Positions 1-64,000 of a DNA stretch of 64,000 bases are shown here, in pieces (within the stretch, counting starts at the first letter, position 1; each line of letters opens with the position of its first letter). The stretch lies in the NCBI GenBank assembly GCA_965645245.1, contig OZ287071.1, positions 2,604,001 to 2,668,000 of the forward strand, given 5' to 3'. Below the pieces are notes generated by a model that saw nothing but the letters and a program-made list of their open reading frames with translations, did no database searches and was not told the DNA's origin. The position numbers and the translations under genes were made by a program. This stretch comes from Massalongia carnosa (taxonomy: Eukaryota).

Positions 1-247
1 GAGTATATTCTGTACCAATCAAAGGTTACTAAAAGTCTCGGACATAACAAACCGCGGTCGGGCCGAGCCGCCACCCCCGCATGTTTAAACCTACAGGATC
101 GTTACCCACCTCCATCAGCTTTAATATAAATGAACTTATCATCCTTTGAGAGCTGATACTTAGAAGTTTCCAACCGCTACAGTGTAATCTCCCTGATAAA
201 TATTTTCTTATTCTGCATAACCACCATTTCATAAGTCTATCCTCAAA

Positions 248-1647
248 ATGCTTTCTTTGTCGTCCTTCTCAGTTCCATTTAATATTACTCGTCTCTTCAG
301 GAAGAACACCGCACCACTCAATGTTTTAAAATCCGTCGAGATCCATGACATTGAGACTCGGCCGGAGAAGAGGGCTCGAACACTGAAGCATCTGCTCAAA
401 CTTAATCATGCCAATCATGCCATCCTCTTCCATAAGCTGCAGTTTCACAATCATATGCCCCACGTATGTAGTTTCTTATTTCCTACGGCTTTGCTTCGCT
501 TATTTTGAGTGTAGCTGTTAGGGTCTGCGTACCTGATCGGTGCAAACTCGGAGCACCTTGAGCATATCTATGACGAGGAATCTAAAATACTTGATCCTTG
601 GAAAGATTCACCAGGGGAGATTTCGCGTCATGATTGGCGAGATTACCTTGGAGATCCTCGGTGAACTCAACTTGTCGGTCGTTTCCCACAACAAATGGCG
701 CTGATATTTGTTAGATATGAACGGGCTTACGTCGATTTTTATGAGGATGAATTGGTGCTCAATGGTTATGACTGGCGCAAAGTAGTGGAGGAGTACCTAT
801 TCACAGGCGAGAAACCAATTGGGAATTCTCTGATTTCCGGACGTCCGTCACCAAACCCGTCAAGAACGAAGTGTCCCTGCTAATGCTTTCTATAGTTGGT
901 CATCCTTTGATCCATCTTGCTTACGCCTATGAACTATCTAGCCGCGAAATAGCCATGGAAGCTCTTTCTCTTGCCTCAATTAGTTACAATTTCCTTCACA
1001 AATACATTGATGAACTTACCGAAACCGCATCATCGACGTATAGTACAACTTCGCCGTTAGAAATTCTTCAACGTGTCCGGAAAGACAAGCGCTTAGATGG
1101 TTTGTTTGACGAGCGGGGACCTGCAAATATCAAAACGCTCCTCGAAAAGCGAGAGGATGTGTTTCTCGAACATTTCAACGCGTGGGATTTCTCAAACCCC
1201 CAGAAGCAGTTTGAAGACAGCCAACACGCCGCAGTAGCAGTGTTAGTGGCCACGTATGAAGCGGAGAGCAAAACCTACGACTTTTTCCTCATGCATCTTC
1301 TGTCCACGAGTCATGCCGTCCGAATCCTTCTTCCTTTGATACCTGTTAACTTCCAAACTACACTTGTCAAGGAATGGTGGTTGTTCACATTAGCGGTATA
1401 TATTGCCCAGTTACGCCCAGAAATAGACTTGAAGTACATAACAAAATATGATTTGAAGAACAAGGATTGGGGATGGATAAAAAAACAGGCAATTGAAAGG
1501 AAATGGGCTACCGATGCTCACTACGTCAAAGCACTACGGGCCATGGAGGAGGCAGCCAGGACGTGGGGTGATGAGACGAAGTTCTACTTGAAAGCAGCTG
1601 CAAGATTTGCAGACGAGTTTCATGGTTGGGGTGGTTCTGAGTCGTAA
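248..1647 (+). CDS. DUF4243 / questin-oxidase-like (AflY/MdpL-type) oxidoreductase, about 4 exons
   Basis: ORFs 248-508, 695-883 and 871-1647 join through GT-AG introns (about 464-514, 661-714, 843-895). Family motifs FHNHMPH, HPLIHLAYAYE, DFFLMHLL and DAHYVK are present. Confidence 0.8.
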
Positions 1648-1909
1648 TTTTGGAAGAGTACTCATATTGATTGATTTATCAGCGCATTCAACATTGCGCT
1701 TGAAAGGTAATAATAGTACAAGATGTATTGTTAGTGTAAGAGTGATATAAGCGTCTATTTACGTTTTCTACTTTACAAGCGGGCATGCACAGCACCTGAC
1801 ATATCACCACTAGTTGTCGAAGAAAAGCAGGTTTTCGTCAAACAAGAAATATAATTGTTGAACGAAAACTCTTTGACAGAAAATGCAGCGTGTAGACATA
1901 GATTTAGCT

Positions 1910-2817
1910 TCATTGCGCTTTGGAGGCTATAATCTCTGTGTTAACCTGTTAGCTGTGATCCGAAAGATTGAACATGTCCATCGAGCTTACTCTCGACATC
2001 CGTCACGCTTTGTTGAAGGATTTGCTGCAAGGTCCTGGGATTCTCCAACTCTTTGGTGATTTTGCCAATGATGCTCTCAGCAAGCTCTCGCTGTTGTCGC
2101 TGCTTAACCTGTCCCTCGTATCGTACCCATGAATCAAGCACTTGCTTCGCTTCTGCAGCTATGGCAGTCTTCTGCTCGAGCTCAAAAGCTTGGGCTTCGA
2201 GGCGTGCCGTTTCCTTTGATGGGTGAGCATCCGCAAGGAGACATAATTACTTCTATATCAGTGACATACCTTAGAGACTTCAAATAACTGCTTGGTAACG
2301 TCAATGACACTCCCTAGCTGTTTCACATTGTCGATTCGTTTTTTCACCGCCAAGGTGTGGTCCTCCCTGGCGGCGTTCAAGACGCCCTTGATTTTGTTTA
2401 TCTGCCCTTGTGCCCACTCTGTGTACATGGGTCCCCCATACTTGAAAATAGCCCAGAATACGCTGAAGGTTGCAAGCATCACAACTGATTCATCATTGAC
2501 CACGTAGATTTCATTGCTGATGGCGAAGATTGACAAGCCAGCTCCGGAGGATAGTATGGCAGTCTTAGAGATTAGGGAGTTACCAGGTAGTGCATCAATG
2601 ATCGATTGAGCTCTTTTGGCCGGCTCTTCTGCAGGGACATTGGATGCACATCGAGTCGATGTAAGTGAAGTAACGAGGGCAGGTACCGTACGGGTTAGTT
2701 GCAAGGGTCGAAGCCGGGCAACCCCTTTGATGAGATCAGCAAGTCCGGCAGCATTGATATCTTCTTGTCACAATCTCAATACTCACCCAAAGCGCTTTGT
2801 GCCAATCGAGAGGCCAT
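1910..2817 (-). CDS. ATP4: Mitochondrial ATP synthase subunit 4 (b), 4 exons
   Basis: Exon 1 MASRLAQSALG starts at 2817. Contains AQSIIDALPGNSLISKT, SNEIYVVNDES, LDSWVRYEGQVKQRQQ; last exon KIIASKAQ* ends at 1910. Confidence 0.95.
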
Positions 2818-3127
2818 GGTATGATACAAGCAGCCTGAAAGTGCAGCGAAGAGGCGAAGTACGATTGTATGGTATGGGTTGAGGCGCATTTTAGCTTGGA
2901 TTTATACTGAAGTACGCTAGTTACTTTGAGTTAGCGTGGCATTTTTCAATCAGATATCCGTCTAGGAATTTTCTTAGAGATCTAGGCATCGATGAAGTTA
3001 ACGTTCGTGGCGTTTAATATGTTTTTGTAGTTTTTTTGAATAACATCTGTTTGGTGTTCAAGCATCGGATTTAAAAAAGCCCGATTAATTATTCAAAGGT
3101 TTTTTAGCCATTCCCAAGGTGCACAGC

Positions 3128-4851
3128 ATGCCTGGATTGGTAAAAGGCGAAAAAACCAGCAGAAAGAGGAAATGGATCGATGCAAACACGCCAGAATTAG
3201 CCGCTTCGATGTCCAGCAGCCATGATGAGATACTGCAGCTAGAAAATAACATTTTAGAGTCTCGTCGGAATTTTAATAGCATCGCTACTCTGCTGGGGTA
3301 TATTGGGAAGCCCGGTGTGCAAGATGAACAGAAGAGCATGTTTGCCGTAGTTGTGCTTTGTCGAGTTTTCTGCCGGCTTATGGCTTCGGGGAAAATGTCG
3401 AAGTCTCGAGATAACTCAACAAACGAATCTCTAATCATATTATGGTTAACAGAACGCCTTCAGGAATATAGGAAGGCCTTGCTCTCTATGCTGGCTTCAC
3501 CAGGCTCTGATGAATCATTAACTGCTTTAGACCTCCTCATGCGCTTGATTAAAGAGGAAGCCATGCATTTAAAGGCTGATGGGGAGGACATTTGGGGCGA
3601 TGGTGCTTTCTCAAAGATTCTAAAACTCATAATAGATCCAAGGAGCATCGATGATCTCAGGCAGGTTTTTATCGACAAGTATTTGCAGAAGTACGATGAT
3701 ATTCGTTACTGTACTTTTGCTCTACTTAAGTAAGTGACATTTTGTGCTTATGAGGGTGAAAGACAAACTAACGGCCTTGAAAGAGAATTTATATCTGATA
3801 ATGTGTCACCAATATCGATAGAGATAGTCATTTCGATATTGGCTGCACCCGAAAGGGTGCCGAAAGTTCGTGAGGATATTAACGACTTCTTTGCTAAACC
3901 CCCTATCAAGATCAAGCACAAGCTTTACTCGGCGGTTGCTCATAAGAGGCTTGCACAGGAGTCATGGATGGCAGTGCTTGGACGTGATATGAACCTACCA
4001 CAGCGAAAGACCGCTCTTGAGCTTATGTCCCGACGAATCGCTCCTTGGTTTTTAAACGTCGAGCTGCTCCTGGATTTCCTTACCGATTCTTTTAATTTTG
4101 GCGGTTCAACTTCGCTATTGGCTCTTTCCGGGCTTTTTTACTTGATGCAAGAAAAGAACCTAGATTACCCTCAGTTCTATCAAAAGCTGTACTCTCTGCT
4201 GGATCCCGACATCCTACATTCAAAACACCGGTCACGTTTCTTCCGTCTCCTCGATACTTTCTTATCCTCAACCCATCTCCCAGCAGCTCTCGTGGCCAGT
4301 TTTATCAAAAGACTTTCGAGACTGCTACTCCATGCACCTCCATCCGGCATTATTGTCGCTGTGCCTTGGATCTACAATCTTTTAAAGAACCATCCAACTT
4401 GCACATTCATGATCCACAGAAAGTTGCAGTCAGAGGAAGCTATCCCAAGCTCAAAGAATGGCAACTGGGGAGACCCTTTTCTCATGGAAGAATCAGATCC
4501 GATGGAAACCCATGCACTTGAAAGCAGTTTGTGGGAGGTCCAGATGTTGAATTCGCATTATCATCCGAATGTTGCAACGATTGCTAAAATAATATCCGAG
4601 CAGTTCACCAAACAAGCTTATAACCTTGAAGACTTCTTAGATCATTCTTACGGAAGCGTAAGGCCATTCCATACTTAGAGCTCATGAATAAGAATTAACC
4701 CGAACTTTAGATGCTTGCCGCGGAACTTGCAAGGGATATCAAGAAAGGTCCGGAAATCGAGTTTGAGATTCCCAAGAAGATTTTTTATGAACATGAAGCA
4801 GAATCAGGGAAGCAGGATAGTCTGCTTGTCCAACTATGGGACTTTTCTTAG
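3128..4851 (+). CDS. NOC4: Nucleolar complex protein 4 (CBF/Mak21 family), 3 exons
   Basis: Motifs LLALSGLFYLMQEKNLDYPQFY, FFRLLDTFLSSTHLPAALVASFIKRLSR and SSLWE..HYHPNV. Introns at about 3730-3784 and 4658-4710. Head-to-head with ATP4. Confidence 0.92.
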
Positions 4852-5264
4852 ATGGGGTTATGTGTATAGGAGGGGAGAGTGGAGCGGGTATCGCCCTTTT
4901 CTACTTCTTAGGTAGGGTTACAGGGGCGGAAGACAGAGGGGAAAGAAGGGGACTAGGATCTAGGAGGTTATAAAGTGGTTGGAAGAGTGTATTCGAGCTG
5001 ACGGACTAACTTGATGTCATCTCAAACCAAACCCAAGAACGATTTATATCTCCAAATCTAGTACCAGAAACAGGGCTGATACAGTACTGCAGACTTTGGT
5101 GCTCGAAGTTAGGCCAACCATTTTGCAAATAGGAACACTCGCTCAGTCTAACATTCTAAAACCAAAAATACCTCGCCTCTCTTTTGAAACTCCCCTCCCC
5201 CCCTAAACCTACTTCACATATCTCAATCCTCCCAATTGACAATTCCATCTCCCTATCTTCCCAG

Positions 5265-5420
5265 CTAGCAGCTCACCTTACCCTCACAGCTCGCGCAATC
5301 CCGCCCAAGGTGGTTGTTGCCATACCTGGTGAGCAGGGTTGGCCATCGAAGAATTGCGCATAGAAGCTGGTTTTGGAAGACGCAGCCGCAGGCGTAGAGA
5401 AAGGCGACTACTGAACACAT
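5265..5420 (-). CDS. Putative 51-aa Cys-rich microprotein (below the ORF-track cutoff)
   Basis: My translation: MCSVVAFLYACGCVFQNQLLCAILRWPTLLTRYGNNHLGRDCASCEGKVSC*. CCAAAA-ATG start context, TATAAAT-like box about 210 bp upstream, GC-balanced island in low-complexity DNA. Confidence 0.5.
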   Translation of the reverse strand: MCSVVAFLYACGCVFQNQLLCAILRWPTLLTRYGNNHLGRDCASCEGKVSC

Positions 5421-7178
5421 TTTTGGATGATAACGATGAGGTGAGGTGAAATGTTGTTGGTGCGTGAATTTTTTAAAGTAGGGTTTAGACTGGGGGTAGA
5501 AAGTAACAGTGGTGGGTGGGTCTGGGGGCTAGGACTTGCCTTTTGCAGTGCGGTGGAGATGGCTGGGAATGGTATCTGTGTGGAGTAGGTGGGTTGATGT
5601 TGACTTGAAAGGGGGAAGAAGGCGGGTATTTATATTTCTGAACTATTTCCGAAAGCTTCCGCGGAAGGGAAATGAAGGGGGAAGATCGGGGGGGGGGGGG
5701 GGGAATAAAGGCATTGTGTACTTCGAAGAAAACAACAACAAAAAAACCTAGGGCTTTTGAAGAAAGAAACCAAGGCGTTCCGAAGAGAACAAAAATAAAT
5801 CAGGGCAAACGGAAGTCAAAAAGACACGGTTCCATCAACCCCCCCCGACTATTACATCGAGATTCGACTAGTAATAGACCCACGACAAAGAAAAAAAAGG
5901 GGGAGGGGGGATTTTTCGAGGATGGACGAGAAGGAAAGAAAGCTAAGCCATGGCTTAGAAGAAAGACTGCACAGAGCAGAAAAATAATTTGGAAGGGGGG
6001 GGGGGGCGGAAATTGGTGGGATGCTTGATGAATGGGGATATTGGTTTTGGTTAACGGGTTGTTGAGAGTGGGAAGGTATGTATGAATGAGGGTGTTTGAT
6101 GTTTTATTTTTCTAAAAAATGGGTGGGGGGTAGCAAGGAAAAGGAAAGGGAGAAAAAGGACTGAGTGTTGGAGAGGACATGGATGAATTGAATTGAATTG
6201 GAAGGTGGGCTCGATAATTATAAAACTCCCAATGCCTTTAATCCCCCCCCAAAAATACCCTTTCATCCTGCTACCAAACATCCGTGATATTGAAATAAAT
6301 AAAATAAAAAACAGTTATCGTCCGGTTATCGTTCCATCACTTCACTAATTCCATGAACTATTTCCATAAGTATTTCCGTCTGTTAAGCTGTTTTGCTTCT
6401 TCTGATCCTTCTCCTCATCGGGGTTAGTGGCAAGATGGGGAGAGAGAGAGGGAGAAAGAGAGGAAGGAAGAGAGGAGGATGATGGTTGGTGGCAAAGAAA
6501 AATCATGAGATACGTAGGCTTCGGGAGGGGGGGGGAAGGTAGTAAGGTGAAGAAATAGATAGACAACTAGGCGGATGGATTCAGGATATAAACTCCGAGA
6601 ATGATAAACATAGGATGAAAGACGAGAGACGAGATATGTAAAGAAATGACAGAAACGGAGAGAGTGAACAAATGCGGAGGAGAAATGGGAGGCCTTGGGA
6701 GAAAGGTGTAGCCGCTTGCGGCCGAAGATTCTAGTTCGATAACGATGTAACTGTCGCCAGCCGGGATCATTTGCCCACCGTTTTCTACCCTGATTAATAG
6801 AGACAAGCAAAAACGTGCTTTAGTAGAGCCAGACGGTGGACATATACGTAAATATATACCCGGGTGGTGTGGAAGCTGCGCCAGTGGCACAATGAAACTC
6901 GAGGCCGAGCTGCAACCAGAAATTTATGCGCCGTCGCCTTTGAGGCTGAGCTCCGCCAAGCTGAAAGAACTTTCAGGCAAGACCCAATACGGCTTTCGAT
7001 CTTTAAAATATAGATGTCTCTTAACGTGATTGCGAAGCGCCTAAGAAGCTATTCGCGAACACTTGAGAGTTAGGTTGGTTATTCCTGAGAATAATTGTTG
7101 CTTGCCCGAGTTGTTGGCCTGAGACTTGCTCTGGCTGTCTAAATACATACATATATCTGTTGCTCTACGGAGACTACA

Positions 7179-9050
7179 ATGACGCTCAAGGATCTGTTGA
7201 GGAAGCGTGAGAAGACTAAGGAGGAACCGGCGAAACCGACGAGTTCTCCTCCACGAGCGCCCCCTGCTCCGGAGTTCACGTTTATTCGCAGCACCACAAA
7301 CACACAAGAACTAATCAGCCCTCCTTCCTTTGGCAGCCAAAAGGCCTCCGAGCCTGCAATCAAGACTTCTTCCGAGTCCAGTCACCATTCTCGCTTTCGG
7401 AGCTCCTCCAACACATCGACAAGTTCCAAAGCGTCGACCAAGGGTGAAAAGCGTTTGTCCAAGCTCCGCCTTCGCTCTCATTCCCACGCGTCCACGGCTA
7501 GCTCTTCAAAGATACCTACAGATCTGCCGGCGATCAGAGATGGTGATAAGGAAGGGGAGGACCAAGAGGCCCAATGGGAAGAACGGGCAACGATTTTGGC
7601 TCAGCAAAACCTGACGTTTAGGCCTACATCTCAAGATGTACGACCCGCAAGCGCTTCGGCAGAGAGGAGGTTAGGAACGTCGGATGGATCTGAAGACCGC
7701 CCAGCGACTTCCCAAAGTATCAGCGATGCGCAAGGCGATGTAGGGATACCTCCAGTACTGCAAGAAGCACCAGAGATTGACGTTGGAGCAGGAAAGCATT
7801 CAGGAAGCAATCAGACTCCATGAATCTGGGGGTATGCCAACGTGTCCGGCTTGCTGCTGCAGCTTCCTGCATGTCTAGGGCTAACGATGTTTGCAATCTC
7901 TCCTAGATCTAGAACGATCGACTGCAATGTTTGGCCGGCTTGCCGATGGCAACGCGATGGCGCAAATCCTTTACGGCCTCGCACTGAGGTTCGTCAGTCT
8001 GCGAACCCCACTCGCGAGATATGGGGAAAGAAGCATGGAGGGGGTACGCTCTCGGTTCGTTTCACCGTTTGCTAACGGTGCCAACGCCTAGGCACGGATG
8101 GGGTATTCCTCAAGATGCTGCACTTGCAGTCACCTACCTGTCGCAGGCAGCCTCCAACTCCGCCGGCGTCGAATCACAAGCCCTGGCGGCCGGGATGAAG
8201 AAAGGTGGGGCGGCCAAAGGAGAGCTCGTGCTGGCCATGTATGAGCTCGCGAATTCTTTCCGGCATGGCTGGGGGGTGGAAAAAGACCCAGTCGCAGCGC
8301 GAAGCTACTACGAGACAGCTGCAAATCTGGGCGATACGGATGCGATGAACGAGGTTGCGCGCTGCTATGCGGAGGGCTTTGGGGGGAAGAAGGATAAGGT
8401 GAGTGGTCTTGATCGCGGTGCCAGCCATAGCGGACGGAGAACATGGGAAGCTTGGGCACGGAGGAGGTTCTTACATCGCAAGAAGTTGTTTGGCTCGAAA
8501 ACCTCAAGGCGCTCCGTGTTCGGGTGTGATTGCGTCGGGCAGCAATGCGCGGGCACAAAAGCTAACCTTTTCTCTCACGAATCGTTTGCGTAGTACACGG
8601 CAGCGAAATATTACCGACTCGCCGAAGAGCACGGGAGTAAAACAATGGGCAATTCTTGGTACGTTCGTTTTTGGGTTCCCGTTTGGTTTCCTGCGCGGAA
8701 GGCTTTTTTGGCGTGCAAAACGTCCGATCAACCTTTTTTCCCATCCAGCCTGTTAGCTCAGCCCCCGGCAATATTTGTTTCTCAATGGCGCGTTTCAGCC
8801 AAGTTCATCATTTGGACGGAGAATGTTGGTCGGTTGGACGATGGCCCTTCCTCCTTCCCCCTTCCTTAGCCTTTGCTATGAAGTGTATTTCTGTTTTAAA
8901 TATTTGTGGAAAGAACGCGTTTGTGGCGGGATCAGCAGCATTCCTGGCCACACTACGTAGGCACTAAAACCAAATCGCCTTTGGACTTACCTGTTATATA
9001 AATACAGGATATGGAAGGACAAATACGAGCCCAAAGATGGGCAAAAATAA
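7179..9050 (+). CDS. Sel1-like repeat protein (Dsf2-like), multi-exon
   Basis: Ser-rich N-terminus, then AQILYGLALRHGWG, LAMYELANSFRHGWGVEKD and YYETAANLGDTDAMNEVARCY. Terminal exons give GNSW|IWKDKYEPKDGQK*. Confidence 0.85.
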
Positions 9051-9564
9051 ATAGCTAGCGGGGACGATGTGGCGGTTTTCCCGGAAACCATCCCATCCAT
9101 CAGGTACATATGTCGCTACGGTCGGTAGTTGCAGGAACCAAACTCAACTCTAGCGACGGGAGTGGATGTGGTTAGGGGTTTTTGGGGGGGATTTTTGGGC
9201 CCCTCCGCTAGAGTTGTCTTACCTATTAGCCTAGCCTAATCTTATCGTGGATGGATACTGGAAACTAGTCTAGGTAGCTAAGTAGGTAGGTAGGTAGTAG
9301 GTATATTTCTTGGAATAGCAACCACGAGCACCAAACCAAGTAGTATGGAATAGTTAGGTAGATCCTCCACATGAGCCAATTAAAACTAGGTATTCAAGGT
9401 GTATTTGAAGAAATCCGCCCACGCGCCTTCGAGAAATGGGGTCACCTCGTAACGAACTAAACCCCCAGTAACGAAAGTCGTGGAGAACGCTCAGCAGGCC
9501 GGAAAATGTTTTTTATTATCGTTTATTTGATTCTGTAGCATGAGAGATGCTTGTATGGCAGCGG

Positions 9565-9610
9565 CAGGCAGGCAGGCAGGAAGGCAGGCAGGCAGGCAGG
9601 CAGGCAGGCA
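9565..9610. repeat. (GCAG)n microsatellite
   Basis: Tandem gcag units directly visible. Confidence 0.9.
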
Positions 9611-10297
9611 CATGCGCCATCGGACTGAAACGGGGCATCGAATCAACGTGCAAGCAAGCGAGCGAGAGAGACAGAGTATACACGAATGGCGAGCCACTCC
9701 ATAATCATCCCTAGAGTATTTGATCGTTCATCCAATCGATATCTCGCTAAAGGGCCCCAATCTGAAGGGGTCCGCAAATATGTTGCGTGCTCGATAGCCA
9801 TGTTCATGGAGGAGTAGATTGGAGGAGAGTCGTGTGTGTGGATATTCTTCTGTCTAGATACATGCTGGGTGGATGCACCCAAATTGAAAACCAAAATACG
9901 CTGCGTCAATGGTCATGATTTCGTTTCAAGAAAGGAAAAAAAAAGCCCCCCATTTACGGCTTCCTGTCTGCTTTCTAGCCTGAAAACAGCTTTACTGATC
10001 GCCATATGGCCTAATTCACCCCCCCAAAAACAAAAACGGAAAAAAAGAAATAATACGTAACCGTGGAAATCGTTAAGCCAAAGAGCAAGTAGCCCCTTAA
10101 ACATCGTGCTGAAGTGATTTTGCATCCTCCCTCGCGGGGTCCTGTGTTCCATTCTTGTAACGTGGCGCGTGCCAAACACTTACGTGGTATAAAGTCGTAA
10201 AAAAGAATTAAACCGTAGAAGATTCGTGGAAAAGGCATGAAATATAACCTATGTATAAGTGATTGTCGTGATATTCCAGAATTACCCCTGAAAGCTC

Positions 10298-12275
10298 CTA
10301 TCTGCCGAGAGGTTCTCCGTTCTCCTGTCGAGTAAATCCGGGATTGCATTCCGTAACCATACGGGCGAAATCCCTCACAACGTTGGCAGGCACCTCATCC
10401 CACATCAGCGAACGCGTGTATATGTCGGCCGCAGAGCCCTCCTTGTTGGAACGCATAGCAGCTAGAGCTTCTGCAATATTTCTACGCTGCGGGTGCAAAG
10501 AGGCGTTGGGTTCGTCAAAGAAATCCCCTGTGGTAATGCCGTTATATTGGCTGGCGGTTAACGAAAAGGCCTGTTCTCGTTGCTGCTCTTCGCTTGGTGT
10601 GATGAGCTGGTGGTGTAGAGAAGCGAGGGGCGAGTGGGATAGGCTGGCAATCTCAGCAGCGCTAAGCGTAGTCTTCATTGAAGTGCGGGAAGCAGCAGGT
10701 TGATCGCGCTCTGAGCGGTTGCTGGTGGATGGTGATTGAAGGGGTTGAAGCCCTGCGTCCCTGTAGATATTTTCTAGCACAGCAGCCGAAGCAACTCGTA
10801 CCTCTTCTGGCATCCGGGGAATGACCGCAGGTGCTGTTTGGGTAGTGTTCGAGGCTACCCACGCACCACATAGGAGAAGCATAAGAAGTAGGCCGGACGT
10901 AGCGGCTTTGTCGTCGTCCTTTACCGGGACCTTCTCCTTCTTTGATAGCACCACAAGGGAAGTTTCTGGCCTCGGTTCTGCCTCCATGTTGAAGTCGTTG
11001 ACCATCGAAAAGTTATCCCAGGGGCTGCTTTCCATTGTTAGATGGTCGAAGTCCGAGAAGTCGGCAGAATATCCAGTGGAGCTGGGTACCGCTGACATTG
11101 AGATGGCCTCGAGCTTCTGAGCCTGGTCGATCAGATAGGCATTCTTTTTTCGTAGTTCCCCTGTCTCGATCGTGTGGCACCGCACCATCTCTTCCTTCTC
11201 CATATTAAGCTCGTCAATGTAGTGTTGCAGCTGCTGATGGGATGCGAGCAAGTTTTCTCGGTCTCGTGCCCAGTCTGCTTCTCGGAGTTTCATCTCTCCC
11301 AACGCTTCTTCCAACTCGTTGATGATGGTACTGGTATGTTTCTTCTCTTCTTCAAGCCTCTCTGTATGCTGTTTCTTTCGCTGTCGCGAATCGAGTCTTG
11401 ATAAATGTCAAAAAATCTGGACGAAGAAAAGTAGAATGAGTAACCAAGGCGACTTACGCTGCCTGCCGGTTCCTGAGTAGCCTCTTCTGCTGCTTCAACT
11501 CCTTGATCTCTTGCTCATCGCTGGTCTGGTTGATGAGATGATCAATCGTCCGCAAGGTTCGCTCTGCAGGTATTTCGAAGCGGGCATTCTTCTTTCGAAT
11601 CCCATCACGCCGTAGAAGAGGGGGGTTTGAATGATAGGTGGGACTTTCGATTCGCGCGTGTTTGGAAATGGATTGTAGTTCGATATGCTCCGACGAGGAG
11701 GTTGACATCCAATCTTGGCCAGAGCGCGGCGAGGTGGATAATGTATTGCTTGGTTGAAAGGTTGATCGCATGGGCAAACCGCCATACGCGTTGGGGTGCG
11801 CCGGGACGACGGCATCGCTGCTGTAAGCATGAGCAGCCTTCACCTCATATTCGGACGGGAAGGCTTCAAAGCCGGGCGTTGGCGTAGAGGAATCTGCATT
11901 TCCATTGCTGTGCCACGCTGTAGAGGGATCCCCATAAGATGAAGTATGAGGAACCTCAGCGCGTACGAACTGGTTGCCTGCTTGATCCATGTAGAGGTGC
12001 GACGAGCTTGGTGGCTGCTGGACTGTAGCCGGATCGTTGCTAAACGCGAATTCCGGCCATGCGTTGTCTCGGGGAGAGAAGGTTGAAGTGGTATCCGCCA
12101 AAGAGCCCTTTCGCTGGATACGACCCCCTGGCGACATTTCTGGAGTGGTGCAGTCGAGTATGTTCTCATCGAGAACGCTGTCGTCGTCGTCGTCGGCAAG
12201 CCTACGTTTGGAGCTTAAAGGTGCTTGCGGGTGTCTAGGAAATTGATTACTGAAGCTGTAGGCGAGCCTAGCCAT
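10298..12275 (-). CDS. bZIP transcription factor with a C-terminal hydrophobic segment, 2 exons
   Basis: Basic region and zipper KQQKRLLRNRQAA|LDSRQRKKQHTERLEEEKK span an intron at about 11397-11457. RRDGIRKKNARFEIPAER lies upstream; hydrophobic GLLLMLLLCGAWVAS lies downstream. Likely start MARLAYSF at 12275. Confidence 0.88.
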
Positions 12276-15200
12276 GGTGGTGAAGTTGTTTGGAAGTGGA
12301 GAATTTCCCGAATAGGCGGTGAGGGAGGCGGGGGGAGGTAGAAATAAGGTAACGATGGTGGGAGAGATCTTCGGATACGGAAGGTATCGATTCCCCGCAA
12401 TGTCAAACGCAAACAGTCGCGAGACCGGAGAAACCAATTTATTGCCTCTGTACTGTGTACCGTCCGTACCTTGGGCAAATGGGTGAGACAAAGTCGTCGG
12501 GAAAGGTCGAAAGGTCACGGAGTCTTTATTCCTCTCCACTTGACTTGGAGTACTCTGTACCTAGTAATGGATGCAGCGCGATCGGGCCTAAGTTTAGGGC
12601 ATTGGTTAGCGATCCTGGGGAGTGGATGCTCCCAGTATTTTTCCCAACTTACAAAAGAAGGTGAACAAGCAGTTGGCGAATGCGTAAAATCCGGTCGGCT
12701 TCTTATTCGTGGTGCTGAACCCTAGTGATGGCCCCTTGGTTGCTACGGTTGATGCGATGCCAAGTTACGAGGCGATCCGTCCCGGCGTGAGGAGAGTGGC
12801 TGAATTCCGGAGGTGCAGGAGGAAGAACGACTTGGTACTGGATACTCTCGACCTCTGAACCTCTGGACCTCTGGACTCTGTACCGAATGCGGAGGAACTA
12901 GTCTTCATCAGATAAGCATGAGGTAAAGTCAAATAGACATGGCAATAGTGAAGACGTCGGGCCTTGAGATCACAAAGGTAAGGTAGGAATCAGGGATCAT
13001 GCGTCAGGTACCATTTTGCAGAGTGAGACAAGTAAGAAACTCTCACTCTCCCGATCAATGATCAATGCAGAGGTAGTTAGTGACGGAGTACTCAGCATCA
13101 TATCGTCCAGAGTTCAACGTACAGAGTGGCTCTGGGCTTCCGTGGATCAAAGCTGGACGGTTATTGGAAGCCTTCCACGAGTAAAGTGAATAATACGAGC
13201 GGATTAGTGAGGGTAGCGAGGTATGGCAACGGCGCCGCTCTTGACTCGATGCAGCCTGGCGTTGGGCACACATGCAGCAAATGCAGCCCATGCAGCCCAT
13301 GACCAAGACTATCGCCAATCACGTCTGATGTGTCTCCCGGTTCTCAACGACAAAGTACACAAGTATTCGGGACTTTGTTTGCATGCTCCCCCTTTGGTTG
13401 CGGGCTCGGGAGTTGGTGAAAGGGAAGGCGACACTAGATCATTCCAAGCTCCAGCCAGCCCAAGGATCGATGTCTCGTAAATGAGCCAGAGGACTCGCAA
13501 TGAACAATAGCCATGATGGACGATACATACCTTGGTACGGAGTACGGGGTGTGGTATTGCCTCGCATCGAATCGTTTGCCGAGGCGGTTAGTGAGGAACA
13601 AGGTCCTTCGTATCAACCCATGTCTTTCTTTCGCACGTCTCGGTTGCACGCCTTATAAACATTGTGCCTTCAAGTATGGAGTAGCAATCCAATAGATCAT
13701 GCTATACGATGATATTCCAGGTCTCTCGCTCGCCATAGATGGACAGATTTTCTTTCCTGGAGAGTTTGTATGAAGTGCGCTCGTTACTACCCAACCACTA
13801 GAGTACTCATATCGTGCCGATTGTCTCCAATGTTCTTTGGTGTAAGCTATGTCCTCAATCCATATCCGTCTCCACGCGCTCTTTTTCCTTATCCTCCTTG
13901 ATGATGGGTCCTATTGGCGGACAGAAGCCTGCCGGCTTACTGACTCAAACGCTGAAAATTTTCCGGTTCAGTATCAAATCAGACGTATATTGGTCTGCCG
14001 AGAACGGCTTTCCACCGCCTTGAACCCGTTCCTTCGGGCCTTTCGCGCCGCAGAATGTCATAAAATACTCGATTCGAACTGAAAGTCACCCAGTCAAGGC
14101 GGTTGAGCTCCCGTCCGTGTACTCGTTTGGTGATGATTTTCAGGCTGTTATCTCGAAACTTACCATCGAGTGGTGCTCGTTCAGCCATGATAAAGGATGA
14201 GACTGGTAACGACTACCGCAAACCCTATCACCGCAATGTTAGGCAAAGCTACTTCCATGCTGCTATGTGTATTAGACTTGGTTACCCTTATGTATCACAT
14301 CTTGGCCTCCTAACTAATATTTGCCAGCGTGTGAGGTTATGAATTCATACATACCATGTAGGTGATGCATTGAGTTACATATGCTCATACTTCCAAGAGG
14401 GGGAAGGTCAATCGTATCACATGTGGGAAAACAAACTCAAACTCCCAGAATACAGTGTCCTGGCTTTCGACCGTTTTAAGCTATCACGACTATTGTACCT
14501 CTTCGTCTATCCTAGCCGATGGCTCAACAGTCCTTCTAACGAGTCAGCGAGGGTATCGGTGGGTTTGCTTCGGCTTGTACGGTAGATAAGGCCGTTCTGA
14601 AAACCAAACCGGGAGTCAACAGGGCCGGCGGCGGCACTCTAAGCATGATGAATTCGGTGACATCAACGACATATTCTCACTCCTTGGAGTATTATGGAAT
14701 TGTGTTTTAGTCACAAAACCCATGGAAGGAAAATGAACAAAATACTAATAGTTTTTGGTCTGATCTTAGATCATCAGCAAATATGATATTCGACTGCTGG
14801 ATATTTCATTTGCTTGACTAGCACACGTGCTTCTGAATCGAAATTATTGGTACACCGTGTATTTGTCATAAAATGAAATAAACCAAACCACAATGCAGAC
14901 TAGGCTTAAATGGATAAATTAGGGTTCAAATGTTAAGAGCTCAAAGTCGTCCGCTATGATCGCGAGTTGCCTGGCTGTTAGGGCTAAGAAAGTTCACTAG
15001 AAGTTCAGTTCTGATATTATTAGGTAAGACTTATCTAATTCGATATTTGAAGAAAAAGCATTCTTTCCATTGTTGAAGAGCGGCCAAAAGAAAAGTACAA
15101 CTCCAATTTCCAGAGAAGTGAAACCAGAAAAAAAGCTAAAGCTAGCCTTTTAATAAAATAGACTAGATAGATCTTGCTTCAAAAGCCTCAAAGAAAATCT

Positions 15201-15354
15201 AGAAGGTCTAATTTAGGAAGCCACACCACCCACCACATTCCCCAAACCAGCCCGTGCAATGACTATCGATGATAACTATGGTTAGCTTATGAGAAGAAGA
15301 TATCTCTAGAAACCGAACCGTAGGTAGCAAGTCAGTTAATGAAACCGTATTTCC

Positions 15355-17058
15355 CTAAAAGCGGAAATAGTCTTGCTGTTGATCGAGAGTCGAATCTGGA
15401 TAGTGGGACACTTGATGTGGATCATCATCTAAATCATCAGAATCAATATCATCGTTTTCTGAATCTTGCAAATCCTCCTCGTCGCTCAGTAGATCACTCG
15501 CATTTTCCCCTTCAGGTGCTGAGGAACCACATTCATCAAAACCCAGGATGGGTTTTGCAGCATGTTTTCGGATCTGGCCGGCTCGATCGATATGCGGTAG
15601 ATGGCAGTTTTTATTGCCGCAAGCACCATTGTTAGCGTAATCAGGGCACTCATGAGCATGACGCTCGTTGCATAAAGCGCCGCGCTCGCAATATCCTAGT
15701 AAAGCAAAGTCTCGACAAACCAAGGCCGCAGGGTTGACGTGCACATGAGAATAACGACAAGAAGAATTAGAGCACTTGCCACGAAGGAAATGCATGCAAG
15801 GAGGAACACGATGGGGTGAGGGTTCATGAGAAAGGTCGCAAGAACCACCAGCAGGGCAAGCTCCTTTTTGAAGGAAATCTTTACAGATTGCAACTTTATC
15901 TGGGTTGTGGATGTATGGACAGAGCGGTCCTTTGGAGCAATTACCTATACAAAGATTATGGGTAATGGTTAGTTATACAGAAATTTAGGTGCTTAAAGCC
16001 ATCAAGCATGAAAGGGGCGAGAAGGGGCTACCAGTAATTGAGAATCGTTTGCATGGTTTGGAAATCTTCCTATGCGCTATAGCTCCCCTGTTTGTCGTTA
16101 AAATCTATATCAGATCTATGTACGGTAGTTGATATGAACAGCAGAGAAGGCTCCAAAGAGTAATTGAAAGTCGACTAACCTATTGGCTTTCACAATACCT
16201 GAGCGATACAAGTTACCGCTTCTACTTCGAAAAAACAAGACGCCACCAACGTTGGCTTTCTTGGGGGTAGGATATGCTGAATCATATCCATCTAGACCGT
16301 GTGAGTAATACAGAGAGATACAAAAATTGATAAATATACACTTACTTCGAATCCGGAGCAACTTGCTCCCACCATTGTGTACTTGAAATGTCAGGCCATT
16401 TAATTTCAAGCGACGGAGATTTGCAGTTAAGCTACTTGATGATGCAGCGGCTGCACGAGCTGGTGAATGATTAAGGATTTGAAGATGTTTTTCAAGTTTA
16501 TATCTCTCTCGATGGTCTTTCTGTAAGGCCCTTCGTTGACGTGTTTCATCAATAGCCTTTTTTCGTACTGAAGTTTCTTTGTCGAAAATCGAGGAATGAA
16601 TAAGTTGCATATGACGATCACGTTTTGCAATCCAGCTGGTCGTGGAACTATTGAGCCCTTGGTTTGTATTATAATCTTCAGTTGTAGCAGCGTGCACAAT
16701 GGAAGCGGATTTCTCTTCCCTATCATTATTTTTGTTTTGCGCTGTTTTATTTAAAATGAGTGAACGGTTCCTATGGGGTTTTGGGTTTGGCTTTGGCGTT
16801 ACTGCTCTTGGGAGCGCTGTGGGATATGGGGCCGATTGGGGCGGATTCCATGCTGTTGAACTCCCAATGTTTCCAATTCTAAGAGATGTGGCTGAGCGCA
16901 AATTCTTTGAATAGCCAAGATGATCATTTGTAGGTGTGTGGGACTTGTGTAGATTAATATGACCTATGCCCATTAGCTTCATCTTACGTTACAAATGGTA
17001 GGAAACCTTTACCAGCAAGCTGGCCGATGCGAGCAAGTAGATCCTGATCTTCCGACAT
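15355..17058 (-). CDS. Tandem CCCH zinc-finger protein (ZC3H3/Red5-like)
   Basis: Exon 1 MSEDQDLLARIGQLAG. Multiple CCCH fingers (CMHFLRGKCSNSSCRYSH, CRDFALLGYCERGALCNERH, CPDYANNGACGNKNCHLPH) and an acidic tail. Confidence 0.82.
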
Positions 17059-17255
17059 ATTAGAAGGGCGTGGAAGAGAGGTGCGGAAGATCGATCAAAG
17101 GGTCATAAACAGAAAGATTATGGAAGTGTAGCGTCACGTAATCAATCTATTTGCATCGACACCTCACACGTGTTGGGTTAAGCCTCTTCGGGTTAATGTA
17201 GTTCACCCCTTATTAAGATGCTTCCACAGCCTTATCATCAAGCCGTGAAACCTCT

Positions 17256-20164
17256 ATGCCTTTGTTAGATGATGTAGATTTCTTTCATAGCTGTCAACTC
17301 GAGATACACGAAGGCGTAAATGCCGTATTTACATCAACTGAGAATTCTATCTCCGAGTATTCTCGTGCGCAGATTCAGCGAAATAGTGACGCTCGACAGC
17401 GGATTGACCAGAAGAAAAAGAAGCAAGACGCCGTCCATGAGAAGGAGAAGGAGAACGTAGAGATAACTATCTCGGAAGATCTTGCAGACGGCCAAAACAC
17501 AAAATTAGACGCATCCCTCAAGCTCCTCGGCGAAGACGATCAAAAGCTCCTCCTACCTAGCGATGAACTAGAAGAAGACGAAATCCATATTATCGAGACA
17601 ACCATTGACGCACCACAGGGCGGTATCCATCCATTGCAGGATTATCAAATGCAAATTATGCTTCTTGAGCAGCAGAACAAAAAGCGGTTATTAATAGCAA
17701 GACAAGGACAAGACCGAACAGATATTCTATTTGACCAGATGGCTGCTGCAAGAGAAATGAAACGACGAGATCAGAAGAGTGCAACAAAGAAAGAGCAAGT
17801 TTATGCATCGGTGAACCAAATACCCTCTCAGGATCCTAAGGCAACTCAAGTGACATCTAAAATGCCCGCGACGGTTGCCGATACGGGTGCCGATACGGGC
17901 GCTGTCCCTGCCACGAAGAGACAGAAGCGTGGTCATCAACTACAATCAAGCGAAACAGATAAAGTGATGCTGTCAATGGCAGCGTTTTGAATGCGGCTAA
18001 AGCAGGATCGGTTGAGGTCAGTGATCAATGCCTATAAGTCTGGCTAAGTCAAATTCAAGTTTACAAACTGTAATTAGCACATGCCACCTCATTTCGACCT
18101 CCTTTACCAAATTTCTTGCAACACAGACAATCATCCTATGCAAACCTTCCGCGATGCTCCCATTTCGGTCTCACCATTTGACTCTAGATCTTTAAGCTAT
18201 TCGCGTGGTTCTCATCTTAACGGAACGGTCCCTGTGTATGATCTAGAGGCCTTCATGGAAAATGACACAGATGGCATTGCCTTCGTTGTCATTAGAACAG
18301 TTGAATGCTCCGAAGCCTCTGTCCTGATAGCCCGCGCTGGTGGTGCTCTTCGGTGGACTGAAGCCATATATACTAAGTCGAGGATCATAAAGAACACAAT
18401 GCAAGAAATTGCGACATGTTACTTTCAACCCGTTCTCGAAGAGACTAAGACTCCTTACTATAATCGAGCAAAATCCTCTGGCACCAAAGCACCATTTGAG
18501 CAAAATCGGATCGCTCCCGCAGACTTATTTCTCTTCCATCATCGTCATTTGTTGAGAACTCATGCCTTGAATCATTCCGAATCAAAACAATATATTGACG
18601 CTCTCTTTGAGTACATGGATAATCGGTTTGGCATGGAGTTCGAAGAAGCCGATAGCCTCTTCGCACGTGGCATTGTTACCCAAGCGCACATTTTGAACCT
18701 GTTCAGACCAAATGAACTGGTCATAAGTGGAACCTACGGAAAGCCCGTAGCTTTTGTTTTGCAAGAATGGCCAAAGTTGGGTAGTAATGGCTGGCTCACC
18801 CTTTCTTGCTGGTCATTCCAGCCTGATGGCTCTGGCTTCGCTCGCAAACGAAGTATTCTATCTATCCCTCCCATAGAGCCAAAGACTACGAAGATACAAA
18901 ATCTGGTTGCATATCCGCTTCATTTTGCAAATACAGAACTACGAGAGTTAATTCGGAGTCGGGGAGAGAAGCAATGGGAACTTCGTATCACAACACAAAT
19001 CACCTATAGAGGTTGGAATACTAAAAAAGACCAATTCTTTGTAAGTCCAAGGAACATCTAGTTTGTTCGCACATTCCGCTGAACTTCTAGCCCGATGCTA
19101 GATTCATGATAGATCACAAGGTTTATCGCAAAATGCACGAGTACGCTCAAGCATTTCGCTTTGAAAGGCCAACGACAACATATCTATTTGATCGATTGCC
19201 AGCCTACCTTAGCACTGAACAAGAATCCTCAGAAATGCTCTTTCTTTTGATGCCCCCAGACATACATGGATTTTATCTCAACGAGAAGAAGTGGATCAAA
19301 CTCTTTGTTGACTGTACGCACCCTGTATCCTGGAACAAGAAAGCCTATGAAAGGCTAGTGCTCCCGCCTCAAACTAAAGACCTTGTCCGAGCTCTGGTTA
19401 CCGTCCGAACATCTCAAAGGGGAGTCAAACAAGGCCTTGGTGTTGCAGGCAAGCGAACGGACATCACTGGTGGCAAGGGCAATGGCCTGATCATGCTCCT
19501 GCACGGCGGCCCTGGAACTGGCAAAACACTGACAGCAGAAAGTGTTGCGGAGATAGCAGAAATGCCCCTTTATCGAGTGACGTGTGGAGACATAGGAACG
19601 AATGCAGAAGCGGTCGAGCAATATCTTAACACTGTGCTGCACCTGGGAAAGACTTGGAATTGTGTACTTCTATTAGATGAAGCAGATGTATTTCTTGAGG
19701 AGCGGTCAATGGCCGATTTGAAGAGGAACAATCTTGTATCCGTGTTCTTACGCATTCTCGAGTACTACGATGGAATCCTAATTCTGACCAGCAATCGTGT
19801 CGGCATCTTTGACGAAGCCTTCAAGTCCCGGATCCAGGTGGCATTGCATTACGAGAATCTCAACCGGTCCGCTCGGAAAAAGATTTGGGGGAATTTTCTG
19901 GATATGCTCGAGGAAGACGAGGAGAACGTTAACTTTGATGAGATGAAACTCCATCTCGATGACCTTGCTGGAAAAGAGTTGAATGGTCGTCAAATACGCA
20001 ACGTGCTCACAACTGCGAGACAATTGGCCATTTTCAGGAACCAACGTTTGGACTGGGAGCACCTGGAGCAGGCGCTTTCGGTTTCGTCCGACTTCAATGA
20101 GTATTTGAAACGTATGCAAGGCCACACTGATGATCAGAGGGCCAGAGACATTGGCTTGAGATGA
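17256..20164 (+). CDS. Fungal AAA+ ATPase with a long N-terminal region (DUF7025-type)
   Basis: Walker A GGPGTGKT, Walker B LLLDEAD, LRILEYYDGILILTSNR, DEAFKSRI, LNGRQIRN. Intron at 19041-19090. The first join (about 17964-18077) is in frame but unconfirmed. Confidence 0.88.
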
Positions 20165-20236
20165 TTTGCACGAGGGTTATTCTGATTGCTGCCGTACCAA
20201 GACAATCACTTCACACCGACGAACTACACAATCTCT

Positions 20237-22297
20237 TTATTTCCTGAAGCACGCTGTTGGCCGTCGTGGCCTCCGTGATTTCCTCCAATCTCGTGGTTTA
20301 CTAACCTGAATCTTGACACAGGCGTTGGATTGCTCGAGCTCTTTAGCATAAGATCGGCTGACGCTTGATGTGGCTGTCACGATCTTTATATTACCCGACA
20401 GATTCGATCTCAACATGTCCAGCATTTCCAGAGATTCGCTTCGCTCATACGCTGTCGCATGTGCCAGAAGGTCTTCATCCAATGCAATGAATGCATGGCT
20501 GATGCTAGAAAGTAAGCGATTTAGGATAGCAACCCATTCACTAAGACTTGCTGCTTCCCGAAGCTGCTCTACGGTCACTGGAAAAGAACTATCGAGTAGT
20601 CGTTCGGCGCCTACTTGCATTGTTTGCACTATCAACATGCGAATGATGTTTGAGACGCTTATGCGCTGGTCCCTGTAGTCCGCATAGCGCAGGGCCCAAA
20701 TGACGGGCAGGCGATTATCAAGAATGAGATCGATCAGGTCGATCATAAATGTCTTCGCAGCTATGGGAATGTAGGTGTCGATAAGAAGTACGGCGTTGTT
20801 TCTCTGTGAAGTCCACGTCTCCAGTTTTTTGACGTCAGGGAGTGGCAACTTCGTGCGCTCACGACGTCTGTTACGTATGGACCGGCAGAACTGCAGGGAG
20901 TCTCCTGAGGTTGGGAGGAAGTTCCAAAGTGGCAGTGAGAGCATTTGATTGAGGTGGACTCGATTTAGGGTTGCGCGCTGGAAGGAAAAGTCAAGGCGGA
21001 TTTCTTTGTACATGCCTGTTCGCGATGTCCGTTAGCGTCGCTGTCGTTAGCGAAGCGGGCTTGCTCAGGGCATGATAAGACGTGTATGTCTTGCCCTTAA
21101 GCAAACGTACAATCCACTCACAAAGCATCGAATCCTCCATCATCCCAAATTTCGCCTGAAAAAATTTCGCTAACCGCTGATTCTCCACCCTTAGCTCGTT
21201 CATCTCCTGCCTCACCAGCTCCCAATGCCTCGTCCCCTGTACGACCTCCAGTCTCGTGTCCCGTACCTCCGCCTTCAAGGCCACGTCGGCCAGCCGCCCG
21301 ATCTGCTGCGCCTCGGCCGCAATAGCCTCGTACTCATGCCGAAATTTTAGGTCCCACGGCTTGGAGATAGACTTGAGGGCGTGCATGGCGCGGTTGTCTT
21401 TGTACCACTCGAGCGAAGAGAGGAAAAATTTTACGATGTGCGCGTAGAGCCGCGCGACGGTGGTTTGCATTCGCGGGGTTGGGTAGAGGATTAGATGCAG
21501 CGAATGTTGCGGGAGGAGGTCGGCGATTTGGGAGATGGATTTGCTGAGTTTCGAGACTATCTCGGCGTGGTTGGTAATTGCCTTGTGGGTATTAGAGGCT
21601 GTTCGGGATAACGGAGTATTGGGATGCGGCTAGTGCGATAAGGTAGAGGCCATTACGGGAAATCACAATACTCACGATGAACAGAATCTTGAACGTTCCC
21701 CAGGCCAATGAGACATACTAAGGGTGATGTTGGACCATCACGTCGAAGATGTTGCCGTAGTGCACGAGTTTCTCGGATAGGCCGGTCAGCCAGATCCGTG
21801 CTTTGGCTTTGGATTTGCTGAAAGGTGTCGTATGTTTGATGGATACGGAAGCCGCAGTGGTGGGTGCCATTGTTTGGAAGGCGTCGGCTGTGTCTCCGAT
21901 TCGACATTCGTAGGAGGCTTGTGCTTCTTTGAGGCAGCGCTGGACGTCGAACATGGTGTGGTTTGGTGAATGTAGAGCGTTTGGAGCGTCGGTTGGAGGG
22001 AATAGGCTCGCATAGTCTTGAGGTTGGATTATGGTTCGGAGCAGCAGTTTTGCGTGCGCGAGGGTCGTTTGCAGGATTTCTTCCGAGCTGGAACACCCAT
22101 GGGATGTCAGTTGCTTGCTACAGCGGACTCGGCGTGCCTCGTGAAGGAAAAGCGAGAAGCTTGAATGGCCAATGCAGAGTGCATGTGGACACACAATCTT
22201 CGAACCGGCTTTTCGCTCTGAGAAAAAACTCACCTAGACGAGGTATTCGCATTGGAATACCAGCCTGCTATATCGCCAGCTTGATCTGAGAGATCCA
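20237..22297 (-). pseudogene. NACHT-N-terminal (DUF7708-like) helical domain plus degenerate NACHT core; premature TAG
   Basis: Exon 1 MDLSDQAGDIAGWY. YGNIFDVMVQHHP*YVSLAWGTFKILFI has a TAG at 21718-21720; LYPTPRMQTTVARLYAHIVKF follows. The C-terminal part lacks GxxxxGK but keeps a Walker-B-like AFIALD. Confidence 0.7.
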
Positions 22298-22846
22298 TGG
22301 TAGACGGTACTCTTGAAAGTCATACCGTTTATACTTCGTTGCATCCGAATGATGTCGAATGCAAAGCACTCATAGAGTATAGCAATCTTCCACGATGAAA
22401 ATGCAGAAATCGTTCCGAGATTGAGGGTGAAGTTTTCATATGCATTTCAAGAATACGGTCGTTTGTCGAAGCTTCAATGTTGCACAGCCTCATCCGCTAC
22501 GTTCGGATCACTTGTCATGGGGCCACCATCGTTACTCGTAGTTAGTCCTGCAAGGCAAGTCGGCGATGCGCTCGGCGCCACATTTAACATTACGCCACAG
22601 AGCACGATAAAACAAGTTATTGATTCACGATGATGTTTTCTTACTGTAATGAAGGAATATTCACTCGTATTAAACTTATTATTTCTTGTATTGACGATAT
22701 AAACCAGAAAAAGCTTCAAGTTTCATCTAGCTGTTTAGATCTTTAATATCATCAACACATATGATGACTTCTTTTATCCCGTCAATTACTTCGTATTCAT
22801 AAATGTACTCCGTACTAAATTAACAATAACTGTCGACATAAAATAT

Positions 22847-24677
22847 CTATTTCCGCGTAGATCCCGGCCTAGAATCCGGATAAACAAGATTCCAAACCGC
22901 TTTCTCCGTCCCCCCAGGCCTCACATAAGCATTGTCCACAATCAAATCCCGAACCGCACGCGGGACGTGCCCCCTCTCCCGCAGGTGGGGATAAACGGAC
23001 AACAAATAAGCAGCTAGCCCGGCGACCGAGGGAGCGGCAAAAGATGTAGTTCCGCCGGTGATGGTGCGGCCTTCTACCCCCGCGCAGGTCACTTCTCCGG
23101 GTGCCGATACTGTCAGGGCAATTCCCCCGTTGGAGGTCGGTGTTGTATGGCCGTTGGTCAGGACAGCCCCAACAGTGATGATGGGGAATTCGCCGTTGGG
23201 TTTCAGGGTCAGAAGAGCAGGCCATTCGAAGATGTCGGCGTTGGTGGTGGTGGTGGTGGTGGAGAAATACGTGTCGCCTGCGGACACGACTACCACGACT
23301 TGGTAGTCGTCTAGCACCTCCTTTATGAGCAATTCTAGGATATTCAAGTGAAGCGGTTGGAGCGTCGCCCATCCGGACGAGATGGTGACTACGGTGTAGC
23401 CTGGGATAACTTCCCCTAGTTCCACTCGTCGGTCAAGATCGTTGAGTACTTCTCGTAGCAAACTCAGGAACGACTTCGCCCGTAGGGTCATTTCACCTAT
23501 CACCAAGCTTACCTTCTTGGCCACTCCGAAATCGATGCCACCAATCTTCGAGGCAATGCAAGTCGCGTGATCTTCTGTGGTGTCTTTGGTTCTATCCACG
23601 TCCATGCCATAGAGGAAGTGTTTTATCTGGCCAGGGCGAAATTCCGGATGCGCTGTGTCCACGGCTCCATCGAGAGAATATACTGTGATCGTTTCACCAG
23701 CGTTGGAGAAATACGTATACTTTGAGTTTTGCGTCATGACTGAATCCGGAGATGTTGATATGAATGCCAAATCCAGCAGAGAATTTGGCTGCACCACCAC
23801 AAAGCCATTGCGTTTTTCGCGTTGATCCCCCCTTTTCCTCGGCCTGTTGGTGACCTTCCTTGGAGTTGATGGAAATCGATCAGACACAAGCGGTTCATCG
23901 GGGGCAACGCCAAGAACACCCTCCATGGCCCGGATGAGAGTTGTTTGTTCTAACGTCAGCGCGGCGGTCCAGAAAAACACTCCACACTTCCGGACTTCAG
24001 AGGCATGAACCCCTCCAGGGGGTTTCATCTCATTTAGAGACTTGGCAATATTTTCATTTTGTATCGTGCTAGCACAATTAGAAGCGTATATCAGTTGATC
24101 AGTGGCGACATCGCAAGGATCCTGTGAATGTAGGTTATAAGAGCTGTAAACCGCAAAGACTTTAAAGTCTTGGATTTGAAACTTGTCGGATTTCGCTGAT
24201 AATGCAGAGGTGCTGAACAGATAAAAGAACACATACTTTGAGACTCGGAGTCACATCACCAGAATCTTGGAAGGGTACAGGGGTATGATCACACTCGTTG
24301 TCCACAGAAGATCTTTGAGGTGATGATGGTTGATTCTCTAACCCCCCACTCGGGCCAATTATTGGCACTGGCGAATTCAATTCAGGGTCCGCATCTGCCG
24401 GGGAGGCTATACCGGTCTCCGGAGTGGATTCCGGCGGGGGAGTAGTTTCAGGTTCTGCAGGAGGTGCCAAAAAATCAAATAAATCTGATGAGCTAGGAGA
24501 AAGAAACAAGTTCTGAATTACATCCGCTCCAGCGTTTAACAGAGAGCCAACACCATTCCAAATAGCTGGAATGGGCGAGTCCGGCCAAGGTTCTTGACGT
24601 GTAAGAAGACGTGAGGAGGTGACCCGGATAGGGGTTTGGCAGATGAGCAAAACACTGAAAAGAAACAAACCGCTCAT
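22847..24677 (-). CDS. Secreted subtilisin-like serine protease (S8), 2 exons
   Basis: Signal-peptide-like MSGLFLFSVLLIC, Pro-rich linker, phase-0 intron at about 24122-24236, KR processing site. Triad motifs VYSLDG (D), DHATCIASKIGG (H), TTSFAAPSVAGLAAY (S). Confidence 0.85.
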
Positions 24678-26036
24678 GTAAAAAAACATAGAATGCGTTG
24701 AAAAGACTGTCATGTGGAGTTTTTTCGGCATGTGGTTCAACCCAACAAGCGCTTCCGTGGGTGATATATATCGTAGTCGACAACGAACAGGATGATTTTC
24801 AGCGGGCGGAGCCGAGTTAGAAGAAGCTGCTTTGCCGTTCTTGCAGGAACAAGCATACTATGATTATGCCGCAAGATAAGAGATGCCTGAATTGTGACGA
24901 TCAAGAATACGTCAAAGGTATCACGAATCAATCTTATGATAGTGGGACATCAGGAAGCGAAAATACAACAATCCTTTCTCGTTAGCGATTAAAAATGCGA
25001 TACAGTGTATTTCATCTACAGGATTTCTTTCTGTGAGAAAAACTTCTCTTGCCCCTTTCGCCCTGAAGATGAATCGTCGCGCTCATCGGACACTTTGTTT
25101 ATCATCGTTCTTTCATACAGACCTGTCCTCATTCCTATTTAAGAAGATCTGCATCGTGAAGCTTGTCTCCGTTTGGTTATTTTTGAAGTTTAGTCTAATC
25201 CATTGATTTTGAGTTGCAAACCTGCGGGAACAAAAGCGACAAGAAAACACAAGGGAAACAGAAATGGCAGCCGAAGTAGATTGGACCAGGCTTACTGAGT
25301 CCGAATCAAGACGGGTGGTTTTCTTTTTCCTGCTCTGACTGCATTCGAGTTGGTCATCGTTGGGAGGTGGTTTATGTATCACCGTGATCATCGCTTATCA
25401 AGTCCTCTTGGACAACTCGAACAGTTGCATTTCTTAACACACTTCTCATCAGCAATGGCAACGAGAGAGCATCAGATTGTACGAGACGAGGGTGCTATTT
25501 ACTGTGGATGAGAGTATTTGAGTCTAAGGTTTGACTTGAATTGTAGAGTTTTGCCTAGTTTTCATTTCAATAGTACGAGTATCTAGCTGTTAATGCTAGC
25601 TGTGTCTTAGGTTTCCAAAATTAGTTAGATGCATGTATAGGTGATTTTGTAATGAGCATATGATGCCGATATAGGTGTTGGGCCGTAGCATGAATTTGTG
25701 AGAGCCAGGGAACGCAAAGTTTTCCTCTATGCTCATAAGGGATTGTTATCAAGACATTTAAAGTTCATGGGGTCCTGTGAAAGAGCAACGTTATCTTCTG
25801 TTTCTACTACTAGTGTCCTAGTTTCTTCCCATAATGCTTGGTGTAGGACTCCTCCAGTTTCCGAGTACCTTTGAATCGCATTAGATGACATTTCCAGAGC
25901 GTAATCCCTTCAGAACAGGCCTTAAATCAGCGACCTTAGATAGATGCGATGGAACAAGGGAACATTAAATACCTCACATAATTTCATAGAAACTTCCAAA
26001 CAGTGCGTGCGAGGGGCCATGTTGTTCATTGAGAAC

Positions 26037-27354
26037 TTACTGGACCATACTTGTATTCATAAATTCCTAACCATGGTCAGCCAGAACCGTCACAGCCAAA
26101 ATGTCCAGAACCGACCGGGAAGTTGGTTTGTAGCATTGAGGCAACCCGTTCCACTTCTTCTGCTAGACCTTGCACCTTGGCATCCCATTTTTTTAGACCT
26201 TGGGCCACTGCTACGTTGGCATGGCCGAGGCTACTCCACTCTCCGCTTCCCTCCCCGCCGTCGAAAAATATCACACCGTCGATTTGGTCAATTCTGCCGG
26301 TCAAACGTTTCTGCTCAAGCATTCGCGCTGCATATTCTTCCGCTTTTTCAGCATCTAAACCTAGTAATACCCCAAGCTCGCCGACACCTATATTATTATA
26401 CAATTTGGATGCGCTTAGAAGATTGTGTTCTATTACGGCTTTGGCCAGGACGGTTGACCCATCTGCAGTTTGTGCAAGTTGATGGGGGCGGAGCTTGTCC
26501 GCAAACTTGTCCACCTCGACTTTAGATAAGAGGCGGTCCAGAAACATTTTCTCTAGAATACCAAATTCTGGGACTTGGGGCGTTCTCTCATCCTTGTACA
26601 GTTTTCCCAACGTGCGGGATCGTTGAGGGCCCGCTGGAGCCAAGACGGCGCAGACAATAGCCGACGAAAGAGAGCGTGTTCGTTCTTCTTCGTCGAGTGC
26701 TCTGGAAAAGCTGAAGCTGTGGTAGACTTGGCTGGCCTCCAAGAATTTTCGCCTAGAGTCTAGGATCCGAGCTTGTGACAACTGAAACGTCAGATTCAGT
26801 TCTTGGTCCTCCACTTTGTAAAGCAGGTTCTTAGCCCGATTTAGATAACTCTCTGCGCTCGTAGTGTCGTCTTCTTCCAAGTAAAGGCGGCAAATGCGTA
26901 TCCAGGTCATGACTTTTGAGTGATCGGAAACCTTGCGTTGAGACGACTCTAACTGTATGCCTTGCAGCATTTTGGCGGCTTCAACGTAGTCATCCTGTGC
27001 TTGGTAGGCATCCGCAAGCATCTCACGAATCAGAGCATTTTGTTCCTCAAACGACACGACCCTTGACTCCAAGGCCTGGAGAGCATGGTTTCCCACGGCA
27101 ACCCGATCCTGTGTACTCGTAATCGTTTTGATTGCATCGACGGCAGCGGCGAGAAGAGACCTGGCCGCGACAATACCTAAGTTCTCTCCGAGGATGGAGT
27201 CAATGAAGGCTGAAAGATCGGCGGTAACCTGTGGGGATCCCAAGTCTGACTTGATCCTGGTCAGGATTTCCGTATATGCCGATGACCTATCCTGCTGCGC
27301 TGTTGATGAGCTTTCGAGGCTTGCTAGAGCCGATTTGATGGGCGAATACGCCAT
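26037..27354 (-). CDS. CSN4: COP9 signalosome subunit 4
   Basis: WIRICRLYLEEDDTTSAESYLNRAK, CAVLAPAGPQRSR and a PCI domain (AVIEHNLLSASKLYNNI, GRIDQIDG). Short last exon EFMNTSMVQ*. Confidence 0.93.
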
Positions 27355-27756
27355 AACCGGGTGGGAACAGTTGCTGGGTTTAATTCTGAAAATGTAAGTT
27401 TGTATTGTGGACATGCATGCCTTGTGAATGACACATTTTATACAGTATCACATTCCTTGCTTGACACATTGAAATCGGGGTTGAAGTCCAAGAGATGTGC
27501 ACTTACCTGTTCCTTAGATATGTACCACTTGTAGGCTTAAATGTAGCTACATAAACATGGTATTTTACAGAAACACAGCAGAAAGTGATGAACGACGGTG
27601 CCGGAAAATCATCTATTTCACGAGTTGGCGATATCCCACCTTTCATTGCCCTGAGCGTTTCTCGTCATTCTTTAGATCCTAGATCCTATGATCATTTCTT
27701 TATGAGCTTCAACAACTGAACCCAGAATCTCGTAGCTATCATTTGTTCTGCCAAGA

Positions 27757-29123
27757 ATGGCGACTCAGCATGCGACAGATTCCTCGGCTTTCATACCCGA
27801 ATCCCTCAACCAGCCAACTATAAATGGAGACCCGCACCGCATCAAGACCGAGACAGACTCTCACCCTCCGTCACCCTCACCTCCATCCGACGAAGATATC
27901 TACGAAGATGCTGGAGATCTTGACTTCGCGGGCACTACCCAGGGTGTATATCTTGTCAGGATTCCCAAGTTTCTTTGGGAAACTTGGGCGAAGCTCGACG
28001 GTAACGACGAGGTACAAATTGGGACGATTAGAGTGGAAGGCAGCCCTCATAACGTGAAAAGGGTATGTCAACCTTTTGTTTGATGGAAAGTCTACCACCT
28101 TGTCTCACTGATGGTCTACCGCTAGATGAGCCTTCTACTGTCCTCGGATGCGGTGCAGAATGAGACGGTGCCGAAGGAATACAACATGCACGTTACGAAC
28201 CAAAACCCGACGAACACGTTCATCTTTACGGAACAGGATCTCCCGGGGTATACGTCAAGAATGAAGCGCGGAGCACGACATGGACAGGTGAATAGGAGCT
28301 CATCAGGCCGAATGCAGCCTCGCTACACGCCAAGAGACCGTTCGAGGCCAGGTTTGCAGAATATTGACAAAACCAAGCGATGGCAGCCGAGTTTTCGAAA
28401 GGCAATTCCAAGTAAGTGGACCCAGACACAGGCTCCGGCGTGGACATGACGGTGGAGACTAGAACAAACCTCCCTGGCGGGGCAAATCCAAACCGAAATC
28501 AACTGCTTGCCAGTAGAAAATGCCGAGTATCGACAGATCATGGATCTTAGAGCCAAGCAAGCCATGAAGCCCAAAGCGACGACGAGACTTTTGGATGGCC
28601 CTGTATCGGGGCACGGTGGCAACATTCTTGCTCCTGGAACGCTAGGACCCTCTGGAAACTTCGACAGCTTTATCGTAAGATTCTGACGCATCACGAGTGA
28701 TGACATGGCTAACATTCGCAGAAAAACACTGGAACCCAGCGAGGAAAAGCGCCTGAGTCCCGAGCTGCGCGGATACCACAGAACGAGCTGCTAGACCTGA
28801 TCTACGAATGCTTCAAGAAATACAATTACTGGCCTCTGAAGTCGTTGAAAGCCGAGCTCAACCAGCCCGAGGCATATCTGAAGCAGACGCTGGAGATGGT
28901 CGCTCATCTTGTCCGGCAGGGACCGCATGCGATGACGTGGCAACTCAAGCCCGAATCGAAAATCGGTGCCTACGCCGATGCGCGACTGTTTGAGCAGGTC
29001 AAGGACGAGGTGGCGCCCGACATGGGCTTCGATGGGGCGTCGGACTACAAGGAGTTTGGCGAGCCGGTTGCGAGCGACGAGGATGACGAGAACGTGAAGA
29101 TGAAGGATGTGGTGCCACACTAG
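27757..29123 (+). CDS. TFG2: TFIIF beta subunit, 4 exons
   Basis: YEDAGDLDF..VYLVRIPKFLWETW, VPKEYNM, and winged helix ELLDLIYECFKKYNYWPLKSLKAELNQPEAYLKQTL. Confidence 0.92.
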
Positions 29124-29268
29124 AAGATTACTTGCGATTAACAGTGAATCTAATCTGACATTCAATCTACGAGCGTTAATGTGAGCTATCATATCACCCA
29201 GACTGCAAATTTTCATACGAACGGGTTTTCAAAGCTTTTGCATGAACCGAAGCATCTATTGATATCTA

Positions 29269-30119
29269 TCATTTCCTCACCCTTCTCGACTTCGTTTCTT
29301 TAGCTGCACTGTTACCCGGCTTCTCCCACGACTCAACCCTAACCTCCGTAGCCTCCACCTGACCCACCTCCGCTGCGCTGCCCCTCCCATCATTCCCTAG
29401 CTCCCTCGCCGCCCCCTGCGCATTCTTCGGATCCGCCTCGCCAACCGCCGCGACGGCGGACGCGAGCCATTGCTGAAAGCGTTTCACCACGAAATGCCCG
29501 TCCGCATCAAACCACCGGGTAAATGGCGCCGAAATCTCCAACGTCGTCCAGGAGTTCTGGGCCCCTGAGGGATCGGCCTGGCGCACCGTAAGGTTGTACA
29601 CGGGGGTGTTCTTCTTCACGTGCGAGGCGATTGACAGCTACCACCCTTTGCGTCAGCAGGAAATCTCCACGGACGGATAATCCCAATTGCCTGTCTGCCG
29701 ACACGGCAAACCAACCCTCAACCCCCCAAAATCATACCAAAACACGTTCATTCCCGCCCGTGAAAATCTTTCCCTTCTCCACCCCCCACACCCAAGCCGT
29801 CAGCGCCCCGTTCAGCACAAAATAAGCCACCACCGCCCACAGCGTCACGACCTTGGTCTGCTCCCATCCCAGCCGGTAGTCCAGCGCGAACGTCGCCGCC
29901 GCAATGGCCACTGCGCTGTAGCCGAGCCCGAGCCGCACGTCAGCTAGTAGGTGCGATGGCGTGAAGCGGAGTGAGGAGAGGTAGTTGGGGAGGGCGTCGT
30001 CGGTGGTATTCTTGAGGTCTGGGAGGTGCGGGGGTGGGTTTAGTGGGTGGGTAGCGGGGAAGGGAGGTGGGGGAGAACTAACCGGCGAGCGAGTAGACGG
30101 CTATTTTCGGGGATGACAT
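29269..30119 (-). CDS. SPC2: Signal peptidase complex subunit 2 (SPC25 family)
   Basis: MSSPKIAVYSLA|DLKNTTDDALPNYL, two TM segments (RLGLGYSAVAIAA; AVVAYFVLNGALT), APFTRWFDADGHF. Confidence 0.88.
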
Positions 30120-30312
30120 CCTCTGAACAACGACAATGGTAACGACAATGGGATGGATAGGTAGAGAGTGGGAAGTTTGGATAACCGGTTCTGTTGTATT
30201 GTGTTCGTGTCAATGAGGGAATAAGTAAAGAGGGCTTAGGCAACGTGGTCTGTGGTTAGGTGGTGATGTTTCACGGGTGAAGTATTATAAGTTTAGTAGT
30301 ACAGAGCTCAGA

Positions 30313-30330
30313 GTACTCCGTACGGAGTAC
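30313..30330. promoter_or_regulatory. Perfect 18-bp palindrome GTACTCCGTACGGAGTAC in the SPC2/EMC3 divergent promoter
   Basis: Directly visible. A second palindrome ATTACGTAAT (bZIP-type) lies at about 30385. Function is inferred only. Confidence 0.4.
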
Positions 30331-30483
30331 GGAGTACTGATCAATTATTTACAATAGTTTACAATACGTAGATACAAGTCTTGATTACGTAATATCCGCA
30401 TCTCTAATCTTACCATATAAGTTCGATATTCCGCCAGCTCTCCTGCTTCTCAGCCTTCTATTATCTTCTCCCTGAAATTAGCC

Positions 30484-31684
30484 ATGGCAGCAGCAGCCCC
30501 AATGGTTCAAACCATCCATCGGGATCCAGCACTCTTGTAAGCCCTTCCCGGTCACCTACCTACCTAACCCTCTCATAAATATCACCAAATGAACCCTTCG
30601 CTCACTCATCTAGCTACTGGATCCTCTTCCCCATAACTATCGTCATGGTTCGTTGTTCTTACAGCTACTCCCCCCCCACAAGCAATACGCCCCTCCCGCC
30701 CCTCCCGCCCCTCCCGAACCCAAACAGTCATTAACCCCCTATATCCCCCCATCCCCAGATTCTGACAGGAATCCTGCGCCACTACGCGACCATACTGCTC
30801 GCCAGCCCGCCGCACAAAAAGCAGCCGCCCGCCACCCTCCGCGAAGAGCGCAGCCTGCTCCGGGGCATCAACCTGCGCACGAACGCGCACGCCATCTCGC
30901 CCGCGGCCTTTGTGGCTCGCAAGACTTATCTAGTCGCAGCCTTCAAGGATGGGGTATTCCTCAAGGATCCCGAAAATAGGGGCAAGCCCGCTGCGAACCC
31001 GATGACGGACCCGGCGGCTATGGAGGGCATGATGGGCATGATGAAGGGGAATATGGCGATGATGATCCCGCAGACGCTGATCATGAGCTGGATCAATGCC
31101 TTTTTTGCTGGATTCGTTATTAGTGAGCCCTTTTTCCTCGTCTTGCTTTTTCTTGAACACGCCAGTTAGTGTTGTATGGATATAATATATATGCTAAACT
31201 CAAGCCTCCCCGCCGCCGCTATAGTGAAACTCCCCTTCCCGTTAACGTTGCGGTTTAAATCCATGCTCCAGTCCGGCGTGGCAACTCGCGACCTCGACGT
31301 CCGCTGGGTCTCGAGCCTCTCCTGGTATTTCCTCAACCTGTTCGGGCTGCAATCCGTCTTCATATTCCTACTCGGCAACGAAAACGGTAATCATCCCTTC
31401 TCCTCTCTCTATCCCTCTTCTCATACGAGGACCTCCCCCCTCAGAACGCGAAATACAAAAACCAACCGCTAACGCCAACCGCCCCCGCCATCCAACAAAC
31501 AGCCGCAAGCCAGATAGCCCAACAGATGTCGCAGATGAACCCCACCGCCACCGCGGGCCTGTTCCAGCCAGGGCAAGATCCAGATAAGGTATTTCTGGCC
31601 GAGGCGGAGAATCTAGAGGTGCTAGAACACGAGTATATCCTCAGAGGCGTCGAGGAGCGCGTGCTTTTGACAGCTGCTGTGTAA
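30484..31684 (+). CDS. EMC3: ER membrane protein complex subunit 3
   Basis: [76 protein letters not shown]. Confidence 0.93.
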
Positions 31685-32101
31685 AGAATAGAATACGAAT
31701 TGAATGAAATGTTTTTCCCCCGGGGTTTTATTGTGTGAAACCGATTTATTTATTTTTAAAAAAGAAACGGACCTATTTCAACCAAACCAAACCGAACCAA
31801 CTCAGAATCACAATCATTCTGAGCCATAATCAGAACCCGAACCAAAAACCCGAACTCAAACAGGCTATCTTCAATCGAATCGAATCGAAACTAAGAAACT
31901 GAAGATAGGTGCTGAAACACGAGTCTTGTATTGTACTCTGTATTATTTTATTCTTCTTCTTAGAGAGGCGTGGAGAAGGAGAAGGAGGAGAAGGAAGACG
32001 AAGGGATGAGAATGTGTGTGATTGGGATTTGAGATTTGGGATTCTAGATTGTGAAATTTGAGGATTGATTGATTGATTGATTAAATGACATTGTATTGTC
32101 G

Positions 32102-32170
32102 ATGTATGTATGTATGTATGTATGTATGTATGTATGTATGTATGTATGTATGTATGTATGTATGTATGTA
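32102..32170. repeat. (TATG)n microsatellite, about 17 units
   Basis: Tandem tatg units; also adjacent (GATT)n. Confidence 0.95.
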
Positions 32171-32383
32171 TATATGAATGTATGTATATATGATACGTAT
32201 GAATAGGAATAGATAGATCCTCGTACTGATACAACCGAGAAGCCGTTCATCTGAGTTGTGTGAGAGACGGGAATATTAATAACTTGTTGTGGTTCAGATC
32301 AAATTTCAACGGGCATAAAAACACTACTACCGCTTCTGAAATCTTCTCAGTCCAGCTTTTTCTGGTTCCTAGAGTCCTCCCCT

Positions 32384-35300
32384 TCATTCAGATTTCCACA
32401 TATCGTACATGACAAATAAACCCCACCCCCCAAAACACCGATCTATCGCCCTCATCTCCATCTCCCCCGACGTGCTTTCTAGCTCCGCTTCGTGCTTTTC
32501 CGAAAAGTCCATCTCCGCCAAGTCCGGCTCCGTGCGCATGCTCACGGCTTGGGGGCTGACGACGCCGCTGCGCGGATCCAGGCGCTGCGTGCTCATCGTC
32601 GTGGCCAATTCCGGAATGTCGGCCATGCCTAGCTCCATCAGCTCGTCGTACTCGGTGGTTCGGGGGTCCTTGCGGCTGCGGCGGGAGAAGAACCGGTTGC
32701 GGTGGATGAGGGAGGACGGATGGCTGCTGAGCTTGCTGCGTGAGATCGGGGATGGACTACCTCGAGAACCATCCTCCCTGGTATGAGTTGGATCCTCCTG
32801 CCGAGAGCCGTGGTCCTCAGCAACTGCGTGGAATCCGTTGCCGGCGCGAGGGCTTTTATCTCTGGAAACCCGAGTAGGGTTGGCGTTATCGTATAGATCG
32901 CCCATAAGATTTCCTGAGCTGATATCCTGCATTCCAAGCGAAAAGGCCACCCGGTTCGACATTGACGAGATGGATTCGCCGCGGTTGCGTGTGGCATGGG
33001 ACGCGCCGCCTCCATTGCGCAGGATGGATGTGCTGCGAGGAAGGTAGCCATCATCGGAAGTCTCCGGCACGAACGGGGCGTCGCGGTTCAAAGAGCCTAA
33101 GCGAGGCCCAGAAACATCACCGCTGGGGGGGCCCATTTGCCCATGTCTCATGTTAGGTTGACCGTGATGCTGGACGTAGAATGGCAAAGTCGGGTTCTGG
33201 CCTGGCAGGCGCATCCATGGTCCTTCAATGCCAGCCTCTTGCATTGAGACCATCAGAGCATATATAGACTTATTTTGTCGTTGCAGCCGAAGCAGTTCGT
33301 TTTGTCAATTGGATTTGTAAAAAACCACATTCAAATTGACCGAGTGCGCTTCCACGATTTCTCGGATTTCCTGTAAATGAGTTCGGTCGGTCTGTCGTAT
33401 AGCTTCTGCCGAGTCAAATTTTGGGGTTCGTATTGTACATGTAGAGCGTGCCTGCACCCTATTAGGGGGGTCTCAAATCAAATAGGAAAAGCACCAACAA
33501 AAAAATGTCTGCTCACGGTGAGAATATTAGGCTGGTTCTCTCGTTTTTCCAATTTCATATATTTCAGCAGGCACTGACGAGGTCATCGATCTGGTCCAGA
33601 GTCGCTCCAAACTTCACAGTCACAGGAACAGCTTCAGCCAAGCCTCCAGTGCGGCGCATGTTGAGGATGAATAATGTGTTCAGGTAGCTATTAGGCGCCT
33701 GAACAATGTGGCCCTCGATTTTCTTGCATTCGATATACAGTAGGGAAATCTCCTTGACGAAATAGTCGTCGCCTTTCATCGTTACTCCCGAGTTGCCTTA
33801 GATATACACACGGTCCCCACAGTTAAAAGGATGCTTGATGAGAACGAAGATGGATGAAGCCAGAAACTCCTGAGCTGTCCCCGAGAACAGCCACGATAGC
33901 GCTTAAACCTTCCATCGCAAGTACTTGATCGCACTTTCGGATGTCCGATTTTCTTACTGCGGAGCCGGCGCTTGTGAGAATTCCAGCGGCGAAAGTGGAA
34001 ATTAACGAGATCAAGACCAGTACGGTGATAGCCAGGACGAAAAACAGCAATATTGCATCTAATTTCGATACCACCGAATCAAGGTCCTTCAACGACGCCG
34101 TGATAGACTTGCGTTCTCTTCTAATCTCCACACACACGGCCTCCAGCCCATTCATGGAGATATCCCCGTTGAGATCTCTATCAGACTGTTCCGCTGTCAG
34201 CGTGTTCATAGAAAAAGCCATGCGATCACAAGGACCGAAGCGTCCATGAAATCAAGGAACAGTATACCATCGAGAAGGCACTTTCGGCCTCTTCCTCGTT
34301 GCTAACGACGTTCTTCAAGTCCCCGGATAAAATGATTTCTGTGTCTTCCTGAACGAATGTTCGATCCGGATGTCGATGAGAGAAGAGTCAACATCACTTG
34401 GCGAGGAGGGGTGCTCTTGATAATCTGCTTCGCCGTAAAGTCCCCAGCGACTTTGCCGGCGGCATCCCCCACCTTGCCCAAAACATTCCGAGACCTTTTC
34501 TGGGCTTTGTCCAAATATTGCATAGGTGCTCTTGCTCCTGACGCCGGATCGGAGGGGGCACCCTCCTCAAGTCTGAGTCATCCATGGCAATTTTCTGTTT
34601 TGAATACTGATACAGCTTGGTCAAGCTACTAATCTAAAACTTATGAGCTCTATCCGATCCGCATATGTCCGCAGATGAAAGCTAACTGCGATTAACTGTA
34701 TGATTATCTTTTCCACCCAATTCAACATTGCCCCAACAAGAAACGAGATGATGACCTTGTCCATTGTAATCTCCCATTGCCGTGTCGTCGTGTTTCCATC
34801 TAAATGGTTATGGATCATCGGGAGTAAAAACGAAATCTCCACTGCCAGAGCCCAGAAAAACAGCGTAGCTGGAATCTCGAGCTGCTTGCACATATCTTTC
34901 CATTTTTTGCTGTTGTTGGTCATCACGCCTACCACGAGCCCCACCGGCACGGGTAGTGCTTTTGCAACTATCTAGTCCGCCGATTGGCGTTCGTAGAACC
35001 ACCAGGACCACGGGGATGTGTCACCCGTCCTCCCCAGAGAGTAAGCCAAAGAATTTCCAGCCACACGGAGAACCACATCAAACGCACCCCTCCGACGCTA
35101 GCTCTCCTGAACACCAGGGCCCCTAGCAGTAATGGAACGAGCAACAATGCAACAAGCGGCATGATGTAAGCAAAGTATCTTATCAGAAAGCTGGAATCGT
35201 GAGTTCCGTTGAACACACGCGCGAAATTGCTGCTCGGATATTCCTGGGGGGCTGAAAGCGGCAGCCTTCTCGTGTATAGGGTTTGTATCTACATTAAACC

Positions 35301-35650
35301 GGCCAACCAGCTCCGGTCTAGATCACGAGCGGTGCATTGACGTGGACTTGGTCAACCTCGCAGCGCTTGCATCGCCATTTGGGGCGCTTGAAGCCACACC
35401 CTCGGCGTGAAGCATGGCAAGATCATCGTCCAACCGATTCTCCTCCGCTCGCGATTTTGGTTGTGACGCCTGCACACGCAAATAACTGGACGCATCGTAC
35501 CCATGGGTTGTTGAGGCATTGAGACCTTCATACTGTCCTGATGGCGTTCGTTCGTCATCTGATGAACTCGCCTGCACAGTGCAAGGCAACTTGAGGCGGA
35601 TAATTCTCTCGAACGGGTGCAGACATAGACACTTGAAACCGCACGGTGAC
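32384..35650 (-). pseudogene. MscS-family mechanosensitive channel (Msy2-like), disrupted
   Basis: EKIIIQLIAVSFHLRTYADRIE, EF-hand [40 protein letters not shown]. Frameshift plus TAG at about 34630-34645 and in-frame TAA at about 33798. Confidence 0.8.
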
Positions 35651-36248
35651 ATCTAGGAAGGTAGCCGAAGGAAGTTATACAGAATTTTTATGTTGCAAAC
35701 GAAGTGATGTACATCAGCCACAAGAGAGGCAACCGAACGTGATGATGGATTAGAAAGGAGTGAATTAAAGGGAAAATCGAGTCACCATTCGAGAAATCCA
35801 TATTCCTGCTCGGAGAATGAAGCCCTAGATACATACTGTTACGAGTACCTATTTCGATACATAGATACCTTACGTGGAAAGGTACCGTATCTGTGCGTTG
35901 ATGTCAGTTCAACGATGATACAGAGTAGGTACAGGATACTTTGTACTCTGTACCAGGTTTTGGTATTCATGCAGGTACCGCAAGCTAGTGATTCCCTGTC
36001 CATGGATCCTTGTTGAAAACGTTCGCTTAGGGCTGTCGTCCACACGTTACGAATTAGAGGTACAGAGTATCGTACAGAGTACCTTACAGAGTACATAGTA
36101 CACAGTACGCGAATAGTACTCTGTACCCTGGAGATACATAGTATAGTTGAAGTTACTCTGCAAGGGATTGTGCCAGCAGCTGTACAGCGTCCAGTGTCCA
36201 GCATACGAAAGTACAGCAATACAGACTCCCAGAGGGAAAGTACAGAGT

Positions 36249-37668
36249 ATGGCTTCCCACCTGGGGAACATGCCCTCATGCAAAGTCGTCCTGGCTGCCA
36301 CCATTGCGAAAAGCCTGCAAGCCGAAGTGGCCGAAGGTTTATCAGCGCTAGAGAGCGCTCCATTACTCGTGGGCTTTCTGGCGAATGCTGACCGTGGTGC
36401 GCGATTATACGCAGATTGGACGGCCAAGACGTGTGCAGAAAAGTGAGAATGTCCAACTACATCATGGGCTCCTCACGGTCGTGCTTTCGCGAAGATTTCT
36501 GATCGGCAAACCAGTGGCTTTAGGTTCGAGTTACGGGAGGTCGACCGCGAAGAGCTGGAAGGCCATATCCTGGTGGCCAACCAGGATGAGACCATCGATG
36601 GCATCATCGTCTACTATCCTATCTTCAACAGTCGCCAGGACCAGTATCTGCAGCAACTGACGGACATCGGCAAGGATGTCGAGGGCCTCAGCCACCGCTA
36701 TCTCTTCAACCTGTACCAAAACAACCGGTTTCTTGACGAGGCAAACACGCAAAAGAGCATACTTCCGTGTACGCCGCTGGCGGTAATCAAGATCCTGGAA
36801 TATCTCCGCATATACAATACCATCCTGCCGTATGGGAATCGGCTGTTCGGTCGTTCCGTCACTGTGGTGAATCGATCTGAAGTGGTGGGGCGCCCATTGG
36901 CGGCGCTCCTGGCCAACGACGGAGCGTGCGTCTACTCGGTGGACGTGAACGGGGTACAGCAATTCACGAGGGGCGAAGGAATTCGAAAAAAGCGGCATGA
37001 AGTGGTGGAGAAGGAGGGATGGGGCTTGGGTGACTGCGTTCCGTTGAGCGATGTGGTCATCAGTGGCGTCCCGGGGGAATCCTTCAAGTTTCCAACCTAC
37101 CTTCTTCGGGAGGGTGCTGTGTGCATCAACTTTTCGACGGAAAAGGTAAGCAGATCCACGGGTCAGGACACGCTCCTTTCGCTCCATACTGGGTTGCCGA
37201 GGATTGTGCGGTTCATCGGTTTGTTCTGTAGGATACTCCAATGTTGGATCTCTAGAGCACTTGTTGATATGACAATTGATCTTTTATGTGCCTGTTGAAC
37301 GGAATTGGCATACAATCTGGATCATACTGTTGCACCTGGAATTGAATTTACGCTGCATCTCTCTATTCTACAGCCAGCACTTTACTATGCACGATCACAA
37401 TCTAACTCTTCATGTTGCTTGGACAGAATTTTGGGTCCGACGTCAATGAAAAAGCCTCCATCTACGTACCGGCCATTGGCAAGGTCACCATCATAGTACT
37501 GCTGCGCAACTTGTTGGTACGTCGCCATCTTTCCTTCCGGGAGATAGTCTGACCACGCTCCAGCGTATTGTGCAGAACAAGAAACAAAAGACGCAAGGCC
37601 ACCGTGAATCAGCGCCACTGGGAAATTTGAGTGGAGGGCAGGGAAGTGGAATGCCTGGAGACGCATGA
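36249..37668 (+). CDS. MTD1: NAD-dependent methylenetetrahydrofolate dehydrogenase
   Basis: PLLVGFLANAD, DVEGLSHRYLFNLYQN, ILPCTPLAVIKILEYL, VVNRSEVVGRPLAALLANDGA, YVPAIGKVTI. Confidence 0.93.
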
Positions 37669-37952
37669 TGTATATAGTTGGCATCTTTAGCTAGTGTTCA
37701 GTAAACTTGTCCAGTACTGTACTTATCCAGCCATTGTGCGTTAGTTGTCGAGCTTTGTTAGGGTTTAACGAGATAGTCTGAGAAAGCGGTTCTTACACAT
37801 GATAAATCAATGGTGGATAGTAGTTATCGATAGTGAAGCCTCTAGAGTATTTTTTAGTGCTTGCGAGATAAGATAAGATCAAGCCATTGACCCTGTAACT
37901 CATCGACAGTACTGTGTCTCTAGTGTGCGATCATTATAATCATTGACGCAAA

Positions 37953-39102
37953 ATGCTACGGCAGATGTATGTAGGAGCAATTTCGCAGACGTAGTCGCTA
38001 TTAATTCCTAAACTAATACAAAAATCAGTAAACCCAAAAATGCGCGGTCGAAACGAGCGCTCGCAAAGCGTGAGCCTCTGTCCCACGAAAACACCAAAAC
38101 CGTCCTCTTTCTGCGCGGCACCAGCTCCTCGCTCCTCGTCAACGATCTGCTCACCGATTTCCACGCACTCAAACGTCCATTCGGGGTCCGATTTACCAAG
38201 AAGAACTCCATCCACCCGTTCGAAGACGCTTCAAGCCTCGAGTTCTTCTCCCAGAAAAATGACGCCTCGCTACTGCTGTTTGGCAGCCATAGCAAGAAAC
38301 GGCCGCACTGCCTCACGTGGATCCGATGCTTCGGCGGGCAACTCCTGGACATGATGGAGCTCTGCGTGGTGCAAGACACGGCGCGGACGCTCGGCCAGTT
38401 CAAAGGGGAAAAATGCAAGGTCGGAGTGAAGCCACTGTTGAGCTTCTCGGGCGCGGCGTTCGAAAGCCCGGTGGCAAATCCATACACGCTCGCCAAGAGC
38501 CTTTTCGTCGACTTCTTCCGCGGGGGCGAGACGCAGACGGTCGACGTGGAGGGGTTGCAGCTGCTGATCAGTTTTTTCGCGGGCGAAGAGGGCGCCGAGG
38601 GTCAACCAGCGCAGATCCACATGCGGTGTTGGAAGATTGTGACGAAAAAGAGCGGTCAGCGCGTGCCGCGGGTTGAGGTGGAAGAGATGGGGCCCAGGAT
38701 CGATTTTACGGTTGGAAGGGTCAAAATGGCCGATGAGGGCTTACAGAAGCAGGCGCTGAAAAAGGCTAAGGGACTCGATGTAAAACGTCCCATGTCATGC
38801 GTTTCCCTTCCCCCCCCCCTCCCCCCCCTTTCGCGAACCTGCTAACCCCCAACTCCCTACGCCCGCAGGCGAAACCGAGAAAGAACGTCGAGACCGACCC
38901 CGTTGGCGACAAGATGGGGCGGATCCACGTTGGCAAGCAGGACCTGGGCGATCTGCAGACCCGGAAGATGAAGGGGCTGAAACGAGCCCGGGAGGCCGCC
39001 GGCGGCAGCATCGACGAAGAGGAAAAGGAGGAGGGCGGCTCGGCTCCAGCGAGTCAGGGTGAGGAGGGAGTAGGTAGCAAACGGGCCAAGATGATGACTT
39101 GA
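37953..39102 (+). CDS. RPF2: Brix-domain ribosome biogenesis factor
   Basis: MLRQI|KPKNARSKRALAKREP, KKNSIHPFEDASSLEFFSQKNDASL, VEVEEMGPRIDF, GDKMGRIHVGKQDL. Confidence 0.93.
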
Positions 39103-40448
39103 TGAGTCCGCATTTGTTTTATTTTGTTACACTACGGTTGATGAACATATCAAACCCCATTATTGTAGAAAGACTAAAACACCTACCTACCTATCTAGTT
39201 ACCTTCGATAACTAAACGGATGAACAAATAACCATTTATCAACTTAACGTATCTATCTCATTAAGTAACCCTTCCTTCTTTGTCACACTTGCTTGCTTGC
39301 CCATTCTTTTAATTTCTTTCTTTCCTTCCGCCTCCCACCCTCCCCCTTCCTCTTTCTTCCGACCCTCTCATCCTCATTAATTTTCCTACCGCCGAGTCCG
39401 CACCAGTTTCGACAAACGTGACACCATTCACAACAAACATTACAAATTCTGAAGAGGTGATAAAGAAGAAGATAGAAAGAGAGAGGTAGAGAAGAAGAGG
39501 AAAGGAGAGTAAGTCGAGAGGAGAGAAAAGTAGAAGAGATAATAGGAAATAAGCAGAGAGATATAAAAAAATGAAAGAAAGAGGGGATGATGATTGGTTA
39601 AGCGGAGGAGATGAGGAGATTAGATTAAGCAGGAAGGAGCTTCTTTTATTATCTATTTATTCTTTTACACACACATACAAATCTTCACTCTATTTCCTTC
39701 CTTCCCCCTCCTCAACTTCAATTTCAATTTCCTCCCTCTCTTTCTCAACCGACCGATGAATCAAGTCCCAGCCGATCGATCAATTTCCAACCAAACAAAA
39801 AAAACCCTCGCCACTATTTCTTTCCTTCTTTCCTGCGTTCTGCTTCTTCTTCTCTTCTCTCTTCATCATCATCATCATCATCATCGTCAACAATCAACAA
39901 ATATACATACATATCATATCAAATCCAAATACAAACCCCATCTCGTTCCGCCACGAGCAGAAAAAAAAAACACAAGATTCTACTAATTTTTCCGACTCCT
40001 CCCCCCCTATTCCCCCAAACTATATGTTCGTCGGAAAAAAAGAGGAGTTGGTTTAGAAAGTTACAGTTATTAGAAAGAGATAGTGTTTAATCTATAAAAT
40101 ATCGGAGTTGTGAATTGGGAGAAGAGGGTTTTTGGGTATATTGCTGAGTGTTTGAAGAAAGCTGATGTCACAAGGCCAGCCTAAGCGTCCCCTAGACCTC
40201 CGGTTATAATTAGTAATATAGGTCTATAGTTCTCTAATTGTAGATTGTGCCTTTTAGCCCGCTAATAGGAGTGATCAAACCTATACCATCCGCTCCCCGT
40301 TACAGCTGATGTTTGGTTTACGGACTTTGGGAATATGATAATGATGATGAAGATGAGTTGTTATGTATGTCTGTAGGCGGAATACAATTGTGAGTTAATA
40401 GAAAGGAGACTTGCATAATGCTTAAACAGAGATTCGGTGAAAAAAAAA

Positions 40449-42160
40449 GGGAATCAATACCGGGACACCCCTTTTCACTACCTTGACACCCCATTTCACT
40501 ACATTAACACCCCCAAGTAAGCTAACCAAATCGGGTATAAATTTCCCTCGGGCGCAGAAATAACTGGAGAAAACATGCTCGATTTGATGAATTCAGGTGT
40601 GTTTTAGACAGTCGTTTGATGCTTTCTCGATGATTATTTCATTGAATTGGGCTTCATTTCGTGTTTACACTTGAAAGGCCTAGAGCAAACCCACTCCATC
40701 TACTTCAATCGATTGAATAGCTTCACCGGAGGCCACCCTTTCACCTTGTGACTGCCCTCTGCCCCGTCCTCGCCCTCGCCCTCGCCCTCGCCCTCGCCCT
40801 CGCCCTCGTCCTCGACCCCGCCCTCGCCCCCACCCTCGCCTCGGAGGCCCATTCAACACCTCCTCGACATGTTCGAACCCTGATAACTCCCGTTGGGTAG
40901 AGTTATCAGCCTCCCGTTGAGCTCTTTCCGATTGTAAACGCATCGCGATTGACGGACGCCCTCGGGGTCGGGCTACTACCTCGGGGTCGCGCACCAATAG
41001 CAAAGGATCGATGACACTTGGAGGTGGTGATTCGTGGCGATAATAAGCCCGATCAAGGGGGCGCTGAAACCACCATTTGATGTGAATGTCGTCGCGCTGA
41101 AGCACATTGGGGGCCGGGCCAGAAAGTCGAACCTAATTGCAATAGAATTAGTACGTTTTCAGGGCTATTTCCTTCAGTTTATCAACTTTCCTGGATTTCA
41201 TGAGCACATGGTAGCCCCATTGTTGCTCGAAATGCCCCGGTGCATAATGAGAGAGGGGTCGTTTGATCCAAAAGACGTTCGTACTGACTATGCACCTTCA
41301 ACAATGCAAAAGGCGTGATATAAGCCCTTACATCGCTGTAAAGAGGTCTTCGTAGTCGGGTAGGAAAGCGCATTTTAGCCTCATCCAGTTTTATCACGTA
41401 CTCTTGATGCTGATTCTTTAGTAACAAATCAATATTGTCAACCACCGTTTTGAGATCACCGGTAGAAAATCCCAACTGATGTTTCAAGACAGCATGGCCC
41501 CCCTCCACCCTAGAGGTAGCAATATTGTCGAAATGAAGAACTTTGTCGACGAATGCCTTGACGAATTTTCGTTTATATGGGGCTAGCCATGTGTCTACCA
41601 GATAGTGCACTTCCGCTGAATGATCATGTGAATAAGCATCATTCAGAGCGTCCCAATTGACCTCATATTCCTCTTCAGTCTTTGAATAAACCACCGCATG
41701 CCACATGCTTTCGAAGGCCATCCAGTCATCGTTGGAATGAGCACTATGTCTAAAAACAGGTTTCCAATGCTCCTGAACATTCCTGTGAATATGCCACAAG
41801 CATAACAAATGACGTGTGTCAGGAAACACACTGTAAATAGCGGCCATGAGGCTAATGTCTCGATCGGTGAGTACTACCTTTGGATAGGAAATATTCAGCA
41901 TTCGATAAAGGGTTTTTAATTGTTGAAGATACCAAAAATAGTCCTCTTTACGTTCCTGACGAAGAAAGGCAAACCCCACATAAAATGAGGTGTTTAGGGC
42001 CGTTGTTCCCATTGTTGATATCAATGGTAATTTGTATCTGTTGGTTTTATAGGTGCAGTCCATGATTAACACGTCGGGGTTGGTCATCAGGGTGCTTTGA
42101 CAGGAATCTTTGCTGAAATAAAGATGTGTTATGCGATCGAGATTGTCTTTGAGATAAAAC
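40449..42160 (-). mobile_element. MULE (Mutator-like) DNA transposon, 5'-truncated; one terminus with subterminal repeats
   Basis: LIMDCTYKTNRYKLPL, VLTDRD, LLCLWHI, TSRVEGGHAVLK, MGLPCAHEI. Frameshifted C-terminus with RPRGRP and (GR)n. GACACCCC.TTTCACTAC repeats at 40464-40510. Confidence 0.85.
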
Positions 42161-42600
42161 GAATTCCTAGATGACTCAGTGATTAATCGATAGTTGTTTG
42201 TGCCTATCGTATTTAGCAGAGTTTTTCTGTTGTCGTTGAGTTTGCAAAACATGATCACATGTTTTGCAGTCTGTTTGTGCCAGCCACATGAGCAGTTCGG
42301 GGACGAGACGTCTGGGACTCGGTGTCTATGTAGGAAGGCGGCTAGGCCTATCTTTTCTGAGCGTATCTGAATGGCTAGCGCGCTCTCCGCTTTGGCTAGA
42401 GTTTCGTGCAATTTGATGCGTTTTTTGGAGAGTGAACCTGATTGTGCCGGGGTGGGAACGCGTGTGCGTTCCTGATATGATCTCCACGAGGCCTGCCATG
42501 CAACTGTGTGTCGTTTTTTTATTTGAGCAGTTATTTTTTTATGAGCGGCGCGTGCCTCCCCTATTTCTCGGGCGAGATTCGGGGGGGATTCGGCCCATGG
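42161..42600 (-). mobile_element. Non-LTR (LINE, Tad1/I-like) ORF2 C-terminal fragment fused in frame to the MULE transposase
   Basis: WQASW...KAESALAIQIRSEKIGLAAFLHRHRVP...CSCGWHKQTAKHVIMFC is the post-RNase H CCHC region typical of fungal LINE ORF2. Confidence 0.75.
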
Positions 42601-42799
42601 TGGATTTGGTGTCGAATCTTCTCTTGATGCCACTGCTTATGGTAAATATAAAATCCTTAATTATAGGATTTTATACTCTAAAGCAAGCTCAACTGCAACA
42701 TCGACAATGTAGTGGCCACTACGAATTTCGATGGAGGTTCCATTGAAGGTACGTTTCCCCAACAGTAAAGATGTGGAGTTCACGAAGTCAAACCTCAGA

Positions 42800-44900
42800 C
42801 CTATGAGACGGCATGACTTGTATTGCTCTTAGTGGGACATAAAGCTGCTGTTATTCGTTTCAGTTTGGTTTGGAAGCTAATCCAATGGATAAAGCCATGA
42901 GTGAATTGGGAACCGATAACTTCACCTAGTATATAGTCTCCTGGGGGAGTCCCTTCTGTCCAGACGTTACAACGATCATCAAAACGTCGGATATCTTTTT
43001 CTAGTGCTGCCAAAACGTTGAAAGTGGGTTTCGTTCCGCAAACACATAGGAGGCCAAAGCTGTGATATGTTCTATATACTCGATAAGTACTGAACTAATA
43101 GAATGAAGTTTTAGCGAGAATTCGAAAGGACATGGGAACGAGGGTTACCAACCGTTATTCCTCTAAAAAAACCCTCTACAAAAGTCCCCGGGGGAGGGAT
43201 TTGTCTCTCGACTTGCACGTCTTGAGAGATATTCGCAGTGACAAAAATACCCGTCGGTATTTGTTGGTGATCAGCTAATCAACCGTCAGGCTTATACACT
43301 CTAATTCTGCAAAGGACTTATGAAGTCCGCATACTATAAATCCGGCACCTTTATCTTTTTCAGACCATAAAACTTCTATCCCACAGACTCTCTCTCTACC
43401 AGGACCATTGATGAGGAAGGGCACGGTACAATCTTAAGGAGATATAATCCTAGGAGGACATTTGTTATCGAAATGATACCGAAACCCACTTACTCCCGTG
43501 AGACTCCAATCAAAGAATACTGATATTTGAACCAGCTGATTCAAGGCATCCTCGTTTTCCGCGAACATGGTTCGATCCATGTATTGAGATACATCAGCGT
43601 ACTCGTATCCAACCGGAGGAGTGAGTATAATACTCGATGGGGGAACTGCTGGCTTCCGCAAATACTAGAGTACGGAGATTGGGAATCGAGCTGATGAGTG
43701 CTAGTGGAGGAAGACTTTTCAAGAAGACTAAGCCTGATTATGCGACTATTCTACATTCTGTCAGTGACAAGCCAACACAATGAATCTCCAAGTGGGCTTT
43801 ATGAGGAGATTTGACAAACCTTGGTAGCACCAACGTCCAATCCAGCAACAAGACAGTTAGCGGATAAAATCAGTTGACCCTTAGCCGTTCCAGAGGCATC
43901 ACAAAAGGAGTATTCTCTAGGTTCACCTTGTGCCCGTTCGTTACTGACAAAAATAGTGATGCTAAAAATACCCTCTGCTTCAACTCCTACATGCAAACCC
44001 GATAAGGCTTCGCCAGATTCGATAGTAATGATGTTAGCCTGTCATCGCCGCAGCGCCCAAGTTTTGCGGTCCAACCCTTTCCGTTCAGAGAAATTCCCGT
44101 ATGGAGTGATCTGTATCTGAACTTTCTAAATGAGACTCGTACGCAAGCGATAGCTTTTGAGGAGACCGTTGATCAAAATTTGCAGTCAAGCTACTAACAG
44201 CCTCATGACCGGGACATAGAATGAACTGGCGACACACCAAGTCGCCTGTAGAGTCCTGCTGTCTTTCTCGTACCATATTGGCTTTTGTGCCTTTAAAGAG
44301 AACCCCGGTGCTTCGTCGATAGAGACCATCGGGGGGGTTCCAAACAACTTATCGACGTTCTGAATCGCGTAACCAGATAGTCCCACTCAGAGCACCAGCC
44401 CATAGAGGTTCATCGCCTCAGAAGCCCCTGGGTCTTCAAGATACGTCCGGCCATCGGCCCAGAACTGTTCGGCACCCTCATAGTCGTAGGTCCAATCTGG
44501 TACCATGCCACGAGCATCTTCTTCTAGCTCCTGGCTCCGGAAGATACCGAATAAGATATCAAGATCGGGCTTTGTTGCATTCTCAGGAGCGAGTAGAGCA
44601 TGATTCTGGAGGAAGATGTCCCTCCAGGCTGGGTGCATTTGGTAAGCCACCTCGCGGCCGGTATCTCTAGAGACGGCTCAGCACAACCGACGCGCATCTG
44701 CCTTGAAAACTCCCTCGATTGCCGATGAAAAGCCACAGAGAGGGAGCCATACCGATCTACATATGCCACAATTATATCGCCATCTTCGTCGCTATCCTCC
44801 TCTAGATTTCTTTCATCGTGAAAAGGTGGCGGTGCCCGGCCTTCTCGCCTGAAGAAGCTCTCGACACTGGATAGAAATACACCTTCAGTATTGGTGTCAA
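42800..44900 (-). pseudogene. Decayed fungal gene of uncertain family (possibly F-box-associated)
   Basis: A run of collinear coding-like fragments (44524-44769, 44387-44650, 44186-44386, 43799-43996, 43434-43661, 42801-43013) broken by stops and frameshifts. Confidence 0.4.
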
Positions 44901-45297
44901 GTCTGTTCTGTGGTCGAAATCGTACTAATTTATGTCTTAGTCAGTTCCGTGACTCAACTTCATTCATTTTGAGAAGCTTACAGGCCCGAAAAAAAGCAGT
45001 CCAAGCCACATATTTATCTTGCAGTCGATCTACATAAAACTGAGTACGCACGCCAAAACACACCCCGCATAATGCACAATAGCGCTCATCCATCTCCAAC
45101 TGCTCTGAGAGAGACTGAGATAGTGAGTGGAGTGATGTTCAACAGATTGACAGTTGTGAATTGAGGCTGAAATTGACTAAAATATCTTTCACGAGGCTGA
45201 ACGTGGTTGATCAGGGGTACGGCGGACGGTAAATACCAAACCGCCACAACGAAAATTTGAAACTGTCAATCGCGACCTCGCACCTTACAAGTTAAAA

Positions 45298-45553
45298 ATG
45301 CCTCCACGATTTATTGATTTGGAAGCATACAAACTGTATGTTACAGGTTTGATACAACAAAAACATACAGTCTTAGAAATAAGACATCTTTTGTCTCAAA
45401 ATCTTTCTGTACGAGTCAGTAGAAGAACTCTGGAACGAACGTTTGAAAAGCTGGAATCTTGGCACACATGTTATAACTTCATATACTGCTGATCTTAGAT
45501 TACGCATTATTGCTCTTACGTACGAGTCTTGCTTCAATGATGCAGACACACTA
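45298..45553 (+). mobile_element. N-terminal Clr5/HTH-like fragment of a fungal integrase-type transposon, interrupted by Tc1
   Basis: MPPRFIDLEAYK..TVLEIRHLLSQNLSVRVSRRTLER resembles Clr5-HTH N-termini of fungal integrase-core elements; frameshifted. Confidence 0.45.
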
Positions 45554-46891
45554 CAGTACTAGGCCAAAAGTCTGCGGCCCCGCACCCCACCAACATTTCA
45601 ATCATTCTATTCAATCAACAATCAACCACGTCACGATTGCTGAAATGTCTTGAAACTTTACATAATGATTACATACATACTAAACAAGAATTCCCCCAAA
45701 AATTGATTTTTAATATTTAGTATACCATCCTTCCGACGCTATACACGCTTTTATCCTCCTATTCATGCTCTCTATTAACCTCCTCATCATTTTCACATCT
45801 ATCAACGTCCAGGCTTCTTCTAACGCTTTCCAAAGTACCTCACGAACAGTTTCATCACTGCCGATCACCAAATCTATGTTCGGGTTGACTTGATAGACGA
45901 GCTTTTTGAGCACATACCAAACGTGCTCGATGGGATTTAAATCAGGTGAATAGGGGGGCCAATCGCTGACCTCTATGCCGTTCTCATTGAACCATTCCAT
46001 CACCTTTTTAGCCTTATGTATAGGTGCGTTATCCTGCATGAAAATGAGGCCCGGTTGCCAAATTCCAAGCAGATTATCGTTCAATAATTCCATATATGAG
46101 TTCGCCGAGTACCCCATCTTCTTCGCAGCAAAATCACGAGCCAATTTGTAAAGATTTGACCTGTCATCTTGCGAAAAAGCTGCCCAGACCATGACACTGA
46201 CTCCTTTGCCTTTGGGGACAGGTTGTATCATCTCTTTATTCCATTTTTCTTTCGGCAATCTGAACACCCACTGACGCTGTTTTCCTGACCCCTTTTCCAC
46301 CGAGCACTCATCTGACCATATAACTCTTGACCACTGCTCAAAAGTCCACTCACGCCGCAGCAAGCACCAATCCAATCGTTTCTTGGCCACCTCAGGCGTC
46401 AATAAAGGTCGTTTTTTAGCCACCCAGTTGGTTAAACCATACAGTTTGAGTGCCCGATAAATAGTCGTACGACTGCAGCCCAGCCCCACTTCTAGTTTGA
46501 TTTGTGCATAAGTGATTCGTGGATTGATTCGTGCATGCTTGATGATATAACGTCGATCGCGTTCTGACAGCACTTCAGGCCGTCCAGAACGTGATTTAGA
46601 CACGCCGTCGTTGCGAATTGAGTGCTTCTGAATGGTGCTCTGCACGGTCGATTTAGTGAAATTAAGAGTCTTCCCAATCTCGGTCGGTGTGTGCCCCAAC
46701 GCCTGGGCCCCAACAATCATACCACGTTGATATGGCGTCAATTCAGTGTTACGAGGCCGATTACCACTTATGGGGGTCAAAGAAGCACGAAGCATGGTGA
46801 AATGATGAGGTGGAAGATGGGGGGTTGATGAGTTGAAAACGCGAAATCACGAAAATTACGGGTTGGGCCGCAGACTTTTGGCACGGGACTG
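45554..46891 (-). mobile_element. Complete Tc1/mariner (impala-like) element, 1338 bp, 27-bp TIRs, TA target duplication
   Basis: Left TIR CAGTACTAGGCCAAAAGTCTGCGGCCC (45554-45580); right TIR (46865-46891) reverse-complements to CAGTCCCGTGCCAAAAGTCTGCGGCCC. TA flanks both ends. Confidence 0.95.
45710..46795 (-). CDS. Tc1-family DD34E transposase, intact
   Basis: Paired HTH, RSGRP linker, VIWSDE, FMQDNA, SPDLNPIE; 34 residues between the second D and E. Confidence 0.95.
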   Translation of the reverse strand: MLRASLTPISGNRPRNTELTPYQRGMIVGAQALGHTPTEIGKTLNFTKSTVQSTIQKHSIRNDGVSKSRSGRPEVLSERDRRYIIKHARINPRITYAQIKLEVGLGCSRTTIYRALKLYGLTNWVAKKRPLLTPEVAKKRLDWCLLRREWTFEQWSRVIWSDECSVEKGSGKQRQWVFRLPKEKWNKEMIQPVPKGKGVSVMVWAAFSQDDRSNLYKLARDFAAKKMGYSANSYMELLNDNLLGIWQPGLIFMQDNAPIHKAKKVMEWFNENGIEVSDWPPYSPDLNPIEHVWYVLKKLVYQVNPNIDLVIGSDETVREVLWKALEEAWTLIDVKMMRRLIESMNRRIKACIASEGWYTKY

Positions 46892-48965
46892 TACATCACC
46901 GAGCTTGAATACAGGTGCAGTACACGGTCATCCTCAAAACCCAATGACCGCGCTCTAGGCGACTGAAGCTTCCCCGTTCAAAAAGCCTGTGATTGAATGG
47001 GCTTTTGCTGAAACTATGTTGTAGCTACTTATCAAGGATCTGTAGAGCTAGCCACATAGCGATCCAAAATTCGTGTGCTGTCATAAGTTGGGTCTTTCAT
47101 TGACATACAAATGACATGACAAGCACATTGAACTGCAGCTCAACTCGAGTAATATTGGATTAAGCAGTGGGTCTACTATCAGGCTTTGGAACAGGATCAA
47201 GAACATGAAAAGGCCGGTAATGGGTATTCCTTTGCTTCAACGGTAGCTGATTCGCCCCAGTTCCAGTACTCGCTAGATCTCAGCTTCTCCCTCCGTAAGT
47301 TATCGTCCGCCCCATTATCGTCCGCCCCAAAGCGTCATCTCTGGGCAAAGGTCTAACTTCTCACTAATTTGTGCTTGTCACCAACCATGTTTAGCTCCCC
47401 GCCGTACTCTTCAAAATAAAATCGAGCCTGCACAAAGAATTTGCCAATAAAAATTTGAGAACTGCCGGCAAAAGCAGGGCAAAAGCAGGGCTCAGGACTG
47501 AATATGATCTTGCCTTCGCCTTCGCTAGAGGTTTTCGACAACCAACGTCAAGAATTAATGATGAAATAGACATAGTGATTCTTTGATCACTGCAAGAATA
47601 CAAGGCAATTAATTGATGCATAAGACCTTTCAACAATAATCGTGGACGTTATATCGATATCGCAACCTGACAGGTTATCATGCTCTTCTCCAATACGCTG
47701 AAAGGTCGGCGGATTGATATTGAGTAAATGAGAGATGAAGAACAAAGTATTATTGATGGTTTAATGTTCAACAAGAATAAGGTTCTTCAGTTGATATACA
47801 TATAATAGATTTCATTAACTTGGCATCCAGGTTACCGAATTTTTTAACTCCAATTATTTCTCCATATATTTGTCTAATGCAAGGCCGAGAAGATTCAAGC
47901 AACGAAATTGCCGTACCTTTTCCCAGCTGACCTTGAGACAAGGGCGAGGACTTGAATTGAAAAACCTATTTCAGTTCGAAGACACACTCTGCTTTAACAG
48001 GTTCCTGTGTGGAGAATGCGAAATCGAGCCTAAGACGTATACATATGCAGTACGGATGTCTTTATTTCTATCTTTAGATAGGCACGTCCGCCTTATATTC
48101 ACTTGAAGCTGCAGGTATGGATGCAAGCCGTGTTACAGAAGTCCCCACTGCATGCAATTTGCTGTCATTAACTTTCTTGAAGAAACTCGTGGAAGTAGCG
48201 GCTTTGGAGATTTTTCTTTCAAGCTCTCGATATAAGGATTGGCGTTTTACATAACCTCATTCTTTATTTTGTTGAATATATTCGGAACATCTATCTTTAC
48301 TGTCGAGTCGACTTGAAGATTTCAAGTCGATACTTTAGGCGCTACGCGCAAACTTGTGCTGTACTCTGAATTCTTATCTTGGTTTTTCCTGATGCCTTCT
48401 CGGGAAGTGTATGTCTTCGTAGCGATCAAAAAGATAAATGCCCAAGAAATTGCTTGACATATGTTCATAGCATGATATTAATGGGTTTGATTACGGCGCG
48501 TAGGGCTGACGCAGAAACTAGTAAGCTCCCATTGCTACTACTTTCGATGCCCGCTACCAACATACTAATAGACTAACTCCATCACAGAAATCCTCCTGAA
48601 CGAGCCCTCAAGCGTGCGAAAGAACTGGAGGAGCCCCTGAAGACCATATAAGCATGAGCTTGCGTGAAAGATTATTATAAGTTTCGTGTGCTTGAATAGA
48701 TGCATAACATGAATGTTCAAAGAAGATGTTAATGAGATTCAAAGACCAGCGTTTATTATATGAATGCTGAAGAGCAAGTCACAGAATTAATCAATTTCTT
48801 CGAAGAGTCTTGGCGATTGCAATCACGGCTCATCGTAAAGGAGAATCTGCACGTCAACATCGCAACATCGCCGAGCTCAGCACCAAGGTTAGCGAGGGAT
48901 AAATACAGGTCCGACTACGCCAAGAGTACGTTTCCGCTATGCTTTCTAAATTCTGTATGATCGTT

Positions 48966-49200
48966 GCTGATGATGATGATGATGATGATGATAAATTCTT
49001 ACACCGATATGTCACCGGCCGAAGGCCGGCCCATGCGGGCGTGGTTCTATATGACTATTGTACATAGGAAAACCTTTTAAGGAATAAAAACCTAGTAACC
49101 AGTATTATCGCCTGCGGGATCCCCATGAACCCTCAGTGTACCTAATAACGTGTATCTGTGAGGTCCTTGAAAGAAAAAGGAAAAGAAGGAAAGAAAAGGG
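48966..49200 (-). mobile_element. 3' end of a LINE-like element with an (ATC)n tail
   Basis: On the minus strand, a degenerate ORF end (LTDTR...), a short UTR with hairpin CCGGCC-TTC-GGCCGG, then an (ATC)8 tail. Confidence 0.5.
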
Positions 49201-51530
49201 GAAGAAGTCAAACATTTCGATGACGCTGTCGCCAAAATAAGAAAACAAGGAAAAGTGTTCATATTAGTAAAAAGGGATTTCTCCGATGCCTTTCGCCATA
49301 TACCCGTGGCTAAAAGCGACTGGTGGTTGCTGGGATTTCAATGGGATAATGTTTACTGGACGGAGCGCTTTCTACCTTTCGGCTTGCACACGTCTCCTTT
49401 TCTATTCGATTTGCAAAGGGGATAAATTGGATGTGTTTACAAAATCAACATGATGTGCTTCATTATCTAGATGATTTCTTGGCAGTTTGCCGCACTAATC
49501 CCGAAGCGGAAGCTTTCACTCGGTACTTCTTCGATCTTTGCAAAGACCTTGGAATCGCAGTCAAGAAAAATAAAACTGGTCATGTGATCGATTTCTTAGG
49601 CATTGAATTGGACACTATGCTCATGGAAGCATGGCTACCCACCAGACAAACTGCACAAAGCCAAAGACCTCGTCAAACAGGCCTTGCAAAAATCATCGAT
49701 TAGAAGGGAGGAATTAGACTCCTTGGTGGAATATTTGTCATTCGCAGCTAAAGTGGTAGTGCCAGGGAGAGCTTTCCTCCGACGTCTTTTTAACGCAAAA
49801 GCCATGTCTCGTGGGCGTCATATTTATATTAACGAGAATATCAAAGCCGACCTGCAGTGGTGGCATCTTTTTTTACCTAAATGGAATGGCATTCGCATGT
49901 TAGACCGTCCTCGCGAGACATTTCGTCTTTGTACGGACGTATCGGGGTACGGCATTGGGGCCTACATCCTAGTGGAGGATCATACCAGTTTCACCATGCC
50001 CGCTGAGCATGCACTTTCTGAACGTTTCACGTCTCGGCTTAGGCCAATTCACATCAATGTCAAAGAAATGACAGCGATACTACACGCTTTGCGTAAATGG
50101 CTCCCCCTTTGTGCAGGGAGCCATGTGATTTTCCACTGTGACCACTTTGCTGACACGTCACGAATAAGGAAATCATCTATTCGTGGAAACGCTATGCGGC
50201 CTCTTCGGGCAATCGCAATGCTGACCGCTATTCATGATATTCGGATTGAAATACGTTGGATCCTAACAAAGTCAAATGAGCTCGCTGACCTCCTATCGCG
50301 GGGCAAATTGGAGAAAATCGCTAACAAATGGCCCAATTTACAGGAACTTCTACTCAAATCCTAGCACGCGACCCTCCCGAAAGCTGGTATAGCGAAATAA
50401 TTCTATCCTGACCAGCAGCTAGATACCTGTGGTGGGGCTTGGCAGTCAAAACCCGCAGTCTGTATGACACAGGGAGAAGAAGCTATGTAACACACTGCAG
50501 AATATCAATGAACGCGACTTCATTTCCGGCAACCATACAGACCTTGTCATCTTGGATAGCGTTGCTAGGAGAACACAAAATACAGCCCAAAACCATCAAG
50601 GCCTATTTAGCCGGAGTTCGGTCCAGCCAAATCGACACGGGCTTTGAGGATCTAGAAACGTTTCACCATCCCGTACTAAATAGAATCATTGCTAGCATAA
50701 AGCGAAAGAATGGCGAAGCCGACAAGAAAGAGCGAATGCCCATTACGAAAAACATACTCCTTCGTTTAGTGAAACGATTGGACTTAGCCGACAACGTGCA
50801 GGCCACTCTACACGCAGCATACTGTCTAGCATTCGCAGGATTTCTTCGCGCAGGCGAATTTACGTACACTATCAGAGACCTAACAGACCCAAGCTTCGAA
50901 TCATGGCATTTAACTAGGAAATCCGTCCACTTAGAAGCAGATAAGCTGTTCCTCTCCTTGCCTGCGTCCAAAACCGACCCCTTTCGTTGAGGCATTACGC
51001 TAACGATAGCCGCATCAGGGGACGAGGCCTGCGCGGTAAAATCCATTCGTAATATGATCACCCGGTTTCCACTACCTGCAACCTCCCCTTTATTCTATAA
51101 ACAAAAGGCTTTCACACGCGAATATTTGATCACCGCGATGCGATCAGGGCTTAAGAGCTTAGGCATAACAGGTAATTATTCAGGTCACTCTTTCTGAAGA
51201 GGTGCAGCGACGTCGGCCAAGGAAGCCGGTCTTAGCGAGAACGACATTTAATTACTAGGCCGGTGGAAGTCAGACTCCTACAAGCTTTATATCCAAACGC
51301 ATCAATCCCACATCTTAGCCACCTCACGCCGTTTTCAATACCCTCCTCAGCCTCCTAAACAGCATCGCCGGGCGAGCCGTTTCCATCTTGGGCTTGGGAG
51401 TATCCACCGCGATCTGCACCAAGGCCCGAAAGGGGGCGCTAGGTAGAGGCGCCGGCGAGAGTGACGGCGCCAGCGAGGTGCAGATTGCTGTGTTTCCGCC
51501 AACCTAGAAATAGAAGCAATACGAGGTCAC
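49200..51530 (+). mobile_element. Ngaro/DIRS-type tyrosine-recombinase retrotransposon, 5'-truncated and decayed
   Basis: RT (KRDFSDAFRHIPV, LPFGL, HYLDDFL), RNase H (TDVSGYGIG, INVKEM, NELADLLSR) and YR (AFAGFLRAGEF, SKTDPF, GHSF*RGAAT, LGRWKSDSYKLY). Frameshifts and TGA stops at 50988 and 51195. Confidence 0.9.
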
Positions 51531-51535
51531 ATGAA

Positions 51536-51840
51536 CTAGTTGGTTTTTGCGGCTGTTCGAATACTCGCTTAGCCTCATTGGTTCTAGCTCAGCCCTGCAA
51601 GCAGTCACCATAGTAATTTCAACGTTATGCCATCCATCAACTGTTCATGTCACACGATCGGGCAGTGCCGCTAAGGGAACATCTCAAGTCCTAGTCGGTG
51701 AATTGCAATTTCACCTTGCGCGGCGGGGATGAATCTCTTACATACAACTTAATCGCCCGGACGGGTTGGTGTAAGTGGTAGGTAGAGTAACCTTGTTACT
51801 ACGATTTACTGAGCTTCAGCCCCATCTGGCTAAGTATTTT
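51536..51840 (+). rRNA. Degenerate 3'-terminal fragment of 25S/28S rRNA (orphan pseudogene)
   Basis: Collinear matches to the fungal LSU 3' end: TTGGTTTTTGCGGCTGT, CGGGCAGTGCCGC, GAATTGCAATTTCACC..GCGGGGATGAATC, GTGTAAGT, GTAGAGTAACCTTGTTACTACGATTTACTGAG. Has an internal deletion and a 97-bp insertion. Confidence 0.8.
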
Positions 51841-53745
51841 TAGGGCGAGAGTGCTCTCTATCCCCACCGCGCGAACGCGTCCACAGGCGCTCGGAGGGGA
51901 AGGGAGCTCGAGAGTCTAGGACCGCCTGGATTCACCCCCCCGGGACATCATCGCCCCCGCCCTCGCCCCCGCCCCCCCGGGGTCATCCGAACCTGTCTTC
52001 ACCGGGAGCTCCCGAAGCCGATTCCTCAATACTCCATTCCCTTTGGGGGGCGCGGGGGGGCCGTACCCAGCGAGGGTAACCTCGTAGAACGGCTCTCGCA
52101 TCGGGAGACTTCCTCGTCCTCCATTCCGACCGTTGCGCCTTCCGACTCCGTCGAAAATGACCTTTTATAAGGGAACCCGCACCCAGCGGGGGCAGCCCAT
52201 GACCCTGATCCCCCCCGAGTTCGCCAGAAAAGTCCTATAATGAGAGGGAGCTGTACCCAGGGGGGTCAACCCCATAGAACAGCACCTTATTAGGGGACTT
52301 CATCGCCTCCGCCCCCTTGCGCCTCTCTCTCGCTCTCACCCCCATTGCTCGTTTCCTCTCAATTCGTAGTCCCCTCCCCATTCAGTCAACGCCCCCGCTC
52401 AAACGCCCCCACCGTATATACAAACGCATACGTAACGCATCAGCTACCCTCGAGAACGTCTCCCTGGACTTGTGCCGGAGAGTTTCGGGCGATTGAACTC
52501 GACCCTGTGAAGGCCGGCTATAATGATACCACCAACCCTATGAGGAGATGGTGGAGACACACGCTAGATTTTAACAGTGGATTTGCACCAGGAGGGAGTG
52601 GAGAACCGGGGCTGATTGGCCTGAGTAAGCTTCTTCGGGAGCACACTTAGGCTGATGGGACCGCTCGGGGACGACTCTCTTTTAGGAAGGCTGGGTGGTC
52701 TAACCCAGCTACGGATTACCATTTTTCACTCTTGCTAATAACAATATAGGTACCCGCGCCTCATTGATCGCGGAGGCGTAGCTAAAAGACTTTTCCTGCC
52801 TACGAGTATGATGGGCCCGGCACGATGGCCTCTCCGTGGCTAGTCTCTGGGGGGACCTCCTCCCGAAAGGGACGGGTGCTCAATTAGGGAGTCTGGGCGC
52901 CCATAGGGCGCCCAGATGCTGGTATAAAGAGGAACGCCGAATAGCGGTAGGAATTTGGTATTAAACTTAAAAATTTGGGGGTTTTTTTTGAAAATTTCTT
53001 GATTTGATTTTTGCGGTCGACCGCCGGGTAACTAACATGATAACTCCCTGGCGCTGATCATGCTTGATGATCGATGGCAAGTCCGACTGCCGGGTAATCA
53101 CTGCCAGGTAATTCTGGCCATAACCACTGATAGAGGGATCTCTTCGAGCGCAAAGCGCAAGCCAAAGCATATTCCGGCACATTCTTGGTGGCCTCCCTGT
53201 TATATCGGAAGCCCCCCCGATGCGTCCCTATCACCTATAGTTGCGCGTTCGGAGGTGGGTTTCGCGTCTCATAATTATGACCGCTTTCTTCAGAGTGAGT
53301 GCCCAAGACAGTGGATACTTTGAGGACTAGTTGACCCAGACCTGAAAAGCGTGTCGATGTTGGAGGTCACTGGCGCCCGAAGGCCCAAGAGTGTTACCCA
53401 TAGGTTCAAAGTGAGTGTGTATGATTGACTGAAAGCTATCACAATCAACAAGATATTTGGGGGTCAACTGAAGTCTATAGCCATGGTGGAGTGTGATAGA
53501 TCACTAGCACCCTCCTCTTGAGAGCTGTATGTTGCAGGCCGAATGTCGCCCTTTTAAGCGCTTGTGTTGCCTATAGCAGATCATTCTCGAGGAACTCAGT
53601 TGTGGCAATTGAGCGGGTCTCAGGACCGTAGCTTTGTGGACTTTTCGCGGTTCGTCTCACCCAATTCATAATCTCGGGGGATCTTTCGGGGGAGTGTAGC
53701 AACGTAGACAGGCACCTAGCTTTAAAAATACTCTTACAAGATGAC
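51841..53745 (+). other. Probable rDNA intergenic spacer plus 5' ETS, continuing from the 28S fragment
   Basis: Directly follows the LSU end. GC-rich non-coding, many tetraloop hairpins, T-rich tract ending TTTTTGCGGTCGACC (Pol I promoter-like), and AGACCTGAAA...GGAGGT and TCAAAG.GAGTG blocks reminiscent of ascomycete 5' ETS. No 18S follows. Confidence 0.6.
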
Positions 53746-54889
53746 TGCGTTCCACTAGATGCGTGATTTCGGTGGTGTCTGTCAATTTCTCTTCATCCCG
53801 TGTGATCATTATTCACTCTCTGATTGATATACTGATTCGGTGAAACATTATGTGAAACATTCGTACAGACTTTCATTTATTGACGATGTATTCGTTTTAT
53901 ACGAGTAATAACTAACTGATGTAAATAGAGAAGAACTTTCCTCCCCCTTCCGATAAGCCTTCTCGACACCCATATCTCTATACCTAGCTATCCGTACTAA
54001 CTAACTACATTGCATAACCATCATACTGTAATAAACTTGTTGTCTCTACAGTCACGTCACCGGGCCTCATTTCCCCCCCTCCGGAAACCCCGCCATCGTG
54101 GCTAGATGTTGAGCTCCGAGCTCTCGCCTCTTTGAAAAGCGACGGGATGTCGTGACAGTTTGGTTTGGAAAGGATTGGGGATCTGCGTTTTGGGAGAGAT
54201 CGGGAGAGGCTGTTACATATATTTGGCGCAAGACGGGGACAGAACGACTTTAAATATCTCGGATTGATGGAGGGCTTGTGTGTGATCGGCGCGGGGGACA
54301 CAGCGGGATAGTAACTAGGCGGGGGAGTGTGGTAGAGAGTCAGAGCGCGTACAGATAGATAACCTTTCTATTTGCTTTTTGCTTCTCATCTCGTTGGATG
54401 TCGATTCTTCGGGGCATCAGCAGGAGCTTGATGATCACTCGTTCAATCTGAGACTTTATCGCTTAGATAGAGGGGAAACTGCTTATCGCTGGGGTGTGGT
54501 TCGCTACATCCTAGCCACAGATATAGATAGGGCGAGGCGTGGAGAGGCCTAGGGCGAGAGGCATGTTGCGTCACCAGGCCTTGGGTAAGGGGAGCAGGCA
54601 GGCTAAGCGTTGGTTTTCTGGAAACAATAGATAATGATGACTAGATGACAATTAGATGAAAGGTCGTACATCAGTAGTGACAGATAGATAAAAGATTTTT
54701 TGATGTTGAAACCAAAACCAATGTATAGACGATAGGGGAAATAGTACCATATATAGTTCTCTTCTCATGTTCCAGTATTAACTTCCACCCTGGCTGAATC
54801 ACTTTAATGTATAGATACTCATGACAAGAAACCAGTTTTAAATGAAACGCCCAAACACCGCAGTCGTCTCGATCAGCTTCTCTGTATCG

Positions 54890-57800
54890 TCAATGTACTT
54901 TTCGTCGCACAGTTCGAATTAGTCGAGTTAATCGATTGTTTTCTGCGGTATACTTTGAGGCATGATTCGTGTCAGATGCATCAGTGAATCTATTTAACTG
55001 TTTAGAGTCGCAGCTTTTCAGTTGATTTAGGGCCTCAGCTGTCTCCCAGTGTTTGGATCCTAGTGTACTTGTATAACCTTGTACGACAAGCTTGAAGTGA
55101 TGTGTCGCATCCTCAAACATAGATCTTTTCTTGTACAAAAATCCTAAATTATATCTTGTACCTAAGGATCGTTTATGCTCAGAACCCCAGGCCTTATCAT
55201 AGCCTGTCAGTGCCCGCAGATACATTTCTTCGGCTTCTTTCATCTTGCCTTGATCGGAGTACAGAATTCCTAAATTGTTGACGGTGTCGAGCGTCGACGT
55301 GTGCTCGACGCCCCAGGCCTTTTCCTTGCCTGTCAGTGCCCGCAGATACATTTCTTCGGCTTCTTTCATCTTGCCTTGATCGGAGTACAGAATTCCTAAA
55401 TTGTTGACGGTGTCGAGCGTCGACGTGTGCTCGACGCCCCAGGCCTTTTCCTTGCCTGTCAGTGCCCGCAGATACATTTCTTCGGCTTCTTTCATCTTGC
55501 CTTGATCCTTGTACAGAATTCCTAAATTGTTGACGGTGTCGAGCGTCGACGTGTGCTCGACGCCCCAGGCCTTTTCCTTGCCTGTCAGTGCCCGCAGATA
55601 CATTTCTTCGGCTTCTTTCATCTTGCCTTGATTCTTGTACAGATTTCCTAAATTGTTGACGGTGTTGAGCGTCGACGTGTGCTCGACGCCCCAGGCCTTT
55701 TCGTAGCCTGTCAGTGCCCGCAGATACATTTCTTCGGCTTCTTTCATCTTGCCTTGATCCTTGTACAGAATTCCTAAATTGTTGACGGTGTCGAGCGTCG
55801 ACGTGTGCTCGACGCCCCAGGCCTTTTCCTTGCCTGTCAGTGCCCGCAGATACATTTCTTCGGCTTCTTTCATCTTGCCTTGATCCTTGTACAGAATTCC
55901 TAAATTGTTGACGGTGTCGAGCGTCGACGTGTGCTCGACGCCCCAGGCCTTTTCGTAGCCTGTCAGTGCCCGCAGATACATTTCTTCGGCTTCTTTCATT
56001 TTGCCTTGATTCCTGTACAGAACTCCTAAATTGTTGACGGTGTTGAGCGTCGACGTGTGCTCGATGCCCCAGGCCTTTTCGTAGCCTGTCAGTGCCCGCA
56101 GATACATTTCTTCGGCTTCTTTCATTTTGCCTTGATTCCTGTACAGAATTCCTAAATTGTTGACGGTGTTGAGCGTCGACGTGTGCTCGACGCCCCAGGC
56201 CTTTTCGTAGCCTGTCAGTGCCCGCAGATACATTTCTTCGGCTTCTTTCATCTTGCCTTGATTGGAGTACATAAGTCCTAAATTGTTGACGGTGTCGAGC
56301 GTCGACGTGTGCTCGACGCCCCAGGCCTTTTCCTTGCCTGTCAGTGCCCGCAGATACATTTCTTCGGCTTCTTTCATCTTGCCTTGATCGAAGTACATAA
56401 GTCCTAAATTGTTGACGGTGTCGAGCGTCGACGTGTGCTCGACGCCCCAGGCCTTTTCCTTGCCTGTCAGTGCCCGCAGATACATTTCTTCGGCTTCTTT
56501 CATCTTGCCTTGATCGAAGTACATAAGTCCTAAATTGTTGACGGTGTCGAGCGTCGACGTGTGCTCGACGCCCCAGGCCTTTTCCTTGCCTGTCAGTGCC
56601 CGCAGATACATTTCTTCGGCTTCTTTCATTTTGCCTTGATTCCTGTACAGAATTCCTAAATTGTTGACGGTGTTGAGCGTCGACGTGTGCTCGACGCCCC
56701 AGGCCTTTTCCTTGCCTGTCAGTGCCCGCAGATACATTTCTTCGGCTTCTTTCATCTTGCCTTGATTCTTGTACAGATTTCCTAAATTGTTGACGGTGTC
56801 GAGCGTCGACGTGTGCTCGACGCCCCAGGCCTTTTCGTAGCCTGTCAGTGCCCGCAGATACATTTCTTCGGCTTCTTTCATCTTGCCTTGATTGAAGTAC
56901 AGAATTCCTAAATTGTTGACGGTGTTGAGCGTCGACGTGTGCTCGACGCCCCAGGCCTTTTCCTTGCCTGTCAGTGCCCGCAGATACATTTCTTCGGCTT
57001 CTTTCATCTTGCCTTGATCGGAGTACAGACGACCTAATTCATGACATGCGTCGCTAAGAGGTAAAGGATATATCTCGTTAACAAAGCTTTCTTGTATGCG
57101 ATGCTTCAGTAATGGGAAAACACGATCGCAATGTGGCAGAAGACGTCGCGATGTGAAGGAATAATTAGGCAAAGTCTCTAACGGCACAGCGGATGCGACA
57201 ATAATCATGGCAAGCCAGCTCATATCAGTCTTCTCTTTTTCAAATGCGTGAAGTGACCATTGATGAAGCACAGGATGCATAAAGAAGGAAGATGATTCAG
57301 TTTTTGCATCGATGAAGGAATATTCCAAAAGTAATCGTATGCATTCTTTAAATTCAAGTTCATCGCCTGCACATCTGATATACCAATCAGGCATCTCGTT
57401 GACAATATCAAGATCTAGCGCAGATACAAAGAGCTCATACCAGAGATCTTGGTTGTCAAGAAACGCCCACAGCATTAAAATGTTCGCTGCGTCCTTACTT
57501 TGCGCCTGAAGATGGTTGAAAGATAACATCCATGTTGTCAAAATACTGCAATCTGCACCTGCTTGAATTGTGAGGCTTTGCTGCTTTTTCATCAATTTTT
57601 CCCATGTGTGATTATATGACTTAATGTACTCAAACACGTTTGTGCCAGTTTTTCGCATGTATGAGCCGGCTTGATTAATCGCTAGAGGGAGGCCTTGAAG
57701 TAGATTTACAATCTCGAATAATCCTAATAAGTCTCAGATTTCAGATAATGCCTGAGCAAGTATGCTTCTTATTGCACTGACCTTGCATAGATTGCCCAAG

Positions 57801-59653
57801 ACAATTCTCGAGAATACTTTCTCCTTGCAATTGATTGACCGGTTTCACTTTCATATCCGTACCCAAATGCAATAAACTGGCTAGTCGAGAGGTGATAAGG
57901 ATAGATCCTTGATCTGCCGTTGGGAAAAAGTCTTGAACATTGAAGGCTTCCGGATCTTCAATTGATCCGAAAAACTCTCGATCCACGTTGTCAAAAATTA
58001 GCAGCCACTGATCATTTGATGACTGTGATAACCAATTGAGCACATCCTTAACGATTTCATCCACATCCGTGTTCGTCTTCGTGCTTTTCTCTTGTGAATA
58101 ATTTCTGCTGTTTTCAGATATCTGATGCTGTGGTAGTCGACCGGCAAGGTCAGCAATGCTTCGCTTCAGTCTCTCCTTTGTCGAGCCGTCGACCCAAAAG
58201 ACTGCGGTGTAGTTCTTGTGATGTTGTCGAGCGAATTCAACGGAGAGCTGAGTCTTTCCAATCCCGCCAAGTCCGTGAAGAATGAATACTTTGCGACGCA
58301 TTGAATCTATGGTAGTGGGAAGTAAAATCCGAGTCAATCGAGTCATCTCTGCGTCTCGAGCTACAAAATGGTTCATCACAGGAATGCCCTGAAGACTGAA
58401 TTCAACATGAAACGGTTTTTTTTCGCTGATTTCAACACGTGCTGATAAAAAGTCAGAGAAGCCTTGAAAAACGTGAAGTCTAAAGTAAGAAAGATGAATC
58501 CTACAGTGATACTGTTCCTCGACTCTTTGAGACGCATTCTGAATCATTCTCAGAACCTCTGGCTTTATCAAGAGAAAATTTTCATCTTCAGGGTCATTGA
58601 ATTTGTTCAACCCCGAGTGATCCGTAGTGAGGTATATGGTCCTTTTGCTAAGCAAAGAAGCTGACTGATAATCAACGAACTATGAGTCATAAGCTTTCAT
58701 CCCAGTTGAGCATGAAGACAGAGATTATGAGACCTGAGTTTGCCAAGGTCCATATGAACCTTTCTTGTCTTCATAAAAGCAAACGATATCAACATTGACG
58801 TAACTTGTTTCGAAGTCTCGCGCTACATCATGAAGAGTAGGGCTGTTTTTTTTCAAAGACTCCAATAACGTCTTATCATGTCCTACTGCTTGAGCAAGCC
58901 ATGTACCATATACTGCAGCGTCACTTCCTTGATGTGGCGTTCCAAGAAAGATGATCCCAGTCGTGGACAGTTTGATGTCTCTAAAATCTTTACCATGATT
59001 GGCTAATACTAGAGCCTATGAAGAGGACCTTAGTAATTAAAAAATTTAGTGTCAAGCTAGACCGACCTGTTTAATAACTAAACCTCCAAGGCTATGCCCA
59101 ATAAAAATCAAGGGTCGACGACGTTGCTATATAGACTATTAGGAAGGACAAATGAGGAATTCCCGCGATCGCTTTACTAACTGTTTCACTTGACCGATTC
59201 TGATAAAGAACATTAAGAAACTGCTCCCCACATTTGCGGAGACTTGTTTTGATGTCTGCTCTTCGCCAGTCTGACTCGTAACTGTATGTCGCAATTCGAG
59301 CATTTGAAGCGAAGTTCGGCAGCAAGTCTCGAAGCCACATGACTTCAGCAGTGTCGGATGTCGTTTGAGCGGCATCGGGATGTTTGTCAGTCTGAGCACG
59401 GCTATTTAAGAACTTGAATCGATGAGCTTTTCTAGACTTCGGTTGCTTCGCAGAATTTGGCCTCGAGACCCATGTGTAATATGGATCAGCACCGAGACCT
59501 TGAACTGCAATAACGCTTAAACGCTTGTCAGTGATGCTGCGACTCCATGAAGAATCGTTTGTCTTACTCTACTTCGGGTCCGTTACAGTCTTGCTCGCCA
59601 CTGACCCAAATATTAAGACCTGAGGCCTTTACTGTGTCTCTGCTGCACATCAT
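54890..59653 (-). CDS. Fungal NLR: alpha/beta-hydrolase (SesB-like), NB-ARC and TPR domains; apparently intact
   Basis: VIAVQGLG, WLRDLLP, FIGHSLGGLVIKQ, GIIFLGTPHQGS, DHSGLNKF; P-loop HGLGGIGKTQL, WLLIFDNVD, ILITSR, GLPLAI; TPR array. The N-terminal exons I spliced by hand stay in frame. Confidence 0.92.
55150..57040 (-). repeat. 15 near-identical 126-bp (42-aa) TPR coding repeats
   Basis: Unit LGxxYxxQGKMKEAEEMYLRALTG[K/Y]EKAWGVEHTSTL[D/N]TVNN. Confidence 0.97.
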
Positions 59654-60914
59654 TATAGCGACCTAAAATATCAAAAGATCAAATTTGTTTTAGGTAGCTA
59701 CCTCTATTTGTATATCCGTGCCCTCGTATCGCTCTGCACCAGCGCACGAATCAACAGCCGCATCCCCCCAAAGTGGCTAAGCGCACTTGGGATAACTATA
59801 TTTATGTTAAATTATCCTCCAACCCCTTTGCGGGTGTAGCGCAGCCCTGCGAGCCTTGGCGCGCCAGGCAGTATATAATAGCCATGTAGACAGATCTCAA
59901 TAGAACACACCTTCATGCAGTCTTCTCTCCTCCCTACCTGATATACCATTTAACTATTTTAACAATTCTTTTCACGTTTCATGCTTGTCTATACCAACTA
60001 AGCTTCCTGGCCACCGGTCCTCACCACGGAGACACCGAAGGCCTCATCAGACTGAATTAATGACCGTTTCTTTTTCATCAAATAAGGCTATTTTATGCGT
60101 CTGACACGTCGTAGACGAAATGGAGAAGGACTCGGAGGGCTGCCGTACGCACGGTCACCGCGCTCACTACGCATTACGCCTCTGAGGGTTCAAGCTCCCC
60201 CGGTGTAGTCATCAGCTGGTGGTACGCGAACGCGATCATAACCGGGCACGGTAGATATGAGTTCTTATGGAAGATGATCTATCTATAGAGGTGGCTACGA
60301 ATCTTTTATGTGGGTGGCCTTTTTGGCTAGCTTGACACTGAACAGAGTGATGACTCGGTTAATGGTAACTAGCCTGCCTTGTAGGGCTGGGGTTACAATA
60401 GCCCAACAAGTCTTTCAATTTTGGAGGTTCATATCTTTTCACGCAGCCATTGCTTGATGTACAAAACGAACTCGTACATACATCGGTGCTCATCCGGGCA
60501 AACTCTGGCCACGGGACGGCCATGCGACGAGACATACACAGTAGGCGACCTCACAGTTTCGATATCATGAGGATACCATTAACCGTATTATTCTATAGAC
60601 TGCAAAGGGCGATATGAAGGGGAGAAGGGCTATTAGGTACTGTACCAAATTCTGGTGTGTGGTCCAATTCTGTCTCTTATTTTTTTTCACCGCGCAGTTT
60701 CGGGGTTCAAAGTTCGGCACACCATTTTGCAAACGGGTGTATGTACATACATAGTAAGCTCCGGACGTGCACGCGCAAATGCAGCATCAGGGCTTTCATG
60801 TAGCTTTCTGAATTTGGTTCTCGGTTTCTTCGCTTCTGACTCGTCTTTCAGGTTTCTACAGAGGGAGTTCCGTCTCCTTAATCGCCTTCTGGTGAGTTTT
60901 TCGGTTTTACATCT

Positions 60915-60937
60915 GTGTGTGTGTGTGTGTGTGTGTG
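60915..60937. repeat. (TG)n microsatellite
   Basis: Directly visible. Confidence 0.9.
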
Positions 60938-61516
60938 GTAATTCGCGGGCTCTATCGTGTCAGCTGAACATATACATAATTTCTATCTATGTTGGGTCAA
61001 CTCTCCCCTCGCTGCTGCCCTGCTGGCGCTCAGTTTTGCTGATGGCCCCTCCTATAATGGCTTTGTTTTGGCAGCAGTGAGGGAAAAACTCCATCTACCT
61101 ATGCGGCTGATTCAGGGAGTGGGTGGGTGGGCAAAAGACCTTTTGGTGCTGAACTCCGAATCAATGGTGATGATGAGGAGAAGAGTGCCAAAAGGCCACC
61201 TATTTATGACCCTTTCTCTCCCTTGCTTGTCCAACTATTTTGGGCATCATCCTCCTTCGAACTTTGGCCTCCGTCGGCTATCTACAGCCTAACTCCACTC
61301 GGTCCCGGCATTACCTTTCGCCCTAGCCGAATTACTTTTATGTGTGCCTATATCCTACATAAAAGCCGAGATCACGGCTCTTGAAAACTTGCACTATCTT
61401 CAATAAAACTAACAACGCCTTTGAGGTATCTACTAAACTCCATGAATACACTTGAATACCAAAATGATTCAGACAAACAACCGCAGCAGCAAACGCACTC
61501 ACTCTCAAACCAACCC

Positions 61517-63992
61517 TTAAGCTTTTTGAAGACTTCTCAGTTCCCGCTTCAGATACTTTATCTCCGATGAAAAGGGTTGGCTCCAATGAACCTCATTCTC
61601 CGTGTCCTCTTCCTCAGCTAAACCCCGAAATTCTATCATGTCTGGATCCTGCTCCGTGTAATTTACAAGTAACATATCCTTGGCCTCCACCTTAGTCCTC
61701 TCGGTGAAAATCCGAAACTCCGTCCTGCCCGAAACCGGTTCTTCGCAAGTCATACGCAGCATGTTGTTCTCGGCCTCGCACCCCCATTTTCGCTTGGGGT
61801 TGGGGGAATTGAGCATTAGAGCGCTGTTGGCGGTGAGCGGAGGCATAGGCATCTTGATTACCGCTCTTTCGAAATCGATGAACATGACCCGTTGGAGTTC
61901 GTTGCTCCACAGAATGTTGCGCGGCGACACGTCCATGTGCAGGATACCAAGTTCGTGGATCGCGTGAATCGCGTGAATCGCGTGAATCGCGTGAATCGCT
62001 TGCTTCGTCACCAGCTGCAGCTTTAGTAAACTCGATGGACTGTCAATACGTGATCCGCCCCAGGCCATGAGCATCATGTGAACAATCTGTACGCCGCAAT
62101 TGAAGGTGTATATTCTCTCCAGGTTAATATTTCCAAGGCATACCGGAATGTGAATACCTTGGATTTTTTCGAGTTGCGTGTACACCTCCCCCTCGTGAAC
62201 GAGGTCCTCGACGTACGCGTATATAGTGCACTTAGCCGCAACGGTGTATCCATGTGAGAGCAGTTGCACCTTGAACAAAGCCCCCGAGAACCCTGCACAT
62301 AGAGAGGGTAGCAGCCAGCGTCAAGGTTCTTGAAGAGCTGCTGTCGGACGAGAAGAAGAAAGGTCTCCGAAGTGATGGAGTGATAGTCGCCGTGTTTATG
62401 ATGACGCCGATGGTTAGGACAATTTCTATCAAGGATGCCCCCCATCAACAAGCCACGAAGGCAGCGCTGTGTACAATACGCTACACGTAGTCCCGAGTTC
62501 TGGTGTCGTAGCGCTTGCGAGGGGCCATAGATTTTTTGAAGTCTCGGTGCCGGCCTGATTGCCGACTTGGAGTATCAACATCATCATCTTTGTCCTCATC
62601 TCCGTCGCCGTGTTGATCATCATCCTCATCATCGCCCGAGCTCATTTGGTCATCCTCATTTACTCCATCTAAATCGAATTGGCGGAGGCTTTCAGCTTTA
62701 GAACGAAGAAAACGGGGAGAGTGAAAGACGAGAAGTTCTTGTCGCCGTGTCGTACGCTTGAACTCGGAATGTGCGATCTCTAAGCGCACCGATTCGGGGA
62801 TTTGTGCCAGTATTGACTGAGGGTCAACCACCCATCTGTCGAGCACTCCTTTCGCCTTGCCAATCCACTCAGCTCCTAGAGCCCGCTATTGCAAAGTCTG
62901 GAGAGTGAATGCGAGGACTTGCCCAAGCGCTGTCAAATGTAAACGGTTCGGTGCTGTAGAGTCAGGGGACCACCCGGTGCTGGAACCAACATCGATGTTG
63001 GGAATAGACAGATGATAGTACACCGTTGTTGGGTCCTCGGGGCGCACATTTAAGAACACAAAGCCTTCTCCCGTACAAACGTAACCGAACTGTAGCCCGC
63101 TCTCCACCATATATGAAAAAGCTTGCGTGATGACTGCAGCCACGAGAAGGCCAGAGTGATATGCAACTCGAGCTTCGGCCTGGTCTTTGCTCGGAATATT
63201 TGGGCATTGCATCAGGTCCTTCATCGGGTTCATGGGCCGAAGTCCCTCCTTCAAGTGTGCCAGAGTTAACTTATGGGGGGCCTTGTACTCGATAATAAAA
63301 CACACAATGTTCTGGCCCTATGCCACGTTATATACACACATCTGATCCGTATGCTTTAGTACGAGTTCGGGAGCTCTTGCCATGACCGGATTGTGTTTCG
63401 TAGAATCCTTTCGAGGACTTAACTGGTGCATGCGGCTGGCAACTTCAGGGTCGTCGAAGCTTAAAGTGTTCTGGTGATTTTCAAAAACAACTCCACCGTT
63501 AAGATGCAGTTTCTCCTTGATTACAGGGTCGGTGCTAAAGTGTTTAATAATCCGAGAGACTTGGCTTTCGACAGCGTATCGCTCGAAAAACTCTAGATCC
63601 TTCTCGGATGCGATCATCCTCTCAAACTGAAACTCGGACCCCTCCAAGTAAGCCAGTGTGCTGAAAACTCGCGAAGACTTGATAGTGTTGCTCAACTCCT
63701 CAAGTTGTTGCCACGTAGCCTTCTGTTGGGTGTTGAATTCTATCCATGGTTTAATGAGCCTTGGACAAAGTTTCCCGTCGGCATTAGAGGGATCGCCTTT
63801 AGTTGCCAATGTTTTATTCATCTGCACCTTCATATTCATGGAGAAGTTAACATGTGCTGCATCTAAGAACTCGAGAAGAGTTGTGCTGCGAAGTTGTCTC
63901 TCAGCTTGCTCCCGAGAAACTCGCTCATTTTCGAGATTTTGCTCTGATCGCCGAAGAAGCTCTCTTAGCTCGGCGACGGTGAGAGACTCCAT
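61517..63992 (-). pseudogene. Spok-like coiled-coil / PD-(D/E)xK nuclease / Cys cluster / kinase protein, disrupted
   Basis: Coiled coil then TTLLEFLDAAH..GKLCPRLIKPW; TDQMCV..IIEYKAPHK..TQAFSYM..FGYVCTGE; YCTQRCLRGL..LDRNCPNH; kinase GSRGALFKV, HMDVSPRNILW, IDFERA. TAGs at 63318 and 62886; frameshifts at about 62480 and 62283. Confidence 0.8.
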
Positions 63993-64000
63993 TTTGAGTG

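What the first reader, a model, noticed from the sequence alone, without database searches (positions are those of the whole stretch)
17256..22297. Tail-to-tail AAA+ ATPase and P-loop-less NACHT-like gene: candidate two-component fungal conflict module
Seen: an intact AAA+ ATPase ends 72 bp from a convergent gene. That gene has the helical domain normally found in front of fungal NACHT NLRs, but its NTPase core has lost GxxxxGK (it reads VLLIDTYIPIAAKTF) and it has no sensor repeats. The pair sits between conserved genes (CCCH protein, CSN4). Known: prokaryotic conflict systems couple an inactive STAND domain to an active AAA+ (MoxR-type) ATPase, and fungal NLR functions are often split over adjacent genes. 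Inference: the ATPase may remodel or regulate the inactive STAND partner as an immune or incompatibility unit. I do not know of a description of this pair.
Basis: partly seen in the sequence, partly recalled or inferred. Interest (0 to 1): 0.72.

Follow-up and report, generated by a model that had tools for sequence, protein, structure and literature searches.

The report
Fungal dead-NLR and AAA ATPase pair
A fungal gene for an NLR-like protein whose nucleotide-binding domain has lost its ATP-binding loop sits beside a working AAA+ ATPase gene in most distant relatives examined, which points to an undescribed two-gene unit, although the NLR-like gene in this genome carries a premature stop codon.

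Summary
A 914-aa DUF7025-AAA-AAA_lid_13 ATPase gene (+, 17256-20164) ends 72 nt from a convergent four-exon gene (-, 22298-20237). That gene encodes DUF7708, a coiled coil, a 258-aa C-terminal domain and an Arg-rich tail.

The C-terminal domain folds with high confidence (pLDDT 93) as a STAND/ORC-type nucleotide-binding domain (Avs3, ZAR1, CED-4, MalT, Apaf-1; Z about 10). None of 173 family members has a Walker A motif at the P-loop site. None of 83 complete members has sensor repeats.

The pairing is not chance. An AAA homologue or its remnant lies directly adjacent in 18 of 23 metagenome loci and in 4 of 4 named genomes with positional locus tags. The orientation is convergent in some clades and divergent in others. 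Colletotrichum gene models join the two. The flanking genes differ from locus to locus.

Close relatives carry a nonsense allele or a deletion of the AAA gene instead.

The function (conflict, cell death or incompatibility, with the ATPase acting on the dead-NBD protein) remains an inference. Three literature searches on this pair and its families found no paper.

The parts
17256..17963 (+). AAA gene exon 1: poorly conserved, charged N-terminal region (236 aa) holding the motif LQDYQMQIMLLEQQNKKRL
   Evidence: blastp to the N-termini of AAA homologues P0163, P0157, P0155 and P0177. Reading frame and intron boundaries checked. No Pfam family found.
18078..19040 (+). AAA gene exon 2 (321 aa). 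DUF7025 lies at about 18648-18929.
   Evidence: Pfam PF22942, E 2.7e-13. 44-68% identical to the 14 closest homologues in blastp.
19091..20164 (+). AAA gene exon 3 (357 aa plus stop). AAA domain at about 19493-19846 and AAA_lid_13 at about 19859-20122. Walker A reads GGPGTGKT, Walker B LLLDEAD, and the pore loop reads GDIGT.
   Evidence: Pfam. Nearest solved chains are NVL, VAT, Rpt2, Rix7 and Msp1. Motif census of 120 homologues. Invariant columns in the alignment.
20165..20236 (.). 72-nt spacer between the two convergent stop codons
   Evidence: The spacer is about 83 nt in L001 and L004-L006 and about 220 nt in L007.
20237..21015 (-). NLR-like gene exon 4: conserved pre-NBD helices (CRSIRNRRR motif), the P-loop-less STAND-type nucleotide-binding domain (about 20276-20806) and the Arg-rich tail (about 20240-20293). 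The vestigial Walker A site YIPIAAKT is at 20753-20776. The invariant Walker-B-like Asp179 is at 20477-20479.
   Evidence: 277 representative homologues. AF2 model with pLDDT 93. Foldseek and VIA matches. Family census. Alignments.
21122..21581 (-). NLR-like gene exon 3: second half of DUF7708 (to about 21267) and the long coiled coil
   Evidence: Pfam PF24809, E 6.1e-19. Helix 230-293 in the model of ortholog P0284.
21676..22087 (-). NLR-like gene exon 2: N-terminal helices and the start of DUF7708
   Evidence: Pfam PF24809, E 6.1e-06. Alignment with orthologs.
21718..21720 (-). Premature in-frame TAG, codon 145 of 571, in place of the conserved Glu of HHPEYVSL
   Evidence: The codon is GAG or GAA in 19 of 19 loci where the motif was located. 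The stretch is identical in high-depth contigs of runs X1 and X3, which are probably the source sample.
22234..22298 (-). NLR-like gene exon 1 (MDLSDQAGDIAGWYSNANTSS)
   Evidence: Matches the N-termini of P0290, P0292 and P0286 in the alignment. Splice boundaries checked.

Best explanation
The two genes form a conserved, co-inherited two-gene module of filamentous ascomycetes.

The first partner is an NLR derivative. It has a Goodbye-like/NACHT_N-like helical N-domain (DUF7708), a long coiled coil, and a STAND-type nucleotide-binding domain. That domain has lost its P-loop throughout the family but keeps the Walker-B Asp. It has no winged-helix part and no sensor repeats, and it ends in an Arg-rich tail.

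The second partner is a catalytically intact single-ring, classical-clade AAA+ ATPase with a DUF7025 N-region.

Most likely mechanism (inferred, not shown): the dead-NBD protein is a latent adaptor or executioner. It is built like MLKL, with a helical bundle joined to a pseudo-enzyme. The AAA+ supplies, in trans, the ATP-driven step that the dead NBD can no longer perform. It would either release or oligomerise the partner, or take it apart. The partner's basic tail may be engaged by the ATPase's unusual acidic, non-aromatic pore loop (GDIG).

The unit behaves as a dispensable accessory (conflict, cell-death or allorecognition) locus. In nature either partner can be lost.

In this genome the NLR-like gene has a single fresh nonsense codon, so the module is probably inactive here.

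My confidence by tier: functionally linked pair about 0.85; conflict or cell-death role about 0.45; ATPase acts directly on the partner about 0.35.
For: SHOWN

Adjacency
- An AAA homologue or its remnant lies next to the C-domain gene in 18 of 23 metagenome loci that were found with the C-domain alone.
- Nine loci are convergent (L001-L009) and nine are divergent (L010, L012-L014, L016, L018-L021).
- Collapsing near-identical loci leaves about 13 distinct lineages.
- Consecutive locus tags occur in 4 of 4 named genomes where both tags are known: Lepraria neglecta, Brigantiaea leucoxantha, Neocucurbitaria sp. and Alectoria sarmentosa.
- Two ENA pairs share a contig length.
- Colletotrichum models P0262 and P0269 carry DUF7708 plus DUF7025-AAA-lid in one protein. 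hhalign of A1 against P0262 gives probability 100.

Not ordinary synteny
- None of the window's other neighbours occurs in any locus.
- The flanks hold different ordinary genes and no transposase.

Co-divergence
- Pairwise identities of the two partners correlate at Spearman 0.91. None of 2000 label permutations reaches that value.

Fold
- The model has pLDDT 93.
- VIA-align: Avs3 Z 10.5, ZAR1 10.4, CED-4 10.3, MalT 10.2, Apaf-1 9.8.
- Foldseek: ORC/Cdc6, MalT, Dark and CED-4.

Dead P-loop and missing sensor
- 0 of 173 members have GxxxxGK[ST] at the P-loop site.
- Asp179 is invariant.
- 0 of 83 complete members have more than 60 residues after the domain.
- 71 of 83 have at least 8 Lys/Arg in the last 30 residues.

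Live ATPase
- Walker A is present in 118 of 120 homologues and hhhDEAD in 118 of 120.
- Sensor-1 and Arg-finger columns are invariant.

Loss-of-function polymorphism
- The window has the TAG.
- L005 and L006 carry TGT>TGA in the AAA gene, whereas L004 is intact, with 24 differences in 4 kb.
- L003 is L004 with a deletion of about 3.0 kb that removes the AAA gene.

LEADS ONLY
- Pfam NPHP3_N hits below threshold in 10 of 72 members.
- Atlas neighbours carry NPHP3_N, NACHT, Goodbye or NACHT_N.
- The MLKL N-domain matches at Z 8.5 over model residues 56-252.
- Passages of PMC9815663 say that Goodbye-like domains share a four-helix-bundle core with HeLo and MLKL.
Against: - No direct evidence of binding, co-expression or any phenotype was obtained.
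- No RNA run is listed for this organism.
- The window's own C-domain hits no Pfam family.
- hhalign against the window's NB-ARC gene found nothing.
- The fold matches do not separate NACHT from ORC/Cdc6 or TnsC.
- The helical N-domain match to MLKL is in the range the tool calls non-specific.
- The pair is not universal.
  - L017, 89% identical to L010, has an AT-rich block (GC 13-36%) where L010 has the AAA gene.
  - Four further loci were too short to test.
  - For Rhizodiscina lignyota, the only AAA homologue listed lies on another contig.
- The Colletotrichum 'fusions' join the two parts at different points, and one also carries a HAD domain. They may be merged gene models of tandem neighbours.
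- The correlation includes near-duplicate loci and is partly expected from shared descent.
- The AAA family is far larger than the partner family: 3613 proteins at E<=1e-40. Many of its members presumably work without such a partner.
Confidence: 0.5

Rival explanations
1. Housekeeping chaperone and adaptor pair. The DUF7708/dead-NBD protein is a dedicated cofactor or substrate adaptor of a classical AAA+ unfoldase that works in ordinary protein quality control, membrane-protein extraction or nuclear processes. In that case the basic tail is a nuclear localisation signal. There is no role in conflict or cell death.
For: The nearest solved relatives of the ATPase are general unfoldases (NVL/Rix7, VAT, Rpt2, Msp1). 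The flanks of the loci hold ordinary genes. No sensor domain is present. Arg-rich tails are also typical nuclear signals (established knowledge).
Against: - Taxonomic occurrence is patchy.
- Recent nonsense and deletion alleles occur in either partner among close relatives. This argues for dispensability.
- The non-ATPase partner is built from NLR parts: DUF7708 resembles Goodbye/NACHT_N, and the C-domain is a STAND nucleotide-binding domain.
Confidence: 0.25
2. Toxin-antidote (addiction or meiotic-drive-like) pair. The DUF7708 helical-bundle protein is constitutively toxic, and the AAA+ continuously disassembles or neutralises it. Tight linkage is then selected.
For: Linkage is tight and kept through changes of orientation. 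The N-domain is of the executioner type, though these are leads only. The genomic location varies.
Against: L003 lacks the AAA gene, yet all detectable parts of the DUF7708 gene remain open. L005 and L006 carry an AAA nonsense allele beside an open partner gene. A constitutive toxin should not survive the loss of its antidote. No transposase or other drive-like context is present.
Confidence: 0.1
3. Chance or relic neighbours. The two genes only happen to lie side by side, as a remnant of ancestral gene order.
For: Both families are common in Pezizomycotina. The AAA family has 3613 proteins at E<=1e-40.
Against: - An AAA homologue or its remnant is adjacent in 18 of 23 loci and in 4 of 4 named genomes.
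- This spans C-domain identities from 29% to 77% and two orientations.
- No other neighbour of the window is retained.
- Only one stray AAA-like fragment was seen elsewhere in about 227 kb of locus sequence.
Confidence: 0.03

Closest known systems
Fungal NACHT NLRs with Goodbye-like or NACHT_N N-termini (NWD / HET-E/D type)
   Same: - The N-terminal helical domain is of the same superfamily by Atlas leads. Pfam NACHT_N gives weak hits in 4 of 72 members.
- The nucleotide-binding domain is of STAND type.
- Pfam NPHP3_N, the family that covers the P-loop half of these NLRs, hits 10 of 72 members near threshold.
- Frequent pseudogenisation matches what is reported for Podospora NLRs (passages of PMC13449251).
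   Different: - No Walker A in any of 173 members.
- No winged-helix or helical arm.
- No WD40, ANK or TPR sensor.
- A long coiled coil lies between the N-domain and the NBD.
- An Arg-rich tail is present.
- An AAA+ neighbour is nearly always present.
- NLR surveys that require GxxxxGK[ST] would exclude this family (PMC13449251 passage).
Bacterial MoxR-vWA-iSTAND ternary conflict systems (Kaur, Burroughs, Iyer, Aravind, eLife 2020, PMC7159879; passages read)
   Same: A catalytically inactive STAND domain carries an N-terminal effector or adaptor domain and is encoded beside an active AAA+ ATPase. The function is predicted, not proven, to lie in conflict or cell death.
   Different: - The ATPase here belongs to the classical AAA clade, with its own DUF7025 N-region and lid. 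It is not MoxR.
- No vWA protein was found among the window's larger ORFs.
- There are two genes, not three.
- The genes are eukaryotic, contain introns and have separate promoters.
MLKL (four-helix bundle plus pseudokinase), as a working analogy only
   Same: A helical-bundle N-domain is joined through a long helix to a dead enzyme-like regulatory domain. The MLKL N-domain matched model residues 56-252 (Z 8.5, rmsd 3.3 A, 114 residues aligned). PMC9815663 links Goodbye-like domains to HeLo and MLKL.
   Different: The dead domain is a P-loop NTPase fold, not a kinase. The structural match is in the non-specific range for helical bundles. No activating kinase is known; an AAA+ ATPase is the candidate regulator instead.
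Fungal DUF7025-AAA-AAA_lid_13 ATPases (annotated 'AAA family ATPase', 'Fidgetin-like protein 1' or 'ATAD3' in GenBank records)
   Same: The window's ATPase is a full member, with all three Pfam domains above their cut-offs.
   Different: The two searches on the families' names and Pfam accession numbers found no paper. The link to a DUF7708/dead-NBD neighbour seems not to have been noted.

Membership tests
NACHT/STAND NTPases (functional NLR nucleotide-binding domain) | Alpha/beta nucleotide-binding fold of the STAND/AAA+ type | tested here: met
   AF2 model with pLDDT 93. VIA-align: Avs3 Z 10.5 (185 aa, 3.8 A), ZAR1 10.4, CED-4 10.3, MalT 10.2, NRC2 10.0, Apaf-1 9.8. Foldseek: ORC/Cdc6, MalT, Dark, CED-4, E 8e-5 to 2e-3. 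ORC/Cdc6 and TnsC score equally well, so the clade is not resolved.
NACHT/STAND NTPases (functional NLR nucleotide-binding domain) | Walker A P-loop GxxxxGK[ST] | tested here: not met
   0 of 173 family members have it at the P-loop site. The single pattern match, in P0051, lies in the C-terminal tail. The window reads YIPIAAKT, a vestige that keeps Lys-Thr but has lost both Gly residues.
NACHT/STAND NTPases (functional NLR nucleotide-binding domain) | Walker B hhhhD | tested here: met
   FIALDED in the window. Asp179 is the only invariant column across 72 sequences.
NACHT/STAND NTPases (functional NLR nucleotide-binding domain) | Helical and winged-helix domains after the NBD, and a C-terminal sensor (WD40, ANK, TPR or LRR) | tested here: not met
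   The model ends with strand 232-236 and a short tail. 0 of 83 members that reach the domain end have more than 60 residues after it; the median is 10.
NACHT/STAND NTPases (functional NLR nucleotide-binding domain) | Significant match to Pfam NACHT (PF05729) or NPHP3_N (PF24883) | tested here: inconclusive
   The window domain hits no family. NPHP3_N hits 10 of 72 members; the best, P0090, scores E 4.5e-5 and 24.1 bits against a cut-off of 24.8. Atlas neighbours carry NPHP3_N in 15-26% of members.
DUF7708 (PF24809) | Profile match above the gathering score | tested here: met
   68.8 bits and 26.6 bits on the two exons, against a cut-off of 25. Orthologs score up to 6.8e-63.
Classical-clade AAA ATPases (PF00004) | Walker A, Walker B DExx, sensor 1, and the Arg finger in the second region of homology | tested here: met
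   GGPGTGKT, LLLDEAD, TSNR and DEAFKSRI are present in the window. These columns are invariant or nearly so in 46 homologues. Walker A is present in 118 of 120 and Walker B in 118 of 120. The assignment of motif names is from established knowledge.
Classical-clade AAA ATPases (PF00004) | Aromatic-hydrophobic-Gly pore loop 1 | tested here: not met
   The window reads CGDIGT. GDIGT is the commonest form (52 of 120) and the T-C-G-D columns are nearly invariant. The position was assigned by my own manual alignment to p97 and Vps4 from recall, not by a tool.
Fungal DUF7025-AAA-AAA_lid_13 family | All three Pfam domains in order | tested here: met
   PF22942 50.5 bits, PF00004 67 bits, PF23232 48.9 bits, all above their cut-offs.
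Bacterial MoxR-vWA-iSTAND ternary systems | MoxR-clade AAA+ ATPase | tested here: not met
   The best Pfam family is AAA PF00004. AAA_5 scores only E 0.023. The nearest solved chains are NVL, VAT, Rpt2, Rix7 and Msp1.
Bacterial MoxR-vWA-iSTAND ternary systems | vWA-domain third component | tested here: inconclusive
   No vWA family was found among the six ORFs of the pair or the 22 larger ORFs of the window, nor among 67 flank ORFs of seven loci. Short or heavily spliced genes were not scanned.
Amyloid-signalling NLR/effector gene pairs (NWD2/HET-S type) | A short amyloid motif shared by the two neighbouring proteins | not tested
   No motif search was run. The architecture differs: no NLR with a short N-terminus is present.

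The most novel reading that the evidence does not exclude
This is a eukaryotic counterpart of the bacterial 'inactive STAND plus AAA+' conflict systems, that is, a split NLR.

- A Goodbye/MLKL-like executioner is held by a dead nucleotide-binding domain.
- It is armed or disarmed by its own dedicated classical AAA+ unfoldase.
- The unfoldase grips the partner's Arg-rich C-terminal tail with an acidic, non-aromatic pore loop.
- The DUF7025 N-region of the ATPase serves as the sensor.
- The nonsense and deletion alleles of either partner seen among close relatives mark it as a polymorphic allorecognition or immune locus.
Probability: 0.2. Interest if true: 0.85.

Novelty: new variant of a known kind. 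Interest (0 to 1): 0.64.

Why it matters
Fungal NLR catalogues are built on an intact P-loop, so a whole family of P-loop-less NLR derivatives is invisible to them. This family has 277 representatives at 50% clustering.

Such proteins are held next to a live AAA+ ATPase across at least three classes of ascomycetes and through changes of gene orientation. That gives a concrete, testable two-protein system for asking how a dead NOD can still be switched.

It also gives a first functional lead for three Pfam families of unknown function (DUF7708, DUF7025, AAA_lid_13).

It would extend the 'inactive STAND plus AAA+' theme, so far only predicted in multicellular bacteria, to eukaryotes.

Tried and rejected
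- Whole genome. None is held for this window, so no paralogue census in the window's own genome was possible.
- Complex prediction. The Brigantiaea cognate pair (AAA residues 52-736 with the C-domain, residues 304-561) gave 'no answer', score 0.01. This counts neither for nor against binding. The hexameric ring with the tail in its pore exceeds the size limit.
- Search for DUF7708-bearing long NLRs. P0284 residues 90-300, longer proteins only, gave no hit at E<=1e-5 among 666 candidates. The tool calls this weak evidence, so the claim that DUF7708 normally precedes NACHT rests on Atlas leads and on recall.
- hhalign of A2 against the window's own NB-ARC exon gave probability 4.8, which is no evidence.
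- A sequence-profile search of the PDB with A1 returned only Beclin-2 coiled-coil matches (E 0.004-0.1). I take these as coiled-coil noise.
- Foldseek on the full-length P0284 model gave nothing at E<=1e-3.
- Expression. No RNA holder is listed.
- State of the TAG codon in the 98.8% relative X4. The difference table was cut (25 rows not shown), so it is unknown.
- Mobile-element idea. No transposase or recombinase was found among 67 flank ORFs of seven loci. The window's own transposon genes lie 19 kb or more away.
- RIP as the cause of the stop. GAG>TAG is a transversion, which is not a RIP-type change (inference).
- The first attempt to scan metagenomes with A1 failed because the alignment was too diverse. 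It was repeated with the closer alignment A2.
- Earlier notes of this scan. There are none on this genome or on look-alike sequence.

Full report
WHAT IS THERE

The window is fungal. Its genes contain introns, and the closest named homologues of its ATPase come from lichen-forming ascomycetes (Viridothelium virens 88%, Trypethelium subeluteriae 89%).

On the + strand, three exons give a 914-codon reading frame without internal stops: 17256-17963, 18078-19040 and 19091-20164. Pfam finds DUF7025, AAA and the 'fungal AAA+ ATPase lid' AAA_lid_13, all above their cut-offs. Exon 1 has no Pfam family. It is part of the gene because it aligns with the N-termini of four close homologues (P0163, P0157, P0155, P0177).

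On the - strand, four exons with three GTGAGT..AG introns give 571 codons: 22298-22234, 22087-21676, 21581-21122 and 21015-20237. They encode an N-terminal helical region, DUF7708, a long coiled coil, a 258-residue C-terminal domain and an Arg-rich tail.

The two stop codons are 72 nt apart. However, an unassigned ORF and an S8 subtilase gene lie between them and the pair.

Codon 145 of the - gene is TAG (21720-21718). It sits in the most conserved motif of DUF7708, which here reads HHP*YVSLAWG.

- In 19 of 19 metagenome loci where the motif could be located, that codon is GAG or GAA.
- All named orthologs in the alignment have Glu at this position.
- Nothing else in the gene is damaged.
- Contigs of two runs cover the whole 5.2-kb stretch without a single difference, at word depths 431 and 840. 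They are probably from the sample the window was assembled from, so they rule out a low-coverage error but are not independent evidence.
- A 98.8% identical contig from a lichen metagenome (X4) covers the site, but the difference table was cut, so its state there is unknown.

The NLR-like gene of this genome is thus most likely a very recent pseudogene. The ATPase gene is intact.

THE C-TERMINAL DOMAIN

A search of 1.84 billion representatives found 277 relatives at E<=1e-3 and 100 at E<=1e-10. Full-length members are 515-617 aa and share one architecture: DUF7708, coiled coil, this domain, basic tail.

With a 72-sequence alignment, AlphaFold2 gives a confident model: pLDDT 93, pTM 0.89, a five-stranded alpha/beta core.

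- An all-against-all structural search puts STAND and initiator-type AAA+ domains on top: Avs3 Z 10.5, Cdc6/Orc1 10.5, ZAR1 10.4, TnsC 10.4, CED-4 10.3, MalT 10.2, NRC2 10.0, a STAND-TPR protein 9.9, Apaf-1 9.8.
- Foldseek agrees, with ORC/Cdc6, MalT, Dark and CED-4.
- The ortholog P0284, modelled full-length, gives the same list.

At the sequence level:
- Pfam NPHP3_N is the family that covers the P-loop half of NPHP3 and fungal NACHT proteins. It hits 10 of 72 members just under threshold.
- Atlas neighbours carry NPHP3_N or NACHT.
- The window's own domain hits nothing.

The P-loop is absent in the whole family. In 173 members, no GxxxxGK[ST] occurs at the P-loop site; the one pattern match lies in a tail. 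The window reads YIPIAAKT, which looks like a Walker A that kept Lys-Thr and lost both glycines. The Walker-B-like Asp179 is the only invariant column.

The domain is also the end of the protein. Of 83 members that reach the domain end, none has more than 60 further residues, and 71 have at least 8 Lys/Arg in the last 30.

'P-loop-less, sensor-less STAND-type NBD' is therefore a family trait, not decay in this genome. NACHT-specific membership could not be resolved.

THE PAIRING

I looked for relatives of the C-domain alone in metagenome contigs and obtained 23 loci. Only afterwards did I ask what lies beside them.

- tblastn with the window's ATPase, plus an HMM of 120 ATPase homologues, finds a DUF7025-AAA gene or its remnant directly adjacent in 18 of the 23 loci.
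- In the nine closer loci (L001-L009, C-domain 42-74% identical) the arrangement is convergent, as in the window. The spacers are about 83 to 220 nt.
- In nine more distant loci (27-34% identical: L010, L012-L014, L016, L018-L021) the ATPase lies upstream on the other strand, head to head.
- Of the five loci without an ATPase, four have too little sequence on the expected side. L011 and L015 are 93-97% identical to L012, where the ATPase lies beyond their ends. L022 and L023 are short.
- The fifth, L017, is 89% identical to L010 but has an AT-rich block (GC 13-36%, no ORF of 80 aa or more) where L010 has the ATPase.
- Several loci are near-duplicates. About 13 distinct lineages remain.

Named genomes tell the same story. 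In all four species for which both proteins appear with positional locus tags from one assembly, the tags are consecutive:
- Lepraria neglecta OEA41_002439/002440
- Brigantiaea leucoxantha Q9190_005469/005468
- Neocucurbitaria sp. Nn.00g101100/101110
- Alectoria sarmentosa ASARMPREDX12_007126/007125

For Rhizodiscina lignyota, the only listed ATPase homologue (57% identity) is on another contig. One search lists only the best 120 of 3613 proteins, so this is uninformative.

In three Colletotrichum records one protein model carries DUF7708 followed by DUF7025-AAA-lid. A profile comparison aligns the family with P0262 from the N-terminus into the first half of the dead NBD (probability 100). The models join the parts at different points, and one also carries a HAD domain. 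I read them as tandem neighbours or a possible fusion. Either way, this is a third arrangement in a third class, the Sordariomycetes.

This is not ordinary synteny. None of the window's other neighbours is found in any locus. The flanks of seven loci hold unrelated ordinary genes and no transposase (ZIP transporter, GNAT, MAPEG, PAP2, aldehyde dehydrogenase, MFS, ankyrin and TPR proteins).

The divergences of the two partners go together. Spearman correlation is 0.91 over 19 pairs, and none of 2000 permutations reaches it. This figure includes near-duplicates and is partly expected from common descent.

THE ATPASE

Its catalytic motifs are intact and conserved. Walker A is present in 118 of 120 homologues and hhhDEAD in 118 of 120. 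The sensor-1 and Arg-finger columns are invariant. The nearest solved relatives are classical-clade unfoldases (NVL/Rix7, VAT, Rpt2, Msp1), not MoxR.

The stretch that I align by hand with pore loop 1 reads CGDIGT and is nearly invariant. It has no aromatic residue and contains an Asp. That alignment is my own and rests on recall of p97 and Vps4.

LOSS-OF-FUNCTION ALLELES

The window has the TAG in the NLR-like gene. Three metagenome loci are alleles of one locus, 97-99.6% identical over their shared blocks:
- L004 has both genes open.
- L005 and L006 have TGT>TGA at a nearly invariant Cys of the ATPase.
- L003 has a clean deletion of about 3.0 kb that removes the ATPase except for its last ~50 codons. 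The partner gene stays open.

Either partner can therefore be lost without the other. This fits a dispensable two-part system and argues against a toxin-antidote pair.

HOW IT MOST LIKELY WORKS (INFERENCE)

DUF7708 groups with Goodbye and NACHT_N clusters in the Atlas. Passages of PMC9815663 state that Goodbye-like domains share a four-helix-bundle core with HeLo and MLKL cell-death domains. The MLKL N-domain does match the model, at Z 8.5, but in a range that the tool calls non-specific for helical bundles.

I therefore read the protein as a helical-bundle adaptor or executioner held by a dead NBD. The neighbouring AAA+ would supply the ATP-dependent step in trans. The Arg-rich tail and the acidic pore loop suggest a point of engagement.

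Nothing here shows binding. The one complex prediction gave no answer, and no RNA data exist.

COMPARISON WITH WHAT IS KNOWN

Kaur et al. 2020 (PMC7159879; passages read) describe bacterial MoxR-vWA-iSTAND ternary systems with effector or Death-like domains fused to an inactive STAND domain. The fungal pair shares that theme. It differs in having a different AAA+ clade, no vWA component and only two genes.

Two earlier notes of this scan describe prokaryotic pairs of a working ATPase with a dead ATPase-like domain. I did not check them.

Literature searches:
- Searches for DUF7708, DUF7025, AAA_lid_13 and their Pfam accession numbers returned no paper.
- 'Goodbye-like' with 'AAA+' and 'fungal' returned none.
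- 'Heterokaryon incompatibility' with 'AAA ATPase' and 'NACHT' returned one unrelated bacterial paper.
- Subscription journals and supplements were not searched.

VERDICT

The module reading is well supported, and the functional reading remains open. I class it as a new variant of a known kind: an NLR-derived two-gene system with the inactive-STAND-plus-AAA+ theme.

Noticed in passing
window 22847-24250 (-): An S8 subtilase gene with a long N-terminal extension lies about 550 nt upstream of the NLR-like gene, on the same strand. It is not found beside the pair in any other locus.
   Followed up: partly
window 54890-58679 (-) and 61517-62320 (-): A conventional NLR: an NB-ARC/AAA_16 exon followed by a 947-aa TPR_10/TPR_12 array. 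An ORF with kinase-like matches lies further upstream.
   Followed up: no
window 41182-42636 (-), 45710-46846 (-), 49600-50364 (+): A cluster of transposon remains: a MULE transposase, a Tc1/mariner-type DDE_3 transposase, and an RT-RNase H fragment.
   Followed up: no
window 17637-17686 (+): The 50 nt that encode ..LQDYQMQIMLLEQQN.. also match other high-depth contigs of runs X1, X3 and X4, with 7 mismatches. The motif is therefore encoded elsewhere in the genome. 11 of 120 ATPase homologues carry the motif. Its role is unknown.
   Followed up: partly
L003, L004, L005, L006 (metagenome loci): Three allelic states of one locus occur in closely related fungi. L004 has both genes open. L005 and L006 have an ATPase nonsense codon (TGT>TGA). 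L003 has the ATPase removed by a deletion of about 3.0 kb.
   Followed up: yes
proteins P0157, P0158, P0283-P0293, P0274: Copies from Teloschistales lichens (Brigantiaea, Letrouitia, Seirophora, Teloschistes) are much closer to the window and to Pleosporales copies than copies from Lecanorales are. The C-domain is 65-73% identical in the first group, against 39-41% for Alectoria and Lepraria. The cause is either old paralogy with differential loss or transfer between lineages.
   Followed up: no
proteins P0258, P0262, P0269 (Colletotrichum): Gene models join DUF7708 to DUF7025-AAA-lid in one protein, at different junctions, and one also has a HAD domain. They are either merged models of tandem genes or a real fusion.
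   Followed up: partly
proteins P0208 and P0223 (Verticillium longisporum): Two DUF7025-AAA paralogues lie five locus tags apart on one contig (BN1723_009104 and BN1723_009099). The ATPase family may itself be clustered.
   Followed up: no
L017:1-2500: An extremely AT-rich block (GC 13-36%) without ORFs of 80 aa or more abuts the DUF7708 gene. The 89% identical locus L010 has the ATPase gene in that position. It looks like a RIP-degraded insertion.
   Followed up: partly
L007:14256-15955 (-): A TPR_12-containing ORF lies just beyond the ATPase gene, and a 29-residue fragment like the ATPase's P-loop region lies at its 3' end.
   Followed up: no

Follow-up and report, generated by a model that had tools for sequence, protein, structure and literature searches.

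The locus and its family

We analyzed one window of DNA, a stretch of 64,000 nucleotides from Massalongia carnosa (contig OZ287071.1). Three features lie near one end of it (X1, X4, and X5 are public runs):

61517..63992, minus strand: broken gene of the SPOK2_N family, 825 codons with its four breaks masked as X
61005..61341, no strand assigned: high-copy repeat in the flank, about 175 bases past the stop codon, at 15-70 times the depth of the gene in X1, X4, and X5
54890..59568, minus strand: NLR with a lipase-like N-terminus, NB-ARC, and 14.6 copies of a 126-base TPR repeat (Pfam; TRF, 55185-57019)

The start codon ATG (63992-63990) and the terminal TAA (61519-61517) were located on the minus strand, which confirmed the coordinates and strand given in an earlier note on this DNA. 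The window ends 8 bp upstream of the ATG. The NLR lies 1.9 kb downstream of the SPOK-type gene in the same orientation, with transposons beyond, and its Pfam matches (NB-ARC, AAA_16, and TPR_10 in 15 stretches) agree with the earlier claim that an NLR adjoins the gene. Tblastn with intact relatives as queries revealed three successive frames spanning the gene. When the four breaks were masked, no further stop remained in the gene in the alignment.

The N-terminal reading of 503 aa, with stops written as X, matched 330 proteins at E<=1e-3, with a best E of 8e-297. At the sequence level, this match is far beyond chance. Among the matches listed, the best 120 of 330, all carried the precomputed label PF27653.1. 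PF27653 is SPOK2_N in the Atlas, and 95-99% of the members of the clusters concerned (52, 422, and 2593 members) carry it. The relatives are fungal proteins of 750-820 aa; the gene was collinear end to end with 27 of them, and its first 503 residues aligned with 62. The closest relative among the matches listed, P0002, was 95% identical in the first 503 residues and 96% identical across 655 tree columns.

No Podospora SPOK was found among the 120 listed of 330 matches to the window query, or among the 120 listed of 376 matches to a Beauveria relative (P0049). SPOK membership was judged from motifs, predicted fold, and the Pfam label of the relatives, and the Podospora SPOKs were compared by published description. 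In a tree of 68 sampled family members without Podospora SPOKs, the window gene fell into a separate clade of 10 rows, well apart from the rest. This placement indicates that no tested driver is closely related to the window gene.

Protein domains and predicted fold

The domain order is helix, conserved N-domain, PD-(D/E)XK nuclease, Cys/His cluster, and kinase. Both this order and the motifs named in the earlier note were all present in the sequence. The features on the minus strand are as follows:

63891..63977: long N-terminal helix, residues 6-34, where SPOKs have their coiled coil (AlphaFold2, pLDDT 83-95)
63468..63884: conserved N-domain, called 'domain 1' in SPOK3, with the motifs TTLxEFLDxxH, NAxGKxxPxxxxPW, and FENHxNTL (conserved columns)
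62778..63617: PD-(D/E)XK nuclease fold, residues about 126-405 (conserved columns and VIA-align)
63345-63347: nuclease catalytic D216, invariant or near-invariant in 63 sequences
63282-63290: nuclease E235-Y-K237, invariant or near-invariant in the same set
63111-63125: nuclease Q290xxxY294, likewise
62499..62768: acidic linker, residues 409-498, predicted disordered (pLDDT under 50) and poorly conserved
62380..62475: Cys/His cluster C-x3-C-x13-C-x5-H-x6-H, in which C, C, C, P, N, H, and H are nearly invariant
61700..62281: kinase (ELK-like) domain (Pfam Kdo, E 2.6e-6, 27.5 bits, cut-off 21.3)
62231-62233: lysine of VAAK, nearly invariant column
61954..61999: 9-base tandem repeat of 5.1 copies (AIH x5), directly before the catalytic loop (TRF)
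61931-61933: catalytic D of LHMD, nearly invariant column
61874-61876: D of IDFE, with the IDFER columns nearly invariant

The window protein keeps all of the catalytic and motif positions that Vogan et al. 2019 (PMC6660238) list for SPOK3. The N-domain reads TTLLEFLDAAH and DGKLCPRLIKPW, and K74, P77, W83, F86, Q90, S129, E130, and H173 were invariant in 63 sequences. The nuclease motifs read TDQMCVY...IIEYKAPHK and TQAFSYM.

An AlphaFold2 model of residues 1-503 had a pLDDT of 74.3 and a pTM of 0.72. When the model was submitted to VIA-align, restriction-endonuclease-type chains made up 10 of the 12 best rows, with BpuSI at Z 9.2 and HsdR chains, including V. vulnificus HsdR 3h1t_A, at Z 6.3, although according to the tool unrelated folds can also reach Z 6-9. 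The same Vibrio HsdR structure is the best HHpred match that the SPOK3 authors report (PMC6660238). Foldseek against the PDB gave no match at E<=0.001 (best 0.072), with EcoRI and BpuSI at E about 1. The model supports a restriction-endonuclease-like fold for the nuclease part, and suggests that residues about 126-175 belong to this fold.

In the frame that follows the first frameshift, the Cys/His cluster reads YCTQRCL...CPNHRRHHKHGDYH, with the core YCTQRCLRGLL...CPNHRRH. Its last spacing is x6 in the window protein, P0003, and P0004, and x7 in the printed SPOK3 motif (PMC6660238). The kinase motifs read GxxGALFKV...VAAK...LHMDVSPRN...IDFER. With Pfam Pkinase, the kinase piece scored 23.8 bits, under the cut-off, and a PDB sequence search with it returned ordinary kinases at weak scores (best E 7e-4) and no solved SPOK. 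The AIH repeat has at most 3 copies in relatives (AIH x3 in P0002). The earlier identification of a Spok-family homologue is thus supported over both the nuclease and the kinase halves, by alignment with SPOK2_N carriers, the positions listed for SPOK3, the fold, and the ELK-type kinase match.

Disabling lesions and comparison with other alleles

Four lesions interrupt the reading frame, all on the minus strand:

63318..63320: lesion 1, a TAG stop in frame at codon 225, within the nuclease core between D216 and E235 (E or G in relatives)
62886..62888: lesion 2, a TAG stop in frame at codon 369 (Q or K in relatives)
62497..62498: lesion 3, loss of one A (AA, against AAA in intact copies), a frameshift directly before the Cys cluster (tblastn frame change)
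62281..62285: lesion 4, a G-run of 5 against 6 in intact copies, a frameshift inside the kinase glycine loop GSRGALFKV (tblastn)

A third TAG at 62481-62483 was considered and rejected as a lesion; it is merely the out-of-frame end of the first frame once the first frameshift is allowed for.

Comparison alleles were taken from contigs of the three public runs X1, X4, and X5, which belong to three studies; X1 is possibly the sample behind the window assembly. At lesion 1, GAG accounted for all depth in X4 and X5 and for 3888 of 4885 depth units in X1. At lesion 2, CAG accounted for all depth in X4 and X5 and for 8265 of 9270 units in X1. The base missing at lesion 3 was present in 1 contig of X1 and in 100 of 193 depth units of X4, and the X5 contig stops 2 bases beyond the site. 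The base missing at lesion 4 was present in all depth of X4 and X5 and in 6199 of 9367 units of X1. The gene was therefore unbroken at all four sites in X4, at all three callable sites in X5, and by majority of depth in X1. Of the earlier reading that the gene is dead or editing-dependent, these results support 'dead', with four disabling lesions that are absent from intact alleles in other samples.

Two further differences from other sequences were found on the minus strand:

63415..63416: 9-base in-frame deletion (S in the window, NLQT in relatives, by alignment)
61517..61519: TAA stop of the window; the contigs of X1 and X4 have AAA and a protein 4 codons longer (KGLV, as in P0002)

The 9 bases were present in X1 and X4, and X5 was the same as the window. 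The tandem repeat at 61954..61999 was 18 bases shorter in X4 and X5, and the window has G at the conserved A310. The allele differences listed comprised 22 non-synonymous and 11 synonymous changes, and DNA divergence between the window and the intact alleles was about 1%. Since divergence is this low and all motifs are still present, the inactivation appears to be recent, as judged from sequence.

Repeat-induced point mutation (RIP) was examined as an origin of the stops. RIP is expected to give a TpA/ApT above about 0.89 and a (CpA+TpG)/(ApC+GpT) below about 1.03. The gene had values of 0.65 and 1.19, respectively, at a GC content of 0.498, and no RIP signature was found. RIP was rejected because the indices are off-threshold and the allele changes run in both directions.

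Neighborhood and mobility

According to the earlier note, Spok homologues often lie in mobile accessory regions. At this locus, nearby transposons agree with such a setting, whereas a Starship was not seen, as none of 41 window ORFs scanned matched the DUF3435 captain in a window that ends 8 bases upstream of the ATG. Many loose ends fell at 61005-61132 and at 61340-61341 in the high-copy repeat. A MITE search found no inverted repeats in 60900-61500, and there was no second copy of the repeat stretch within the window.

A metagenome scan with P0002 gave 17 pattern matches and no relatives. A scan with the clade alignment gave 27 loci with 30-43% identity, all distant. In their flanks, 77 of 114 ORFs of at least 180 aa were scanned, with duplicate loci and antisense overlaps dropped, and none of the 77 ORFs matched DUF3435. 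NLR, HET, or WD40 genes were located within 10 kb of family members at 3 of roughly 12 distinct metagenome loci.

Discussion

We consider it likely that the window holds a SPOK-type gene for a single toxin-antidote protein of a lichen-forming Lecanoromycete, in a copy (allele or paralogue) that was recently inactivated. Its intact relatives are single proteins of roughly 750-820 aa, combining a helix, a PD-(D/E)XK nuclease, a zinc-finger-like Cys/His cluster, and an ELK-type kinase. In the Podospora SPOKs, killing is due to the nuclease, which acts on DNA, and resistance to the kinase. In SPOK3, K240A is described as abolishing killing, D667A as toxic, and residues 1-490 as able to kill (PMC6660238). 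SPOK1 is described as targeting DNA (PMC9972908), and some Fusarium homologues as acting as toxin and antidote in yeast (PMC12693581). By analogy, intact alleles of the window gene may be toxin-antidote genes acting in meiosis. In the window copy, translation would end at codon 225, ahead of the nuclease E-x-K and far upstream of the kinase, and three more lesions follow downstream. With this stop and these lesions, the copy would neither kill nor protect. The gene is in itself an ordinary case, adding another decayed member to a large family in which decay is known.

A reading that we hold to be possible, though rather less probable, is that the copy is dead and that its lineage never drove in meiosis. 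The intact members of the lichen clade would then be vegetative addiction, allorecognition, or defense modules, perhaps together with the neighboring NLR. Spoks are described as expressed and toxic in vegetative cells, and have been proposed to retain accessory chromosomes in Fusarium (PMC6660238, PMC12693581). Outside Podospora, the activities reported in these papers are some killing by a F. solani homologue in a Podospora cross, and toxin and antidote activity of some FuSpoks in yeast. The clade of its own in which the window gene falls and the 3 of roughly 12 metagenome loci with NLR, HET, or WD40 genes within 10 kb are consistent with a non-meiotic role, although that proportion may also arise by chance. 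A functional link to the NLR is without support. NLRs are numerous in fungal genomes, and the architecture and catalytic residues of the window gene are the same as in proven drivers.

It is very unlikely that the gene is intact in the organism, with one or more of the four lesions introduced as errors during base calling or assembly of long reads. Several observations do point this way. Both frameshifts are 1-base losses in homopolymers (AAA and GGGGGG), the deletion at 62497/8 occurred in none of the contigs bridging the site and is without independent read support, and X5, which matches the window letter for letter in several stretches, is unbroken at 3 sites. False frameshifts and false stops from Nanopore data are described as a repeated finding in Fusarium Spok genes (PMC12693581). 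On the other hand, two of the lesions are substitutions (G to T and C to T) and not homopolymer errors. Window-like letters were present at minority depth in X1, at 63320 (about 1000 of 4885), 62888 (about 1000 of 9270), and 62280 (about 3170 of 9367). The gene has 2 frameshifts in 2.5 kb, against none in the 13 other Pfam-supported frames of the window, which cover 15,354 bases with 66 homopolymer runs of at least 5 and are all open, having been chosen for being open. The window also carries the 9-base deletion, the 18-base repeat gain, and the G at A310, which mark it as a distinct haplotype.

The earlier note had suggested that the gene may be editing-dependent. Sexual-stage A-to-I mRNA editing is known in Sordariomycetes, and both in-frame stops are TAG, a codon that such editing can recode (UAG to UGG), so that a full-length driver would be restored. 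This suggestion does not hold up and is extremely improbable. The two frameshifts cannot be repaired by editing, and UGG would encode W at sites that are E or G, and Q or K, in relatives, rather than restore E or Q. The DNA of other samples has plain GAG and CAG at these sites, which indicates that the TAGs are derived changes rather than a conserved site of editing.

Unrecognized introns that would hide the stops and frame changes and leave the spliced gene open are hardly conceivable and were rejected on the alignment with intact relatives, which runs column for column with no extra sequence at all four sites; in the P0002 gene model a gap coincides with the Cys cluster, as an intron call at that place would produce, but any intron would cut out conserved residues, for example those of the D216-E235 hairpin or of the glycine loop, the Podospora Spoks are described as having no intron in the coding region, and false introns over stops are a known artifact in the family (PMC12693581).

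The window gene can be compared with known systems. Podospora SPOK2/3/4 and P. comata SPOK1 (Grognet 2014; Vogan 2019, PMC6660238) match it, by description, in domain order, D...ExK, QxxxY, C-x3-C-x13-C-x5-H, and the kinase catalytic Asp, and a coding intron is absent from both. The Podospora family is also described as one in which the stop codon tends to shift at the 3' end and pseudogenes tend to arise (PMC6660238), as is seen in the window gene. The window gene differs in its short N-terminal helix, the Cys/His spacing (x6 against x7), its Lecanoromycete host, its separate clade, and its broken state. The P. anserina pseudogene Spok-psi-1 resembles it in having several premature stops and adjoining transposons, whereas in its published description the 5' end is missing and a transposon lies inside the coding region (PMC6660238). 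The window copy is full length, with four small lesions and intact motifs, and is thus probably much younger.

The FuSpoks of Fusarium, like the window gene, are non-Podospora homologues with conserved catalytic residues; they are described as multicopy, often pseudogenized, annotated with false introns in gene models, and tied to transposon-rich regions and Starships (PMC12693581). They reside on accessory chromosomes of plant pathogens, whereas the window gene is from a lichen fungus, occurs once in the 64 kb, and has no captain within the window. Nuclease domains of type I (HsdR) and type IIG/IIL enzymes (BpuSI 3s1s, DrdV 7lo5, EcoR124I 2w00, and V. vulnificus 3h1t) superposed on predicted residues about 40-395 at Z 6.3-9.2, again within the range open to unrelated folds. 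HsdR is described as having the same D...ExK and QxxxY motifs (PMC6660238). The window protein shares 9-14% identity with the restriction enzymes and has a kinase fusion instead of a methylase, helicase, or target-recognition part. The wtf genes encode two transcripts of a membrane protein. These drivers of Schizosaccharomyces pombe have no sequence or fold relation to the window gene, and the analogy is with the life cycle only, in which one-gene toxin-antidote families duplicate, diverge, and decay to pseudogenes (PMC6660238).

Among fungal meiotic drivers, the Spok genes are understood best, and to our knowledge the sexual genetics of lichens is almost unstudied. Our literature search found no report of Spok homologues in lichen fungi, and the Tangerine Starship preprint contains no occurrence of 'Spok'. 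The present results indicate that lichen-forming fungi have a well-preserved branch of the Spok family, and that public samples contain both intact and null versions, which offers a starting point for studying possible drive in lichens. An active Spok-type driver may circulate among these fungi, possibly mobile and crossing species, with a freshly killed, drive-sensitive null allele of it in the window; we regard this as unlikely. The 22 non-synonymous against 11 synonymous allele differences are one hint in this direction, and the run and database comparisons are others. The same gene was found in four runs from four studies, with three different organism labels and one lichen metagenome, at word shares of 0.47-0.75. 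Contigs were obtained from three of the four runs, and the fourth (X6, word share 0.47) gave none and is uninformative either way. In the same database, the best identity of the window's housekeeping gene RPF2 was at most 83%, whereas that of the SPOK-type gene was 95-96%.

The Spok reading and its family

Translation of the minus strand near the right edge of the window revealed a gene-sized Spok reading running from an ATG at 63992-63990 to a TAA at 61519-61517 and spread across three frames, with the window edge 8 bases upstream of the ATG.

Frames of the Spok reading
63992-62499, minus: frame 1, with in-frame TAG at 63318-63320 and 62886-62888
from 62496, minus: frame 2, beginning SGLRVAYCTQRCL...
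from 62281, minus: frame 3, beginning ALFKVQLLSHGYTVAAK...

With its two TAG codons and two frameshifts masked, the reading gave a protein of 825 residues that was stop-free apart from the four masked places. Every motif described for this gene in the earlier note was found where it had been placed.

A protein search with the 503-residue N-terminal reading (stops replaced by X) scored 7999 candidates, of which 330 matched at E<=1e-3. The top match, P0002 (753 aa, E 8e-297), was 95% identical across 92% of the query, followed by P0003 (54%) and P0004 (50%); Aspergillus, Penicillium, Onygenales, Dothideomycete, Hypocreales and lichen proteins matched at 36-43%. The precomputed Pfam label PF27653.1, a label of the relatives, was present on all of the best 120 of the 330 matches. 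PF27653 is named SPOK2_N in the protein Atlas, where clusters of 52, 422 and 2593 members carried it at 95-99%. In tblastn, residues 16-510, 509-583 and 580-775 of P0003 fell on three successive frames of the Spok gene, and no second Spok locus was detected in the 64-kb window. The proposed Spok-family homology is supported: the masked gene matches PF27653.1-bearing proteins and has the nuclease, Cys/His and kinase motifs. Judged from its sequence, the window copy is probably a pseudogene of the SPOK2_N nuclease-kinase family, complete in length and very young, and its host is a lichen fungus.

Conserved residues and predicted fold

Five parts are described for SPOK3 (PMC6660238): a coiled coil at the N terminus, domain 1 (function unknown), a PD-(D/E)XK nuclease with QxxxY whose best HHpred match is Vibrio vulnificus HsdR, a Cys/His cluster (C-x3-C-x13-C-x5-H-x7-H) and an ELK-like kinase with catalytic D667. 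The same account reports that K240A abolishes killing, that D667A is toxic and that residues 1-490 kill (PMC6660238). We aligned 63 sequences with the window N-terminal reading on top, columns past that reading representing relatives only. Q217, C219, V220, E235, P239, H240, K241 and Q290 were invariant and D216, Y236, K237 and Y294 near-invariant, and all are present in the window; at the near-invariant A310 the window has G. Downstream, the relatives' near-invariant columns were the Cys/His cluster, the VAAK lysine, the catalytic-loop D and N, and IDFER, each of which a separate alignment showed in the window. For the Cys/His cluster, x7 is printed as the final spacing of SPOK3, against x6 in the window and likewise in P0003 and P0004. 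The kinase piece scored 27.5 bits against Pfam Kdo, above the 21.3 cut-off, and under the cut-off for Pkinase.

An AlphaFold2 model of residues 1-503 (mean pLDDT 74.3, pTM 0.72) was confident at residues 1-175 and 215-405 and placed a helix at 6-34. Foldseek against the PDB returned no match at E<=0.001. On comparison with 48,161 representative chains by VIA-align, the top match was BpuSI (Z 9.2, 153 aligned, rmsd 3.7), followed by DrdV (Z 7.2), EcoR124I HsdR (Z 6.3) and the V. vulnificus HsdR fragment 3h1t_A (Z 6.3, 118 aligned, rmsd 3.3), where Z below 8 can reflect a common arrangement. SgrAI and other restriction-endonuclease-like chains appeared further down, and such chains made up 10 of the 12 best rows, the other two being mitoribosomal proteins. 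The weight of this predicted nuclease fold would lie in the coherence of the list and its agreement with the published HHpred match. The VIA-align ranges begin near residue 40 or 126, which suggests that the modeled nuclease fold takes in part of domain 1.

Lesions and alleles in other samples

Six public sequencing runs from four studies shared the Spok stretch (word shares 0.47-0.75); one is labeled a lichen metagenome, and none is recorded as RNA. Alleles were compared using contigs of runs X1, X4 and X5, X6 having yielded none.

Lesion sites in the window and three runs (contig depths summed, not fractions of cells)
63320: window TAG; X4 and X5 GAG at all depth; X1 GAG at 3888/4885
62888: window TAG; X4 and X5 CAG at all depth; X1 CAG at 8265/9270
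62280: window five G; X4 and X5 an extra base at all depth; X1 an extra base at 6199/9367
62497: window AA; X4 an extra base at 100/193; X1 an extra base in its sole contig; X5 contig stops 2 bases beyond the site

The lesions are derived and absent from other samples, where unbroken alleles occur. The description of the gene as dead therefore agrees with the two TAG codons and two frameshifts of the window, set against unbroken letters in the X1, X4 and X5 contigs. At 63415, X1 and X4 carry 9 bases more than the window; a 9-base repeat at 61954-61999 has 5.1 copies in the window and is shorter by 18 bases in X4 and X5. In X1 and X4, AAA replaces the TAA stop, giving a KGLV end as in P0002. 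Among 33 listed coding differences between the window and other alleles, 22 were protein-changing and 11 silent; 43 further differences exist.

The lesions could instead be errors in a gene that is intact in the organism. Both frameshifts fall in homopolymers, the 62497/8 deletion has no independent support, and Nanopore data on Fusarium Spoks are reported to have repeatably given G runs falsely short by one base (PMC12693581). Both TAGs, however, are substitutions. Window-like letters occur in X1 at three of the four lesion sites, yet the window may itself derive from X1. Thirteen other Pfam-supported window frames (15,354 bases, 66 runs of at least 5) are open, a soft control in that they were chosen for openness. 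We consider an intact gene very improbable, and at least the two nonsense codons are probably real.

Introns across the lesions were rejected because their removal would take out conserved residues. The earlier suggestion that the gene might depend on editing was not supported: RNA editing would leave the frameshifts unmended and turn TAG into W, where relatives have E/G and Q/K. RIP was dismissed as the cause of the stops (gene indices 0.65 and 1.19; changes in both directions).

Gene models of the Spok family are described, in a study of Fusarium Spoks, as often having false introns across stops (PMC12693581). The P0002 model skips from ...DDDKHGD to YHSITSE..., omitting the entire Cys/His cluster, when compared with window 62415-62604. 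This gap resembles one of those false introns, placed across a frameshift or stop, and the copy in that genome may therefore also be damaged at the cluster.

Phylogeny and host

In a FastTree phylogeny with 68 rows (67 relatives selected from the protein searches plus the masked window protein; midpoint root, local support only), the window paired with P0002. Both lay in a fully supported 10-member clade with P0003-P0007, P0009, P0058 and P0118, the last from the lichen Ptychographa xylographoides. Two groups were separate from this clade: one of Eurotiomycetes and Hypocreales, and one rich in Dothideomycetes, which held the other lichen sequences.

The window RPF2 (38030-38782) matched Lecanoromycetes first (best 83%); its best species-named match was Mycoblastus sanguinarius (80%), followed by many Teloschistaceae (73-78%). 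These matches place the host among lichen-forming fungi, with no conspecific in the protein database. In that database RPF2 reached at most 83%, against 95-96% for the relative of the Spok gene. Either the relative's genome has no RPF2 entry or Spok is far more alike between the two genomes than core genes are; the latter, if so, would hint at horizontal spread. Only two aspects are unusual, the group to which the host belongs and the occurrence of null forms side by side with intact ones; they would matter only if the intact form drives or crosses species.

Neighborhood of the window gene and of distant relatives

Features of the window
to about 40 kb: core genes (CSN4, MTHFD, Brix/RPF2, ATP synthase b, others)
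41182-42636, 45710-46846, 49350-50990: transposon cluster (41-51 kb) that separates the core genes from the NLR, with a MULE transposase frame (484 aa), an apparently intact Tc1/mariner transposase frame (378 aa), and RT and RNase H remnants
54890-59568, minus, as the Spok gene: NLR with NB-ARC and TPR repeat
61005-61341: high-copy repeat, about 340 bases long, lying 175 bases past the Spok stop

Following the RT/RNase H remnants, the frame 50412-50990 had no Pfam match; it may be the recombinase part of a DIRS-like element. The NLR repeat (55185-57019) consists of 14.6 copies of a 126-base unit (42-aa TPR_10) at 96% identity. Fast-evolving sensor domains of fungal NLRs typically have such near-identical repeats. 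NB-ARC and TPR lie in separate frames 8 bases apart, reflecting either an intron or a break. The 61005-61341 repeat reached 15-70x the Spok gene depth in three runs, with many contigs exiting both ends. It lacked inverted repeats, occurred only once in the window, and could be a SINE, solo-LTR or MITE-like family of the host fungus. The NLR-Spok spacer also contains a (TG)12 microsatellite (60914-60937). At 18078-24250, a DUF7025 and AAA ATPase gene, a DUF7708 gene and a subtilase S8 gene lie side by side, kinds often found in fungal non-self or cell-death loci. No DUF3435 captain was detected among the 41 scanned window ORFs.

Distant relatives (30-43% identity) were present at 27 metagenome loci, several being one locus in different samples. 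We scanned 77 of 114 flanking ORFs, and none of the 77 carried DUF3435. As a raw count, an NLR adjoins a Spok-family gene more than once, in the window and among the distant relatives.

Neighbors of Spok relatives at metagenome loci
L002, L003, L005 (one repeated locus): NACHT_N-NACHT-WD40 NLR within 10 kb (L003:474-4175)
L010: HET protein with Ank and TPR frames within 10 kb (L010:12761-19507)
L017: WD40 frame
L019, L023: transposases
L007, L012, L018, L020: housekeeping genes
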